Part shown: one piece after another, positions 1 to 64,000 of the stretch
Position numbering within the stretch: the first letter of the stretch is position 1
Layout of the letters: each line of letters starts with the position of its first letter
Source: an uncultured bacterium
Lineage (GTDB): Bacteria; Acidobacteriota; HRBIN11; JAKEFK01
Assembly (NCBI GenBank): GCA_963777505.1
Contig: CAVZQN010000008.1
Span: 1-64,000 of the forward strand
DNA length: 64,000 bases
Direction: 5' to 3'
Notes under the pieces: generated by a model
What the model was told of the DNA's origin: nothing
Databases searched by the model: none
The model's input: the letters and a program-made list of their open reading frames with translations, nothing else
Position numbers and translations under genes: made by a program

Positions 1-2108
1 TGCACGTGCGTAAGCGTATCCTAATGTTGAAAGTTCAATTGGACTCCCATTCGAGACTTCAACTGCCTTCAATGCCGATTCAATAGCCCGGGCATTCTGT
101 CCAAGAGCCAAGTATACATACACAGCTGTATTGAGAGTGGTTTCATATTCAGGAACAATCTCAAGAACTGAATTGATCTGGTTCAATGCACCCTTAAAAT
201 CTCGTGCACAATAAAGCGCAAATGCCATATCGTTCATTGACTTTACATCAAGTGGATTGATATCAAGCGCTTTTTTCACCTTTGCAATAGCTTCACCACC
301 CCGCCCTTGCGAAGAAAGCAGATATGAGTAAACACAATAGGCATCTGCGAAATTTGGATTTAGATCAATCGCCTGCTTAAACTGTTTCTCAGCACCAGCC
401 CAATTACGATCATAGAAGAATAAAACTGCACCCAACGCATTCTGTGCTTCAGCTAAATCACTTCGCAGACTGACGGCTTTCAATGCAGCCGTTTTGGACA
501 TCTGAAATGCAGAATCTGGAGGAAGCCAGCCATTTGTTGCCATCGATCCATATGCATCCGACAGACCAGCCCATGCTAAAGAATATTCAGGATCACTCTC
601 AATGGCTCGGTTGAAGTATTCAAGTGATTTCTTTTGATTTTCAGGCGTGAATTTTGTCCACAAATATCTTCCGCGCAAATAATGCTCATACGCTACCGGA
701 TTATTTGTGAGAGGTTTGACTTGCCGCGGTACATTGGTACCTTTTAGTTCTAATTTCAAGTTTTCAGAAATCTTATCGGATACACTCGCTTGAATTTTTA
801 TGATTTCGGAAATGCTTTGTTCGAATCGATATCTGTCCATAAAACGGATCCATCCTTTACGCTTACAAGTTCGGCTTGCACGATTACAGTGTCACCATTA
901 CGATCGATACTTCCTGAAGCAACCGCATCAACTTTCAATTCTTTACCGGCCTGACGTGGATCAATTTGCTTTCCTTTGTAGGAAAATACCGTCCCGGATG
1001 CCATAACTTTCAGATTCTCGATTCGCGAAATATCGCTAATAATCCTTTCAGTAATACCGTCGCTTAAATATTCCGTTTCTGGCTGGTTCGTCCGATTCGC
1101 AAAAGGAAGAATGGCTATTGAATGGATTTGTTCAGTGTTTGGACGGCGCAATAAGAATGTCAAAATCACTGCTAAACAAATCAACGTTAGAGCGCCAATC
1201 AGCATTTTTTTCTTAAGACTTTTGGAGATCGCATCAGTTTCATCAGGCAGTGAACGTAGATCATTCAACATTTCAACCGCATTTTCGTATCTCTTCTCGG
1301 GATCTTTTTGGAGTGAACGATGAATAATTTGTTCCAGCTTCAGTGGAACTCCTTTTATTGTGTCTCTGTTAAGAAGTGGCTCATCTTTTAAAATTTTTGC
1401 GGTAATTTCATTCGCGTTTTTTCCCCAAAATGGATGAATGCCTGTAGCACACTCATAAAGCAAAACGCCAACCGAAAAGATGTCACTTCGAGTGCTTGCA
1501 GTACCGCCGCGAATTTGCTCAGGCGCCATATATGGCAAAGTACCAACAAAAACATCACTGCGTGTTGACCATGATTCAGTAGGAATTTCGTTGCCAGAAG
1601 TTACCTCGGGCAGAGTTTCTACTTGCACAGTTTTTTTGATCTGAGCTAATCCGAAATCAAGAATTTTGATGTTGCCTTGATTCGTAATGAAAATATTTTC
1701 CGGTTTGAGATCACGATGAACAATCCCTTTCGAATGAGCGGCTGCTAATCCTTCTAATATAGAAAGAGCCACCTTTCCCAATTCGTCTTTTGAAAGGCTT
1801 CCGCCAGACAACTTTGATCGCAATGATTCACCATGAAGCAGTTCCATCACTACATAGGAAATATTATCGACAGATCCAATATCGTAAATGGCGAGAATAT
1901 TTTGATGGGAAAGGGCTGCCAGGGCTTTGGCTTCCCGTTCGAATCGAAGGATTGCATCGTAAGAACCAATGCGGGATTCGGTCAGAACTTTGATCGCGAC
2001 TTCGCGGTCAAGTCTGGTATCGCGGGCGATAAAAATCTCACCCATACCTCCCTTTGCAAGAAAGGAAACGATTTCGTAAGGACCTAACCTGGTTCCAGGC
2101 TGCAGCAT
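1..2108 (-). CDS. Ser/Thr protein kinase with TM helix, TolB-N-like domain and TPR repeats (frameshift near 830; runs off window edge)
   Basis: ORF 798..2108 has Hanks kinase motifs (GGMGEIF, VAIK, HRDLKPEN, DFGLA, APE), a TM segment and the SIAILPFAN...YLSDGITE module. Reading 1..~830 in another minus frame gives TPR-like text (AYEHYLRGRYLW...AWAGLSDAY...AIDLNPNFADAY). Confidence 0.9.
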
Positions 2109-2177
2109 AAATAGCTCATATATTGCAAATTGTACAATGCAAATTGCAAATTTCTTCGAGTCTCTGCGGTAAAAAAA

Positions 2178-3389
2178 TTAAGGCCGGTGAAAGACATTCG
2201 AAACTTGCTGGAGAAGGATGACTGGCACAGGCGATTCTGGATTATCAACTTTTAATGCGGCAAATTCTTGCTCCGCTTCCTTGAATAAACCTGCTTCAGC
2301 ATAAAGAATACCAAGCGCTAAGTGCGAATTCCCTACACTTGTTTTCGCTGCTTCAAGTTTTCTTGCAATAGGTGCGTCAAGGACCTTGAATTTAGCTTCT
2401 GGTGCGGGTGGCACGGGAGCTAAGATCTCCTTTCCGTTTAACGTTGCTGTTACCTGCCATGAATAAATCTTCCCGCGCATAAGAGGTGTCGAAGCGATCC
2501 ATGAAAGTCCAGTTAGTTCGATCGCTTCGCAGAACTTCTTGATACTTGGAATCATAGATCGCAATTCTGTACGACTTCGCATTTGGCAATGGACGCCAAT
2601 TGAATTCCGGTGTGTCGCTTAATACAACCGCTCCATATGGATGAATCGGTGCGAAGGAAGAATCATTGGAAGAACCAAGCAATTTCCCTTGTGGAGGTCG
2701 GAGTTCCGCAGCAATGGTTGGAATTTGGAGATGAAGAGATTGTAGACTTTTCTTTAAAGGATCTATCAAATCGCCAGCCGATGCGGGCAATCCATTTACG
2801 TTTCCATTTGCATCCATGACAATTTTCCTTTCTCCATCCTGCAATGCCAAAATAACCTCTGGTTGATTTACATGGCTTTTCGAAGTTCTGAAATTTCTGA
2901 TTGCGACTTGCGAAGCTCAGATTGCAAATGATCGATGTTTTTTTGAAGTGACCAAAACAAGACCATTCCCGCCGTTCCAATTACCGCAAATACTGCGGCT
3001 GCCTGCATCCACGTAAGGTTAAGACTACTTTTTGGTAAATGTGTGGCTTTTGCAACTACTTCTCGAGTTTGAACAAATTTTCTCAAATCTTTTTCTTCAG
3101 TCGCGCAAAGTTCACATTCTTCTAGATGTTTACGAAGTACGACTCCGCGGGCTTGATCTGTTTTCCCGTCGATCCATCGACTCAATTCTTGATACGAGAT
3201 ATGACGTGAAGGTGACTCAATTTGCCCGGTCAAATAGGTGACAGAGTTTCGAACATCGATAGCATCTGCTGTTTTCGTTCTGCATAATTCGCAGGATGAA
3301 AGATGATCGTCTGCGGCTAAAAGCATTTCAGGAGCTAATTGTCCCGTTGTATAGCCTTTGATTTCTTGATCTGTTAAGTGTTCTTTCAC
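2178..3389 (-). CDS. Anti-sigma factor: two zf-HC2 (HxxxCxxC) motifs, TM helix, coiled coil, DUF928-like extracytoplasmic domain (two frameshifts)
   Basis: Joined from ORFs 2868..3440 (HLSSCELC, HLEECELC, TM), 2392..2850 (PYGAVVLSDTPEFNW) and 2178..2582 (YSWQVTA...HLALGILYAEAGLF). GTG start at 3389 abuts the sigma stop. The DUF928 resemblance is from motif recall. Confidence 0.75.
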
Positions 3390-3390
3390 G

Positions 3391-4431
3391 CTAGTTTTTT
3401 TCCTTTGGATAATTATTTTTCGAACTGGACCGATCCGCATGCATACGCCGGCTTAGCCGCGCGCGAGCCGATTTACGGAAGTTAATCACCTCTTGCCTGG
3501 TAGCATTACAACGTTCTCCAATCGTCTTATCATCAAGTGGCAGCGAGGACCATAACTGAGCAAGGACATTTGCAGGAATTTCCAGCGCTTCACTGATGCC
3601 TCGTATGTTAACAACATTGAGGATCGGAAATAAGTAAAGAAGGCTTTTGCCCGCAGGATCCCTCAGGCTAAATAGCAGTGCAGTTCTCTGCAAAATAGGG
3701 AGAGCCAGAATCTCTTTCCAGAGCCGTTCTAGATAAGATTTCTGCTCCAATCTTTCCTGCTGATTTTTTGCAGGATGCGGAACAAACTCTAACAAGTGAC
3801 TGGAATCTTCTTCTTTTCGATCATTTCTTGCGGTACCGGATATTTCTGCAACGACAGTTACCAACTGATTCAATTCAATTCCTTTTCCATTCCCAAGAAA
3901 AACTGCATTCACGATCGCGCGAAGTTCCTGCCAGTCTGACGTACTCTTCTTTAATGCAAGATGTTCATTGCCTCGTAATTCATTTAAAATAGTTTCTGCA
4001 TTAGAAAAAACCGCATCAGGTTTGAACATCCATTGCTGAAATCCGCAGATCAGTCTTCCCCGACTGCTCTTCCTGATCGCAAAAGAATCATCATGAGTCA
4101 TCAGATATTTCAGCCTGCTTTTAAGCCGGCACCGTTCCGGATACATTTTCCGAAAGTAAAGATCACATGCATGTTGCGTAAGAACTCTTACATAAGCTTG
4201 AAAACTCCCGATCGCTTTCTTCGCTGGATTGTTCCTTAGATCCTGCAAACGCACCAGAAGTTGCATCAGGACATTACTCAGAATGTCATCCCTGTCTCGA
4301 TCTAAAAAGTCGCGTCTGTCTTTATAGAAGGAAGATAACCTGAACCGAATTACTTTTCGGGCAACAGGTTCGGCGTGAACTGACATCAATTTTTCCAACT
4401 CAATATCGCCAGAAGTTTTTGGAGAGTCCAA
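3391..4431 (-). CDS. ECF-type RNA polymerase sigma factor with a long insertion between regions 2 and 4
   Basis: Region 2-like DRDDILSNVLMQLL...FQAYVRVLTQHACDLYFRK; region 4-like LPILQRTALL and LPLDDKTIGE...TRQEVINFRKSARARL; directly upstream of a zf-HC2 anti-sigma. True start may be further upstream (ATG 4456 or 4483, out of frame). Confidence 0.75.
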   Translation of the reverse strand: MDSPKTSGDIELEKLMSVHAEPVARKVIRFRLSSFYKDRRDFLDRDRDDILSNVLMQLLVRLQDLRNNPAKKAIGSFQAYVRVLTQHACDLYFRKMYPERCRLKSRLKYLMTHDDSFAIRKSSRGRLICGFQQWMFKPDAVFSNAETILNELRGNEHLALKKSTSDWQELRAIVNAVFLGNGKGIELNQLVTVVAEISGTARNDRKEEDSSHLLEFVPHPAKNQQERLEQKSYLERLWKEILALPILQRTALLFSLRDPAGKSLLYLFPILNVVNIRGISEALEIPANVLAQLWSSLPLDDKTIGERCNATRQEVINFRKSARARLSRRMHADRSSSKNNYPKEKN

Positions 4432-4555
4432 AAAGGCTGGAGAGAATAGAATCCATCTCTGGCTGACGAGAATCTTTCTCCATGAACAACATTATATGCA
4501 ATGTTGTGTAACTACTTTTTGTACGTTGTGACTCGGAAAACATCGTCCTTATATA

Positions 4556-4587
4556 TAGAGAGAGAGAACAAAAGCCTTGTTATTACC
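4556..4587 (-). promoter_or_regulatory. Degenerate copy of the island promoter motif upstream of the sigma gene (putative autoregulatory ECF promoter)
   Basis: Minus strand reads GGTAATA-acaaggcttttgttct-CTCtctcTA-tatat-AAGGac. The -35 is identical to the five other copies, and the terminal TA and downstream AAGG are at matching spacing. Confidence 0.55.
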
Positions 4588-4621
4588 ACGAGCGAAGTCT
4601 CCAGGCCGTTATAATGGCAAT

Positions 4622-7575
4622 ATGGGCAAGATTATCCTCTTTATTATCCTAGTGTTCTTGTCTGTGAATGCGGGATTTGCAATAACTACACCTGAGCTGG
4701 CGAATGAGCTAGCAGCAAAAACCTCGGATGAAGAACGCAATCAATTGCTTGCACAAAACCCTGGTTTGATCAGTGCGGATCTTGCAAAAGAAATTCTAAC
4801 GCGAGGGGAGGAGAAACGAAGGCAAGGGGAATACGACTTTGCGGTATCCCTCTTTGATCTAGCTCGGCGGATTTCTGATCAAGCACATTATGAAGTTGGG
4901 ATTGCGTCTTCCTGGAATGCGACAGCACGCGCGAATCGGTCTCGTGGGAATTACAAAGAAGCCCTCGAACAATTCGAGCGGGCTATGGAAATCGGTAAGA
5001 AACTCAATGACAAACCGGTTCTTGCCGACAGTCTGGCGGGCATAGCGGCGTTAAAGAAGGAGAGAGGAGACATGAACGGAGCAATTTCTGGTTTCGAGCA
5101 AGCTCACTCTTATACGAAGAACTCGGAAACCAGAGTCGCGTTGCAGCGATGCTCACCAACATCGGAGTCGTGCTGACGGACAATGGTGAATACGAAGATG
5201 CCTTGCAGAGTCATCTAAAAAGCCTGGAAATCTTTGAAACCTTAAAAGATAAAGAAGGGATTGCTGCAGCTTCGATAAATCTCGGCGTGATTCACCATGA
5301 TCGGGGAGAAATCCAGCTGGCTATTGAAAAATATCGACGAGCTCTTGAGATTACTGAAGAACTTGGAAATGCTGCGGGTACTTCCTATGCGATGAATAAT
5401 CTTGGGCTCATTTACACAGTATCAGGGGATTATAAATCTGCGATCGAAACACTGCAGAAGAGCCTCGCTTTAAATGAACGCATAGGAAGTAAGAGTGGTA
5501 TTTCACAAGCCTACATGAATCTTGCCACGTGCTATTCATCGATGGGAGATTACGATTTGAGCCTCCACTATTTGGAGAAAGCACTCCCCATCAAGACAGA
5601 GATTGGTGATGCACGGGGTATCGCAATCATTCAAATGGAGCTGGGGGATGTTTTTCAAAGAAAAGGAGATTTGAAGAAAGCGGTTCAGTACTACGAAACG
5701 TCGCTTCAGCAGGCTCGCGGTTCTGGAAACTCCAGTATGAGCGGTGATGTCTTAATCAAGCTTTGCGCGTTTTCGGAACCAATGTACGGAATCGACAAAT
5801 CTTTGCAGTATTGCGAAGAAAGTTTAACCGAGAACCGAAATACAGGACAAACTCTTAACCTTGTTCAGGCACTTCAAGCAAAGGCATCGGTCCTGATGGA
5901 CCATGGAAAGTTTGATGACGCGCTGCCTCTTGCAAAAGAAGCTGTTTTCTTATCACAACAGCAGGGTTATTTGGAGGAATTGATTAGGACTCAAACTTTG
6001 ATGGGCGATTTTTATTTGGAGACAGGACGATTCGCTGAAGCGGAATCAGAATTTGATAAAGCCATCAAGGGAAATGAAGAAGTGCGCTTTGATATTCCAG
6101 GAGCTGAGAGGGAGAGTCAGTTGTTTTTTGAAGATCGACTTTCGCCTTACCATGGCATGGTTCAATTGATGCTTTCAGGCGAGAGATTGGATGAGGCTCT
6201 TCAATATGCGGAACGCGCACGCGCGCGAGCTCTTCTGGACGTGCTGCAAAGCGGACGAACAAAGATCGGAAAAAACATGACTCAAGAAGAGCTCAATGAA
6301 GAACAGGAATTGAGAAACCGGCTTGTTTCATTGAATCTGCGCATCCGTACGGAAAATCAAAAAGAAAAACCTGATCCGCAGGTTCTGAAAGAAACTCATG
6401 AACGGGCGTCAAAAGGTAGATTGGAATGGAACGCCTTCCGGGCAAAACTGTACGCAGCTCATCCGGAGTTGAAAATCAAAAGGGGTGAGTCACACGTTTC
6501 GCTTTCGTTTCCTGGTGAAGAATCGAAGGCCGCATATCTTGAATACTTTGTAACTGCAGATTCTACTTTTTTATTTGTTCTAAAAGATGGTAATCATGTA
6601 TCTGTTCATAAAATTCCTGGCGGAAGAAAATACTGGCGCAATCAATCCAATGAGTTTCGGAAAATGCTGGCCCGTCGCGATCTTGGGTTCCGAAAAAAAT
6701 CGATGGAACTTTATCAAACGCTGTTCAATCCAGCGTTGGTCGATCTTTCGGGCAAGACTGAATTGGTGATCGTGCCAGACTCCGGTCTTTGGGAAATCCC
6801 CTTCGCAGCGTTGTTGAATAATCGCGGAAAGTTTTTGATTGAGAATTTTTCAATCTCCTATGTTCCTTCACTGACCGTGTTGTCACAAATGAAGAAGATT
6901 CACACAAATCGGGAGACGGAAGAATTTTCTTTGTTTGCTGCTGGAAATCCACAGCATGGAAAGGTAAGCAGCGAGCGGCTGACTCAGGTTTTTGGAGGTG
7001 GAACTCTGGACCCACTTCCAGAAACAGAGCAAGAAGTTTTAGAGGTTGCCAAATTCTATGGCCGTGGTAGAAGTACGGTGCTAATTCGAGAACAAGCACG
7101 CGAAAACACTTTAAAGAAAGAAGCGGGAAATTTTGATGTAGTGCATATAGCTGCACATGGAATTTTAAACGACGCCAGTCCCATGTATTCTTTCATTCTT
7201 TTATCCGACGCTTCCGAAAACTTTCAAGACGGAATGCTTGAGGCATGGGAAATCATGGAGATGGATTGGAAAACCCGTGTGGCGATACTTTCCGCATGTG
7301 AAACAGGGCGAGGAAGAATTGCTCCCGGTGAAGGAGTCATTGGTCTATCGTGGGCACTTTTTGTTGCCGGAGTTCCTTCATCATTACTAAGTCTTTGGAA
7401 AGTAGATTCCGCAAGCACAACACAATTGATGCTGGAGTTTCATAAAAATCTTGCAGCTCAAAAAATCACTCCAGCCAGATCCGCTCAACAAGCCGCGCTG
7501 AAAGTCTTGCGCAGCGAAAATTATAGCCATCCATTTTTCTGGGCAGGCTTCGTATTGATTGGATATCCAGACTAA
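4622..7575 (+). CDS. Secreted TPR-CHAT (caspase-like, clan CD) protease 1 (frameshift near 5110-5150)
   Basis: Signal peptide MGKIILFIILVFLSVNAGFA; many TPRs across ORFs 4577..5176 and 5149..7575; CHAT catalytic motifs VVHIAAHG and LSACETG; C-terminal HPFFWAGFVLIG. Confidence 0.92.
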
Positions 7576-7595
7576 ACAAAACTATTCACTCGCTT

Positions 7596-8666
7596 TCAAA
7601 ACGCAGCATTGAGCAATCCTGGGTGTTGCATTATCTGTCTTATTGATGCGAGATATGCGAGCAAGGCAGGATTCGGTTCCGAGTTTGTGGGAAAATTCTG
7701 ACACATGTGCTTAAGGCTATTCAATTGTTGTATTATCGCATTGCACTTTGTAAAGTGAGCAGAATCAGCAATAGGAACACCCTTATCTTCTTGGCTTATT
7801 TCCTTCATCTTCGCTATCAGGACATCCAGCATCTGAACCATTTCCCCTACGGTTTCCGGAGTGCCGATGAGCGCATGGTAAAGGGCGGTTGTCAGGACAT
7901 CCGACATCTGAACCTCTTCCGGAGTGCCGTTGATCCCAGGGTCAAGCTGCGGGTTCATCTCTTTAAATTGAGGCCGGGCAAGCTGCACATTATGCAGATC
8001 CTTGGGTTCCTGGTCTGGTTTCGGACTATCTGCACGCGGCAGTGGGGATTGTTTTGAAGCGGGAAATCTTAATGCGTTGAAATCAAGCTGCTCGTGCAAC
8101 TGAAGCTGTTTTTCGATCGCATTCTCCATTCTGTATAACTTGCCGAAGGAATCGAGTGAGGCGACCATATCGTCCGCCTCCGCCGGCTTATTATCAATTG
8201 TGATAATCCCGTTTTCATCCAATCCGTCCAGACTCACATTTCCGCCCGGTTTGTCGTGTATGATTATCCCTTTCTGCGCCAAGCTTTGCGTAATTCTGTT
8301 ATTGGAGAATCCGAAGAGTGCATTTACGATTCGAAATCGCGGATCTTGTAGTTGCTGAAGCAAATCTTTCGCTGGCACCAAAAGACTTTGACCTTCTACG
8401 GCGTTCGATAATGATTTGAAGTATTCAGCAGGCCCTTCATACGATGCCGCTGGCCGAACGGCAGGCAAAAGTAAATTTGAAGTTCCTGCTTCGTTGATGT
8501 TTTCAAATTCGCTGCGATCAAAGCCGCCGAATAGTTTTAATGCTGTTTCAACTGTTTTCGAATCAGTCTTTACTGCTTCGGCTATACCTTCGGTCGCAGA
8601 ATTCGCCGCGCTTGTACCTACACTGCCAAGCGTCTGAAGAAGTTGTGCACGTTGTTCAATGATCAT
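7596..8666 (-). CDS. Hypothetical protein (putative chaperone cargo, motif-rich)
   Basis: 356-aa ORF whose ATG overlaps the stop of the upstream TPR gene (ATGA). Contains LLLPAVR, GIIIHDKP/GIITIDNKP and EMNPQLDP. No Sec signal peptide. Confidence 0.7.
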   Translation of the reverse strand: MIIEQRAQLLQTLGSVGTSAANSATEGIAEAVKTDSKTVETALKLFGGFDRSEFENINEAGTSNLLLPAVRPAASYEGPAEYFKSLSNAVEGQSLLVPAKDLLQQLQDPRFRIVNALFGFSNNRITQSLAQKGIIIHDKPGGNVSLDGLDENGIITIDNKPAEADDMVASLDSFGKLYRMENAIEKQLQLHEQLDFNALRFPASKQSPLPRADSPKPDQEPKDLHNVQLARPQFKEMNPQLDPGINGTPEEVQMSDVLTTALYHALIGTPETVGEMVQMLDVLIAKMKEISQEDKGVPIADSAHFTKCNAIIQQLNSLKHMCQNFPTNSEPNPALLAYLASIRQIMQHPGLLNAAF

Positions 8667-9140
8667 AAATCACCTCTCTTTTTTTCGATCGCATCCAGAG
8701 CCAGTAAAGTCAGCAGGCGCGCACGATTTGCAGCAGGGTGCTTTCGAGAAGAATCCAAATCCATTGACGCTTTGAAGTCTGAGGCTGCTTCTTGAAGTCT
8801 TCCTAATTTCAAAGCGATCTCGCCTCATTTGTCAAAGCATGAATGTCACTTGCATTCACGCGCAACGACGCATTGTAATGCTGGATAGCGGGTTCATACT
8901 TTTCTTGCTTTTGATAAATTGCTCCAAGCATTCCGTGTATGTAGGGATTCGCGCCATCCAGCACGGACATGCCCTCAAAGATATTCTTAGCCTCCTCCAA
9001 TTTGTTCTGTTCAAAAAGTGTGGCCGAGTCTTCAGAATCGCAGCCACATGTTTTGCATTGATGCGCAGTATTTGAGCTAACCTGACTTCTCCTGAAAGTT
9101 TTTCTAATTCAAGTTCCTTGATTGGCTGTTGATTTAACAT
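8663..9140 (-). CDS. SycD/LcrH-like TPR chaperone (two frameshifts)
   Basis: ATG 9140 with GGAGG SD. Joined frames give MLNQQPIKELELEKLSGEVRLAQILRI...EEAKNIFEGMSVLDGANPYIHGMLGAIYQKQ...ALTN..GEIALKLG...HPAANRARLL...KRGDL*. Confidence 0.65.
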
Positions 9141-9182
9141 TTCGGCCTCCAAGCTTCCATCGATTTTCATTTTCTTCACTGA

Positions 9183-9214
9183 TATTGGAGGGATGAGGTG
9201 GGTGGCATATTACC
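9183..9214 (-). promoter_or_regulatory. Island promoter motif copy driving the chaperone/cargo operon
   Basis: Minus strand GGTAATA-tgccacccacctcatcc(17)-CTCCAATA-tcagtgaag. Confidence 0.7.
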
Positions 9215-9285
9215 AGCCTGCTGGAATTTCAAAAAAATCTTGCGCTTAGACTAGTACCATCTTGTAGTTTATTTTTTTTGCGGCT

Positions 9286-9316
9286 GGTAATACGTAATTT
9301 TTTCGTCTCTCAAGTA
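9286..9316 (+). promoter_or_regulatory. Island promoter motif copy driving the small EYGGP ORF
   Basis: GGTAATA-cgtaattttttcgtct(16)-CTCAAGTA-attgtgaaatggc. Confidence 0.7.
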
Positions 9317-9389
9317 ATTGTGAAATGGCAAACATTACTTTCGGAGTTTGCACATGAACCAAATAAAACAAGGAGAGAGCAAAACAAGA

Positions 9390-9479
9390 ATGGATGTAAA
9401 AAAACAAACTGAATATGGCGGACCTGATTCAACAGAAGTTCAGAAGAACCTGAGGAGAATATTCATGAGAAACCTGTAG
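9390..9479 (+). CDS. Small ORF MDVKKQTEYGGPDSTEVQKNLRRIFMRNL (paralog or remnant of the 15729 ORF; possible in-frame ATG at 9354)
   Basis: Hand translation. AAGGAG upstream. DNA and protein similarity to the 5' end of 15729..16049. Confidence 0.5.
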   Translation: MDVKKQTEYGGPDSTEVQKNLRRIFMRNL

Positions 9480-9569
9480 CAGTCGTGTGTTCTCGTGTTC
9501 ATGCTAATTGCCGGCTCATGGGGAACGATCGATCCCATGGCCCACATGCAAAACGGTTGCGTGGACTAA
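9465..9569 (+). pseudogene. Remnant of a secreted-protein gene: signal peptide only, with in-frame TAG
   Basis: MRNL*QSCVLVFMLIAGSWGTIDPMAH aligns with the 12560 gene N-terminus MRFNSKAVFVFTLIAGLWGAIDTMAQ; GAGGAG SD present. Confidence 0.65.
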
Positions 9570-9609
9570 TCAAGCAATTGTGGCAACTGATTCAATTCGC
9601 TACTTTCGT

Positions 9610-12344
9610 CTACATTCCATTGCCAATCAAGACGAACGCTGCCCAAAAGAATGGATGTCGATAATGATCTTGCTTGTATACTTGTAGTGCAGCGCTACGT
9701 AAAGCTTCCGCTTTCGATTCGGACTTCAATTTCTCGTGAAACGTCAGCATAAATTCCGTAGTGCTTGCCGAATCTACCTTCCACTGGCTTACTACCGCGG
9801 TAGAAGTACCCGCTACAAAAAATGCCCATGACAGACCGATCATCCCTTCACCTTGACCCACTTTTCCAAGCGCGCTTTCGCAGGAGGACAATACAACGAG
9901 ATCTGCATTCAAGTTCATATTTAGAATCTCGCGCGCTTCCAGCAAACCATCTTCTTCCTCCCCGGTTCCTGTTTGTGCAAGAACGATCTGAGAATACATA
10001 GGTGACGAATCGTTCAGAAGGCTGTGAGTCGCCAAATGCAAAATGCGAAATTGGCTCGCTTCTGTTTTAAATCGGCTTTCCTGGAGCATCCGCCCGAATG
10101 TAAATTTTACTCTGTTGGTTCCCATAAAGTCGTCCCAGTGTTTTTGCCTCTTTCTCAGCTTCCGGAAGAGGACTTAGATTGCTATCCCTAAAGATGGATT
10201 TCAATTGATCCAGAGTGTTCTTTCCCAGGGCAGGATTTCCGAACGCGAGCAGATTCATCGGCTTAGAAATCATCTGTTTTTTCTCCAGATTCATCATTTC
10301 CTTTAGGACGGTCAGTGAGGGAACAAAACTCACGGTTGTCTCTTGCAGCAAATATCGATTCCCTGGCGTAATCAATGCCTGAAAGGGAAGTTCCCAAAGC
10401 AAGTCATCGGGAACGATAACCAGTTTTGTTATCCGTTTCAATTCTTGAGCCGCCGGACGAATTAAAGTATTGTATAGCTCTGCCGCCGGGATTCGGAATC
10501 CCAGATCACGATTCGCGATTTTCTCACGGAAGTCTCTAATTTTGTTTGAAACTGTTTCTCGCTGAACGCGAATTTTGTGCACAGAAACCGCGTTTTCTCT
10601 GGTAAGAACGAACAAGAAAGTTGCCTCCTCAGTGACTACGTATTCAAGAAAGGCGGTTTGAGAATCCGGCAAAAAATCGATTGCGGTTTTGGCGAATAAT
10701 GGCGAAGTTTCGCCGCGTTTGACTTTGAGTTCGGGATGCGCAGCATAGAGTTGTGCACGGCCGCTTCCCACTTGAGACGCGTCTTTTGCAATTTCTCGCT
10801 GAGGCTTGTGAGCAATACCTGATCGGAATTGGTATTTGAAGAAGCACGTTGAATCTCTTTATTAATAGATACCAGTTCCTGATTTAACTTTTTGCTCCGC
10901 AGTTGTTCCTGGGAAGAGAGGGAACCTGAAATCTCGACCTTCCCGCTGCGAAGGACATCGAGAAGTACTCGTGCCTTAGCGCGTTCAGAGTATTCCAGGG
11001 CCTGGGTGGTAAGATTCTGATTGATTAAAAGGCTGATCATTTCATGATAAGGAGATAGTTTTTCTGCGAAAAGGCTCTGCTGTTCCAATTCTGCGCCGGC
11101 AACAAGGTATCGCCAGTCCTCAATTGTGGCAATTGCTTCTTCAAAATTCTGTCGGGCTTTATCCGGCTGCTGCAATGCAGAGTATGCTTTTCCCCTCGCT
11201 TCCAAGCCTGTCCAAAGCAATTGTCGATCGCCGATTTTACGCGCAGTCAGGACGGCAAGTTCGGCGTATTCCAGGGATTTTTCGTAGTTTCCCTTCATGA
11301 AGTATGCGTTTGCGAGAGCTTTTGACTGCTTGCTTCAACCTCCGAATAGCCTAATTTTTTGGTCAGCGGCATACATTTCAAACCGTACTTCAGAGTGCGT
11401 TCCGCATCACCTTTTTTAAGATAGATATTTCCGATGTTAATCAATGCGCGCGCGCGACGAGACGTTGGTCTCCTAATTCTTCAGCCAGAGCTAAGCTTCT
11501 GTTGTTGTATTCAAGCGCCAAGTCATAGTCTCCCAGCAGGCGATAATCTCCCATGTTACTCATGACATTTGCGATATTGGCTTTATCCCCTAGTTCTTCG
11601 CGAATTTTCAAGCTTTTGCGATATAACTCAAGCGCATGTGCATAGTTACCTTGTGAATCGTGGATAATCGCTATGTTATTCAGGCTATCGGCGATTAGGC
11701 GTTGATTACCGATTTCATTTCTTAATGCCAGACCTTTCTCAAGATAGCCCAACGCAACTCGAAAGTTTCCCTGGTGCATGTAAAGCTGATCCGATGTTGC
11801 TTAAGTTTGACGCAATATGTCCATTGTCCTGGAGTGCTTCGCCGATCGCAAGACTTGCTTGATAAGCCTCGAGAGACTTGTCGATGTTACCTAGATGGAA
11901 TTCTGAAACACCTATGCTTCGTAAGGTGCTTGCTTTCAGACTCTCGTCTTCGATTTGCTCTGCAATGGCTAAAGTTTGTTTGAAATAATCTAGTGCTAGA
12001 TTCGAGTCGCCCTGGTCAGAACGACGATGCAATCAGCGGATTGCGTGCGCCACTCCTGCTTTATCGCCTAGTTGCGTCGACACGTTTTGTGTCAATTTAG
12101 AAAACTTCCAGCGCCTTTGAGAATTCACCATAAATTAGTAGTTGTTCCCCTTCAATGATCAAAGCTTTTCGCAGCTCTACTGTTAACAAGATTTTGTTGG
12201 TAGCCAACAATTGATTTCGTTCCTGTTCCTATTTCGTTTTTATTAGCGAGATGGCCATTCTTTTTCTAGCGAATTTTTTTCCTGAGCAGAGGCTGGAATT
12301 AGAAAGAGTAAGAATAGAAGAATGAGAGGAAGGACAAATCTCAT
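9610..12344 (-). CDS. Secreted TPR-CHAT protease 2 (about six frameshifts; assembly error or pseudogene)
   Basis: ATG 12344 with signal peptide MRFVLPLILLFLLFLIPASA. TPR fragments 11739..12032, 11441..11779 and 10636..11298. CHAT fragments 10067..10771 and 9610..10125 (ILHLATHS, LSSCESA, HPFFWAAFVLIG). Clear paralog of 4622..7575. Confidence 0.85.
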
Positions 12345-12456
12345 TTGACCTCTTTTCCCTTCGCAAGCGGGAGAGTGATAACAAAACCAATTATACAAAA
12401 TTCTTGCATTTACGGGTTTCAGACAACTCTTCAGTCTGTCCAGTATTTTTATGATT

Positions 12457-12488
12457 GGTAATATCCACACCATCTCATCTCTCCAATA
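12457..12488 (+). promoter_or_regulatory. Island promoter motif copy
   Basis: GGTAATA-tccacaccatctcatct(17)-CTCCAATA-acattgaaggc. Confidence 0.72.
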
Positions 12489-12559
12489 ACATTGAAGGCG
12501 GAACATCTTTTTGGGAGTTCGCTGGTTCTATCAAAATGACGAAGAAAGGAGGGTTAAAA

Positions 12560-13109
12560 ATGAGATTCAATTCAAAAGCGGTTTTCGTTTTCACGTTGAT
12601 TGCTGGCTTATGGGGAGCGATCGATACCATGGCCCAACCCATTGAATGTTCCAGTTCAGTGCAAAAGGTCACAGCGGTGACGGACCCAGCGGGTCACGTA
12701 ATCACCACGAAGTTTCAACTCGATGTCCCGAATCTTCAGACCTTGCTCACAACGACAATCAACACGAGACGAGGTTGTCTTGTAGTGCACTTGAGCGGGT
12801 TGGCCAGGATTACGGATAATTACATCGTCTTCCAGGTTCGTGTGGATGGGGTTCCGATGCAAGGCCATCTTAGTAGTGCTTGCAGGGGTCAACACTCCTG
12901 CGGTCTTTGTCTCGATTGACGCGTTAAGTGACTTTCCATGGAATGACGAGCAATTCATTGATCCGACGAAGGTGGTCGCCTACAATTTCTTTAACGCAGT
13001 GGAACGAGGCAACCACACCGTCGAGGTGTTGGCCGCTGCAGGCAGTGGCATTGATTCCCTCAACCCCCCTCGAGTGGACAATCTAGTGCTGACGCTTGAA
13101 TATCGTTAG
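12560..13109 (+). CDS. Secreted hypothetical beta-rich protein (one frameshift near 12870-12890)
   Basis: AAGGAGG SD and signal peptide. ORFs 12455..12919 and 12840..13109 join into one coherent protein ending LVLTLEYR. Confidence 0.65.
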
Positions 13110-13118
13110 GGGGCCAAT

Positions 13119-14429
13119 ATGCGAGCTGTAATTGCACGATGCCTGATAGTTATTCTCACCTGCCTTGCCGGTGAGGTAGATGCCCAGGAAAATCAGTTAT
13201 CAACGATCATTTGGGCCGGAGGACTCATCGATGGGACCGGAAAGACGGTTCGAAAAGACGTTATCATCGTGATACGGGATGAACGAATCGTCGAGATACG
13301 AAACGCCAACACCGGTGAAATTCCCCAAGCGGCTGACGCCACCGTTTTGGATCTCCGTAATTCTTCGTTCTCCCGGGACTGATCGACGTACATGCACACA
13401 TCACCCAGAGCCACGATCCAAAGCTCGACTACGGAGGGCTCTCGGCGGCGTCGTGCGGCATCCTCGGCGTAGTTCACGCAAAGCGCACCCTTATGGCCGG
13501 ATTCACCACAGTGCGGGATCCCGCCGGTCCGTATTATGCCGACGTCGCTGTGCGGGATGCAATCAACGCCGGTTTGATTGAAGGGCCGCGGATGTTCGTG
13601 AGTGGTCCAGTCATCACGATGACGGGAGGGCACGGCGCGGTCGGAAACTGGGCGCCGCCAGGAGTGGAGGTCCGGACCGGCGCGATGTCGGTGGCGGATG
13701 GTGTCGACGAAGTCCAACGTGAAGTACGCATCCATCAGAAGTACGGCGTCGATTTCATCAAAATCATCGCGACAGGTGGCATATTTACGGCCCGTTCCGA
13801 TCCAGGCGCGGCCTCATACACTCAGGAAGAAATTGAAGCGGCGGTCGACGAGGCTCGGAAACGAGGTCAGCGAGTTGCGGCGCATGCGCACGGCCTTGAA
13901 GGCATCCGCAATGCGGTGCTGGCTGGAGTTCATTCGATCGAGCACGGAAGTTTTTTGGATGCCGCAACCGCGAAGCTCATGGTCGAACGCGGCACGTACC
14001 TGGTACCGGATGTCGTATGCGGACGAGTACACGCTGATGTCCGGGGAAGAGCTCGGCCTCGATCCTGAAATGCTAAAGGCTCGCGCGGTTAGCACCCGGT
14101 TTCGTGAAAGCGCAACGCTGGCTTACAAAGCCGGAGTCAAGATCGCGTTCGGGAGCGACGCCGGCGTTTATCCCCACGGGGAGAACTCGAAGCAATTTGC
14201 GTTATATGTCGCATTCGGAATGTCGCCGATGGAAGCGATCACGACCGCTACGCGAAACGCCGCGGATCTTATCGGAAGCGGCGACATTGGAACTATCGAG
14301 GTCGGAAATTACGCAGATCTTATTGCCGTCCCGAGCAATCCGCTCGATGACATTCGTGTGCTAGAGACCATCCCATTTGTCATGAAGGGCGGACGCGTTG
14401 TGAAAAATGAGACGTCTGCGCTCCCTTAA
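13119..14429 (+). CDS. Secreted metal-dependent amidohydrolase (Xaa-Pro dipeptidase-like), two frameshifts
   Basis: Signal peptide; DVHAH near 13386; GFTTVRD, FIKII, AHAHG, SIEHG, FGSDAG and ADLIAV motifs across ORFs 13119, 13493 and 13698. Confidence 0.85.
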
Positions 14430-14464
14430 AACAAATTTCTCTGGATCATCTTCCTAATTGCTCT

Positions 14465-14496
14465 GGTAATATGTCCACCCGTTCCTTTCTCCAGTA
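14465..14496 (+). promoter_or_regulatory. Island promoter motif copy
   Basis: GGTAATA-tgtccacccgttccttt(17)-CTCCAGTA-attgtgaaggc. Confidence 0.72.
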
Positions 14497-14533
14497 ATTG
14501 TGAAGGCCGAACATCCTTCCAAGGAGTAAAGAA

Positions 14534-15608
14534 ATGAATACTATTCGATTCTTCACAATTACCATTTTGATACTTGCAACAATTGCTATAGGTTCCACCG
14601 AAGCCACTGACTACATTATTAGTTTTACGGATGGTTCCAACCGTGTTGGGTACTTCGTACTGAAAGCTAATGGAGCTAGTATCAAAGCTTCTCCACCGGT
14701 ATTTACTACAGGTACCGCGGCGATCGGCACAACAACTCCGTATAAACTGAACAACGACGTTCTGATCCATCATACTTTTCGATTTGGCACGAGTGGTGCA
14801 CCAACCTACGGTGTCGCAGTGTTTGATTTCCCGAATGGAAAGCTGAAACAGAAGTTGTCATTTCAGAATTTCAACATTTATGACTTCTATCCTTTGAGAG
14901 TTTATGGTGCTCAGAACGGAAGCACGCCTCGAACCATGTACGCTAAGACTCAAAACGACATCAGTTCCGCACTGTTGAAGGCAGATGGAACTCCTGCAGG
15001 CGGAAAGAAGCCGATTTTTAATAATGCCGGCTGCGTCCGATATCGTGTTTGGTGCAGATGTATCCAAAGATGGAAACTGGGCTGTTCAAGCCATGTCTAC
15101 ATTGCAAGGCTTTACTCGTTTAAACCAGTTCCAGATCAGGCGTATTTCAAACGGAGGCGGAACCGGATCAGCTGGCCATTATAACGATTCCTGTCCCTCC
15201 ATATACTCCGAGCCTCTCGGGACCTATTGCATCATCCGGCGGCGTATTTCGCTGGCTTGGATTCCGAATTTTCGGAATCGGCACCTCAAGTCAACAAAGT
15301 GCGGTATTCATCGGAAAGATTGACAATGCGACAGGCAGGCACATTGGTCAACCCAAGCAAGTAACGAATCTTGCTCGAGCCTCGAGAGATCCGCAGAAAG
15401 TTTCCCTTCAGTTGTAGTTGCTCCTGATGGAAATTTTGTTATTTATACTGCTTACAGTACTTCCTGTAGAAAGCAAATTCTATTACTGCAAAGAATCAAC
15501 CCTCAAACCGGCAATAAGATCGAAGGAAAGAAAACTCTGATCGGTTGCAATCAACTTACGAATATTGTGATCGGGCTCTACGGAATTGACTTAGCGCGGA
15601 TCGGATAA
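14534..15608 (+). CDS. Secreted protein with TolB/PD40-like beta-propeller motifs (several frameshifts)
   Basis: Signal peptide MNTIRFFTITILILATIAIGSTEA; later frames give VSKDGNWAV and VAPDGNFVIY...GIDLARIG* (stop 15606-15608). Confidence 0.55.
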
Positions 15609-15631
15609 TTTCAAATCATTCTTGCTGAATT

Positions 15632-15663
15632 GGTAATATGCCCGCCGTCTTGTCTCTCAAGTA
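15632..15663 (+). promoter_or_regulatory. Island promoter motif copy
   Basis: GGTAATA-tgcccgccgtcttgtct(17)-CTCAAGTA-actgtgatggc. Confidence 0.72.
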
Positions 15664-15728
15664 ACTGTGATGGCGAATGTCCCTTTGGAAGTTCGGCACG
15701 TTGAAACAAATTAGAAGGAGAAACGAAA

Positions 15729-16049
15729 ATGAAAATCATGGCAAGAAACCAGATTGAATATGGAGGACCTAATTCAGCAGATGTTCCCGATACCAAAACA
15801 CCGAATGAGATTTCTGCAATGGGTCCGCTGGGAATTGGAGTAGGAGAGCTACAAAAGAAGCTAGGAATTGGAGGTACTAAAGACTCTTTTGCGACGGGTA
15901 GGAGTATCACGGACGGAACCAGCCGTCTAATTCAACAAGGGATCATACTGCAAAAGGATAAGGATGTGGCATTCGCAGATGGAAGCGTAAAGGTTAGTAA
16001 TGATCTGCAGAACGATCTTCAGAACATCAAAAAAGGAGAATTAAAATGA
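15729..16049 (+). CDS. Small motif-mosaic protein (EYGGP leader; GIGVGELQ, SITDGTS, GIILQ, VAFADGSVK)
   Basis: 106-aa ORF with AAGGAG SD; stop overlaps the next ATG (ATGA). Confidence 0.7.
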   Translation: MKIMARNQIEYGGPNSADVPDTKTPNEISAMGPLGIGVGELQKKLGIGGTKDSFATGRSITDGTSRLIQQGIILQKDKDVAFADGSVKVSNDLQNDLQNIKKGELK

Positions 16050-16627
16050 AGTTCAAACTATTTTGTCTATCAATTTTGTTCTTGATCAGTGCAGGTACGA
16101 TTTGCTCTGCAGACAATACTCACATGGAAGTCGAACCTGCCAACTTTGTCACATTAGAATGGCACTGCGACGCAACCCAATTGGGAAGCTGCAGGTTTAT
16201 GAGATCTTCACCCGATGGCAGTAATCAAGGAGGTTTCATTATCCCTGATCGTTCGGTTTTTGTAGTAACAGAATTTGAGTGGAAATATAAATTGGGACCA
16301 TTTCCGTTGATCGGTTTTGAAACTGATCTTCTCTTTTTTGAATTACAAAGAGTAGGCGGACCTGGTCAGATCAATTCGCCCGCAACATCGAACGAGTCAA
16401 CAAAAAACCTAAACTGTGGCGAAAATCTGTTTTGCGCAGTGGCAGTTGGGGGCGAGCAAATGACGACGGGATTTGTCGTGGCGCAAGGTGCGCATCTTTC
16501 ACCTCTTGTAGAATCTCTAGCTACAGGTTTGCCACTGAGCCGTGACTCGGAGTTTTTACAAGTTAGAATCCGCGGCTATTTGGTGGCTCCATCTTGCGGT
16601 TCCCTGGTTTTCATCCGTGCCCTGTAA
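16046..16627 (+). CDS. Secreted hypothetical protein
   Basis: 193-aa ORF; signal peptide MKFKLFCLSILFLISAGTICSA; AAGGAG SD. Confidence 0.7.
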   Translation: MKFKLFCLSILFLISAGTICSADNTHMEVEPANFVTLEWHCDATQLGSCRFMRSSPDGSNQGGFIIPDRSVFVVTEFEWKYKLGPFPLIGFETDLLFFELQRVGGPGQINSPATSNESTKNLNCGENLFCAVAVGGEQMTTGFVVAQGAHLSPLVESLATGLPLSRDSEFLQVRIRGYLVAPSCGSLVFIRAL

Positions 16628-16653
16628 GATAGGAAAACGATTTTCGACTAAAA

Positions 16654-16688
16654 GAAGGCCAGATAGTTACGCGATCTGTCTGGCCTTC
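16654..16688 (+). terminator. Hairpin terminator closing the cassette series
   Basis: GAAGGCCAGATAG...CTGTCTGGCCTTC stem just after the 16627 stop. Confidence 0.55.
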
Positions 16689-16714
16689 CACTGTTGATCT
16701 TCAGAAACGTTTTC

Positions 16715-16768
16715 TTAACTCTGCGTACTCGGCGTTAAAAAAGCCATCACCAAAAATTAAGGCCGGGC
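16715..16768 (+). repeat. ~54-bp direct repeat, copy 1 (copy 2 at 18277-18330)
   Basis: ttaactctgcgtactcggcgttaaaaaagccatcaccaaaaattaaggccgggc versus ttgactcggcgtactcggcgttaaaaaagcttcaccaaaaaattaaggccgggc. Confidence 0.8.
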
Positions 16769-16779
16769 GCGGGATCGAT

Positions 16780-18196
16780 TCAATTTGCTACCAAGAATCG
16801 AAGTTTGCGGTTGCGACTTTCAGAAATACACAAGATCCATTTTCCCATCGTTGTCCCAATCGCCTGATGATACTGCGATCGGTACTTCACCAATTTCGAA
16901 TTGGATTGCATCATCGAATTCGGAGCCAGCTTTGCCTAGCGAGATTGTGAGTATATCTGTAATACTGCTGGTTGTAATAAGATCCAGGTCCCCATCCTGG
17001 TTCATATCAGCCAGATGTAAATAGTCTGCAGAAACATGAATTCTTTGATTGTTATAAAAGCCGTTGCGCCCACAACAAGATAAATTGATTACACTTCCAA
17101 AACCCACTGTTGTCGGAATATCGGATATTCCATTGCGATCTAAATCTCCAGCAACAATAGTAAATGGAGGCGTCGTTTTATGCCCGACTACCGGAACCAA
17201 AGTACTGCCTCCCTCTTTCGTTCCGATAATGAAAATAACATTACCACTCTGATCCGCAACAAGCAGGTCTGGAAGTTGATCTCCATCTACACTTGTGATC
17301 GTTACATCAGTAAATGATGCGGTAAAGGGTTGCATATTAATTCGAGATTCAGTGAAACCAAGTTTTCCATCACCATAATAAAGACAGACAGAATCAAGCA
17401 ATCCGGATACAGCAAGGTCCAAATTGCCATCACGGTCTATATCCCCAGCGGCAATGGATAATGGACCATCACAAGCATCACGGATTCCAGTCCGTTTAAG
17501 ATTCCCCTTTCCATCACCTAAAAGAATCGTCATTCCGCCAGCCGCATGATCACTTGAAGCCCAACCTATTACAGCAATGTCAGTAAACCCATCATTATTA
17601 AAATCTCCAGGTGCGAGAGCCATCGCTGACATTTGCACAGCTAATCTACGAATCTTCTTCTGAAGACGATTGGATTCGCTTGGAACAATTGAAATGATTC
17701 CGTGATTTGATTGTTCCGTTGTATTTATTTGAAGCAGTTCGGAAAGTTTGTCTCGATTCAACCTTGCAGTTACTAATTTTGCAAAAGAGCCGGGATAGTA
17801 TCCAGAAGGTAATTCAAACAATTGACTAAAGGCTAAGGGAGAACCCTTTGAACTAATATAGTAAGTTGCCCTGGAATCTGTTGCGATCCCTTTTATGGCT
17901 ACTTTTCGGCTAACTGGATTTACAAATGGATCGATAAGGATACGCACACGAATGAAACTCAGATTCAGATTCTTGCGATCTTCATCGATGCGTTCCTCAA
18001 TCGATGCTACGGTGATTCCCGCGCCAAAGGAAATCTTTGATGCGTCTAAATTTTGAGGGACATCAAAAGCAACGATTCTCACTGTAAGGGATTCACCAGG
18101 CGTTCCGTAGTTCGGAGCTACGCCAAGTATCGATCCACCATAAACACAAGTTGAAACAAATAAGAAAAATACCAACAGTACCGATTTCACATTCAT
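16780..18196 (-). CDS. Secreted FG-GAP/VCBS repeat protein (probable frameshift in last codons)
   Basis: Signal peptide; repeated GDFNNDGFTDIAV, GDIDRDGNLDLAV, ADMNQDGDLDLI and GDWDNDGKMDL motifs. Confidence 0.85.
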
Positions 18197-18215
18197 TAGT
18201 ATATAAAAATTTCTT

Positions 18216-18265
18216 GCAGGCAAGATGCCTGCGGTCCCTAATGCGGACAAGATGTCCGCGCTCCC
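18216..18265. repeat. Tandem REP-like palindromes
   Basis: GCAGGCAAGATGCCTGC and GCGGACAAGATGTCCGC. Confidence 0.6.
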
Positions 18266-18276
18266 TATTTAAAAAA

Positions 18277-18348
18277 TTGACTCGGCGTACTCGGCGTTAA
18301 AAAAGCTTCACCAAAAAATTAAGGCCGGGCAGCGGACGCTACCCGGCC
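18277..18348. repeat. Direct repeat copy 2, overlapping the terminator hairpin of the radical SAM gene
   Basis: GGCCGGG...CCCGGCC hairpin followed on the minus strand by a U-tract. Confidence 0.7.
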
Positions 18349-18364
18349 ATTATGTAAAGTTGCT

Positions 18365-20345
18365 TTAATCGCCGCCGACGGAAGTCGTTTCAGGCTTTTT
18401 ATCACGAATTTGATACAACTTTGTTCCAAGTAACTGTTGTTGCATCATTTTTCGACGCATGATTTCTTCATCATGCGCATTCTGCGGACCATCTCCTTTC
18501 ACGCGTACGCGTGCAGCATGATCATCGTTGATTTCAAGCCGGTGTTCAGTGCTCTCCATCGGTACTTCTTTTCCATTGGCATACACGCCATGTTTACCAT
18601 GCTTTTTGTACCACTGAGAGACTGTTGCATTCTGATGCATTTTTTCCAGAATGTTTCTCCAGCCGATACCGGTGTTGTATGCGCAAAACGAAATTTCGCC
18701 TTCCTGCGTTCCGTAAGGAATGATGCACATTTCAGTGCGGCGGAAGTCATAGTTAAACAGATCCTGAAACCACATTCCTGCAACAAACAAGAAGTTCCAT
18801 GGATCTTTTCGTACGTTCCACACCAATTCCATAATTCTTTCCGGTTAAGGCAAATGATTTATCAAATTTCTTCAACATCGCCATAATCGTGAAGCTTTTT
18901 GGAGCTTTGAAAGGATTGTAATTTTTCAAAAGCGCCAGACCCATCATGATATTTGAAAACATTTTGCCGCGTGCGGCATCATTGATCTTCTTAATATCAT
19001 TCACGAGTCCCGGAATATCTAGGAATTCCGGCACTGGAGCCATTTCCTTCGTTTCCTTATTAATCATTAACGCAGTTCCAACGCCGCAATTCGGATGGCA
19101 ACCGCAGCTTACCTGACCCCATTGTGCATCAGGACCATGAACAAGATCTGCATAATCCGCAAACGTGCTCATCAATGAGATCGGAAACCAATCGCGACGT
19201 GGTTCGGTCAATCCAGTTTGATGTTTTACGTCATATGCCAGATGCGAAAGCGTATAACGCTGACGCAAACGGCGTTCATCCGTAATTTCTTCATCGCGGC
19301 CTGTAAATGAAACAGGTTGAAATGCGATAAACGCAATCTTTTTCGGGTTTTGACGCGCGAATTCAATAATCGGACCAACCTGATCGTTGTTAATACCATT
19401 CACAAGAGAAACAACAAGAATGATATCGACACCTGCGCCGTGCAAATTTTCAATTGCGCGCAGTTTTACATCAAACAGATTTCCAATTTTGCGATGGTTG
19501 TTTGCATCGTTTCCAATTCCATCAAACTGCAAATATGCGTAACGAAGTCCGGCTTCGGCTGCTTCCTTTGCATATTCAGGATCCTGTGCAAAGCGGATTC
19601 CATTGGTTGCAGCTTGAACGCTGTTGTAACCAACTTTACGCGCGTACCGGATTGCTTCGATGAAGTTCGGAGACATCGTAGGTTCGCCGCCTGAAAATTG
19701 AATCGACATCTGACGGCGTGGCTTAATCTGGATCGCATTATCCAGAATTTCTTTGATCTCTTCCATCGAAAGTTCATGCACGAAGCCAACCTGATTTGCA
19801 TCCATGAAGCATGGATCGCACATCATATTGCAACGGTTCGTTAGATCTACAGTGAGAACTGAACCGCGGCCATGTTTAATTGAGCTGGTTCCGTGATTGT
19901 GCAAATTAGCATCGTTGTGAGCATCAATGTCCCGGCCTGGATAATTGTTTTCGATGTGTTCCAAAAATTTGGAATCAATCGCCATAATGTCTTCACACTT
20001 TCCGTGTTCGGGACATTCTTTCACCATCCAGATCTGACCATCGCGTTCAACGATGTCCGCTTTAATTTCGCCGACCTTCTCGTGAATCAAACTTCGATAG
20101 TCCTGCTCTCCGGAAAGAATTTTTGCGCGCGCTTCTCGCACGCACACCGGACAAAGCGAATCTGTCGTTCTGGGCCAACCCAATGTTGGTCGTGTTTTTT
20201 CCCACGATTTCAACAGTGGCTTTTCCGACCATTTCGGTGTGAACGACGGATTGGGGCGGTGCTTGTTGAAAAAGTGTACTGTGTTGAAAAGAGTTTTTCC
20301 GACAAGCGTTAAACTCTTATCAACGTATTTCATTAAAGGATGCAT
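18365..20345 (-). CDS. tes: Radical SAM enzyme, tetraether synthase (Tes/GDGT-MAS, MJ0619) family; frameshift near 18800
   Basis: N-terminal SLCPVC...KECPEHG; CNMMCDPC radical SAM motif; GCHPNCG; C-terminal CIIPY...SFCAYN. This is the cysteine architecture of the Tes family. Confidence 0.75.
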
Positions 20346-20714
20346 AATGATCTCCCGTTCTGAAGTGAAAGGATATTTCCTTTCGTGTTCTTCAAGCCGC
20401 TTTTCTGTACAGCTACCACTGATGGCCTGTCAGAAAGCATATAAGAACGTATAAATGGATATAATAACTTTGAGATTAAAGCACATAGGCTCGAGAAACA
20501 CAAACGAATTATCGCCAAATTCACCAAAAACGTCCAGTTCCGGCCAAATTTCTTATTCTCGTGGAATTTTTTGCTTAGAAAACGAGTTTTTGCATCCGTA
20601 CCATTCAGAATGCACTTTTAGACCACTTTTGGTTGTCAAATAGCAATCGCATCCAAAAACCCGAATCGACTTCTCATGAACATATGCTTGTTCGAACCTG
20701 ATGTCCATGAAAGT

Positions 20715-20743
20715 TTGACGGGGTGAATTGTGGCCGTTATGAT
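20715..20743 (+). promoter_or_regulatory. sigma70-type promoter
   Basis: TTGACG-17-TATGAT upstream of ATG 20767. Confidence 0.55.
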
Positions 20744-20766
20744 GAAAGAGCCTCAGCGGGGATCGG

Positions 20767-22665
20767 ATGAATCTGGTAGTTTACGCTTCTTCAGATATTA
20801 ATTGTGATCTGATCCATCCAATACTAAAACTACATAAGCTTCCTATTAAAGAAATATCAAAAGCAATTCTGGAAGATCCTTCACCAAAAATCCTTGTTAC
20901 TAATAATAGAACGTTGAACAACCTTCAACGATTGCCAGAAGGAATCCAAGCTATATTGCTGGTTGGAGAAAACGAAGATGGAATTCGTGCATTAAAACTA
21001 TCAAACGAAATCGTGACTGATTTTTGCGATGATCTATCTGCCCGAAAATTTTCGAACCTTGTTGAAATTGTAATTTTGAAACAGCAGGTTCATCAAATCC
21101 GCGCGGAACGTGATAACTACCTCAAACGGCTTAAGGAACTAAACAACATTGGCGTTGCTCTGACTACGGAAAGAAATCAATTTAAGCTTGGCGAACTCAT
21201 TCTTCACAAGAGCCGTGAAATAACATGTTCTGACGCAGGAAGCCTTTATCTGGTGGAAGGAGAGGAAGAAACAGGAAAACAATTACGATTTAGAATCTCA
21301 CAAAATGATTCGATGAAAATTGATTATGAAGAATCGGTGATGCCTTTAACGAAAGAAAGTATTGCAGGATATGTTGCATCTACAGGTGAGACCTTAAATA
21401 TTCCGGATGTTTATTTACTTAATTCTGAGCACGAATACCAATTCAATCGCAATTTTGACGAAAGTACCGGATACCGAACCACTTCAACTCTCGCTGTACC
21501 AATGAAAAATAACAGAGGAGTGATCATCGGGGTAATTCAACTCATCAATCGCAAAAACGATTATCAGGCAAAGGTTTCAAGAGAAAACTATCGTGAAATC
21601 ACGCGTTCGTTTGATGGTGATGATGAAGACCTCGTTAGTTCGCTTGCGTCTCAAGCAGCAGTCGCATTGGAAAATAGCCGGTTAATTAGGAATATCGAAA
21701 ATCTATTTGAAGGTTTTGTAACGGCAGCTGTTACAGCAATTGAATCACGAGATCCAACCACATCAGGCCACTCTTTTCGTGTTGCCGATCTAACTGTTGC
21801 ACTTGCCATACTTGTTGATAGAACGGATTCGGGGTGTTTTCGCGATTTAACATTCAGCCGTGATGAAGTCAAAGAGATTCGGTATGCAGGATTACTCCAT
21901 GACTTTGGAAAAGTAGGAGTTCGTGAGGATGTTCTTGTTAAAGCCAAAAAGCTTTATCCAATGCAGCTAGAACTCATTCGCGAGCGGTTCAATCACTATC
22001 AGCGCGCATGGGAAGCTGAATACTACAAATCGAAATTGGATCTTTTGTTGTTAAAAGGACGCGATGGCTATGAGGCTGAAAACGGGATGATTGAACAGAT
22101 GTTCAAAAAACGCCTGAACTCTCTTCAAGATTACATAGCATTTATAGAAGCTAGCAATGAACCAACCGTTCTAGCTGAAGGAAATTTCGAAAAGCTACTG
22201 AATATTGCATCAGATAACGGACTTGTCCCACCGGGTGTCGATCATCCGATACTGAACGGCAATGAGGTACAACTCTTATCGATCCGCAAAGGAAGCTTAA
22301 ATGAACAAGAAAGGATTGAAATTGAATCGCATGTTATCCACACATTTGAGTTCTTAAGCAAAATTCCCTGGACTTCAGAACTGAAACGTGTTCCCGAAAT
22401 TGCGTATGGCCATCATGAAAAGCTGAATGGCAGCGGTTATCCAAACCGGGCCACAGAAAAAGAAATTCCAATTCAAACGCGAATGATGACGATTTCCGAT
22501 ATTTACGATGCGTTAACAGCATCCGATCGGCCTTACAAAAGAGCAGTTGCTCCGGAACGTGCGCTGGATATTCTTTCATCCGAAGTCAAATCAGGACACA
22601 TCGATTCGGAACTCTATCAAATCTTCCTGGATGCAAAAGTTTACTTGCTCCATTCTACAAGATAG
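20767..22665 (+). CDS. GAF + HD-GYP cyclic-dinucleotide phosphodiesterase
   Basis: GAF (SIAGYVASTGETLNIPDVY), RDPTTSGHS, LLHDFGK, HHEKLNGSGYP, DIYDALTASDRPYK. Confidence 0.9.
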   Translation: MNLVVYASSDINCDLIHPILKLHKLPIKEISKAILEDPSPKILVTNNRTLNNLQRLPEGIQAILLVGENEDGIRALKLSNEIVTDFCDDLSARKFSNLVEIVILKQQVHQIRAERDNYLKRLKELNNIGVALTTERNQFKLGELILHKSREITCSDAGSLYLVEGEEETGKQLRFRISQNDSMKIDYEESVMPLTKESIAGYVASTGETLNIPDVYLLNSEHEYQFNRNFDESTGYRTTSTLAVPMKNNRGVIIGVIQLINRKNDYQAKVSRENYREITRSFDGDDEDLVSSLASQAAVALENSRLIRNIENLFEGFVTAAVTAIESRDPTTSGHSFRVADLTVALAILVDRTDSGCFRDLTFSRDEVKEIRYAGLLHDFGKVGVREDVLVKAKKLYPMQLELIRERFNHYQRAWEAEYYKSKLDLLLLKGRDGYEAENGMIEQMFKKRLNSLQDYIAFIEASNEPTVLAEGNFEKLLNIASDNGLVPPGVDHPILNGNEVQLLSIRKGSLNEQERIEIESHVIHTFEFLSKIPWTSELKRVPEIAYGHHEKLNGSGYPNRATEKEIPIQTRMMTISDIYDALTASDRPYKRAVAPERALDILSSEVKSGHIDSELYQIFLDAKVYLLHSTR

Positions 22666-22694
22666 ACTTTGTGTCACTGCTGTAAAATAAACTC

Positions 22695-23168
22695 ATGGAT
22701 CGCCGTACTTTTTTATCACGCATTACTTCGATCTTTTCGCTTATCACTGCTGCGTTGATTTCACTCCCGGTCTTTAGATTTCTATTTGCGTCTGTTTCTT
22801 CGGAAAATACACACGAAGGCTGGTCAAGTCTTGTGCGCATCGATGCGAAGGAATTATCTGAGGATGTCTCACCTGTCCGTTATATGCGGATTGTCCGTGA
22901 AGGCTGGCAAAGTCGAATTATGGAAGAAGTTGTATGGGTACGAAAAAAGAAAGACGGAAGTTTTGTTGTATTTAACACTCACTGCACACATCTTGGCTGC
23001 GCAGTATCCTGGGACTCCGCAGACAAAAAATTTAAGTGTCCATGTCATGGAGGCGTATTTAATGCTGATGGTAAAAGAGTTGAAGGACCTCCTCCTTCCC
23101 CACTTAAACGATATGAAACAAGGGTTGAAAACGGAACCCTTCGCATTGGAAAACTTCTAAAATCCTGA
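22695..23168 (+). CDS. Rieske iron-sulfur subunit of a bc-type complex
   Basis: Tat motif DRRTFL; CTHLGC and CPCHGG. Confidence 0.92.
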   Translation: MDRRTFLSRITSIFSLITAALISLPVFRFLFASVSSENTHEGWSSLVRIDAKELSEDVSPVRYMRIVREGWQSRIMEEVVWVRKKKDGSFVVFNTHCTHLGCAVSWDSADKKFKCPCHGGVFNADGKRVEGPPPSPLKRYETRVENGTLRIGKLLKS

Positions 23169-23176
23169 ATCCTTCC

Positions 23177-24766
23177 ATGAAATTTGGAATTAAAGAATTT
23201 CTGAACAAACCTGTTCCGGAACGTGTTGGCTGGCCTCATGTTTTCGGAAGCATGTTATTGATTCTTTTTCTGTTGCAATTTGTCACCGGGATTTTGTTGA
23301 GTTTCGTATATTCAGCGTCTCCTGATGGTGCATGGAAATCTGTGCGATACATCTCTGAAGAAATGCCAGGCGGCGCATGGCTGCGCGGAATCCATTTCTG
23401 GGGCGCATCCTTGATGGTGATTGTTCTTGGTTTGCACTTAATCCGCACTTTCTTATTCGGAGCCTATAAAAGACCACGCGCATTTACATGGATTGTAGGA
23501 GTGTTCTTGCTCCTTGTTATTCTTGGATTTGCTCAAACCGGTTATCTTCTACCTTGGGATCAAAAAGCCTATTGGGGAACGAATGTCACGATTGAAATTA
23601 TCCGCACCGCGCCTGTGCTTGGCCCTTATGTTGGAGACTTTCTTCGCGGAGGTTCTTCGGTATCCGGATTAACACTCAGCCGTTTTTATACAATTCATAT
23701 TGTTCTGCTTCCTCTTGCCGCTATTTTTCTGATCACGATTCATCTGCTCTTAATACAACGTCATGGAATTACAGTCCCGTGGAAACATGTTGGTGAATTC
23801 GCTGCTCAAACCAGGCCGTTTCATCCGGAGCAAAGCGCAAGAGATGCAACAGGGATGCTGCTGATTACAGCGATTACTTTGATTCTTGCGTTTCTAATCC
23901 CTCCACACCTTGGTCATCCAGCAGATTCCACAGACAATACATTTGTCCCGCGGCCAGATTGGTATTTTTTGTTTTTGTTCCAATTGCTGACGTACTTTGA
24001 AGGTCGATGGGAAATTCTTGGAACGTTTGTTTTACCTAACCTCGGTATTCTTTTACTTTTGTTGCTGCCATTCATTGATCGAAATCCTGAACGAAGGCTG
24101 CGCAAAAGACCGCTCGCAGTCGCAGCTGTACTCATTGGTATTTCTTTGTGGAGTTATTTGACATATGCCGCAGTTAAGCAAACACCAAAACAACCTTCAT
24201 GGCATCCGGCTCGTGGGATTGAACCGGCGCGTGCCGAAAGAATCAAACGTCCATCGGAGGTTGGAGGGATGCACGTTTTGCAAGAATATTGTTTGAGCTG
24301 TCATAGTTTGACAGTGCTCGGACAACGACCGAGTTTGCAAATGTTGTCACGAAAATATTTTCCAACTGGCGAGGAATGGCTTGAGCAACATCTAAAGAAG
24401 TCAGGAGCCGAAGCCGATTTGGATCGAAAAGAGACTGAACAAATTCTATCGGCCTTGCGTGTCGCTGCTGGAGATCGTCCGGATCTTCTTTACACAATTC
24501 CACCGAATGTTCGAGTCGGTGCACGCCTGTTTTATTCGCAGTCGTGTACATATTGTCACAAAATTGATGGTCAGGGTGGCGATCAAAGTGAAGTGAAAGC
24601 GCCAGATCTCACATTCCGTTTGCTTCGTCCAAAAGAATGGCACATTCAGCACATTAAAGATCCGCGCACACTTGTGCCTAATTCCGAAATGCCACCATCT
24701 TTGCACGGCGAGCCGTGGGAATATGCAGCTTTAGCGGACTATATTCTTTATCTACACAAACCTTGA
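23177..24766 (+). CDS. Cytochrome b fused to a diheme cytochrome c
   Basis: RGIHFWGAS, GYLLPWDQKAYW, PDWY Qo motif; CLSCH and CTYCH heme motifs. Confidence 0.9.
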   Translation: MKFGIKEFLNKPVPERVGWPHVFGSMLLILFLLQFVTGILLSFVYSASPDGAWKSVRYISEEMPGGAWLRGIHFWGASLMVIVLGLHLIRTFLFGAYKRPRAFTWIVGVFLLLVILGFAQTGYLLPWDQKAYWGTNVTIEIIRTAPVLGPYVGDFLRGGSSVSGLTLSRFYTIHIVLLPLAAIFLITIHLLLIQRHGITVPWKHVGEFAAQTRPFHPEQSARDATGMLLITAITLILAFLIPPHLGHPADSTDNTFVPRPDWYFLFLFQLLTYFEGRWEILGTFVLPNLGILLLLLLPFIDRNPERRLRKRPLAVAAVLIGISLWSYLTYAAVKQTPKQPSWHPARGIEPARAERIKRPSEVGGMHVLQEYCLSCHSLTVLGQRPSLQMLSRKYFPTGEEWLEQHLKKSGAEADLDRKETEQILSALRVAAGDRPDLLYTIPPNVRVGARLFYSQSCTYCHKIDGQGGDQSEVKAPDLTFRLLRPKEWHIQHIKDPRTLVPNSEMPPSLHGEPWEYAALADYILYLHKP

Positions 24767-24790
24767 TTGCCTAATCGGCCCCGAAAATTC

Positions 24791-25162
24791 CTATCTGAAG
24801 TAGGGTCGGGGATCAAACGTGGGATTTGCAGCAAAAGCTTTTGCAAATGCTTCCTGAGCTTTTTCTAAATGCCGTTGAGCGTAATGCGCATATCCCGCAA
24901 AATACCATGCTGCTGCAGCATTAGTCGTGTCGGTAGCAGCAACTGCTTCTAACTGTTCGGCAGCAGCGGCATAACGGCCGCGGCGATACAACTTCATCGC
25001 AGAATCAAATGAAGTCGCAGCCGGCATTGCCGCTGGTTCGGCTGATTGAACTGCAACGGGTTGTGCTTCTTGAGCGGGGGCTGTTTGAGCAGCCTCTTGT
25101 GAATACAGTGGTATTGATACGGCAAAAAAAGCAACGGTAAGGTATGCTAATTTTCGGATCAT
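24791..25162 (-). CDS. Small secreted TPR protein
   Basis: Signal peptide, Ala/Pro linker, TPR-like AWYFAGYAHY. Confidence 0.7.
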   Translation of the reverse strand: MIRKLAYLTVAFFAVSIPLYSQEAAQTAPAQEAQPVAVQSAEPAAMPAATSFDSAMKLYRRGRYAAAAEQLEAVAATDTTNAAAAWYFAGYAHYAQRHLEKAQEAFAKAFAANPTFDPRPYFR

Positions 25163-25201
25163 TTGAGTCCTCCTGTTCCCCCTTATTTAACCACAAAGCC
25201 G

Positions 25202-25657
25202 CTAAGGTTTACGCAAAGTCCTGAAAAAAGCCTTCAGGAGGTCTGAGGCTTCCTGTTGCAAAATGCCCATCTCCACCTCGGGATGGTGATTCAGATGGGG
25301 CTCTGCAAGTACATTCATCGTACTGCCGCAAGCGCCGGCTTTTGGATCGGGAGTCGCAAACACTAGACGGCCGATTCGTGCCAATACCATTGCCCCTGCA
25401 CACATCACACAGGGTTCGAGTGACACATACAACGTGGTATCCAGTAACCATGGATCTGGATGTTGACTCGTTGCGTTTTGCAAAACCAACAATTCTGCAT
25501 GAGCCAGCGGATCTTTCCGTTGAACCATTCGATTATGGTCACGCGCAAGAATGCGATCCTTATAAACGAGAACCGCTCCAACAGGTACTTCATTTTCGGT
25601 TGCAGCGATCCGCGCTTCTTCCAGCGCAATGGACATGAATTCGGAATCACTTGGCAT
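25202..25657 (-). CDS. tadA: tRNA adenosine(34) deaminase
   Basis: EVPVGA, HAE, EPCVMC, DPKAG. Confidence 0.93.
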
Positions 25658-28600
25658 GATCGAAGAGGTGGTAATCCTGAACAGCGTGAACAGTCAAAGG
25701 GCCTTCACGCAACGCCTTAATCCCTTCAATTGCTGCGCGCGCTCCAGCAATCGTTGTTATGCAAGGAACTCCATAACGGATTGCTGTGCGGCGGATGGCA
25801 CTCTCATCATAATGAGAAACTTTTCCCAATGGCGTATTGATTACCATCTGAATGCCGCCATTAATAATTTCATCAGCAATATTCGGACGTCCTTCATTTA
25901 CTTTGAAAATCGTTTTGGCAGGTATGGAATGTTCATTTAAGAAACGCGCGGTCCCTTCTGTTGCAACAATCTGGAAATTTAGTTCATGCAATTGTTGCCC
26001 GATTCCGATCGCTTCAGATTTATCTTTGTCATTCACACTTAAGAATACTTTCCCTTCCAATGGCAATTTATTTCCTGCTCCGATGAGTGCTTTCGCAAAT
26101 GCTTCACCAAAAAGTTGTCCGGCTCCCATGACTTCTCCTGTGCTCTTCATTTCAGGTCCAAGCAGCACATCCTCATCCGGAAATTTTATGAATGGAAAAA
26201 CCGGCGCTTTAATGAATCGTCCATTGGGTGAAGATTCTTCAGGTAGATTGAATTCCGAAAATGACTTTCCTGTCATCAACTGAGTCGCCATTTTCACAAG
26301 CGGAAGTCCAATCGCTTTACTCACATAAGGCACTGTACGTGAAGCTCTCGGATTGACTTCAAGAATGTAAAGGTCGTCCCCTTTCACAGCAAATTGAATA
26401 TTCATCAACCCAACAGTTTTTAATTGCGCAGAAATAATCGATGTCCATTCGATCATCTGCTTTCTAATTTCTGGCTTCAGAAATTGTGCAGGCAAAACGC
26501 CGCAGCTATCACCGGAATGAATTCCCGCCCTTTCAATATGTTCAATAATTCCGGCAACAAAGAATTGTTCGTTCTGACAGAGAGCATCCAGATCATATTC
26601 AGCAGCATCTTCAAGGAATTGATCGATCAAAATTGGACGATCGAATGATTCGCGGACGGCATCTTCAACATACTTCATTAAATCTTCTTTATCGTATGCG
26701 ATCGCCATCGCGCGTCCGCCTAAAACATAACTCGGACGCACCATCACTGGATAACCAATCTCTTCTGCGATCCGGATCGATTCCTCAAGCGAATGAGACG
26801 TAGCAGAACGAGGCTGACGAATTCCGTAGTAATCAAGGAACTGGCTAAATCGTTTTCGATCTTCGGCCAAATCAATTGAATCGAAACTTGTGCCAAGAAT
26901 TTTTACACCCGCGCGATGCAAACCTTGCGAAACTTTTAATGAAGTTTGACCTCCAAACTGAACGATCACTCCTTCCGGCTTCTCAAGCGAAATGATGTTG
27001 AGCAAATTTTCAACAGTGATCGGTTCAAAATAAAGACGATCCGAAGTATCGTAATCGGTGCTAACTGTTTCAGGATTGCAGTTCACCATGATCGATTCAA
27101 TTCCAAGGTCTTTCAGTGCAAACGACGCCTGGCAGCAACAATAATCAAACTCAATTCCCTGACCAATGCGATTACAGCCGCTTCCTACAATCAAAACTTT
27201 TCTGCGATCGGTTGGATCTGCTTCACATTCCCGTTCGTACGTTGAGTACAGATATGGTGTGTACGCTTCAAATTCCGCAGCACATGTATCGATCCGCTTG
27301 AACACAGGACGCAGTTGAGATTGTTCCCTGATCTGACGTACCTCTGCTTCGGTTCGTTTGCCGAAATATGCGATGTCGGCATCCGATAAGCCAAAACGTT
27401 TTGCGCGGCGCAAATGATCTGTGGTTACATTTTCCCAGTCTTCAAGCGAACGCTGCATCTGGATGATTTCTTCCATCTGTGCAAGAAACCAGGGATCAAT
27501 ACTTGTGATTTGAAAAATGTCATGAAAAGAAAAACCAGCATCAATTGCAGCAGAAACATAAAAAATTCGATCCCAGGTTGGAGTCTGAAGATGAGATCGG
27601 ATAATGGCAGGATCACGCGAGATGTTATCTAAAAATAAGCCATGATTTCTTAATTCAAGCGCAGAAATTCCTTTCATTAATGCTTCTTTAAACGTGCGGC
27701 CGATTGCCATCACTTCGCCGACGGATTTCATTTGAGTTGTCAGTACAGGATCAGCCAGTTTGAATTTTTCGAAAGCCCATCGCGGTAATTTAACAACTAC
27801 GTAATCGAGAGTCGGTTCAAATGAGGCCATCGTCTTGCGTGTAATTTCATTTGGAATTTCATCAAGCGTGTAACCAACAGCCAGACGTGCCGCAATTTTT
27901 GCAATCGGAAACCCGGTAGCTTTGGATGCTAATGCTGAACTCCGCGAAACACGCGGGTTCATTTCAATAACAACAATCCGGCCATTTTCCGGATTCACAG
28001 CAAATTGAATATTCGATCCGCCCGTTTGCACACCAACCTTTCGAATGATCGCCACTGAAGCATCGCGCAAACGCTGATATTCACGGTCTGTTAAAGTTTG
28101 GCACGGCGCAACTGTAATCGAATCACCTGTATGAATTCCCATCGGATCAAAATTTTCAATGGAACAGATGATGACAACGTTGTCTTTTAGATCGCGCATC
28201 ACTTCCAGTTCATATTCTTTCCAGCCGATGAGCGATTCTTCAATCAAGATTGCATGTACCGGACTCTTCTCCAAACCGGCAGCAACAAGTTTGAGATATT
28301 CATCCAGGTTGTAGGCGATTCCGCCGCCATGTCCGCCAAGCGTAAACGATGGACGCAAAATTGCAGGAAATCCGATTTCTTTCACAGCCGCTATTGCTTC
28401 TTCCACCGATTGAACGTAAAAACTTTTTGGAACTTCGAGATCGATTTCTTCCATTGCTTTCTTAAACAACATTCGATCTTCAGCAAGCCTCAGCGAGTCT
28501 TCAGTTAATGCCAGAAGTTGAACATTGTGATCTTTTAAAATCCCTTGCTGCGACAATTCCAACGTTAGATTTAACGCGGTTTGCCCTCCAACTGTTGGCA

Positions 28601-28859
28601 ATAATGCATCCGGTTTTTCAATAGCTAGAATCGATGAAATAACAGGCACCGTCAGTGGTTCGATGTAGGTGCGATCCGCAAGTTCAGGATCGGTCATGAT
28701 GGTTGCTGGATTACTGTTCACCAGAACAATTTCATAACCTTCGGCTCTCAATGCTTTGCATGCTTGAGTTCCGGAATAATCAAATTCGCAGGCCTGTCCG
28801 ATTACAATCGGGCCTGATCCGATGATCATAATTTTCTTTATGTCTGTTCGTTTACCCAT
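25647..28859 (-). CDS. carB: Carbamoyl-phosphate synthase large subunit
   Basis: [30 protein letters not shown]; duplicated ATP-grasp; MGS domain. Confidence 0.98.
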
Positions 28860-28870
28860 TCTTTCTCATC

Positions 28871-28920
28871 GTAGGGGCGGCCCTTGTGGCCGCCCGGGCC
28901 GGCACAAGACCGGCCCCTAC
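28871..28920. repeat. GTAG-family REP doublet (related copies 46244-46267, 54927-54953, 58048-58119)
   Basis: GTAGGGGCGGCCCTTGTGGCCGCCC...GGGCCGGCACAAGACCGGCCCCTAC. Confidence 0.75.
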
Positions 28921-28922
28921 CA

Positions 28923-30008
28923 TTACCGGTGAAATTTTTTCAGTGTTTCTACGTAATCATCAAAAATATGCTGACAATCATGCGGTCCCGGCGAAGCTTC
29001 AGGATGAAATTGCACAGCTTCAACCATTAAATCCGGACGCCGAAATCCTTCCAATGTTTGATCGTTTAAATTAATGTAAGTAGGTTCTGCATTGGAACCA
29101 AGCGAATCAGGATCTACCGCGAAACCGTGATTGTGTGAAGTAATCTCAACCCGTCGCGTTGGCAAATAAAGTACGGGTTGATTTCCACCACGATGTCCAA
29201 ATTTTAATTTGAATGTTTTGCCACCCAATGCGTGTCCGAGAATTTGATGGCCTAAACAAATTCCAAGGATCGGAAATTTACCTAACATTTTTTGAACTTC
29301 TTTTATTATTGAAGTCAGTGCAGCAGGATCGCCCGGACCATTCGAAAGAACCACACCATCGGGTTTGCTTTCGATTACATGTTGAGCTGATGTGTTCGCA
29401 GGAACGACGGTGACATCACAGCCAACATTTTGAAGATTGCGAAGGATTCCGCCTTTTGCACCGTAATCAAAAACAGTAATTTTCCATGAAGGTTCTTTGG
29501 AAGCGTGTAACGAATAGGATCGCGTTGTAGTCACCTTGGGAACAAGATCAGCTCCTTCCATTTTTGGAGAAGCTAAGACTTTTTTCAAAAGACTTTGTGG
29601 ATCCAGATCGCGTGTTGAAATCCCACAGCGCATTGCACCTTTATCACGAATGTGACGCGTCAGAGCTCGTGTGTCGATTTCAGCCACAGCCATTTTGCCG
29701 TGATACTTCAGGTAATCGCTCAGCGCACTTTTGCTTCGCCAGTTGGATGGATAATCACTGAGTTCCCGAACAACAATCGCGGAAGGATAAATTCGTGGCG
29801 CCTCAACGTCTTCGGTGTTTACGCCATAATTTCCGATTTGTGGATATGTGAATACGATGACCTGATCTTGATAGGAGGGATCTGTCAGGATTTCCTGGTA
29901 GCCGGTGATGGAAGTATTGAAGACAATTTCGCCGAAATATTCGCCGGATTTTCCAAAAGCAATACCCTTCTCACTGTAACCATCTTCAAGTACCAGAAGA
30001 GCATCCAT
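28923..30008 (-). CDS. carA: Carbamoyl-phosphate synthase small subunit
   Basis: GEIVFNTSITGYQEILTDPSY, LSNGPGDP, GICLGHQ, QFHPEASPGPHD. Confidence 0.98.
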   Translation of the reverse strand: MDALLVLEDGYSEKGIAFGKSGEYFGEIVFNTSITGYQEILTDPSYQDQVIVFTYPQIGNYGVNTEDVEAPRIYPSAIVVRELSDYPSNWRSKSALSDYLKYHGKMAVAEIDTRALTRHIRDKGAMRCGISTRDLDPQSLLKKVLASPKMEGADLVPKVTTTRSYSLHASKEPSWKITVFDYGAKGGILRNLQNVGCDVTVVPANTSAQHVIESKPDGVVLSNGPGDPAALTSIIKEVQKMLGKFPILGICLGHQILGHALGGKTFKLKFGHRGGNQPVLYLPTRRVEITSHNHGFAVDPDSLGSNAEPTYINLNDQTLEGFRRPDLMVEAVQFHPEASPGPHDCQHIFDDYVETLKKFHR

Positions 30009-30165
30009 TCGGGTTCAGGATAATAACATTTTAACCGCAAACGCGCAAAGAAATTACACGTTTTTTTTTAACGCCGAGTACGCCGAGTTAGATTATTAGT
30101 CAAGATTCAGAATCCCATTGAATGCCTGACCAGTTAGATTTTCTTTTGGTAATTTTGGGGTCGAA

Positions 30166-32508
30166 TCAATCCAGATCTACGGTCCAGATTCCACGCCCAA
30201 ATGTTCCTACTAAGAGCGTAGAAGATCCCTGAAGAAAGGTAAGATCCTGTGCGGCGGCTGTAATTGGAGCCCGAATTGCGGTCCATTTTTGGCCGCTATC
30301 GTTGGTGATATAAACGCCGACTTCTGTTCCGGCAACAATCGTATTTGGTTTTTGTGGATGTTGAACGATTGACCAGATTGGCGCCTTCGGTAATGCAGTC
30401 GAGCCTTGTCCGCTTGCGGTGCGCCAATTCGTTCCGCCGTTGTCGGTACGCCATACATTATCGGGACTAAATCCGCCGAATGAGACAAACGCACGACGTC
30501 TATTTGAGGAGTCGATGACAATACGAGTGTTATAACGATTCGGTAACGGATTTCGCGAAGCATTATCATCGATTGTTAACCAATTGGGTGTTGATGAAGT
30601 TCCATTTCTTGTTCGAAATAAACGTCCATCATTGTGTCCAACCCAAATATCGTTGGAGTCGCCTTTTGCTATAGCAATCGCACTAATGAGCCGGCTATCA
30701 TCGCCTAGAAATGCAATGGGCAAAGGACGCTTGATTGCAACCCATTTTGCGCGCTGCCCGACATCATGTGTAGCATTTCGGACATTTTCACTACGCCAGA
30801 GAGAAGCACCACCTCCAAGCATTCGTGATGTTTTGTTCGGATCAAGCACAACAGGCGCCTGAAAATTTGCAACGATCATGTTGCTTGACGGATTGCTATC
30901 AGGCAAATCGTTAGTTAACCCGATTAATCCATTCGGTTGAAGACGCGAAATCCATAGAAATTGGCCGCATCCATATTGGTAACGAGGATCACTTGGATCT
31001 ATTAACGCACAAACGCCGTCTCCACCCATTTCCAAAACCGATCGATTCGATCCTATTTGACTTCGAATCATTCCCCGATCTTGTGTACCGCCTAAAATCG
31101 GCCCTCCATTAGCATGACCGGCAACAGCGTAATACTCTGTCGTTTGCATTCCACGATCGAGACTCGCTGCAACACGTGGACCTAAAGGTTTCGCTTGCAC
31201 ATCATCAATCCGATCGATTCCACCATCATTTAATAGATAAACGATCCGATTGCTGGCACCGTTATATTTAGGATCCGCAACAGCAGCTTGAAAATCCAGG
31301 TGTCCAATGTCGCGATTTCTGGTATCCGAATAATCGATTCGCTCCCAACTCACGCCACCATCACGGCTCCGTCCAAGAGATACACCACCTGCCAGTAGCA
31401 GATTCGGATCATTTGGCGATACCCATATCATGGTTGCCCAGGAAACAAATCCAAATTCAAAACCAGACAATCGTTGCACAAACGATGTCCCGCCATCATC
31501 AGATCGATAAACTCCTTCGCGTGAAATTGCATACGCAATTTGAGGTTGCGATTTGGAGTATGCAATTTCATATCGTGTAAATTGCGTAGTACCCACTCCG
31601 CTTGACCGGTGCCAGGTCAGACCGCCATCATCAGAATACATAACTCTTACATCGTTATTTGGAAATAGACCTTCGCGAACCGACAAAAGCACTCTTGATC
31701 CACTGCCAGGTTGAAATGTAATTGTGGACGGAGTGTAAAAATTCCCTTGAAGCACGCGACTCCAGGATTGTCCGGCGTTTGTTGAATGATATACACCGGG
31801 ATGAGTTGTGGATTCGGGATCAGCTACTGCTGCAATGAGATGATTCGAATTTGTTGGTGAGATAGCGATGGAGGGAACATATCTCCAATTCCGAGTCGCG
31901 GAAAGCCGTACCCATGTTTCGCCGCCATCGTTCGTTACATAGATACCTGCACCTGGACCTCCACTGTGAAAGCGTTCACCGGTTCCAAAATATAGACGTT
32001 CAGGATTTCGTGGATCAATTACCAGGCAACCCGCGGGAAGTCCTAACCGATCCACTAACGGACGCCAACTTGTGCCTCCATCTTCACTTTTCCAAAGACC
32101 GCCTGACCCTGCTGCAGCCCATAACGTGCGCGAATCTTGAGGATGGATTACTAATGAGCGTGCACGCCCACCACGATCAAATGGACCTCTAGCGGTCCAG
32201 ATTGGCGCAGATACAACACTGAGATCGCTGCGATTATTAAATTCCAAATTCGCATCAAGTTGACGCAATGCTTCAATACGTCCGTCAAATGGAATGCGCC
32301 CTTGCTCATCGCGCATCACCCGCTCGCGCCATCGTGAGGCGGCTTCAGGACCTTCCTCACGTTCAGAGGATGAGTCCGTTTCTCCGGATGAACTTCGAAA
32401 TTCAGATTGATGACTACAGGAAAAAGCGAACAAAACAAAAATGAATGCGATCAGAGAAAAATCCCATTTCATGTGAAAAAACGGTATTTTCGTCATCAAT
32501 TCCTTCAC
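30166..32508 (-). CDS. Secreted/lipoprotein BNR (Asp-box) repeat beta-propeller, sortilin/GH74-like
   Basis: Lipobox-like LFAFSC; repeated SxDGGxxW motifs; C-terminal VGTFGRGIW. Confidence 0.8.
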   Translation of the reverse strand: MKELMTKIPFFHMKWDFSLIAFIFVLFAFSCSHQSEFRSSSGETDSSSEREEGPEAASRWRERVMRDEQGRIPFDGRIEALRQLDANLEFNNRSDLSVVSAPIWTARGPFDRGGRARSLVIHPQDSRTLWAAAGSGGLWKSEDGGTSWRPLVDRLGLPAGCLVIDPRNPERLYFGTGERFHSGGPGAGIYVTNDGGETWVRLSATRNWRYVPSIAISPTNSNHLIAAVADPESTTHPGVYHSTNAGQSWSRVLQGNFYTPSTITFQPGSGSRVLLSVREGLFPNNDVRVMYSDDGGLTWHRSSGVGTTQFTRYEIAYSKSQPQIAYAISREGVYRSDDGGTSFVQRLSGFEFGFVSWATMIWVSPNDPNLLLAGGVSLGRSRDGGVSWERIDYSDTRNRDIGHLDFQAAVADPKYNGASNRIVYLLNDGGIDRIDDVQAKPLGPRVAASLDRGMQTTEYYAVAGHANGGPILGGTQDRGMIRSQIGSNRSVLEMGGDGVCALIDPSDPRYQYGCGQFLWISRLQPNGLIGLTNDLPDSNPSSNMIVANFQAPVVLDPNKTSRMLGGGASLWRSENVRNATHDVGQRAKWVAIKRPLPIAFLGDDSRLISAIAIAKGDSNDIWVGHNDGRLFRTRNGTSSTPNWLTIDDNASRNPLPNRYNTRIVIDSSNRRRAFVSFGGFSPDNVWRTDNGGTNWRTASGQGSTALPKAPIWSIVQHPQKPNTIVAGTEVGVYITNDSGQKWTAIRAPITAAAQDLTFLQGSSTLLVGTFGRGIWTVDLD

Positions 32509-32585
32509 ACTGATGTGAATTTTTGAGCATTAGTATTTCGTGACATTTTGCTGGAGCTATCCAGGAGTGGGCGGCGTAGAGAAAA

Positions 32586-33155
32586 TTATTCAGACTTTGA
32601 GCCGGTGAAGTGATCCTCTTTATCCTTAAACAGGACATTGAAAGTTGTGAGAGTTCCGTAACAACGCGTAATGTACTGCTGAAGCGAAACTTTTTCGGCG
32701 TCATTTAACTTTTCGTTCGAATTAATTTGTTGTTCCAAAACTCGAAGGCGATCGCGAAGCATTACTATTTTGTGAAAAAATATTTCGATTGGAACTTCTT
32801 TTTCCTGGGTTCCTGGTTTTCCGGGACGCATAATCAAAGTACCGCCTTGCCAACGATCACCGATTTGCGAAGATCCCGTTTCCATTTCTTCACGGACAAC
32901 CGAACGGATAAAGGCGCGAAGTTCATCTTCCGGCACTGTGAACTCTCGATTTAAGCTTGGCGCAGCATCTCCACGTAAAGCTCGTAACGGTGCGGCGGGA
33001 ACGGCTTGTGGGGGCCTGTAATTGCGGGAAGTCTGGCAATAGGTGCAATTTACGCGATCGATTGTGCCATCGGGTGCCAGCGAATCAATCCTGCAGCGGC
33101 GGCTCACTTTACATTGTCCACACCATGCTTCAACTTCCTGTCCAACTTCGTACAT
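32586..33155 (-). CDS. Conserved hypothetical protein with N-terminal zinc ribbon
   Basis: CGQC...CTYC; KIVMLRDRLRVLEQQINS...YITRCYGTLTTFN. Confidence 0.7.
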   Translation of the reverse strand: MYEVGQEVEAWCGQCKVSRRCRIDSLAPDGTIDRVNCTYCQTSRNYRPPQAVPAAPLRALRGDAAPSLNREFTVPEDELRAFIRSVVREEMETGSSQIGDRWQGGTLIMRPGKPGTQEKEVPIEIFFHKIVMLRDRLRVLEQQINSNEKLNDAEKVSLQQYITRCYGTLTTFNVLFKDKEDHFTGSKSE

Positions 33156-33158
33156 GAA

Positions 33159-34007
33159 TCACTCCTTCGAAACTGCTTCGGAATTCCAAATTTCATTTGC
33201 GAGATCTGAGATCAGCTTGTAGCCATCTTCTTCCTTCTTTACCCCACGTGTCATGATCACCATGATCCAGCGATTTCCTTTTTTATCTTGAATGATTGCA
33301 GAATCATGATTGATTTCAGTAATCCATCCATCTTTACTTGCGACTTTTAATCCTTTCTCTTTTGCCTTCAGTCCATTATGAATTCCGGCAAGTGATGTCT
33401 GCGATAACAGAATATTGATCATTTGATTGCGCGATGTGTCTTTGAAAATCTTGGGATCCAAGATTGCTTTATAGCACATTCCAAGAGCTCGGGCGGAAGT
33501 TCGATTGTTTTTACCGGCTTCATACGCTTTTATATCTTCTACACCGCGAAGAACCAGCATATCCTTTGCGCCAATTTCTTCCATCAGTTTATTAACGTTT
33601 TCTGGCTTCACAATTGAAATCACAATATTTGTTGCAAGATTGCTGCTCTTATTAATCATTCTCACTATCAAATCCCGCACGGTCATTGGCTGGCCAATGA
33701 GATTGTAAATTTCTTTATCGCTATCTTCTTCGGGTGTCAGGGAATAAGGTGAACCATCCTGAATACTTATGAACTCATTTTTTATTGTCACCGAAGCATC
33801 AAGGCTCAGTTCATTTTTTTCTGACTGTCTGAATGCTTCCATCATGACAGGCACTTTCATAGTGCTGGCAGCATGGAAAACTTCATCAGCATTATGTTGA
33901 AAGACACTCCCGTCAGGACGTTCAAAATAGATACCGATTGATTGCGCTCCGTATTGCTGTGGAAGCGCGCTCAACCACAAAGCAACAAACAGTAAGAATA
34001 TTTTCAT
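33159..34007 (-). CDS. Serine hydrolase, class A beta-lactamase-like fold
   Basis: Signal peptide; STMK, SSN and KDG (variant of KTG). Confidence 0.8.
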   Translation of the reverse strand: MKIFLLFVALWLSALPQQYGAQSIGIYFERPDGSVFQHNADEVFHAASTMKVPVMMEAFRQSEKNELSLDASVTIKNEFISIQDGSPYSLTPEEDSDKEIYNLIGQPMTVRDLIVRMINKSSNLATNIVISIVKPENVNKLMEEIGAKDMLVLRGVEDIKAYEAGKNNRTSARALGMCYKAILDPKIFKDTSRNQMINILLSQTSLAGIHNGLKAKEKGLKVASKDGWITEINHDSAIIQDKKGNRWIMVIMTRGVKKEEDGYKLISDLANEIWNSEAVSKE

Positions 34008-36745
34008 GGTTTTAGGTAAAACATTTCATCTGCCGGCCGTACTGGACGAGTAAGCCACAGCGGACGTCTTAGATTATCCGGGCCTGGTCCCGGACGAGTC
34101 ATTGCAAGCCATTCTTTGTATATCGCAAACGACTTATTGGTATCAACAAAAATATCGCCATAGCGATCTTCATCGGTTGTTTTTTCAAGACGAACCTTTT
34201 GGTGCCAGCAATGCATTCCACTGATCGGATCAGGATGGACAGGAAACGTTAAGTTTTGATGAACGCCACCATCGCTCCACCAGATGCGCGATGAATCGGG
34301 ATCTTCACTTTTAAATGGCTTAACGCCTTCTAGTTGTCTTATTTTGTAAGCTCCATTTCCATTGTCTTCAATTTTCACAAGCGCAGACGCCCAACGGCTT
34401 CCTTGATCTTGTTCCAATCGCCAGCGTCCCATATGATGCGAACAAGCAAGCACTCCCGGACGAATTCCTTCAGTGCTCCAAACGCGATTTACAAAGTAAC
34501 CAATTTCGGTATGAGCTTTCACAAGATCGCCATCCTTTAAACCAAGCCGATGCGCATCCGATGTATGCATCCAAATTGGATTTCGATGTGAAATTTCAGT
34601 CAACCATTTCGCATTACCTGAGCGCGTATGAATCATGGTTGGAAGTCGAAAAGTTGGAATTAAGAAAAATTCATTCTTTGCAGAATCGACATTATCACGC
34701 GTTATATGACTGCGAATGTACATTGGAATCGTATACTCAGGCCAATTCCATGTTTTCATCGTTGGCGAGTAAAACTCAAGCTTTCGTGAAGGAGTTGGAA
34801 AACCACGATAAATCTGTTCACCAATTTTTATGCCGACTGACGCTTTTCCTTTTTTAACGATTCCACTTTCAGGAATGACTTCGCAATCATCCGGTGCAAC
34901 CGGCGTTAAATGCTGTTGATATACGTCTTCTTGAATTTCAAATGCGCCATATTTCCTCATGTATTCAAGAGGCGCAAGTCCTTCTTTGGCTGATTTCTCC
35001 GGAAGTCCAGGAACTGAATTTTCAAAAATCCATCGATAATATTCATCGACTCTTAGCTTTCGGCCTGATTCATAAGGTGATTCAAAATATTTTCGGATGC
35101 CAAGATCGCCAGTTGGATCGATATGCCATGACAATTCGATCCAGAATTCATCTTCTTCCCAAACTTTGCCGGGGTTTGCTTCATATGTGAAATTTACTTT
35201 TTCTCCCATCCGTTCTTTTGCGACACGCATTACAGGCTGTCTGAATGAAACCCAGCGTCCTGCATGTGTTTCCTGACTTTGAATATCATGACGTTCACCG
35301 GCATGTCCCATTGGCAAAACGTAATCAGCAAACAGCGCAGTTTCACTCCAGGTTGGTGTAAGGGCTATATGAAGTCCAACTTTGGATTCATCTTTCAGCA
35401 TCTCCATCCATGAAAACCCATCGGGATTTGTCCAGACAGGATTGTAAACGCGCGTAAAGTAGACTTCGAGGTGGCCGCGTCCTTCTTTCAGGAAATGTGG
35501 AAGCAAGAAACTCATTTCATAATGAGAAAGCGGATACTCATCAGGAAATAAAAGTTGATTCCAAAACTTTTGACCAGGCGGTTCAAGCCAGAATGTGGGA
35601 TTGTATTTTGTCCATGTATTTGGAAGTACACCACCAAGCGTTCCGATACTGCCTGTTAATACGTGTAAAAACTCAAGACAGCGTGCTACATTCCAACCGC
35701 CTAAATTTCCAGATGCAGTACTTCGCCAGATATGGGCAGCAAATGAACTTCCTGCACGCGCGATCTCACGCGCAATCTTTACTGTTGTTGCGGCTGGAAT
35801 TCCTGATTCTCTTTCAGCATAAGCCGGCGTGAATTCGGAATAAACTTTTTTGATTGCAGTAATGAAATTTTCAAATGTTGGTTCCGATTCAGAATGTTCC
35901 GCCTTGAGATACTCCTGCCAGTTGACCCAATCTCTCACGAAATTGCGATCGTACAATTCCTCTTCGAGCAAAACATTTGCGATTGCCAGCAGTAAGGCAG
36001 ATTCAGTTCCAGGATATGAGGGAAGCCAGTAGTCCGCCATCGAAGCAGTATTAGAAAGACGTGGATCGATGACTGCGAGCTTTGCGCCAGCCATTTTGGC
36101 TTCAATGATACGTTGTGCATGTGGATTGAAATAGTGTCCTGATTCAAGATGAGCACTTAGCAACAAAATGAATCGTGCATTTGCATAATCTGGTGATGGA
36201 CGATCTGATCCTTGCCAGAGTTGATAACCAAGCCGCGCAGATGATGAACAAATGTTTGTGTGGCTATTATGCCCATCGATGCCCCACGCTTTCAGCACAC
36301 GATCCATGTAACGTTCATGACCGGGACGACCGACATGATACATAATTTCATTTTGACGTCCCTCACGCATTGCGGTGGAAATTCGCGATCCAATGTCTTC
36401 AAGCACTTCATGCCAATCAACACGTGTCCACTTCCCTTCACCACGTTTTCCTGCGCGCTTCAAGGGATAGAGAATGCGTTCTGGATCCTTGATTTGATTG
36501 ATTGTAGCCGGACCTTTCGCACAATTTTTGCCGCGGCTACCCGGATGAATTGGATTGCCTTCAAACTTCTGAATCTGCATTGTGTCTTTGTCTACATAAG
36601 CAAGCAATCCACATGCAGCTTCGCAATTGAAACAAATTGTGGGGACGAGTGTGTAACGCCGCTGAACTTTACGCGGCCATGCCTTCGCGTCTAATTCAAC
36701 CCAATCATCCCATTTTTCAACTGGCGGATAATCTTTTAATTCCAT
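34004..36745 (-). CDS. Molybdopterin-dependent oxidoreductase catalytic subunit (no Tat signal)
   Basis: CFNCEAAC...C FS0 motif; HTNICSS; ADYVLP; C-terminal binding domain. Confidence 0.88.
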   Translation of the reverse strand: MELKDYPPVEKWDDWVELDAKAWPRKVQRRYTLVPTICFNCEAACGLLAYVDKDTMQIQKFEGNPIHPGSRGKNCAKGPATINQIKDPERILYPLKRAGKRGEGKWTRVDWHEVLEDIGSRISTAMREGRQNEIMYHVGRPGHERYMDRVLKAWGIDGHNSHTNICSSSARLGYQLWQGSDRPSPDYANARFILLLSAHLESGHYFNPHAQRIIEAKMAGAKLAVIDPRLSNTASMADYWLPSYPGTESALLLAIANVLLEEELYDRNFVRDWVNWQEYLKAEHSESEPTFENFITAIKKVYSEFTPAYAERESGIPAATTVKIAREIARAGSSFAAHIWRSTASGNLGGWNVARCLEFLHVLTGSIGTLGGVLPNTWTKYNPTFWLEPPGQKFWNQLLFPDEYPLSHYEMSFLLPHFLKEGRGHLEVYFTRVYNPVWTNPDGFSWMEMLKDESKVGLHIALTPTWSETALFADYVLPMGHAGERHDIQSQETHAGRWVSFRQPVMRVAKERMGEKVNFTYEANPGKVWEEDEFWIELSWHIDPTGDLGIRKYFESPYESGRKLRVDEYYRWIFENSVPGLPEKSAKEGLAPLEYMRKYGAFEIQEDVYQQHLTPVAPDDCEVIPESGIVKKGKASVGIKIGEQIYRGFPTPSRKLEFYSPTMKTWNWPEYTIPMYIRSHITRDNVDSAKNEFFLIPTFRLPTMIHTRSGNAKWLTEISHRNPIWMHTSDAHRLGLKDGDLVKAHTEIGYFVNRVWSTEGIRPGVLACSHHMGRWRLEQDQGSRWASALVKIEDNGNGAYKIRQLEGVKPFKSEDPDSSRIWWSDGGVHQNLTFPVHPDPISGMHCWHQKVRLEKTTDEDRYGDIFVDTNKSFAIYKEWLAMTRPGPGPDNLRRPLWLTRPVRPADEMFYLKP

Positions 36746-36779
36746 AATTTTTTACCACAAAGGCTCAGAGTCTCGGCGG

Positions 36780-38256
36780 TTAAGAAAGCGGGACAACTTG
36801 TCCGGCTTTCACCCACACCTTTTCGTAAAGCAAGAGTCCGATCATCGCGACCAAACCGGATAAGCCGATTTCATGAAACAGGAGTCCAATGAAGGGCAGG
36901 ACGATTCCGATCAGAATCCCGCCGATCCAAAACAAATTATTTTTCTTCATATATTTGGCAGCGATTTTTGCATCTTGAGTTGAATGCACGGCTGTCAAAT
37001 CGAACAAAATTATCAATGCGTGAACCGCAAGCGAAACCATCAGGATCATACGAATATGCGGTGTTGCATCATTCAAAACGCACATGCAAGCTGCGCCCGC
37101 CAAACCGGCCATCACTAATAGATGAACACTAAATAGCGGACTTTGCCAGAAGTCACGTCCTTTTGCTTGTCCAAATAAAAATGCGCTGTAGACAGCAGAC
37201 GCTGCGCCGAATAACGCTGTCAAAGGAATTAGCAGACTGCATAATATTTCTGAAAGGCACAAGCACTTCAAATAAAAAACATAACGAAACTAATCCACCG
37301 AATCCCATCAGAATGAAAGCGCCACGCGTTAGCCAGCTTCTCCATTGAGGGCGTAACACAATCCAATGGAATCGTGCAGGCTGTTTTAAATCGCTGATCA
37401 AGAGAACTGTTGTTAAAACAAGAAAGAAAAGTGAAGCGATGATTTCCAGAGTTGTAAACCTTAATGTGCCGGTGATCGCGCTGATCAGCAATGCGACCAA
37501 AGGAATGCCGGCTGAGATTGACTTCGTCCAAAGATACGCAGCTACAGGAAAGCCCCAGGAATCAGTGTGAGATTGTCCTTGATCATAAACGCGCCGCGCT
37601 TCCGATTCAGCTTCCTCGAGTCGTGGAGGCGCAATTTGATATACACGTTTAGGAATTTCACTCCATAAATATCCTTCTGGAGTTGTTGAATATGTTGGAT
37701 TTAATGAAGCTTCATCGCCTTCGATGTAATACACCTGTGGATTGGTTCCTTTTTCAGGTTTGCGTACTTGTACTGGAAGCCGTGCGAGCATTTGCGCGAT
37801 CTCGGTTCCAGAATCCTCCATATCACCTGCAATGATTGCATGTTCAGGACAGACTGTAACGCAAGGTGGCTGCAATTCAACAGCAACGCGATGTGCGCAA
37901 TAATTGCATTTCGCTGCGGTATTCGTGTCAGGATTCAGGTAAATCGCATCATATGGACACGCCTGCATACATGCTTTGCAGCCGATACAGCGATCACCGT
38001 CAAAATCCACGATGCCATCTTTCCGTTTCCACAATGCAGTCACAGGGCAAATTTCAACGCATGGCGCATCTGCACAATGGTTGCATCGTTGGACTGAGAA
38101 AACCCGGCGCGTATTCGGGAACGTGCCTTTTTCGATGTATTTTACCCAGGTTCGATTCACGCCAATCGGAAGATCATGCTCCTGCTTGCAAGCAACTGTG
38201 CAGGCATGACATCCGATACATTTCCGGTTATCGATGATAAATCCAAAATTGGTCAT
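36780..38256 (-). CDS. 4Fe-4S dicluster protein fused to NrfD/PsrC membrane anchor (frameshift near 37200-37270)
   Basis: CIGCHAC, CNHCADAPC, CIGCKAC and CNYC motifs, then WGFPVAAYLWTK...DLKQPARF...SWLTRG; TM tail in ORF 36780..37271. Confidence 0.85.
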
Positions 38257-38307
38257 GAATGCATTATAGATTTGATCGTTGATCAGACAAAGATATATAC
38301 TCAGTAT

Positions 38308-38997
38308 ATGAAATCTTTAAGATTCCTAGCACTACTCTGGCTATTTTCGTTTCCTGCCTTTGCTGGCGTATCAGAGATAGTCGTAGAGAACGGCCGAATC
38401 ACGGCAAGTTTTACGTCACAGCCGTTAAGTGAGGCCATTGAAATTATTAGAAAACAGAGTGGTGTCCATATTTCGGTCGATGAGGCAGTCGCCAATGAAA
38501 GTGTTTCAGCCAATTTCAAAGATTTGCCGCTCGCGATTGGAATCAAAAAACTTTTGGAAGGAACGGGAATCAATTACGCAGTTATCGCAGGCGCTGATGG
38601 AATTCCAAGCGCTGTTCTTATTAGTGGAAGTGAAAAGCCTGGTGCGCCACCCAAGAAACTTGATACCCGTCCGACTTCATCTCCAGGTGGATATCAGTCG
38701 CGAGGTGTTGTAACTCCTGTAAATCCAGCGCCACCACCGCAGCAACCAGCACCGGCTCCATCGAAACAAACGAAACAGCCTCAAGCAGGAAACGCTTCGC
38801 CGAATCCGAATCCAAATCCAAATCAGCCTCAGCCTTTTCAACCGGCTATGCCAAAGTTTGATCCGAATAATGTTCCAACAGGGGGCACGCTTGTTCCAAG
38901 CGCAACGCCGACAATGCCGCCACCCGACAATAATGTAGACCCTCGTACTAACGTGAATCAAAACGCGGAAGATGACGAGGATGACGAAGAAGAATAA
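38308..38997 (+). CDS. Secreted protein with STN/secretin-N-like domain and Pro/Gln-rich acidic tail
   Basis: Signal peptide; PLSEAIEIIRKQSGV...VSANFKDLPL...LL. Confidence 0.6.
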   Translation: MKSLRFLALLWLFSFPAFAGVSEIVVENGRITASFTSQPLSEAIEIIRKQSGVHISVDEAVANESVSANFKDLPLAIGIKKLLEGTGINYAVIAGADGIPSAVLISGSEKPGAPPKKLDTRPTSSPGGYQSRGVVTPVNPAPPPQQPAPAPSKQTKQPQAGNASPNPNPNPNQPQPFQPAMPKFDPNNVPTGGTLVPSATPTMPPPDNNVDPRTNVNQNAEDDEDDEEE

Positions 38998-39000
38998 GTC

Positions 39001-40264
39001 CTAGAACCGAATCCAATCCAATAAAGTTGAATCCTTTCCATTGAATGCTGTTTTCTTAATGTAAGAACGTAGCATTTCACTTTTGTTTGAAAGATGAATC
39101 GGCAGTGAAGTCGGCTTGAATTGGCTTTTACGTTGTAATGCGGTTTCAATCAGTTCTTGATATTTTTCCAGCATTTGGTCCGGACGATGATGCGATTGCA
39201 TGTAGCTGCGAGCCCTGTGCCCCGATCCTTGCACGCAATTTTGGATCTTCAATCAATTGCCAGAGATGTTGAAATAATTCCACCTTTTCATTTTCAGGAC
39301 GAATCCTGATGACACAATCGTTTGGAATTTCCATCAAATGTTTTAAGCGGCTCATCAACACAGGCTTGCCAAGAGCCATAGCGCGCAAAAGTGTCGCTGA
39401 CATTTCTCTTGCGGTTGGATAACGCAAATTGATAATGATGTCGGCTTGCTGCATCAAACGATGAAACTCTTCCTTACTTGTGTGCCCTCGAATTACAACG
39501 ATGTCCTGCAATTTCCTTGCGACAATTTCTTCGCGAAGATCATAGTGTTCAGCAACTTTACCAACAACTTCATATCGAAGTTTCGGATAAAACTGCCGGA
39601 GTTCTTGAAGAACTTTAAGTACGGATGAAATCCGTTTTTCTGGTGTAACAAAACCAAATGAAGCAATTGTTACTTCATCGTGACTCGTATTGTGAGTGTT
39701 TTCAGCAACGCTGACAGCCATCGGAATTTTGATCGCTGGTACACCGAACTTTTGGAGTTGTGTAACACCCCAATCCGTATGCGCACCTACACTAAGGGAA
39801 TTTTCAGCAACTAATCGTAAAAAGGGGAACGAATACAAAAGCGAATCGCTTCCCATTCCTGTGGGCACAAGTTCTGAAACGACGGGCTCTTCAGAGTGCA
39901 CGTATTTCGCTTCTTCTCGATATTCATCAAATAATCCCCGTTGAAGCAACATTTTTGCGCGTGAATGATGAAGACAAAGATCATGAAAAACCGTTGCTCC
40001 TGGAAATTGAAATAAATAACCGTACATCGGCTCATGCAGCAATGCATTTCCGAGTTGATATAAATTCAAATCATAAGGATGGCGGCGATTGCGGAATAAG
40101 AAATCGCCATGTGGGTAAACATTTTCTCGATCGAGATCAATGTTGTGGAAAACGTCGATGTCGTAATGTTTGCGTAATAAAGGAAGGAGTTCTTCATCGT
40201 AATCGGAAATACCCGATGAAATTGGATTTAATGGACCGAAAAACGCGATTCGTTTTTTGTGCAC
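39001..40264 (-). CDS. Glycosyltransferase family 4 (frameshift near 39200)
   Basis: SGISDY, YQLGN, FGFVTPEKR, INLRYPT..EMSATLLRAMALGKP. Confidence 0.85.
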
Positions 40265-40265
40265 T

Positions 40266-41324
40266 TTAACCACAGCAAAAGGCACTGAGCAAAGTATCCA
40301 GAGCTGTATCCCAATTGATGAATTGAATCCGCTGTCTGCCTGCCTCACCGCGTCGTTTTGCTTCTGCTTGATTTGTCAAAGCTTGCTGAATCGAAACGGC
40401 AATTGCTTGCGGATCAGGATCACTCACCCAACCGGTTGTATCATCTACAAACTCTAGGATCCCGCCGGAATCGTTGCATGTAATCACAGGCTTTGAGGCG
40501 TAAAAAGCTTCTAATGTCGCATAACCATAATCTTCGCCAACCGGTCCATAAAAAAGAGCGCCGGCCTGGGAATAATATTGAATCAATTCATCGCGTGAAA
40601 TTGCGCCGGTAAAAACAATCCGATCCGAAACTTTATGCACGCCCGCGAGCCATTCATATTCTTTTCGTAAATAACCGTCACCAACAATGACAGCTTTATA
40701 ATCAGATGAAACATATTGCATCGCTTCTATTAACAATTTCACCCGTTTATTTCCTTCAAGTCGCGACACACTTAAGACAAATTTATCCATAGATGAAAAA
40801 TGAAACTTTTCAGCATCATCCAGCGGCGGATAAATCGGAGTGCTGTCAAAATTATTAAAGTTTTTCAGGCGTTTGGAAACTGTTTTTGAAATTGAAAAAA
40901 TTTTCTGGGTTTCGGAAAATGCAAGATGATCCAGTTCGATTAATTGATCACGGACTTGCACATGATTTGAAGTGGCCTGGAATCCTGAATAAATCGTATC
41001 GTGAAGATCGTAAATTTCTCTATATTGGTGAACAAGCCAGACGATCTTACGTTTATGAGGAACCATATACGATGGAAATTTGGTTCCGATAACCAGATCG
41101 ATTTCATCGTTGTAGATTCGATCCAGATTTAACAAACGCCATGCGAGACAACCTTTGACAACTTCTTCAACCGGTAACGTTTGCAATGGCAGCTGCACAT
41201 TTTCCACTTCATAGGATCTGGCGCGAAGCCGGTTCACAAGATTTTGTGTGAAATACTCTGCTCCGCCTTTTACAAAAGGGATTTGAACAGAGCACACGCA
41301 AATTTTTCGGATTGGCGGCATCAC
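40266..41324 (-). CDS. Glycosyltransferase family 4
   Basis: GGAE, TKFPSY, EDYGYATLEAF. Confidence 0.88.
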   Translation of the reverse strand: MMPPIRKICVCSVQIPFVKGGAEYFTQNLVNRLRARSYEVENVQLPLQTLPVEEVVKGCLAWRLLNLDRIYNDEIDLVIGTKFPSYMVPHKRKIVWLVHQYREIYDLHDTIYSGFQATSNHVQVRDQLIELDHLAFSETQKIFSISKTVSKRLKNFNNFDSTPIYPPLDDAEKFHFSSMDKFVLSVSRLEGNKRVKLLIEAMQYVSSDYKAVIVGDGYLRKEYEWLAGVHKVSDRIVFTGAISRDELIQYYSQAGALFYGPVGEDYGYATLEAFYASKPVITCNDSGGILEFVDDTTGWVSDPDPQAIAVSIQQALTNQAEAKRRGEAGRQRIQFINWDTALDTLLSAFCCG

Positions 41325-42730
41325 TTAATCGCGTAAATTGCAAATTCTTGAGGAGCAAAGAGGAGTTGATTCAGTTTCGACATATTGTGATTGAAAATTT
41401 CCTGAGCTTCATTGGATGGCTCACTAAATAATCTTAATTGCTGTACCGCCGGGACCGGACTCTTGAAAAGGATTTGAGTTTTACGGAATCCGCAAGCATT
41501 CACCATAAACTCCAACGTCTCAGGATGAATCGGGGTTGAGTGAGTTAAATCACGCGAAAACACTTGAGTCAGCGCAAACACCGACGCGATGTTTACGGTT
41601 TCAAGCAGAATCGGCGCATCGGGTTTTAATCTTGAAAATGCAGCTTCGAGCAATCGAAGAAGAATTTCAGGAGGTAAATGTTCAACCACCTGGGAGCAAA
41701 AAATTCCACCCAATGAATTTTCGGGCTGTGCCAATAAGAACTTCAACAGGTCACCCTGGGAAACATCCAGCCCCAATTCTTTGCATTTCTGGACCATCAT
41801 CTGATTTGAGTCCACACCTTTTGCAGGAACTTTTGCTTCCTTCATTAATTCAAGAAATTCACCACGGCCGCATCCAAGATCCAGAACCGGCGCATTTAAT
41901 GAAGTCTGGAAGTAAGAAACATATTCACGGAACTTGTCTTTGAGCCATTCACGACTTCCACGAAAACGTTCCTCAAAAAAAAGGTATCGAGATTCTTCAG
42001 TACCTGGCGACGCCTTTCCTGCTTCTCTTGCGCTGCTCCATGCGGCTGCAACATGCTGCAAAGAACGCAATGAGGTTTCAAGAGATCGAATTGTTTTGTC
42101 GCGTTCCTGGCCATCCACTTCCTGGCTCTCCATTCGTTGATCAAGCAATTTAAACAAAGCATCCGTATGCAGACGTGCAGCTTCTTGAGTCCGGGTATGA
42201 AGCTCAAAAATTTCCTTTCCAAAACGAGAAATTTCACTTTGGAACTTATTCAAATTAACTGCGACATTTCGATCTTCAATACCGATGACTTCACGATTTT
42301 TTGTATCGACAACAGGAATGATTTTTTGGAAGTAAAGAATTAAGGTGTTATGAAAATCACGGATGGATAAAAATGCTTGACTACTTGCAGCAATGAATTC
42401 ATTCAGAATATGAACAACACGCGAATTAAATTCTTTTTGCTCGGTTACTACTGGACCGATGTAACGCGCATTTGCACTCGCAACTTCTTTCCAAAAAACA
42501 CGATCTTCACTATGAAATGCATTGAATGCTTCGCGTGAAATATCCCAGGATCGATTCAATGCTTCTTTGATTTGATCGAGTTGTTCGGAAAATTCGGTTG
42601 GCAGCGGAAAGTTGCCTCTCTGATCCAGCACGGTCAGCAGTTTTCCGTATTCCTCTTCTTCCTTTTGACGAAGGATTGTAAGCTGTTTTAGTTTTTCGTG
42701 AAGCTCATCAATTGGATCGTGTTCACTCAT
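41321..42730 (-). CDS. Coiled-coil + class I SAM methyltransferase (O-antigen chain-terminator-like)
   Basis: FEERFRGS, VLDLGCGRGEFL, QVVEHL. Confidence 0.82.
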   Translation of the reverse strand: MSEHDPIDELHEKLKQLTILRQKEEEEYGKLLTVLDQRGNFPLPTEFSEQLDQIKEALNRSWDISREAFNAFHSEDRVFWKEVASANARYIGPVVTEQKEFNSRVVHILNEFIAASSQAFLSIRDFHNTLILYFQKIIPVVDTKNREVIGIEDRNVAVNLNKFQSEISRFGKEIFELHTRTQEAARLHTDALFKLLDQRMESQEVDGQERDKTIRSLETSLRSLQHVAAAWSSAREAGKASPGTEESRYLFFEERFRGSREWLKDKFREYVSYFQTSLNAPVLDLGCGRGEFLELMKEAKVPAKGVDSNQMMVQKCKELGLDVSQGDLLKFLLAQPENSLGGIFCSQVVEHLPPEILLRLLEAAFSRLKPDAPILLETVNIASVFALTQVFSRDLTHSTPIHPETLEFMVNACGFRKTQILFKSPVPAVQQLRLFSEPSNEAQEIFNHNMSKLNQLLFAPQEFAIYAIK

Positions 42731-42768
42731 GAGACTTCCGAAAACGCAAGAATAAAAGGTGTCTGCGG

Positions 42769-42844
42769 TTTGTAACGCTGGCCTCAGGCAGGCAGAGCTC
42801 GAGCTGAATCATAGTTTGGCCGGCGGGGACGCCAGCGTTACAAA
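42769..42844. repeat. Inverted-repeat (REP-like) element
   Basis: TTTGTAACGCTGGC...GCCAGCGTTACAAA. Confidence 0.65.
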
Positions 42845-42862
42845 GCATTTTCGGGCAGTCTC

Positions 42863-43648
42863 TCATGCCGGGCGTGATATTCCTGATGAAGGAGAACTGG
42901 CGGTTGCATACAGTTTTTTCGGCATACGTCCTGCGAGATAGGCTTCACGTCCGGATTCTACAGCAAGCTTCATGGCATGCGCCATTTTCACAGGATTCGA
43001 AGCAGCAGCGATCCCTGTGTTCATTAACACTCCATCCATACCGAGTTCCATTGCAACACATGCATCGGATGCTGTACCAACTCCTGCATCAATGATCAGC
43101 GGAACTTCGGTAATTTTTTCGCGCAAGATCATCGCATTTGCCAGATTCTGAATTCCCATTCCAGAACCAATCGGAGCACCAAGAGGCATAACGGCCGCGG
43201 CTCCGGCATCAATCAGCTTACGAGCATTGATCAAATCGTCATTGGTATAAGGCAAAACCACAAAACCTTCTTTCACCAGAATTTTTGTGGCTTGCAGCAA
43301 TGCTTCATTATCAGGAAAAAGTGTCGCTTCATCTCCCAGGACTTCTAACTTCACAAGATTTGAAAGACCGGCTTCCCTGCCTAAACGTGCAATCCGGACT
43401 GCATCATCCGCAGTATAACAACCGGCAGTATTTGGAAGGATCGTAAATTTGCTTCGATCAATAAACGAAAGAAATGATTTCTCAGATTTGTCTTGAAGAT
43501 TGATCCGGCGAACTGCAACTGTAACCATCTCGGATCCAGAAGCCTCTAAAGCTTCTTTCATCGCTTCAAATGTTGAATATTTTCCAGTACCTACAATTAA
43601 CCGGGAACGATACTCTCTTCCGGCAATAATAAGTGGTTTGTCATTCAT
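42863..43648 (-). CDS. thiG: Thiazole synthase
   Basis: [31 protein letters not shown]. Confidence 0.97.
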
Positions 43649-43696
43649 CGTTAATCCTTAAAAATAGTGCTGAGCAATGATTGCTGAGTACTCGAA

Positions 43697-43918
43697 TCAA
43701 CCGCCACCAACAAAATGAACAATTTCAATTTGGTCGCCTTCAGCAATCGGTCGCTGTGAATAATCGGCCTTTTTCACGATTTCAAGATTTTGCTCAACCG
43801 CAACCGGCACATTTCCGATTTCAAGAATTTTCAATAAATCTGAAATCGTTGTTCCTTCAGGAAGATCCATTGGGGAGCCATTTACGAGAGCATGTAAGCT
43901 ATGAACCTGAGGGGACAA
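43697..43918 (-). CDS. thiS: Sulfur carrier protein
   Basis: C-terminal EIVHFVGGG; adjacent to thiG. Confidence 0.93.
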   Translation of the reverse strand: MSPQVHSLHALVNGSPMDLPEGTTISDLLKILEIGNVPVAVEQNLEIVKKADYSQRPIAEGDQIEIVHFVGGG

Positions 43919-44576
43919 CTTTTTTCCTTTTCTTCAGTAACTGTTTGATTTCGTCCGATCCGCTATCCGAAAAAGCCTGAACAAGCAAAGCTGCATTGCC
44001 ATCCGGAAATTCTGGAATCACAAACTCCACAATCAGGACACCATTTCTATCCGTTTTACCTTCGTATACCGTGATGGGCTTTTTCACAGTGCTGATAATT
44101 TTTACAATGATCTTCGCGCCTTTTAGCGGATGGCCTGCTGTATTATTGCTTTTTGTATAGATTGTCAGTGTACAGGGCGAACCTTCAATGTAATCCTGCG
44201 CACCCTGAATCGTCAATTGAAGACGTTCTTTTTCCTCTTCTGAGGCGAGATAATCGAGAATTACCTGATCCAGGCTCTTTTTTGAATCAATGATCCCTTC
44301 AGCTTCAAGCGGATCATAGGTTCCACCTTTGTCGTATTTTCCACCTTTAATCTCAGTAATGACCGAACGATGTTGTTCCTCGATCATCGCAATGATCTGC
44401 TTTTCGTCGTAACCTTCCTTAATTAATTCACCGTAGCTTGTGCGTCTTGCTTCGAGGATTTCGCCACCTTTATAGACAAGTGTTTCGATGACAGGGTTTC
44501 CGGACCCTTTATCCTCGGTTTGAACGTGATAAACGATACCGTTGTAATTTATATCGGTATTATGTCCCGTGATCAT
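43899..44576 (-). CDS. Conserved hypothetical protein
   Basis: MITGHNTDI...YHVQTED; 225-aa ORF in operon with thiS. Confidence 0.7.
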   Translation of the reverse strand: MITGHNTDINYNGIVYHVQTEDKGSGNPVIETLVYKGGEILEARRTSYGELIKEGYDEKQIIAMIEEQHRSVITEIKGGKYDKGGTYDPLEAEGIIDSKKSLDQVILDYLASEEEKERLQLTIQGAQDYIEGSPCTLTIYTKSNNTAGHPLKGAKIIVKIISTVKKPITVYEGKTDRNGVLIVEFVIPEFPDGNAALLVQAFSDSGSDEIKQLLKKRKKVVPSGS

Positions 44577-44814
44577 TAGGCTTTATAGGAAGGGGCTTTC
44601 AAATCGAAATTATCGTAATTCAATCCTCGAATACTGTCAACGAATCACGAGGATGAATGGAAGTCCGCAAGATTTGATTCACCACTAGGCACAAGGGACA
44701 CAATTTGGTGAAAAAGTTATTTCTAGATTGTGATCTTTGTGCCTTTGTGGTGAATAATAACAACGATGCGAGTGCAGCTTTTACGCCGAAAAGAGAATTC
44801 AGGATCTTCCACAG

Positions 44815-45805
44815 ATGCCTGAAATTCTGAAGCAATATCCTGATTTGGAGTGGATTGAAGATTATCAGACATTTCGGCGCGAAACGATGCATCGCGAAAA
44901 GCGGTGCGTGATTTTTGCGTTGAAGCGCGGGGCATGGCTGAAACCATTTCATTGTTATCACCAGAATTCTGAATTCCACTATCTCAGCCTGGATCTTGCC
45001 GAAGGCTGCAGTTTTGATTGTGTCTACTGTTATCTTCAATCGTACTTAAACAATGGAGCGTTAGTTGTTTTTGTAAATCGAGATGGGCTGGAAGAAGAAC
45101 TACAATCATTTCAAAACCAACGTATCTGGATTTCGACCGGATTGCTCACAGACAGTCTTCTTGCAGAAGAATTTAATCCGCAAATCGAATGGCTATCGCA
45201 TGTTGTGCCTGATCGAGCCGTTCTGGAATTAAGAACCAAATCGGCAAATACAAAATTTCTGGAAGATCCCAATATCCGCAGGGACAGAGTTGTCGCTGCA
45301 TGGTCGTTGAATCCAGAACCGATCGCCAGTCATTATGAGTACGGCACAGCCAGCGTTGCCGAGAGACTTGACAGCTGCAAAACATGCGGTATCGCTTGGT
45401 TACCGTGTAGCATTTCATTTCGATCCTGTTTTTTATTTCGATGGCTGGGAGGAAGCTTATAGCAACCTGATAGACGAACTACGAAGTATTGAATCTGAAC
45501 AGATTGCATTTCTATCTTTAGGATTGTTTCGATATATGCCTGATTTAGGCGCAATCATTCGCAAACGTTTTCCATACCATGAAATCTTAACTGGCGAATT
45601 TTTTCCTCAATCGGGTGGAAAGTATCATTATCTGCGAAGCATTCGAAAGGAAATGTATGGAAAATTTCAGATGTGGCTGGAACCGTGGATTACAAAAGTT
45701 CCAGTTTTCTGGTCCATGGAACCAGAGGATGCGATGATTCTCACCGCAAAGACAAAGCGGCCTTCGGCCGCAATTTCAGATTTCAGGTTTTTGATTTCGG
45801 ATTGA
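44815..45805 (+). CDS. Spore photoproduct lyase-family radical SAM protein (frameshift near 45370)
   Basis: GCSFDCVYCYLQ, ELRTKS, AWSLNP, GYRVAFHFDP. Confidence 0.8.
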
Positions 45806-46021
45806 AATTGAACGATTTTTTGATTGAAACATATGCCAATTGTCCTCCTACAGAACAGAACGAATAGGTTATCAAGAATCTAAGGCTTCCGACTTCTCTC
45901 TTTATTCTCTTGTCTGTTTGAGGAGATAACATTACGAACCTTTACCGGTAGCACAGTATTTCTGTCAATCTGCCATCAAAAATTTCAATCTGAAATCAGA
46001 GATCTCAAATCTAAAATTCTT

Positions 46022-46225
46022 TTAACGTTCTTTTTCTTCAGCGCTACTTCCAAGCGACTTTTGATCCGTCTCTTTTTTGGGCTCTTTCATTGACGACTTG
46101 AAATTTGTAATCGCTTCGCCAATCCCACGTCCCAGTTCCGGCAGCCTTCTGGCGCCGAAAATCAGGGCCGCTATTGCAAGAATCAAAATAAGCTCAGGAA
46201 TTCCGATCGGACCTACAACAGCCAT
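46022..46225 (-). CDS. tatA: Twin-arginine translocase TatA/E
   Basis: GIPELILILAIAALIFGARRLPELGRGIG. Confidence 0.93.
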   Translation of the reverse strand: MAVVGPIGIPELILILAIAALIFGARRLPELGRGIGEAITNFKSSMKEPKKETDQKSLGSSAEEKER

Positions 46226-46270
46226 TTTTCTCCTAGAATCATCGAGCGGGTCTTAGACCAGCCCTACAGG

Positions 46271-48148
46271 TCAAATAATTATACGCTCGTTTCCGCTGCG
46301 ACGGGTAACCCCTTCTCGATCAAGAAGTTCAAGCAATGGAATTGCATACTTTCGGCTCACGCCAAAACGGCTCTTAAAATCAGCAACCGAAAACGTCTTT
46401 TGCTGAGATTTCAGGTCGCGAATTTTTGATTTTAGCTCCTCCCACCTTTCTCGATGGACGAAATAATCGTCCGAAACTTTGATTACTTTTCCCTGTCGAA
46501 CCAACAAATAAGTGATTTTTGTCACATTTTCGATTTTTTTCGCGATTCTGGAAGAAAGTTCCCCGATGCCTTGAAACTCCAACCCCGCTTCATGAATCTT
46601 TTCACTCACATTTGTAGCCAACGATTCATCATCTAAACTCAAAGTTGATGCTCTGCCAAAGAGTGCAACCGTTTCCTTTTGAAGACTGACCGTTTGAGAT
46701 GTTACTGCTTGATCCAGGATCGCCTGAAAAATATCTGAGGGTACGTTTGAAAGAAAGCGGCTGCGAAGCTCTTCTTTTGGAATGCCTGGAAGCAACGGAT
46801 TTTTTTCATGGAATATTTGAAGGTTTGAGCGAATTTTTTCCAGAATCATTTTTGCTGCATTTTCAGAAATCATCAAGATCGGTGATTTTCTAAGAATTAA
46901 GACTTCGCTTTTGAGTTCACGAATCTTTTCGGCACTGAGACCCATCCGTGATTTTAGATATGGTTCTGCAGCTCCCTGTATGCCTTGTTGATCTACAATG
47001 GATTCCAGCCTTTCCAAATCATTTGCTGTTTCAAGTCTTTGCAAACGTTCAAGAGCCTTCTGATCACTCTTTCTAATTCGTCGTAATGGAAGATGATCCA
47101 GGATTGCACCGCCGCCGGCTGTGATGAGCGGACTTTGACGTCGAATGATGAATCGATCTCCATAAAATGCCGATAACGGCTTTTGCAATCTGATTTGTGC
47201 ATACGCTGATTTACCCGGCTCCAATTGATCGGTGCCAAGCAGTGTGACACGTCCCAGTGTGTCAGTCGCAAGATGATGGAAACGAACAAGACTATTGTGA
47301 GGTATTGGTTTGGCAGAATCTAATAATGTTAGTTTTACATCCAATAAGCTGGTGCTTTTTAGTAAGTCGGGCTCCGTTAAAACATCCCCGCGCACAACTT
47401 GATCTTTATCCACACCTTGCAAATTCACAGATGTGCGTTGTCCTGCAACAGCTTCAGCAACAACCTCATTATGCGCATGAACAGAACGGATCTTTGCACG
47501 AATTCCGGAAGGCAGAATTTCGGTAACGTTATCTTTCTTAAGTTTTCCTCCGATCAAAGTTCCTGTTACAACAGTTCCATGACCCTTCAGAGTGAAAATG
47601 CGATCCACAGGCAAACGGAAAATTCCATCCGCAGTTCGATTCTTCAACCGTTGCAATTCATTCAAGATTCCAGCGCGTAGATTCTCAATCCCTTCACCAG
47701 AGACTGAGCTCACAGCAAAACAGGCTGCATTTTCAAGAAAACTGTTTTTTGTGAGATCGGATATTTCCTCACGGATTAACTCTAAATCTTCAGTTTCAAC
47801 TAAATCGGATTTTGTGATTACGATAATCCCGGATTGAATATTCAAGAGTTTGCAAATATCAAAATGTTCACGGGTTTGAGGCATGACCGATTCATCCGCC
47901 GCTACAATTAGCATCAGAAGATCAACTCCTCCGATTCCGGCAAGCATATTCCGAACGAATCGTTCATGACCTGGCACATCGATGAAACTCACATCAACTC
48001 CCTGCCAATTTGCATGCGCAAATCCGAGGTCGATCGTGATCCCTCTCGCCTTTTCCTCAGGGAGACGGTCTGTATCAACGCCTGTTAATGCTTTGACGAG
48101 CGCTGTCTTACCGTGATCGATGTGCCCTGCCGTTCCAATAATCGCCAT
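46271..48148 (-). CDS. selB: Selenocysteine-specific elongation factor
   Basis: GTAGHIDHGKT, RGITIDLGFA, DVPGHERF; C-terminal SRKYAIPLLELLD; ATG at 48148. Confidence 0.95.
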   Translation of the reverse strand: MAIIGTAGHIDHGKTALVKALTGVDTDRLPEEKARGITIDLGFAHANWQGVDVSFIDVPGHERFVRNMLAGIGGVDLLMLIVAADESVMPQTREHFDICKLLNIQSGIIVITKSDLVETEDLELIREEISDLTKNSFLENAACFAVSSVSGEGIENLRAGILNELQRLKNRTADGIFRLPVDRIFTLKGHGTVVTGTLIGGKLKKDNVTEILPSGIRAKIRSVHAHNEVVAEAVAGQRTSVNLQGVDKDQVVRGDVLTEPDLLKSTSLLDVKLTLLDSAKPIPHNSLVRFHHLATDTLGRVTLLGTDQLEPGKSAYAQIRLQKPLSAFYGDRFIIRRQSPLITAGGGAILDHLPLRRIRKSDQKALERLQRLETANDLERLESIVDQQGIQGAAEPYLKSRMGLSAEKIRELKSEVLILRKSPILMISENAAKMILEKIRSNLQIFHEKNPLLPGIPKEELRSRFLSNVPSDIFQAILDQAVTSQTVSLQKETVALFGRASTLSLDDESLATNVSEKIHEAGLEFQGIGELSSRIAKKIENVTKITYLLVRQGKVIKVSDDYFVHRERWEELKSKIRDLKSQQKTFSVADFKSRFGVSRKYAIPLLELLDREGVTRRSGNERIII

Positions 48149-48160
48149 GAGATGATTATA

Positions 48161-48261
48161 GTTTGTATTAAAGGTACGCAGTTCGTACGCATTTATGCGG
48201 ACAAACAGTACCGTGAGTCTCCACGGCACTGCCTCGCATTCGCTGGCGTGCCTAACTACAA
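48161..48261. repeat. MITE/REP-like composite element (related copies 53544-53639 and 60306-60516)
   Basis: Shared arms TTTGT..TAAGG(C/T)AC.CAG and ACGGCACTGCCTCGCATTCGCT..GCGTGCCT.ACTACAA. Confidence 0.7.
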
Positions 48262-48285
48262 TCCAGCATGCTATACAATCGCCCC

Positions 48286-49446
48286 ATGGTTCTAACCGGT
48301 CTTGATGTTTTAATGCAGCGCAGCAGAGATGTGTTAAAAGGCCGAAAAATAGGTCTCGTTGCAAATCCTTCATCAGTAAATTCCAAGCTTGAATTCATTC
48401 TCGATCTTTTTACGAATGAAAAAAGCTGGGAAGTAACGACTTTATTCGGACCTGAACATGGATTGCGTGGCGAGGTTCAAGCAGAAGAATGGTCAACTGA
48501 TTTTCATGAACCAACAACAGGACTCCCTGTGTTTAGTCTTTATGGCAAACATCTCAAGCCGGAACCTGAAATGCTTCGCAATGTCGATACAATTGTTTTC
48601 GACATTCAGGATGTTGGCAGCAGGTATTACACCTTTATTTACACATTGTCATACATCATGGAAGCTTGCGCAGGAAAGGACATTGAAGTTGTTGTTCTGG
48701 ATCGTCCAAATCCAATCAATGGAAACGATGTGGAAGGTCCGGTTCTGGAAAGCCATTTTGAATCCTTCGTTGGCCGTTTTCCAATTCCGATTCGTCATGG
48801 AATGACCGTTGGAGAACTTGCGTTGCTGTTCCAAAAGGAATTTGGAATCGAGTGCAGTTTACGAATCATAAAGATGGAAGGTTGGAAACGCGACTTTTAT
48901 TTTGAAGAAACTGGTCTTCCATGGGTGCTGCCATCGCCAAATATGCCAACACCAAGCACTGCCCTTGTTTATCCGGGTATGTGTTTGTTTGAAGGAACAA
49001 ATCTTTCGGAAGGGCGTGGAACGACTCGTCCATTCGAAATTTTCGGCGCACCATGGATTGATCCGCACAAGCTTTGTAAAGCGTTAACAAATCTGTCAGG
49101 CGTTACATTCCGTCCGTTGTATTTTCAACCAACTTTTAGTAAACACAGTGGAGAGCTTTGCGGTGGAGCTCAAATCCATGTAACTGATGCGAGCAAGTAT
49201 CGGCCAGTAAAGATGGCAGTGTATATACTTAGTTTCCTTTTGAAGGAATATCCCGGGTTCTTCAAGTGGAAAGATCCGCCATATGAATTTGTAGCAGACC
49301 GTCTGCCGATTGATATTCTTTTTGGCAATTCATGGATTAGAGAATCACTTGAAAAAGGCGAAACTCCTGACGAAATCGAAAAACGATGGGAGTCAAATCT
49401 CCAAAACTTCATCAAGCTGCGGGAAAAATATCTGCTTTATATTTGA
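48286..49446 (+). CDS. namZ: Exo-beta-N-acetylmuramidase (DUF1343)
   Basis: LFGPEHG, FDIQDVGSRYYT, LDRPNP, PSPNMP, SEGRGTT. Confidence 0.88.
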   Translation: MVLTGLDVLMQRSRDVLKGRKIGLVANPSSVNSKLEFILDLFTNEKSWEVTTLFGPEHGLRGEVQAEEWSTDFHEPTTGLPVFSLYGKHLKPEPEMLRNVDTIVFDIQDVGSRYYTFIYTLSYIMEACAGKDIEVVVLDRPNPINGNDVEGPVLESHFESFVGRFPIPIRHGMTVGELALLFQKEFGIECSLRIIKMEGWKRDFYFEETGLPWVLPSPNMPTPSTALVYPGMCLFEGTNLSEGRGTTRPFEIFGAPWIDPHKLCKALTNLSGVTFRPLYFQPTFSKHSGELCGGAQIHVTDASKYRPVKMAVYILSFLLKEYPGFFKWKDPPYEFVADRLPIDILFGNSWIRESLEKGETPDEIEKRWESNLQNFIKLREKYLLYI

Positions 49447-49488
49447 AATACATGGCCATGCTCATTGTGAGGTGTACAATAAGAGCGC

Positions 49489-50271
49489 ATGAATAAAAAC
49501 ATTTTGGTGATGGCCGGGCTCGATCCCAGTGCATGCGCAGGCATGATTGTTGATCTAAAAACATTAATGGCCTGGCGTATGTATGGTGTGGGTGTTGTTA
49601 CGGCCATAACGGCTCAGAATACACAACGCGTTGAAGGCGTGTATCAGGTTCCAATGGAAGTGATCGGCTCGCAGCTTGAATCAATTGTCGCCGATATTGA
49701 AATTCATGCCGTAAAAATCGGATTGATGCCGAATGCAATGACGATTGAGCTTGTTGCAGAACTGCTTCGTACATTTAAGCTTTCGGGCATCGTTGTCGAT
49801 CCAATCTTTCGATCTTCCACTGGCTATGAATTCGCAGATGAAAAAATGATTCAGGCGTACAAAGATAAACTTTTTCCACTTGCTGAAGTCGTTACTCCAA
49901 ATCTTTATGAGGCAACAATTCTTTCAGGAATAGAGGTTCGTGATATTACAACGATGAAAGAAGCGTCTCAAAAAATTCAACAACTGGGTCCAAAAAATGT
50001 GGTGATTACTGGCGGACATCTTGAAGGCCGCGCATCGGATATTCTTTTTGATGGAATCCGTCATTCTATCTTTGATGCGCCAAGAGTAAGTTCTAACAAT
50101 AACCGAGGTCTTGGATGCACCTTTTCAACAATTATTGCCTTACATGTTGCGAAAAAAGTAAAAGTCGCAGCTGCAATCGATCCTGCAAAGAAATATCTCG
50201 CTCGCGCCATGGTTCATCCATTTAAGATTGGAACAGGCAACGGCCCGATTAATCACAATGTAGCTATATGA
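49489..50271 (+). CDS. thiD: Hydroxymethylpyrimidine/phosphomethylpyrimidine kinase
   Basis: AGLDPSACAG, TAQNT, TPNLYEA, GLGCTFS. Confidence 0.85.
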   Translation: MNKNILVMAGLDPSACAGMIVDLKTLMAWRMYGVGVVTAITAQNTQRVEGVYQVPMEVIGSQLESIVADIEIHAVKIGLMPNAMTIELVAELLRTFKLSGIVVDPIFRSSTGYEFADEKMIQAYKDKLFPLAEVVTPNLYEATILSGIEVRDITTMKEASQKIQQLGPKNVVITGGHLEGRASDILFDGIRHSIFDAPRVSSNNNRGLGCTFSTIIALHVAKKVKVAAAIDPAKKYLARAMVHPFKIGTGNGPINHNVAI

Positions 50272-50666
50272 AAATCGAATCTTTAAATCACATCGCAATG
50301 ATTGTTAAAAATGCTGCAGTCAGCGCGGAATTTTACAAACGATTCTGCGGCATGGAAACGATTCATGAGCGGAGTGACAATGACATTCATGTTCGCTGGC
50401 TTCGTGTTCCATCGCAAAAAGATGGCTTTATGATTGTGTTGCTCGAAACTCTGGGAGAGCTTTCAAGTGAGCCAGGCAACATGGACCATCTTGGATTTTA
50501 TGTAGAAAGCCGGAAAGATGTTGATGAGATTGCAGGACTCGCACGAAAAGATGGAATTTTGCTTGAAGGTCCTGAATACGCCGGCCCGATCGTTGGTTAC
50601 TATTGTATGATTCGCGATCCGGATGGTTATATGGCCGAATTTTCGTGCGAACAATTGAAAGTCTAA
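50268..50666 (+). CDS. VOC (glyoxalase) family protein
   Basis: LNHIA, DHLGF, RDPDG..EF. Confidence 0.85.
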   Translation: MKIESLNHIAMIVKNAAVSAEFYKRFCGMETIHERSDNDIHVRWLRVPSQKDGFMIVLLETLGELSSEPGNMDHLGFYVESRKDVDEIAGLARKDGILLEGPEYAGPIVGYYCMIRDPDGYMAEFSCEQLKV

Positions 50667-50673
50667 TATTGAA

Positions 50674-50800
50674 CCACAGATATACACGGATTACTATAAC
50701 CACGGATCAACACGGATGAACACGGATTTTTTCTTTTCTAGCAATTAATTATCCGTGTTCATCCGTGAAATCCGTGGTTTATTTATCAGTGTTTATCCGT
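50674..50800. repeat. Cluster of CACGGAT/ATCCGTG short repeats forming an inverted array between convergent genes
   Basis: About five CAC(G/A)GAT units followed by about four ATCCGTG-type units. Confidence 0.75.
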
Positions 50801-50802
50801 TG

Positions 50803-53163
50803 TTAGTGGGTTTTACCACACACCCGCGTGAGGCTTGGAAAAGCTAAAAGAGCCAATCCATAGCAGAAGAACCCCGTCCAAAAAGTAGTCGATATTCCTT
50901 CCGTTATTGAGATCACAACCGCAAGTACTGAAGCACAAACTGAAGTTGCACCATTTACGCCCCACAACCATGGAGTTAAATGCGAAAATCGGATCGATGC
51001 TGCTTTCATTCCGAGTGGAAAAACCATTCCCATCAGAAGACCTGCAAAACTGAGTGATGCCCATGAAAAAATAATCCTCACTCTGTTTGAAGAGGATTGA
51101 AGCTCGGTGACTCCATACTTCGTGACAACAAAAAACAGAACAAGAACAACAAGTAAAAGTGCAAGAGCTTTCAAGCCTGAAGATCGCAGCTGTTCCGGCT
51201 GAATTTTGTTAGTCAAATAACTTCCGATCCCTCCGCTGATCAAAAGTGAGAACAAGACAACGGAAAGACTGTACGTTGGGTGTCCGAGAAAAATAATCAA
51301 CTTCTGCATTTGTGAAATTTCGACAAGCATGAAACCCATTCCGATTGCAAAAAAGTAAAGTAAAAACGGAGCCGAACCAGCCTCTAATTTTTGAGGATTG
51401 AGAAAAAGAGGTACAAAAATAAACAAAAGAGTCAGCACAACCACAAGCAAAAGAAGAGCTGCAAGAATGAATGTGGATGTTGGCGTAACAGCCTGTATCC
51501 CGCGGGTCCAAAAACTCCAACGCCCAAGAGTCTTTAGCTGAAAAGAACTGAAGAAGAATGGACGGTTATCTTCAGGCGGAATCAATTCTTTTTCTAAATT
51601 TCCGGCTTTCCTCCCTGCCAGAATTCGATAAAACATTCGATCCGATGATTTTTTCGGACTGTATAGCACGTTGAATCTTAATCTCTCACAAACTTTGTGA
51701 AAGTTTTTCATATCATTTTCAGAAAAAGGATTTTTGCTGACCAGGATCGTTGCGATCCCTTCCTTTCTTTTCTGAAGATCGTTGTAATTCGTGGCAACCA
51801 GAATATGCTCTTGCGGTAATTTAATATTCCTTCTGATTAGGACAGCACGAGCGAGCGAAACAAGCTTATAAACTTCGAGTGGACGTTCCGGCGTGTACCA
51901 TCGGGAGAAACTGAGGGTTCCATTATTCGATAGACGATTCAGGAAAATCTCCCAACCCTCGATTGTATAAAGCGAATTCTCCGCCAAAATAAATGCTCCG
52001 GCTGCAGTTGCTGCCCACGTATCGATTAAAGAAACCTGGATAATGTCGAAACTTTTATTTTGACGGGCCAGATAACTGCGTGCTTCATCGTTAATCATTC
52101 TTATCCGCGGATTGCGATCGAGATGGCCCGTAAAATCCGCAAATTTTTTGTTGACGACGTTAAGAATGTTTTCGTTAATCTCAACACCTTCTACGGATCT
52201 TTGGTGAAAGGCAATTGCCGATAGAATGTCCCGCCCTCCACCAATTCCTATTACAAAAACATTTGCATCGCTTTTTAAATGATGCGCCAGGTTGGTAATG
52301 TCATATTGCAGATAGTTCAACTTGGAAACGTCCCCTTCAAATTTTGTCAATGCGGTGCCCGCACTGCCATCAATGTCCATGAAAAGTTCTTCAACCGGTG
52401 TTTCAATTTGAATAGGACTAAAACCCCAGCCAAAGGGTTTTGGGCTGGGATCCGGCAAAACCTGAATCCTTGAAAAGGAATTCCATTTTTCATATAAAGC
52501 CTGCGGCTGGAAACGTCCTTTAGACCAGGAAAATCTGAAGATGGATTTTTGTTGAAACGAAAACAAAGCTTGAAGAAGAAAAACTCCAAGGATTAATACG
52601 CTTGCTCCAGCGGTTATTTTTCTAAGTTTTCCATCAACGTGCTTCGTAAAAAGCCAGGCAGCAGTCATCGCAAGCCAGCAGATCCCAAAAATAGTTGTTG
52701 CAGCATCTGTGGAATTCAGCAAAATAATCAGGAGGATGCATCCGGCAGCAGCGCCTATCAGATCGACTGCATACAACTTACTTAACTTCTCCGGAAAGCG
52801 CGTCAAAGCAAGACACACAGTAATACCGCTCATCGTGAATGGAATCGATGCAGCCAGGTAAGAAGCAGTCACCATGATCATGGTGTGTTCAGTGATGAAG
52901 GGAAGTAACCAGATCAATAGAAAACTGCCAAGCGTTGTGAGGCTAAACCAGAGCGAACTCTTAGCCATTGATTGAAGTTCCTGATTCTTTGGAAATGACT
53001 TTGGACGTAGAAATACGAGAAGCGATCCTACAGTCATTCCAAACATGGCCACAGAAACGGCCATAAAAGCGAAGTGATACCAGAGAATGACGCTGAAGAT
53101 TCTGGTCAGCAGAATCTCAAGCATTAATGTGGAGAGCGTAATTAGGAACAGCGCGTAATACAC
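50803..53163 (-). CDS. Polytopic membrane protein with spermidine-synthase-like SAM domain
   Basis: Many TMs; WNSFSRI; IGIGGGRD; DEARSYL. Confidence 0.82.
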   Translation of the reverse strand: MYYALFLITLSTLMLEILLTRIFSVILWYHFAFMAVSVAMFGMTVGSLLVFLRPKSFPKNQELQSMAKSSLWFSLTTLGSFLLIWLLPFITEHTMIMVTASYLAASIPFTMSGITVCLALTRFPEKLSKLYAVDLIGAAAGCILLIILLNSTDAATTIFGICWLAMTAAWLFTKHVDGKLRKITAGASVLILGVFLLQALFSFQQKSIFRFSWSKGRFQPQALYEKWNSFSRIQVLPDPSPKPFGWGFSPIQIETPVEELFMDIDGSAGTALTKFEGDVSKLNYLQYDITNLAHHLKSDANVFVIGIGGGRDILSAIAFHQRSVEGVEINENILNVVNKKFADFTGHLDRNPRIRMINDEARSYLARQNKSFDIIQVSLIDTWAATAAGAFILAENSLYTIEGWEIFLNRLSNNGTLSFSRWYTPERPLEVYKLVSLARAVLIRRNIKLPQEHILVATNYNDLQKRKEGIATILVSKNPFSENDMKNFHKVCERLRFNVLYSPKKSSDRMFYRILAGRKAGNLEKELIPPEDNRPFFFSSFQLKTLGRWSFWTRGIQAVTPTSTFILAALLLLVVVLTLLFIFVPLFLNPQKLEAGSAPFLLYFFAIGMGFMLVEISQMQKLIIFLGHPTYSLSVVLFSLLISGGIGSYLTNKIQPEQLRSSGLKALALLLVVLVLFFVVTKYGVTELQSSSNRVRIIFSWASLSFAGLLMGMVFPLGMKAASIRFSHLTPWLWGVNGATSVCASVLAVVISITEGISTTFWTGFFCYGLALLAFPSLTRVCGKTH

Positions 53164-53166
53164 GTT

Positions 53167-53517
53167 TTACGTTTTTTCTATCGTTTGATCCATTGTCTCA
53201 AATGCACGTCTCAAATGCGGAATTACAATTGAACCTCCGACAATTAGCGCGACATTAAACACTTCGATCATCTCATTTCTGTTTACCTTTTCTTCAGCAC
53301 AGCGGACGATGTGATACGTGATGCAATCATCGCATCGCAATACCATACTCGCGACAAGTCCAAGCATTTCTTTTGTTTTAGAATCCAGAGCACCTTCCTG
53401 ATACGCCTGAGTATCCAGATTAAAAAATCTCTTAATGCCAAGATGTTCAGATCCTAAAATGGATTCGTTCATCTTTTCACGGTATTTGCGAAACTCTTCC
53501 AATTCTTTTGCATTCAT
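53167..53517 (-). CDS. Carboxymuconolactone decarboxylase/AhpD-family protein
   Basis: KTKEMLGLVAS...RCDDCITYH; AGGAGA SD. Confidence 0.87.
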   Translation of the reverse strand: MNAKELEEFRKYREKMNESILGSEHLGIKRFFNLDTQAYQEGALDSKTKEMLGLVASMVLRCDDCITYHIVRCAEEKVNRNEMIEVFNVALIVGGSIVIPHLRRAFETMDQTIEKT

Positions 53518-53650
53518 AATTTCTCCTATATTCTTGTGAAAGCTTGTAGTAAGGCACGCAGTCGCCGAAGGCGACAGTGCCGTGAGCTTTATTCTAACGG
53601 CACTGCCTCGCATTCGCTCGGCTGCGTGCCTCACTACAAAACTATTCATT

Positions 53651-54328
53651 ATGACCTTGAAAGAATTGAATGCGAAGATTGTAAGCTGTTATCAATGTCC
53701 GAGGCTGGTTGTCTACCGTGAAGAAATTGCAAAGAACCCGCCGCTACGTCATCGTGGCGAGAAATATTGGGCGAAGCCTCTTCCAGGATTTGGCGATCCG
53801 GATGCTCAAATTTATATTGTCGGGCTCGCACCTGCAGCTAATGGAGGAAATCGAACTGGCCGCATATTCACAGGAGATCGAAGCGGCGATTGGCTCTTTG
53901 GAACACTCTACGAATGCGGACTGGCAAATCAACCACAATCAATCCATCGGAATGATGGACTTCAGTTATTCAATGTCTACATCGGAGCGGCAGTACGATG
54001 TGCGCCGCCTGATAACAAACCGCTTCTGAGTGAATTCGCAAATTGCCACCCATACCTGGTACAGGAAATAAACTTACTGTCACGTGTGAAGGTGATTGTT
54101 GCGCTTGGATCGATCGCGTACAACGCAATTAAAAAAGTGTATAAGTTGAATGCGGAATACAAGAAGTTTAAGTTTCCACCATTTGGTCACGGCCAACAAG
54201 TGAAATTAGCTGATGGCCGGTTTTTGATTTGCTCTTATCATCCAAGCCAGCAAAATACTTTTACAGGAAAACTAACCCGGCCAATGTTCCAGAAGATTTT
54301 CTTAACCGCAAAGACGCTAAGCTCTTAA
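53651..54328 (+). CDS. udgB: Uracil-DNA glycosylase family 5
   Basis: CxxC, GLAPAANGGNRTGRIFTGDRSG, RCAPPDNKP, YHPSQQN. Confidence 0.88.
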   Translation: MTLKELNAKIVSCYQCPRLVVYREEIAKNPPLRHRGEKYWAKPLPGFGDPDAQIYIVGLAPAANGGNRTGRIFTGDRSGDWLFGTLYECGLANQPQSIHRNDGLQLFNVYIGAAVRCAPPDNKPLLSEFANCHPYLVQEINLLSRVKVIVALGSIAYNAIKKVYKLNAEYKKFKFPPFGHGQQVKLADGRFLICSYHPSQQNTFTGKLTRPMFQKIFLTAKTLSS

Positions 54329-54916
54329 GTCAACACGCTGACAGCGAAGAGAGTGATCGGTTATTTTTCCGAATTCACTTGTGTTGACCAAAGGCACATC
54401 TGTGTAGCGCTTCTCTTTCAGATCATACACTTCGCATGTATTAAATGGCCGAGAGTAAACGTGAAGTGAAATTGCTTTTGATTGGAACGAAGGAAGATTT
54501 AGAACTTGATGGATCGGTTCCTCGGGATCAACTTCGGTAGGATTGGTTGGATTTATTTCGATCTGACCACTCGAACGAAGTTCACAAAATCCCGACGAAG
54601 GATCCTTTTTGATCAGACTGAAATTGTGAACTTGCAAACGGCCATATGGAATAGCCATCCAACAATTTTGATCGCGATGGTTATGAATCGCGCTTTTTTG
54701 TCCGACTTCCCAGCAAACAGCAATCAGTTCAAATAAGTCCGTTTTAAGAATTAGATTGCGCGTATAGTGTTCTTCCGAAAACCAGAGATACGGTGTAAGG
54801 GACGACGCATCGACAACGTTTTCTCGTACGAATCTTAAAACGCGATCATGTGTAAATTCAGCAACTGGAATTGCTGCTATTTCATCTGCAAATTTTTGAA
54901 TAGGAATTTGGGGCAT
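54317..54916 (-). CDS. Cysteine dioxygenase
   Basis: YTRNL, SAIHNH...CW, IHQV, SLHVYS. Confidence 0.87.
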   Translation of the reverse strand: MPQIPIQKFADEIAAIPVAEFTHDRVLRFVRENVVDASSLTPYLWFSEEHYTRNLILKTDLFELIAVCWEVGQKSAIHNHRDQNCWMAIPYGRLQVHNFSLIKKDPSSGFCELRSSGQIEINPTNPTEVDPEEPIHQVLNLPSFQSKAISLHVYSRPFNTCEVYDLKEKRYTDVPLVNTSEFGKITDHSLRCQRVDLRA

Positions 54917-54952
54917 TTTTTACCACACGGGCGGGTCTTAGACCCGCCCCTA

Positions 54953-56320
54953 CTACATATTTGCGACGTTTGAGAAGTATTTTACAAATGTCTTCATTCC
55001 ACCGGAAGCTTGACCCCAATCGAAATTCTCATTCGGAGCATGGTAGCCATGTTCTGGCAATGACAATCCAATAAAAATGATGGGCACTTTCAGATGTTTT
55101 TGCATGGTTACGACGGCACCGATTGATCCACCTTCGCGAATGAAAGCCGGTGATTTTCCGAAGCCAAAATTAAGTGCATCTCTGGCGGCATCGGCATAAG
55201 CGCCTGTAAATGGTCCGAGATAGGGACTGAGCATTCCGTCCATTCTAAGCTTAACGTCCGGATTTATCTTCTTAACTTGCTTTTCTACAAGTTTGAGAAT
55301 CTTTTCAGGTTTTTGATTTGGAACCAACCGGCAGCTGAACTTTAATTCGGCACGTGGAGGTACAACCGTTTTTACGCCAGGTCCGGTATAACCACCCACA
55401 AGACCATGAACTTCGAAAGTAGGTAACGTCCATACGCGTTTTAAAACGTCGGATGCCGTTTTGACACGGAGGCTTTTGAATCCATAAACGGTTTGCCATT
55501 TCTTCAAATTAAAACCAGAAGCTAAAAAGTTATCCATTTCATGTTTACTAACAGCTTTTACATCTTGATAAAAGCCTGGGATTTTTACCTTACCGGTTTT
55601 CGCATCATAAAGCTGGCTCACAAGCTGCATCAATTCACCTATCGGATTTCGGGCAGCACCGCCAGTAACTCCGGAGTGTGCATCTTTTGATCCAGTTTCC
55701 AAAGTCAAAACAGCAGTGAACATGCCTCTCAAACCATAGGGCATTGCTGGCTTTTCACGTGAGATCCAAATCGTATCGGAAACAAGTACAGAATCTGTTT
55801 GTAAGGAAGATGCATGCTTCTTCATGAATTCTTCAAAATGAGGACTGCCAATTTCTTCTTCAAGCTCCCAAATGAAGTTAATGTTCAATGGAATTCCATT
55901 TTCCATTGCATAGCGAGCAGCAAATAAAGCGGTTAAAGCAGGACCTTTATCATCAGTTGCTCCACGCCCGAGATACTTCCCATCATCTTTCACAAAAACA
56001 AATGGTGCACGTGTCCATTCAGGTTCTTGTGCAGGCTGTACATCGATATGGTTATAAATCGTTAAGGTTCGCTTTGCTCCAGGCGTTTTGAAACGTCCTA
56101 CAACAACTGGATTGCCCGATGTGGAATGAATTTCGGCCTGGCCTCCAAAGTCTTTTAAATATTGAGCTGCCAGTTCTGCCCCTCTTCCTATATCTTCTTT
56201 CCGGGCGGGATCCATGCTTACGGTTGGAATTTCAACAAGATCACCAAGCATGTCTTCGTATCGGTCACGATTTTCTGCAATATATGTATCAATGGAATTC
56301 AAATTCTTCGGCGCTGCCAT
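54953..56320 (-). CDS. M20 family metallopeptidase (dipeptidase)
   Basis: [26 protein letters not shown]. Confidence 0.9.
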
Positions 56321-56425
56321 ACCGTTTCACTCCTTATTTTCTTTTATACCTGTGCGGCGAAAGTTTTAATCATTGCATGCAGCAGGCATGCATGCAAGTA
56401 CGTTTAGTACAGAGGCAAGGATCAG

Positions 56426-57067
56426 TTAATAAATATGTGGAATCAACCGGAACGACTTTTGAGTGTATTCCTGATATACACTTCCAAAATACTTAAAAAG
56501 TAGTTTCTCTTCAAGTGACATTCGATGAATCAGAATGGCTGAATAAATAAAAACAAATGCGAGACCAAACCAGGTTGAAAACACAAGAAACATTCCTATA
56601 ACAGCCAGAATTGTACCTAAATAAACAGGATGCCGGATCAGGGAATAAATTCCACTGGTAATGAGCTGATGATGCTCCTGGATCGTAACCAAATAACTGA
56701 ACTGTTTGCGAAGTGTTCGCGCTGCTATTGTCCGGATCCAATAACCGGACAAGAAAATCGCAACACCGATATATTTCATTGATTCAGCTAGGGGAATTCT
56801 GCCTAAATCATGTCCTGCAAAATAGGGGAGTAAAAATCCAAGTCCAACAGTGCTCAGCAGCGCCAGAAAGAAGAATTGTAAGCTCGACTCCCCGCGCTCT
56901 TTTCCATACTTTAATGCACTGCTTTTTGGTTGAGGCACAACAAATGGAGCAATTAATGCGCTGGCTGCTATGATGACGTGCGGAATGTGCCGGAAAAAGT
57001 CCAATGAGCCCCAGCCCGCAAGCATAAATGCCACAAACAGAATCGATCCGGATATTGTACGAATCAT
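56426..57067 (-). CDS. Isoprenylcysteine carboxyl methyltransferase (ICMT/PEMT)-family membrane protein
   Basis: LITSGIYSLIRHPVY, EEKLL..FG..Y..Y. Confidence 0.85.
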   Translation of the reverse strand: MIRTISGSILFVAFMLAGWGSLDFFRHIPHVIIAASALIAPFVVPQPKSSALKYGKERGESSLQFFFLALLSTVGLGFLLPYFAGHDLGRIPLAESMKYIGVAIFLSGYWIRTIAARTLRKQFSYLVTIQEHHQLITSGIYSLIRHPVYLGTILAVIGMFLVFSTWFGLAFVFIYSAILIHRMSLEEKLLFKYFGSVYQEYTQKSFRLIPHIY

Positions 57068-57134
57068 ACGAAGTTAATTATATGTGGGATGAGTGAACTT
57101 TCTTCAATGTGGTGGGCTAATCAGTTCGCCAAAA

Positions 57135-57247
57135 ATAATATGACCGCAGGGACCTTGAGGGGGGAGGTATAAGGGCAAAACATCTGGGGTCAATAACAAG
57201 CACCTCCAGACCCTTTTAACAACAATAATTGCAGGTCACCTGCGGTT
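57135..57247 (-). ncRNA. Candidate ~105-nt structured small RNA
   Basis: Closing stem 57143-57155 / 57233-57246, inner hairpin, C-rich tract and trailing U-rich tract; begins ~6-7 nt after a perfect sigma70 promoter. Confidence 0.5.
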
Positions 57248-57253
57248 CTTCGT

Positions 57254-57283
57254 ATTATATGCACTCTTGTCAATCCATGTCAA
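57254..57283 (-). promoter_or_regulatory. Consensus sigma70 promoter
   Basis: TTGACA(57283-57278)-18 nt-TATAAT(57259-57254). Confidence 0.7.
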
Positions 57284-57365
57284 ACAAAAATGAGAATTGT
57301 CCAATAAGTCTTCATGCTACTATGAATTAGCTTGAAATAGAGACGAGGACGGCGCGCAAAAACCT

Positions 57366-58046
57366 ATGCTACTTTCGATCATTATTCCTGTATATAACGA
57401 AGCCAAAACTTTCCGCTCAGTATTGGACCGCGTACTTTCAACTCCGTATGAGAAGCAAATTATTGTAGTGGATGACGGATCATCGGATGGAACTCGGGCG
57501 GAAATTGAAAAAGTGACCGAGCCTAACGTGGTAAAGCTTTTCCATGAAAAAAATATGGGAAAAGGGAAAGCAATCCAAACTGGATGGAGTCATGCAAACG
57601 GGGATGTAATTCTAATCCAGGATGCCGATACCGAATATGATCCTGCCGATTATGGAGTGCTCCTGCAACCAATCATAGAAGGTAGAGCGGATGTCGTATT
57701 CGGCTCTCGTTTTGTCGGCTATCCGCGGCGTGTTCTGTATTTTTGGCATTCTTTTGGAAATAAAGTCCTCACTTTGCTCGCGAATATGCTAAACGATATC
57801 AACCTGAGCGATATGGAAACCGGCTATAAAGCTTTTACGCGTGAAGTACGTGATGCAATCAAAGTACAATCCAAGAGGTTTGGATTTGAGCCGGAGTTTA
57901 CGGCAAAAGTAGCAAAGAAACATTTCCGCATTTACGAAGTACCAATTTCATATCATGGCCGTGGATACAAGGAAGGGAAAAAGATTACGTGGCGTGATGG
58001 TATTGCCGCATTCTACTGGATCGTTCGTTACCGTTTTTTTGATTAA
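57366..58046 (+). CDS. Glycosyltransferase family 2 (DPM1-like)
   Basis: IIPVYNE, VDDGS, QDAD.EYDP, DMETGYK. Confidence 0.92.
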   Translation: MLLSIIIPVYNEAKTFRSVLDRVLSTPYEKQIIVVDDGSSDGTRAEIEKVTEPNVVKLFHEKNMGKGKAIQTGWSHANGDVILIQDADTEYDPADYGVLLQPIIEGRADVVFGSRFVGYPRRVLYFWHSFGNKVLTLLANMLNDINLSDMETGYKAFTREVRDAIKVQSKRFGFEPEFTAKVAKKHFRIYEVPISYHGRGYKEGKKITWRDGIAAFYWIVRYRFFD

Positions 58047-58128
58047 AGTAGGGGCGGGTCTAAGACCCGCCCGCGTATCAAAACAAAATTAAACGGGCGG
58101 GTCTTAGACCCGCCCCTACTAAAAAAAT

Positions 58129-58845
58129 ATGAAGCCCGAATACTTAAATACTGAAACGCAAGAAGCAATTTATGAAAGCCTTGAGACGTTAAGTCAAACG
58201 TCGGAATATTACAATTGGCTTTGCAAAAAGATGAGCCGTTTTATCCGCGGAAAAACTCTTGAACTCGGCTCAGGAATCGGCACCTTTGGTCAATGGGCAA
58301 GAAAATTCGCGACTGAATATCACGCAACAGATGTAGATCCCCATCTTGTTGATCGGCTGAAAGAAAATTTTACCAAAGCCTTCCGGTGGGATCTTTATCA
58401 ACCATTTCCTGGTGATGATCTTTATGAAACGGTGATCATTCTGAATGTCATAGAACATTTGAAGGATGATGGAGCCGCAATGCAAGCTCTATATGACCGG
58501 CTGCAGCCTGGTGGACACTTAATCGTTATGGTGCCTGCAATGCGTTTTCTTTATGGATCTATGGATCGCGCATTTGGTCACTACAGGCGTTACCAAAAAC
58601 CAGATATGCAGAAGTTAATGAAAGATGTTCAACTTGATGTTGTAGAAAATCGATATGTAAATACGATCGGAATGGCCGGGTGGTTTTTATACGGCCGGAT
58701 TCTCAAACATCAACAGTTGCCACAACAACTCTGTGGCCGATTCAACATGGTTTTACCTTTGCTTAAATTAGAAGGCCCGCTGGCTTATTTTGCAGGATTA
58801 TCCTTGATTTGCGTTGGAAGGAAATGTACACCGAAACAGAAATAA
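58129..58845 (+). CDS. Class I SAM-dependent methyltransferase
   Basis: LELGSGIG, NVIEHL, GHYRRY. Confidence 0.85.
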   Translation: MKPEYLNTETQEAIYESLETLSQTSEYYNWLCKKMSRFIRGKTLELGSGIGTFGQWARKFATEYHATDVDPHLVDRLKENFTKAFRWDLYQPFPGDDLYETVIILNVIEHLKDDGAAMQALYDRLQPGGHLIVMVPAMRFLYGSMDRAFGHYRRYQKPDMQKLMKDVQLDVVENRYVNTIGMAGWFLYGRILKHQQLPQQLCGRFNMVLPLLKLEGPLAYFAGLSLICVGRKCTPKQK

Positions 58846-59405
58846 AATTGGCGATTCAAGATTTGAATCGCGCACACCAGCAATTACTGACTCTGAATGC
58901 GCGTATAAAACAAGACCGTCATTTTGAAGACAATCGAGTCATGGATACGCCTGATCAGCAAATACGAGCAAGCGGTTGTCTTTTCAGAGTTCGTGTTATC
59001 AAACCGCTCGATGATGAAACATGCAGAAGAATTCCTGCAATCCTGACATTTAAAGGAAAAACAGACATCTCCGACGGAGTAAAAAATCGTGAGGAGACCG
59101 AATGCACAATCGATCCACCGGAAAATTTTCTACACATTTTGGAGCAGCTGGGTTACGTTTTGAAATTTCGTTACCAGAAATATCGGACCGTGTATGAGTT
59201 TGATCAAAAACAAATCCATGTTTGTATCGATGAAGCTCCGATAGGAAATTTTTTTGAACTAGAAGGCCCTGCCAGTGAGATTCACGATATTGCAGAAAAA
59301 CTAGGCTACAGCCGTGCGGATTACATCACAGACAGTTATGGTGGTCTCTATTATCGATGGTGCCAGGAAAAGGGCGTTGAACCTTCACACATGGTCTTTT
59401 CATGA
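58824..59405 (+). CDS. CYTH-domain protein (class IV adenylate cyclase-like)
   Basis: ETEIK, LTFKG, REETE, YQKYR, FFELEG. Confidence 0.85.
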   Translation: MYTETEIKLAIQDLNRAHQQLLTLNARIKQDRHFEDNRVMDTPDQQIRASGCLFRVRVIKPLDDETCRRIPAILTFKGKTDISDGVKNREETECTIDPPENFLHILEQLGYVLKFRYQKYRTVYEFDQKQIHVCIDEAPIGNFFELEGPASEIHDIAEKLGYSRADYITDSYGGLYYRWCQEKGVEPSHMVFS

Positions 59406-60304
59406 AGGCTTTGCTTCTTGCCGCAGGTTTAGGGACGCGGCTGAAACCATTTACGCTTTCTCAAGCTAAAGCAAGCATTCCGTTCCTGAATGTTCCCATG
59501 ATTCACTATCCACTTCAGTATTTATTTGCGAATCAAATTGATGAAACAATCATCAATCTTCATGCTCATCCGGAATCCGTTCAAAATGCTGCTGGAAATG
59601 AATATCGTGGAATGCAACTTCACTATTCGCATGAATCCGCAATTTTAGGAACAGCAGGCGCGATGGCTAAAGCATCTTCCTTTCTTGATTCCGGACCCTT
59701 TGCTGTCATGAATAGCGATATGATTTGTGATGCTCCGTTAAATCGCGTCGTTGAACATCACAATCAGTCTGGAAATCTTGTGACTCTCGTTGTGATGCCA
59801 ACAGAATTTTCGGGCTACAATCCTCTTTTCTATAATCCTGAAACTTTGAAACTAACAGCAGAGAGCGTTGGCTCAAAGTGTCACTATACAGGCTTGCAGA
59901 TTGTCGATCGTGCCGTGATCGAAAACATTCCGGCCGATCGCAAAACGGAAATTTTCCGAGATACATATCCTCAGCTCATCGCTCAAAATCGCGTTGGAGG
60001 ATTCTTGTATGACGGCTTATGGTTTGGGATCGGGACACTGCAAGAATTTTTGAATGCCAGTTTAGAAGTCGTAAAATCGCCGCTTCCGGATCATCTTTCA
60101 CCGGCTCAAATGCAGGCATCACTGATTTCAAATAATGCGAAACTAGAATCAGAATCCGATGTGTCTGATACCATACTGATGAATGGAGCCGTTGTAAGAA
60201 AAGGTGTGAAATTGGAGCGATGCATTGTAGGACCCGAAAGGCATGTTAAAGAAGATTACAAAAATGCGGCGTTAGCTCGCGGAATTTTACCCTGGTATTT
60301 TTAA
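59402..60304 (+). CDS. NDP-sugar pyrophosphorylase (MurU/GMPP-like nucleotidyltransferase)
   Basis: LLAAGLGTRLKPFT, LGTAGA, NSD. Confidence 0.85.
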   Translation: MKALLLAAGLGTRLKPFTLSQAKASIPFLNVPMIHYPLQYLFANQIDETIINLHAHPESVQNAAGNEYRGMQLHYSHESAILGTAGAMAKASSFLDSGPFAVMNSDMICDAPLNRVVEHHNQSGNLVTLVVMPTEFSGYNPLFYNPETLKLTAESVGSKCHYTGLQIVDRAVIENIPADRKTEIFRDTYPQLIAQNRVGGFLYDGLWFGIGTLQEFLNASLEVVKSPLPDHLSPAQMQASLISNNAKLESESDVSDTILMNGAVVRKGVKLERCIVGPERHVKEDYKNAALARGILPWYF

Positions 60305-60528
60305 GTTTGTGGTAAGGTACTCAGTTCGTACGCATTTATTGCGGACGAACAGTACCGTAAATCAGGATGTTGTTGCTAATTGCTGGATGCTAGATACGTT
60401 CAAAGACCTTGTGTAAGACCGATACGTGGAAACGTGCCAAGCATCCAGTATCTAGTATCAAGCATCAAGCTCACGGCACTGCCTCGCATTCGCTCGGCTG
60501 CGTGCCTTACTACAAACCTTTATTAAAA

Positions 60529-61500
60529 ATGAATTACAAAGATTTACTGTCATTCAATCTCCCTGAAGAAGCTCCTGAAGGTTTTGTGTTCAATCAACTA
60601 ACTGGAGATGCTTCAACGCGTTCGTATTTCAGGATTACTGAGCCCTCAGGCAAAACAGTCATGTTAATGAAAATGCCTGAGCCTTTCGACGAAAATGAAT
60701 TTCCCTATTTGTGGAATTATGAATTGTTCCGATCAATTGGGGTTCGATTAGCTCCCATTTTAGAAATGAACCCAAAACGCGGTTTTGTTTTATTGGAAGA
60801 TCTCGGCGACAACACTTTTTACGAATTGTATTCGCAGTGGAATGAGCGCGAACGATTTTTTCACCTCTTCAAAGCGCTTGAATACCAGGCATTGATTGAA
60901 AAAGTCATCCCCAAAAACCAATTGGCATTTGATACCGAAAAGCTAATGTGGGAATTGAATTACTTCCTTAAACATTTCCTGATTGGCTTTCGAGGTGCTG
61001 AGCTTTCAAACAATGATCGAGAAGAACTGGATCAAATTTTTCAAAGACTCGCTGGTGAACTCGCAGAGCGTCCACGATATTTTTGTCATCGTGATTATCA
61101 TTCACGAAATTTCATGGTGTATCAGCAAGCCGTTTATGTAATCGACTTCCAGGATGCCAGATATGGCCCAGCCACTTATGACCTCGCGTCTCTTTGCTAT
61201 GATTCCTACCTTCAACATTCAACGGCTTTGATTCAAAACCTGGAGCAAGCCTTTTTTATCCGGCATCCGGACAGTGAAACTCAGCGGTATGAGTATCCAC
61301 GTATGTGCTTGCAAAGGAATCTGAAGGCTCTCGGGACTTTCGGCTATCAAAATGTAGTGATGGGTCGTTCTTTCTATACTCAATTTGTTCCTCCGACTCT
61401 CGAATACGTTCAGAAGCATCTGACGAGATTACCGGAGTATGCCGATTTGAGTACCATCCTGTCACGATATCTCCCCGAGTTCCGGACAGAATCAACCTAG
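60529..61500 (+). CDS. Aminoglycoside-phosphotransferase-family sugar kinase (AmgK-like)
   Basis: GDASTRSYFR, LEDLG, HRDYHSRN, IDFQDA, QRNLKALGTF. Confidence 0.85.
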   Translation: MNYKDLLSFNLPEEAPEGFVFNQLTGDASTRSYFRITEPSGKTVMLMKMPEPFDENEFPYLWNYELFRSIGVRLAPILEMNPKRGFVLLEDLGDNTFYELYSQWNERERFFHLFKALEYQALIEKVIPKNQLAFDTEKLMWELNYFLKHFLIGFRGAELSNNDREELDQIFQRLAGELAERPRYFCHRDYHSRNFMVYQQAVYVIDFQDARYGPATYDLASLCYDSYLQHSTALIQNLEQAFFIRHPDSETQRYEYPRMCLQRNLKALGTFGYQNVVMGRSFYTQFVPPTLEYVQKHLTRLPEYADLSTILSRYLPEFRTEST

Positions 61501-61544
61501 CTTATAACACTGGCGAAACTGGGGAGCTGGTTCGCGCTTCGGTG

Positions 61545-61994
61545 CTACTGTTTCGCCAGCAGGTTGGAGCTCCACATATCCCGATAACGTCTCCAGCCAT
61601 CAGTTCCTTTTTTCCAAACTGCGAGGTATTTGCCGCTGTCCGTAACTTTGCCGGAGGAATCAAGAATCGTGTATTTCCCAACTTCACATCCTAAATTTCC
61701 ATTACTTTCGGTTTCAACAACTTCTACTTTTGCGGTCTTGCCGGAATCCATAATTGTTTTCCAAAAAGACCGAATTCCATCTCTGCCTCTCACCCATTCG
61801 TGATTAGGGGGAAATGCAATCGCGTCTGTCACGTAAAAATCACCAACAGTATTCCAATCCTTTGCTGCGACTGCTGCGTTAAAACCTTTGGCAGTGGTTG
61901 TAACTGCAGTTTTGAATTCGTCGGTAGCGACAGCAACATTAAGCAGTGTCATGCAAAAAAGAAAAACAAAAAATGTGAAAATAATTCGTTTCAT
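61545..61994 (-). CDS. Secreted DUF4440/SnoaL-like (YybH) protein
   Basis: Signal peptide; GRDGIRSFW, GKYLAVWKK...WRRYRDMWSS. Confidence 0.82.
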   Translation of the reverse strand: MKRIIFTFFVFLFCMTLLNVAVATDEFKTAVTTTAKGFNAAVAAKDWNTVGDFYVTDAIAFPPNHEWVRGRDGIRSFWKTIMDSGKTAKVEVVETESNGNLGCEVGKYTILDSSGKVTDSGKYLAVWKKGTDGWRRYRDMWSSNLLAKQ

Positions 61995-62075
61995 AATTCA
62001 ATCTCCTTTTCTTTTCGTGCCGGAAAGATATCATGGGCATGTTTCAGGTATGTTTCGAGCGCAATATGAAGCAGG

Positions 62076-62171
62076 ATACTCAAATTCGTCGGCAGCCATC
62101 TCGTGAGATTGCCTGAATTCGCTGATTTGAGTACAATCCTTTCCCGACATCTTCCCGAACTCCGGCCGTGA
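62076..62171 (+). pseudogene. Orphan duplicate of the last ~30 codons of the AmgK-like gene
   Basis: ILKFVGSHLVRLPEFADLSTILSRHLPELRP* versus TLEYVQKHLTRLPEYADLSTILSRYLPEFRTEST* (61396-61500). Confidence 0.75.
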
Positions 62172-62242
62172 ACCTGTCACTTAATTTCCTGGCGACATGG
62201 CGTCTTGGCGGTTGAGCTAAGTAAAATTATTCTTGAGGCATC

Positions 62243-63535
62243 ATGAAACAAACATACATTGAGAATGTCAGCAAACATGAAGGACAAGAAATCACCATCA
62301 AAGGGTGGCTTCAGAACAAACGTTCTTCCGGCAAAATTCAATTCTTAATTATTCGAGATGGTACAGGCTCCATTCAGGGCGTTATCAGTGCATCATCTGT
62401 GTCTCCCGAAGTCTTTCAGCAATTCGAACGTGTGACACAGGAAAGTGCCATCATTGTTCATGGCAAAGTTCGCGCAGATAAGCGCGCGCCAAGCGGTTTT
62501 GAGATGGATATCACCGGATATGAAATCGTTAGCATTGCCGATGAATATCCGATTACACCAAAGGAACATGGCACAGCTTTTTTAATGGAGAAGCGTCATC
62601 TGTGGCTGCGGTCTTCAAGACAACATGCTGTATTAAGAATCCGCGATGAGATTATTCGCGCCTGCCGTGATTTTCTTCATCAAGAAAATTTCACTCTAAT
62701 CGATTCTCCGATTTTCACGCCAGCGGCCTGCGAAGGAACTACAACTCTGTTTGAAACGAACTACTTTGATGAAAAAGCGTACCTCACACAAAGCGGACAA
62801 CTCTACAACGAAGCAGCTTGTATGGCGTTTGGAAAAGTATATTGTTTTGGCCCGACATTCCGTGCGGAAAAATCCAAAACGCGCAGGCACCTTACAGAAT
62901 TCTGGATGATTGAACCAGAAATTGCCTACGCTGAACTCGACGACGTCATGGAGCTTTCGGAGAATTTCATTTCCTATATCGTCAAAAGAGTTTTAGAGAA
63001 TCGAAAACTGGAGTTAAAGACGTTAGAGCGAGATACTGCTCCTCTTGAAAAGATCGTTCCACCATTTCCAAGAATTTCCTACGATGATGCCGCGCGCCTG
63101 TTAAAGGAAAAAGGACTTCCCTTTGAATACGGAAGTGATTTTGGCGGCACGGATGAAACGGTCCTTTCCGAGAGTTTTGATAAACCAGTGATGGTGCATC
63201 GTTATCCAGCGGCAGTGAAGGCATTTTATATGCAGCCTGATCCTGAAGATTCAACCAAAGCGTTGTGCGTGGATGTTCTTGCCCCTGAAGGCTATGGTGA
63301 AGTCATCGGAGGCAGTCAGCGTATTCATGATTACAATTTGTTAATGCAGCGGATTCAAGAGCACAAATTGCCGGTGGAAGCATTTGAATGGTATCTGGAC
63401 TTAAGGAAATATGGGACGGTTCCGCATGGCGGTTTCGGAATGGGAATTGAGCGGATGGTTTCCTGGATTTGCAAACTTGAGCATGTACGTGAGACAATCC
63501 CCTTCCCCCGCATGCTGTACAAGATTTACCCTTAG
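62243..63535 (+). CDS. asnS: Asparagine--tRNA ligase
   Basis: [43 protein letters not shown]. Confidence 0.96.
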
Positions 63536-63553
63536 CGTCTCTGCGGTAAGAAA

Positions 63554-64000
63554 ATGAAACGTATTGGATTAATTAGTCTAGGCTGTCCAAAAAATCTTGT
63601 CGATAGCGAAGCTATGCTTGGACAGCTTGTAGAGAAGGGCTTTTCCGTAAGCTCTGATCCTGCTGATTCCGAAATCATCATTGTAAATACATGCGGTTTC
63701 ATTGAGCCAGCCAAGAAGGAATCGATCGATACCATTTTGCGGGCGGCACAATACAAGGTTCAGGATCCAGATAAGAAACTGATTGTTGCCGGATGTCTCG
63801 TTCAACGCTACGGAAAAGAGCTACGAAAAGAGCTTCCCGAGGTGGACCATTTTGTCACTTTAAACGATGTTGAACGCATCGTAGAAGCTTGCGGTGCCGA
63901 ATTTGAAGAACGTCTGGATGGTCAACCAGCCGAATATATATATGACGGCAAAGTGCGGCGCATTATTACGACTCCCGGTTCGTATGCATATTTGAAAATT
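63554..64000 (+). CDS. rimO: Ribosomal protein S12 methylthiotransferase (partial)
   Basis: MKRIGLISLGCPKNLVDSE...NTCGFI...GCLVQRY...ELPEVD. Confidence 0.92.
   Translation, partial: MKRIGLISLGCPKNLVDSEAMLGQLVEKGFSVSSDPADSEIIIVNTCGFIEPAKKESIDTILRAAQYKVQDPDKKLIVAGCLVQRYGKELRKELPEVDHFVTLNDVERIVEACGAEFEERLDGQPAEYIYDGKVRRIITTPGSYAYLKI

Follow-up and report, generated by a model that had tools for sequence, protein, structure and literature searches.

The start of the 64,000-nucleotide stretch of DNA that was analyzed (the window) carries a gene island that is read here, at an even chance, as one copy of an Acidobacteriota signaling module composed of an ECF-like sigma factor, a single-pass anti-sigma factor and a separate Sec-exported TPR-CHAT protease, with proposed cleavage releasing the sigma factor. 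The combination of sigma factor, membrane anti-sigma factor and exported caspase-like protease recurs among soil Acidobacteriota and probably represents an uncharacterized envelope signaling pathway. A preliminary description of the window had proposed an extracytoplasmic, CRISPR-independent system in which a TPR-CHAT protein acts on an anti-sigma factor; gene co-occurrence and a model of the complex support this core, whereas the role given to a neighboring kinase and the intactness of the genes did not hold.

Genes of the island and their reading frames

All genes of the preliminary inventory were found in the island (table 1), but nearly every one is frameshifted. For the sigma gene, described as an atypical ECF factor, the open reading frame (ORF) and the sigma2 and sigma4 folds are present but the conserved N-terminus lies out of frame, its own frame being established by comparison with P0002. 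The ORF matched no Pfam family at E ≤ 0.01. In a structural model (pLDDT 77), residues 1–100 resemble sigma2 (SigR, Z 8.4, rmsd 2.6, 78/78 residues; SigC sigma2, Z 8.3, rmsd 2.3) and residues 228–335 resemble sigma4 with its helix-turn-helix (Escherichia coli sigmaE region 4 on DNA, Z 8.2, rmsd 2.1, 69/69 residues; SigC region 4, Z 7.1, rmsd 1.6). Among 11 family members, five matched Pfam Sigma70_r2 weakly (best E = 0.0015, the window protein not among them) and two matched Sigma70_r4_2 (best E = 0.019). A Foldseek search with the model returned nothing at E ≤ 0.001 (top rows sigma28 and SigB, 0.03–0.04), and the family sequence profile found nothing significant in the PDB, with a weak match to the N-terminal domain of RNA polymerase delta (0.09). 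An insert of ~120 residues (105–225) with strands and helices of its own separates sigma2 from sigma4, and sigma4 contains an insert as well. The protein departs from the canonical ECF architecture (sigma2, sigma4 and only a short linker) and is labeled ECF-like because of the insert between the two domains.

Table 1. Features at the start of the window (aa, amino acids; TM, transmembrane helix).
Feature	Position	Strand	Details
Ser/Thr kinase-TM-TPR	1..2108	-	Pkinase 5.6e-52 and TPR matches; runs off contig start
Anti-sigma factor	2178..3440	-	zf-HC2 6.4e-7; 3 ORFs (2868..3440, 2392..2850, 2178..2582)
ECF-like sigma factor	3391..4492	-	ORF 3391..4431 from TTG 4431; conserved N-terminus from ATG 4492 in another frame
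Motif copy before sigma gene	4562..4588	-	TGGTAATA-N13-TCTCTC, ~70 nt before ATG 4492
TPR-CHAT1	4622..7575	+	CHAT 1.3e-70; signal-peptide-like start; divergent from sigma gene
Putative motif-driven unit	7596..9179	-	small TPR protein and 356-aa protein
356-aa protein	7596..8666	-	ORF; no family found
Small TPR protein, frameshifted	8856..9179 plus 8809..9000	-	ORFs
Motif copy	9188..9215	-	genome motif scan
Truncated paralog of 12456 unit	9285..9600	+	promoter, leader and part of signal peptide; motif copy 9285-9311
TPR-CHAT2	9610..12347	-	CHAT matches on two pieces; signal-peptide-like start
Exported protein, 2 pieces	12560..13109	+	unit 12456..14429, motif copy 12456-12483
Amidohydrolase, 3 pieces	13119..14429	+	same unit, motif copy 12456-12483
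Exported protein, 2 pieces	14464..15323	+	includes motif copy 14464-14491
Two intact small genes	15729..16049 and 16046..16627	+	unit 15631..16627, motif copy 15631-15658

The anti-sigma gene follows frames -1/-3/-1 relative to intact paralogs and its division into three ORFs thus reflects two frameshifts. The double zf-HC2 domain described earlier is confirmed by the Pfam match and by two HxxxCxxC motifs (H33/C37/C40 and H98/C102/C105) that are invariant in the 43 sequences of the A2 alignment, and the A2 profile matched ChrR (3.6e-5), RslA (3.2e-4), DdvA (4e-4) and RsiW (0.008). The module anti-sigma factor is a single-pass protein with two cytoplasmic zf-HC2 (ZAS) domains in tandem, a TM helix and a periplasmic part made up of a small domain, a loop (GKLLG in the window copy), an FN3-like domain and a TPR-like hairpin. 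The loop follows the pattern GxL(M/L/R)G, with L268 present in 40 out of 43 sequences, M, L or R at position 269 in all 43, and G270 in 37.

Two TPR-CHAT proteases had been described, one divergent from the sigma gene and a paralog nearby, both with signal peptides. Both genes were recovered and both N-termini (MGKIILFIILVFLSVNAGFA and MRFVLPLILLFLLFLIPASA) are signal-peptide-like, as are those of 39 out of 46 near full-length CHAT orthologs by a crude hydropathy test. CHAT1 consists of two ORFs with one frameshift near 5100–5150 (frames 2 then 1 when compared with the CHAT copy on contig C14 of the same genome, PF12770 1.2e-70), and CHAT2 passes through frames -1/-2/-3/-2/-3, that is, at least four frame changes. 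Within 38 sequences, H873 of the catalytic His-Cys dyad is invariant and C920 is at least 90% conserved, a pattern of sequence conservation that argues for retained catalysis. The CHAT domain alone found nothing among PDB sequences at E < 1, and in a PDB search with the full CHAT profile, matches to TPR proteins drowned out all others.

The kinase gene encodes kinase and TPR parts in the order described, with the TPR matches downstream, and a frameshift near 830 divides it into ORFs 798..2108 and 1..840. A repeat element in the gap between the anti-sigma and kinase genes leaves its assignment to a single operon with the sigma and anti-sigma genes unsupported. Its assignment to the module is contradicted by related loci, where a kinase lies within 10 kb in 6 out of 80 (best 80 of 259) and is adjacent in none. 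The genome itself contains 119 kinase HSPs. Among the smaller genes, the small TPR protein has paralogs elsewhere in the genome, the product of 16046..16627 has a signal-peptide-like start, and the 356-aa protein belongs to no family recognized by Pfam or other family searches (an atlas search recognized little and yielded no helpful lead). PADLOC matched only a generic TPR model and no defense-system family.

None of the large island genes is a single open frame, with three ORFs in the amidohydrolase and at least five frame segments in CHAT2. The tally of frameshifts includes one at the sigma N-terminus, two in the anti-sigma gene, one each in the kinase and CHAT1 genes and at least four in CHAT2. 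Since the sigma/anti-sigma/CHAT trio and most output genes are affected, the window copy may be dead, and the module copy of this genome may accordingly be inactive or mis-assembled. That the island is a decayed, nonfunctional pseudogene copy, and not an intact copy with assembly errors at the contig end, is given close to, if just short of, an even chance. Decay is favored by the concentration of at least 12 frame disruptions within 1–15.2 kb compared with intact housekeeping genes at 17–64 kb, by a long-ORF cover that places the first 15 kb among the bottom 3.5% of 342 windows across the genome, and by the absence of the sigma gene from a genome of the same genus, as expected of a dispensable island. 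Assembly error is favored by the nature of the disruptions, all of which are frame changes or indels with no in-frame stop codon among them, and by the island pieces themselves, which remain 37–59% identical to an intact paralog and retain the catalytic residues. Furthermore, 9 out of 20 contig ends have a long-ORF cover of 0.75 or less (genome median 0.86), which points to error-prone ends.

The module in related genomes and the predicted complex

Sigma homologs were found at 259 loci, and the neighborhoods of the best 80 were surveyed. The anti-sigma gene lies next to the sigma gene in 75 out of these 80 loci, a close relative of the window CHAT domain is encoded in the flank in 58, and in 55 no more than 800 nt separate a CHAT ORF from the pair. 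The co-occurrence with CHAT and zf-HC2 genes on which the preliminary description had made its proposal depend was thus found. CHAT is missing from 22 loci of this set. In 11 of them the sequence stops less than 1.6 kb past the anti-sigma gene; the other 11 have room for the gene and count against the module reading (L015, L032, L038, L039, L051, L053, L058, L072, L073, L074 and L081). Clustering of the 901 ORFs in the survey loci placed the sigma family in 70 loci, the anti-sigma family in 68 and the CHAT family in 54, with the next family in 9. In most survey loci the CHAT gene is convergent with the sigma operon and therefore not co-transcribed with it. The genome of the window contains ~10 CHAT loci in 5.2 Mb, from which we estimate that adjacency by chance would occur at ~1–2%. 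Also against the reading, the same genome carries a second sigma/anti-sigma pair on contig C5 that has room for CHAT but lacks it, as well as a CHAT and an anti-sigma gene with no sigma gene between them on contig C14 (only 6 kb). Among 41 genomes searched (that of the window and 40 relatives), five have the sigma gene, the window's own included. At E ≤ 1e-30 the sigma profile retrieved 1,614 representatives of clusters formed at 50% identity.

A model of CHAT with the anti-sigma factor reached a complex score, the model's own confidence, of 0.67 (0.67, 0.67 and 0.64 in three runs) versus 0.00 for the best of three controls. The mark applied to this score is reached by 58 out of 80 solved complexes and 2 out of 110 mismatched pairs, counts that are only roughly valid here since the alignments were made for this analysis. 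Between runs, at least 86% of contacts recur, with a partner pLDDT of 82 or more. In the modeled interface, A871, H873, S918 and A919 of CHAT meet anti-sigma residues 260–273, so that the conserved GxL(M/L/R)G loop is placed at the predicted His-Cys site. The binding of CHAT to the anti-sigma outer domain, for which such a model had been suggested as a check, is supported at the level of prediction. A crude loop pattern was matched in 49 out of 58 loci with CHAT versus 5 out of 8 without and does not discriminate between them.

Local motif, proposed mechanism and alternative readings

The motif TGGTAATA-N13/14-TYYCTC occurs six times in the whole genome of 5,227,869 bases, with all six copies in the island. 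Besides the copy before the sigma gene, copies head the five non-CHAT units between 7.6 and 16.6 kb (first bases at 9215-, 9285+, 12456+, 14464+ and 15631+), and neither CHAT1 nor CHAT2 has one upstream. The shared motif of the preliminary description is confirmed by five out of five non-CHAT units, and its local regulon is supported by the restriction of all six copies to the island. The regions preceding 78 sigma orthologs have no promoter word in common: the top 6-mer is present in 19 out of 78, and no word there is similar to the window motif. Evidence linking promoter and sigma factor thus comes from a single island, and repeats at the C5 paralog locus include no motif comparable to that of the window. 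Scans for sigma-70 promoters (21 versus 22.4 in shuffled sequences) and terminators (22 versus 17.9) gave no excess over shuffles, and RNAalifold predicted no pairs in four similar leaders.

The mechanism that we prefer, tentatively and at somewhat under an even chance, makes the stand-alone exported TPR-CHAT protein the dedicated site-1 protease of the tandem-ZAS anti-sigma factor, cutting GxL(M/L/R)G to free the insert-bearing sigma factor, in a module that would be Acidobacteriota-wide and often present in several paralogous copies per genome. For the living cell we infer binding, cleavage, a ligand, sigma release and promoter use in the following order. At rest, the sigma factor would be held at the membrane by the anti-sigma factor, while in the periplasm the CHAT domain would dock on the FN3 domain with the loop in its His-Cys site. 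Sensing of a ligand by the TPR array would activate the protease and the loop would be cut as the site-1 step. Trimming and an RseP-type site-2 protease would then free the sigma factor; a candidate for the latter is an RseP-like Peptidase_M50 gene (7e-62). As a point against the mechanism, the periplasmic stub remaining after a cut near residue 268 would be long and would have to be trimmed further. The freed sigma factor would act on the six TGGTAATA-N13/14-TYYCTC promoters of the island, that of its own operon and those of five units whose products are mostly small exported proteins.

The adjacency of the genes and the binding model fit equally well a nonproteolytic co-sensor, in which CHAT is a binding module and TPR-CHAT modulates the access of a different site-1 protease to the anti-sigma factor. 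RseB, a ligand-sensing partner that binds the outer domain of RseA, provides a precedent and the long TPR arrays would suit such a role, but the invariant catalytic His and the conserved Cys speak against it, and we consider it quite unlikely. The CHAT gene could also be an output of the pathway and not an input, that is, a conserved target or neighbor of the sigma factor whose product never contacts the anti-sigma factor. Adjacent genes often belong to ECF regulons. However, the motif that marks six other units is missing upstream of both CHAT genes, the CHAT gene is mostly convergent with the sigma operon, and the complex model passed while all controls scored 0.00, leaving this reading very unlikely.

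Since the model depicts an occupied active site and not cleavage, the loop could instead be a pseudosubstrate or tether that inhibits and anchors CHAT, with other envelope proteins or foreign proteins as the real substrates and sigma release as a by-product or the work of another protease. Inhibition of a related kind is known from securin and separase, as mentioned in PMC11506125, and the C14 pair of CHAT and anti-sigma genes without an adjoining sigma gene would fit. Yet no partner is as constant as the sigma gene, which is paired with the anti-sigma gene in 75 of the best 80 of 259 loci, and L-(M/L/R)-G resembles the P1 preference of craspase, which cuts after M or L according to the same source (PMC11506125). 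Such a pseudosubstrate is judged unlikely, and cleavage by a dedicated site-1 protease remains the preferred reading.

Relation to known systems

The site-1, site-2 and release logic proposed here is that of classical regulated intramembrane proteolysis, and the RseP-like gene is in keeping with it. In the RseA/DegS/RseP and RsiW/PrsW/RasP systems, a periplasmic site-1 cut is followed by the action of a site-2 metalloprotease and release of the sigma factor. In contrast to these systems, the proposed site-1 protease is a cysteine protease of the caspase family, which has a TPR array as sensor and is encoded beside its substrate. A TPR-CHAT protein paired with a protein that holds an ECF-type sigma factor is also found in the type III-E craspase, in which Csx29 (TPR-CHAT) reportedly cuts Csx30, the protein that holds CASP-sigma. 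Whereas craspase acts in the cytoplasm, guided by RNA and bound to Cas7-11, the module protease has a signal-peptide-like start and its proposed target is a transmembrane ZAS anti-sigma factor; no cas family occurs among the Pfam matches of the window or among the families common to the survey loci. The L-(M/L/R)-G loop recalls the M/L cut preference of craspase as given in PMC11506125.

The closest known system is DdvA-DdvS of Myxococcus xanthus, of which the Acidobacteriota module is a split form in another phylum. According to PMC11506125, DdvS is an ECF-type sigma factor held by a single-pass anti-sigma factor with an N-terminal zinc-binding domain; the periplasmic TPR-CHAT of DdvA, with its His-Cys dyad, is fused to the anti-sigma factor and is proposed, not demonstrated, to make the site-1 cut before RseP, by self-cutting in trans within a dimer. 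The same source reports DdvA-like proteins only from Myxococcota and one Comamonas (PMC11506125). The two systems share the sigma factor, a ZAS-type single-pass anti-sigma factor and a predicted periplasmic TPR-CHAT with His-Cys, and the A2 profile matches the DdvA N-terminus (8rlz_A, 4e-4; 8rot_B, 6.8e-4). Unlike DdvA, the module TPR-CHAT is a separate exported protein, encoded by its own gene in all 58 CHAT loci (best 80 of 259), and a fused form was not found among longer anti-sigma relatives (weak evidence). The module anti-sigma factor further differs in its two ZAS domains and its own FN3 and TPR-like outer domain, the sigma factor in its ~120-residue insert and the absence of a Pfam match, and the system as a whole in its occurrence in Acidobacteriota, with no CBASS or CRISPR regulon seen.

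A literature search for CHAT with ECF or anti-sigma factors returned only DdvA and craspase as relevant, and the present group may already stand in supplementary ECF tables. To date, a link between TPR-CHAT proteins and sigma control has been made in these two settings, one RNA-guided and one fused to the anti-sigma factor, and for DdvA proof of cleavage still awaits knowledge of its signal. Reconstitution is easier with a protease and substrate that are separate proteins, as in the module, which offers a predicted docking surface, a candidate scissile loop and plentiful natural variants (1,614 cluster representatives matched by the sigma profile). Such a pair would permit a direct test of whether a caspase can act as site-1 protease, and the genome-unique motif is a ready reporter. 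The module would add a signaling pathway to the Acidobacteriota, whose regulation is, to our knowledge, barely studied. If the proposal is true, a large unrecognized family of envelope sensors exists in a dominant soil phylum, as the free-standing counterpart of DdvA and of the cytoplasmic craspase-Csx30-sigma axis.

Gene neighborhoods of the sigma relatives

Scanning a single genome for each species identified 259 sites that encode relatives of the sigma-like protein, and the best 80 of these 259 loci were taken with flanks of up to 10 kb. All but two of the best 80 carry an Acidobacteriota label, and the taxa represented are the Pyrinomonadaceae, Blastocatellia, Thermoanaerobaculia, Bryobacterales, and Vicinamibacteria. 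The co-occurrence of sigma, CHAT, and zf-HC2 genes anticipated in the preliminary description is borne out in most of the best 80: tblastn places an anti-sigma gene immediately after the sigma gene in 75/80 and finds a CHAT domain closely related to that of the window in 58/80 (E 1e-12 to 1e-107), with the CHAT open frame <800 nt from the sigma/anti-sigma pair in 55/80. Most commonly, CHAT is convergent and directly follows the anti-sigma gene; some loci carry CHAT, sigma, and anti-sigma on a single strand, and most CHAT-bearing Thermoanaerobaculia loci have the single-strand order sigma, anti-sigma, CHAT. Of 22 loci without CHAT, 11 end <1.6 kb after the anti-sigma gene and 11 have room yet lack it. 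Besides adjacent copies, the flanks contain almost no CHAT matches. All-against-all clustering of the 901 ORFs in the best 80 gave just three widely shared families, namely sigma (70 loci), anti-sigma (68), and CHAT (54), whereas the next largest reaches 9 loci. The kinase, previously counted as a system member, is incidental and outside the module, because it lies within 10 kb in only 6/80 loci, is never adjacent, and belongs to a type abundant in the window's own genome (119 HSPs).

The distribution of the module is patchy. The sigma gene is present in 5/41 genomes searched, the window's own counted, and was not found in a same-genus genome. Many genomes carry several paralogous sigma/anti-sigma(/CHAT) copies, sometimes two within 21 kb; examples are L013, L038, and MAGs in which two or three loci were counted (e.g., L010/L012/L044, L022/L023, and L005/L080).

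Integrity of the island and its promoter-like motif

The window covers the initial 64 kb of C8, one of 14 contigs in a 5.23-Mb assembly. Features of the island (~1-16.7 kb), its surroundings, and two paralogous regions are collected in the table.

Features of the window and of contigs C14 and C5 of the same genome
Feature	Position	Strand	Match or content	State
Ser/Thr kinase-TM-TPR gene	within 1-16.7 kb	-	Pkinase 5.6e-52	frame change near 830
Anti-sigma gene	within 1-16.7 kb	-	zf-HC2 6.4e-7	frames -1/-3/-1 (vs intact paralogs)
Sigma-like ORF, 346 aa	3391-4431	-	no Pfam match at E<=0.01; best NCBIfam E 0.033	conserved N-terminal stretch (ATG 4492) in another frame than the TTG 4431 ORF (vs homolog P0002)
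TPR-CHAT1	4622..7575	+, divergent from the three genes above	CHAT 1.3e-70	frame 2, then 1 (vs intact paralogs)
356-aa protein	beyond CHAT1		no family assigned
Small TPR protein	beyond CHAT1
TPR-CHAT2	9610..12347	-		frames -1/-2/-3/-2/-3 (vs intact paralogs)
Amidohydrolase	beyond CHAT1			three pieces
Several small genes	within 1-16.7 kb		signal-peptide-like N-termini
Doubled promoter, leader, and signal-peptide part	9262-9600; 12434-12640		direct orientation, around CHAT2
Amidohydrolase region	12001-14000		G+C up to 0.51 vs ~0.44 around
~54-nt repeat	16715-16768; 18277-18330		85% identical; intergenic; ends in AAAAATTAAGGCCGGGC
~54-nt repeat, partial copies	2172-2190; 7965-7980
Housekeeping genes	17 kb onward		carbamoyl-phosphate synthase, cytochrome b, SelB, ThiG, aminoacyl-tRNA synthetase	intact
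Molybdopterin oxidoreductase and nearby SelB gene	34004-38256; 46271-48373		oxidoreductase with Fe-S and NrfD-like partners
C14, histidine kinase	L084:62..850			fragment
C14, anti-sigma, 434 aa	L084:902..2203		directly after TPR-CHAT	intact
C14, TPR-CHAT	L084:2326..5391		TTG start, signal-peptide-like	intact
C5 island	L003:2795-11900		sigma, anti-sigma, amidohydrolase	intact

The genes and the motif noted in the preliminary description are real; the genes, read there as whole, are broken by frameshifts. All disruptions that could be placed are indels, and no in-frame stops were seen among the placed disruptions of island genes. The assembly overall is not error-ridden (open frames >=200 aa cover 85%); the first 15 kb of C8 fall in the lowest 3.5% of 342 genome windows by open-frame cover. 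Cover is <=0.75 at 9/20 contig ends (median 0.86), which could reflect either error-prone ends or contig breaks at decaying islands. Real decay into pseudogenes is given slightly less than an even chance, the alternative being that the indels are assembly errors.

The broken amidohydrolase is possibly of foreign origin, given its raised G+C and its identity of only ~30% to further copies in this genome. The ~54-nt repeat, of which one short copy lies between the anti-sigma and kinase genes, may represent an element that is REP-like or associated with terminators. The molybdopterin oxidoreductase, unrelated to the module, may be a selenoprotein because a SelB gene is nearby.

The motif TGGTAATA-N13/14-T[CT][CT]CTC occurs in six copies genome-wide, all at 4.5-15.7 kb of the window, and the octamer by itself 70 times. 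Two boxes at a fixed gap are the geometry of ECF-type promoters. Five copies precede all five non-CHAT units in 7.6-16.6 kb, as previously noted, and the sixth lies ~70 nt upstream of the extended sigma gene start, which fits autoregulation; the genome-wide scan found none upstream of CHAT1 or CHAT2. Four copies share ~45 nt of leader, and no consensus RNA structure was found in these four leaders. The unit at 9285 is a truncated duplicate of that at 12456, with CHAT2 between them; these direct copies of one unit's start flanking CHAT2 suggest its arrival or rearrangement via duplication/recombination.

Sigma, anti-sigma, and the predicted CHAT contact

A word-index search with the sigma protein returned only 10 relatives (two named sigma-70 or sigma-24 family by JGI), and an exhaustive profile search brought the number of cluster representatives to 2,808 (E<=0.001), or 1,614 at the stricter cutoff of E<=1e-30, so the family is large. 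When its AlphaFold model (mean pLDDT 77) was compared to 48,161 PDB chains, ECF sigmas dominated the best matches: ShbA (Z 8.7), SigK (Z 8.4), SigR sigma2 (Z 8.4, rmsd 2.6, 78 residues), SigC sigma2 (Z 8.3), and E. coli sigmaE region 4 on DNA (Z 8.2, rmsd 2.1, 69 residues). Values of 8.2-8.7 are middling for helical proteins, and the assignment is persuasive because the matches concentrate on sigma2 (residues 1-100) and sigma4 (228-335). An extra domain of ~120 residues separates sigma2 and sigma4, and sigma4 also has an insert; we call the protein ECF-like, in line with the atypical ECF sigma initially described. The inserted domain (residues ~105-225) comprises a beta-hairpin and helices and is weakly similar in sequence (E 0.09) to the RNA polymerase delta subunit's N-terminal domain.

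Contig C5 carries a second sigma copy (38% identical) followed by an intact 437-aa anti-sigma paralog, with no CHAT or kinase gene within 10 kb; a third anti-sigma lies on the 6-kb contig C14. Besides an exported amidohydrolase, the C5 island encodes a 490-aa protein without assigned family and a small TPR protein; pairs in which a small TPR protein accompanies a large unknown one recur on C5 and C7. An alignment of 43 anti-sigma relatives contains two HxxxCxxC motifs that do not vary, and the profile matches ChrR (3.6e-5), RslA (3.2e-4), DdvA (4e-4), and RsiW (0.008) in the PDB. The anti-sigma model (pLDDT 88) begins with two helical bundles, followed by a long helix (residues 135-202) that combines the TM segment with a coiled coil; next come a small alpha/beta unit, a loop of lower confidence, an FN3-like sandwich (fold matches Z 9-10, rmsd 2.0-2.6), and a TPR-like hairpin.

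A signal-peptide-like start is present in 39/46 near-full-length CHAT frames by a crude hydropathy test, so that CHAT is predicted to share a compartment with the anti-sigma outer domain, as proposed earlier. Modeling of the two partners, also suggested there, predicts a contact: with the intact C14 pair (CHAT 260-1022, anti-sigma 203-434) the complex scored 0.67 (runs 0.67, 0.67, 0.64) against 0.00 for the best of three controls, a mark reached by 58/80 solved complexes and 2/110 mismatched pairs, counts that are only approximate because custom alignments were used. The runs share >=86% of contacts, with partner pLDDT >=82. In the model, FN3 strands lie against CHAT 710-717 and 999-1005, and anti-sigma 260-273 lies at A871, H873, S918, and A919, beside the catalytic C920. 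A memory effect is possible, as craspase-substrate and DdvA structures are already solved; the FN3-bearing partner has no counterpart in them. The loop has L268 in 40/43 sequences and G270 in 37/43; the window's broken copy reads GKLLG.

Possible mechanism and known systems

Overall, the preliminary interpretation is partly supported and is generalized to a conserved module of three genes, for which a concrete contact is predicted. The best reading, with about an even chance of being correct, is a periplasmic site-1 protease system in split form. In this reading the TPR array would sense some signal, CHAT would cleave the anti-sigma loop, an RseP-type protease (the own genome has such a gene, 7e-62) and cytoplasmic proteases would complete anti-sigma removal, and the freed sigma would, in the window island, read six local promoters. 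Counting against the split-protease reading are the 11 loci and the C5 pair with room and no CHAT, the short C14 contig with no sigma gene between or beside CHAT and anti-sigma, the long stub that a loop cut would leave, and the distant sigma orthologs, upstream of which no common promoter word was found.

Loop position 269 is M in 23, L in 10, and R in 10 of 43 sequences, and craspases reportedly cleave after M or L (PMC11506125); that the loop is instead a securin-like pseudosubstrate is unlikely. The catalytic His of CHAT is invariant and its Cys >=90% conserved, and a role as a non-catalytic co-sensor is judged quite unlikely. Chance adjacency of CHAT is, by our estimate, ~1-2%, because the own genome has ~10 CHAT loci in 5.2 Mb; that CHAT is a mere neighbor or target appears improbable.

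The trio shares its logic with the previously cited craspase Csx29-Csx30-sigma axis, which is reportedly cytoplasmic and CRISPR-bound. PADLOC found no defence genes attached to the module, and a search offering weak evidence found no fused TPR-CHAT/anti-sigma form. Literature searches of main texts turned up no account of the acidobacterial trio; supplementary material to the ECF reclassification (PMC7826278) and to the DdvA paper may bear on it. Among known systems, DdvA-DdvS of Myxococcus xanthus comes closest (PMC11506125). DdvA is a zinc-binding, membrane-spanning anti-sigma in which a TPR-CHAT itself forms the periplasmic domain, with self-cleavage ahead of RseP proposed, not demonstrated; its authors call it the sole characterized anti-sigma with TPR-CHAT and found DdvA-like proteins to be restricted to Myxococcota and a single Comamonas (PMC11506125). 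In contrast to DdvA-DdvS as described there, the trio, from another phylum, has its protease as a separate, predicted exported protein, an anti-sigma bearing two zf-HC2 anti-sigma (ZAS) domains along with an FN3 target domain of its own, and a sigma of an insert-bearing family without Pfam match.
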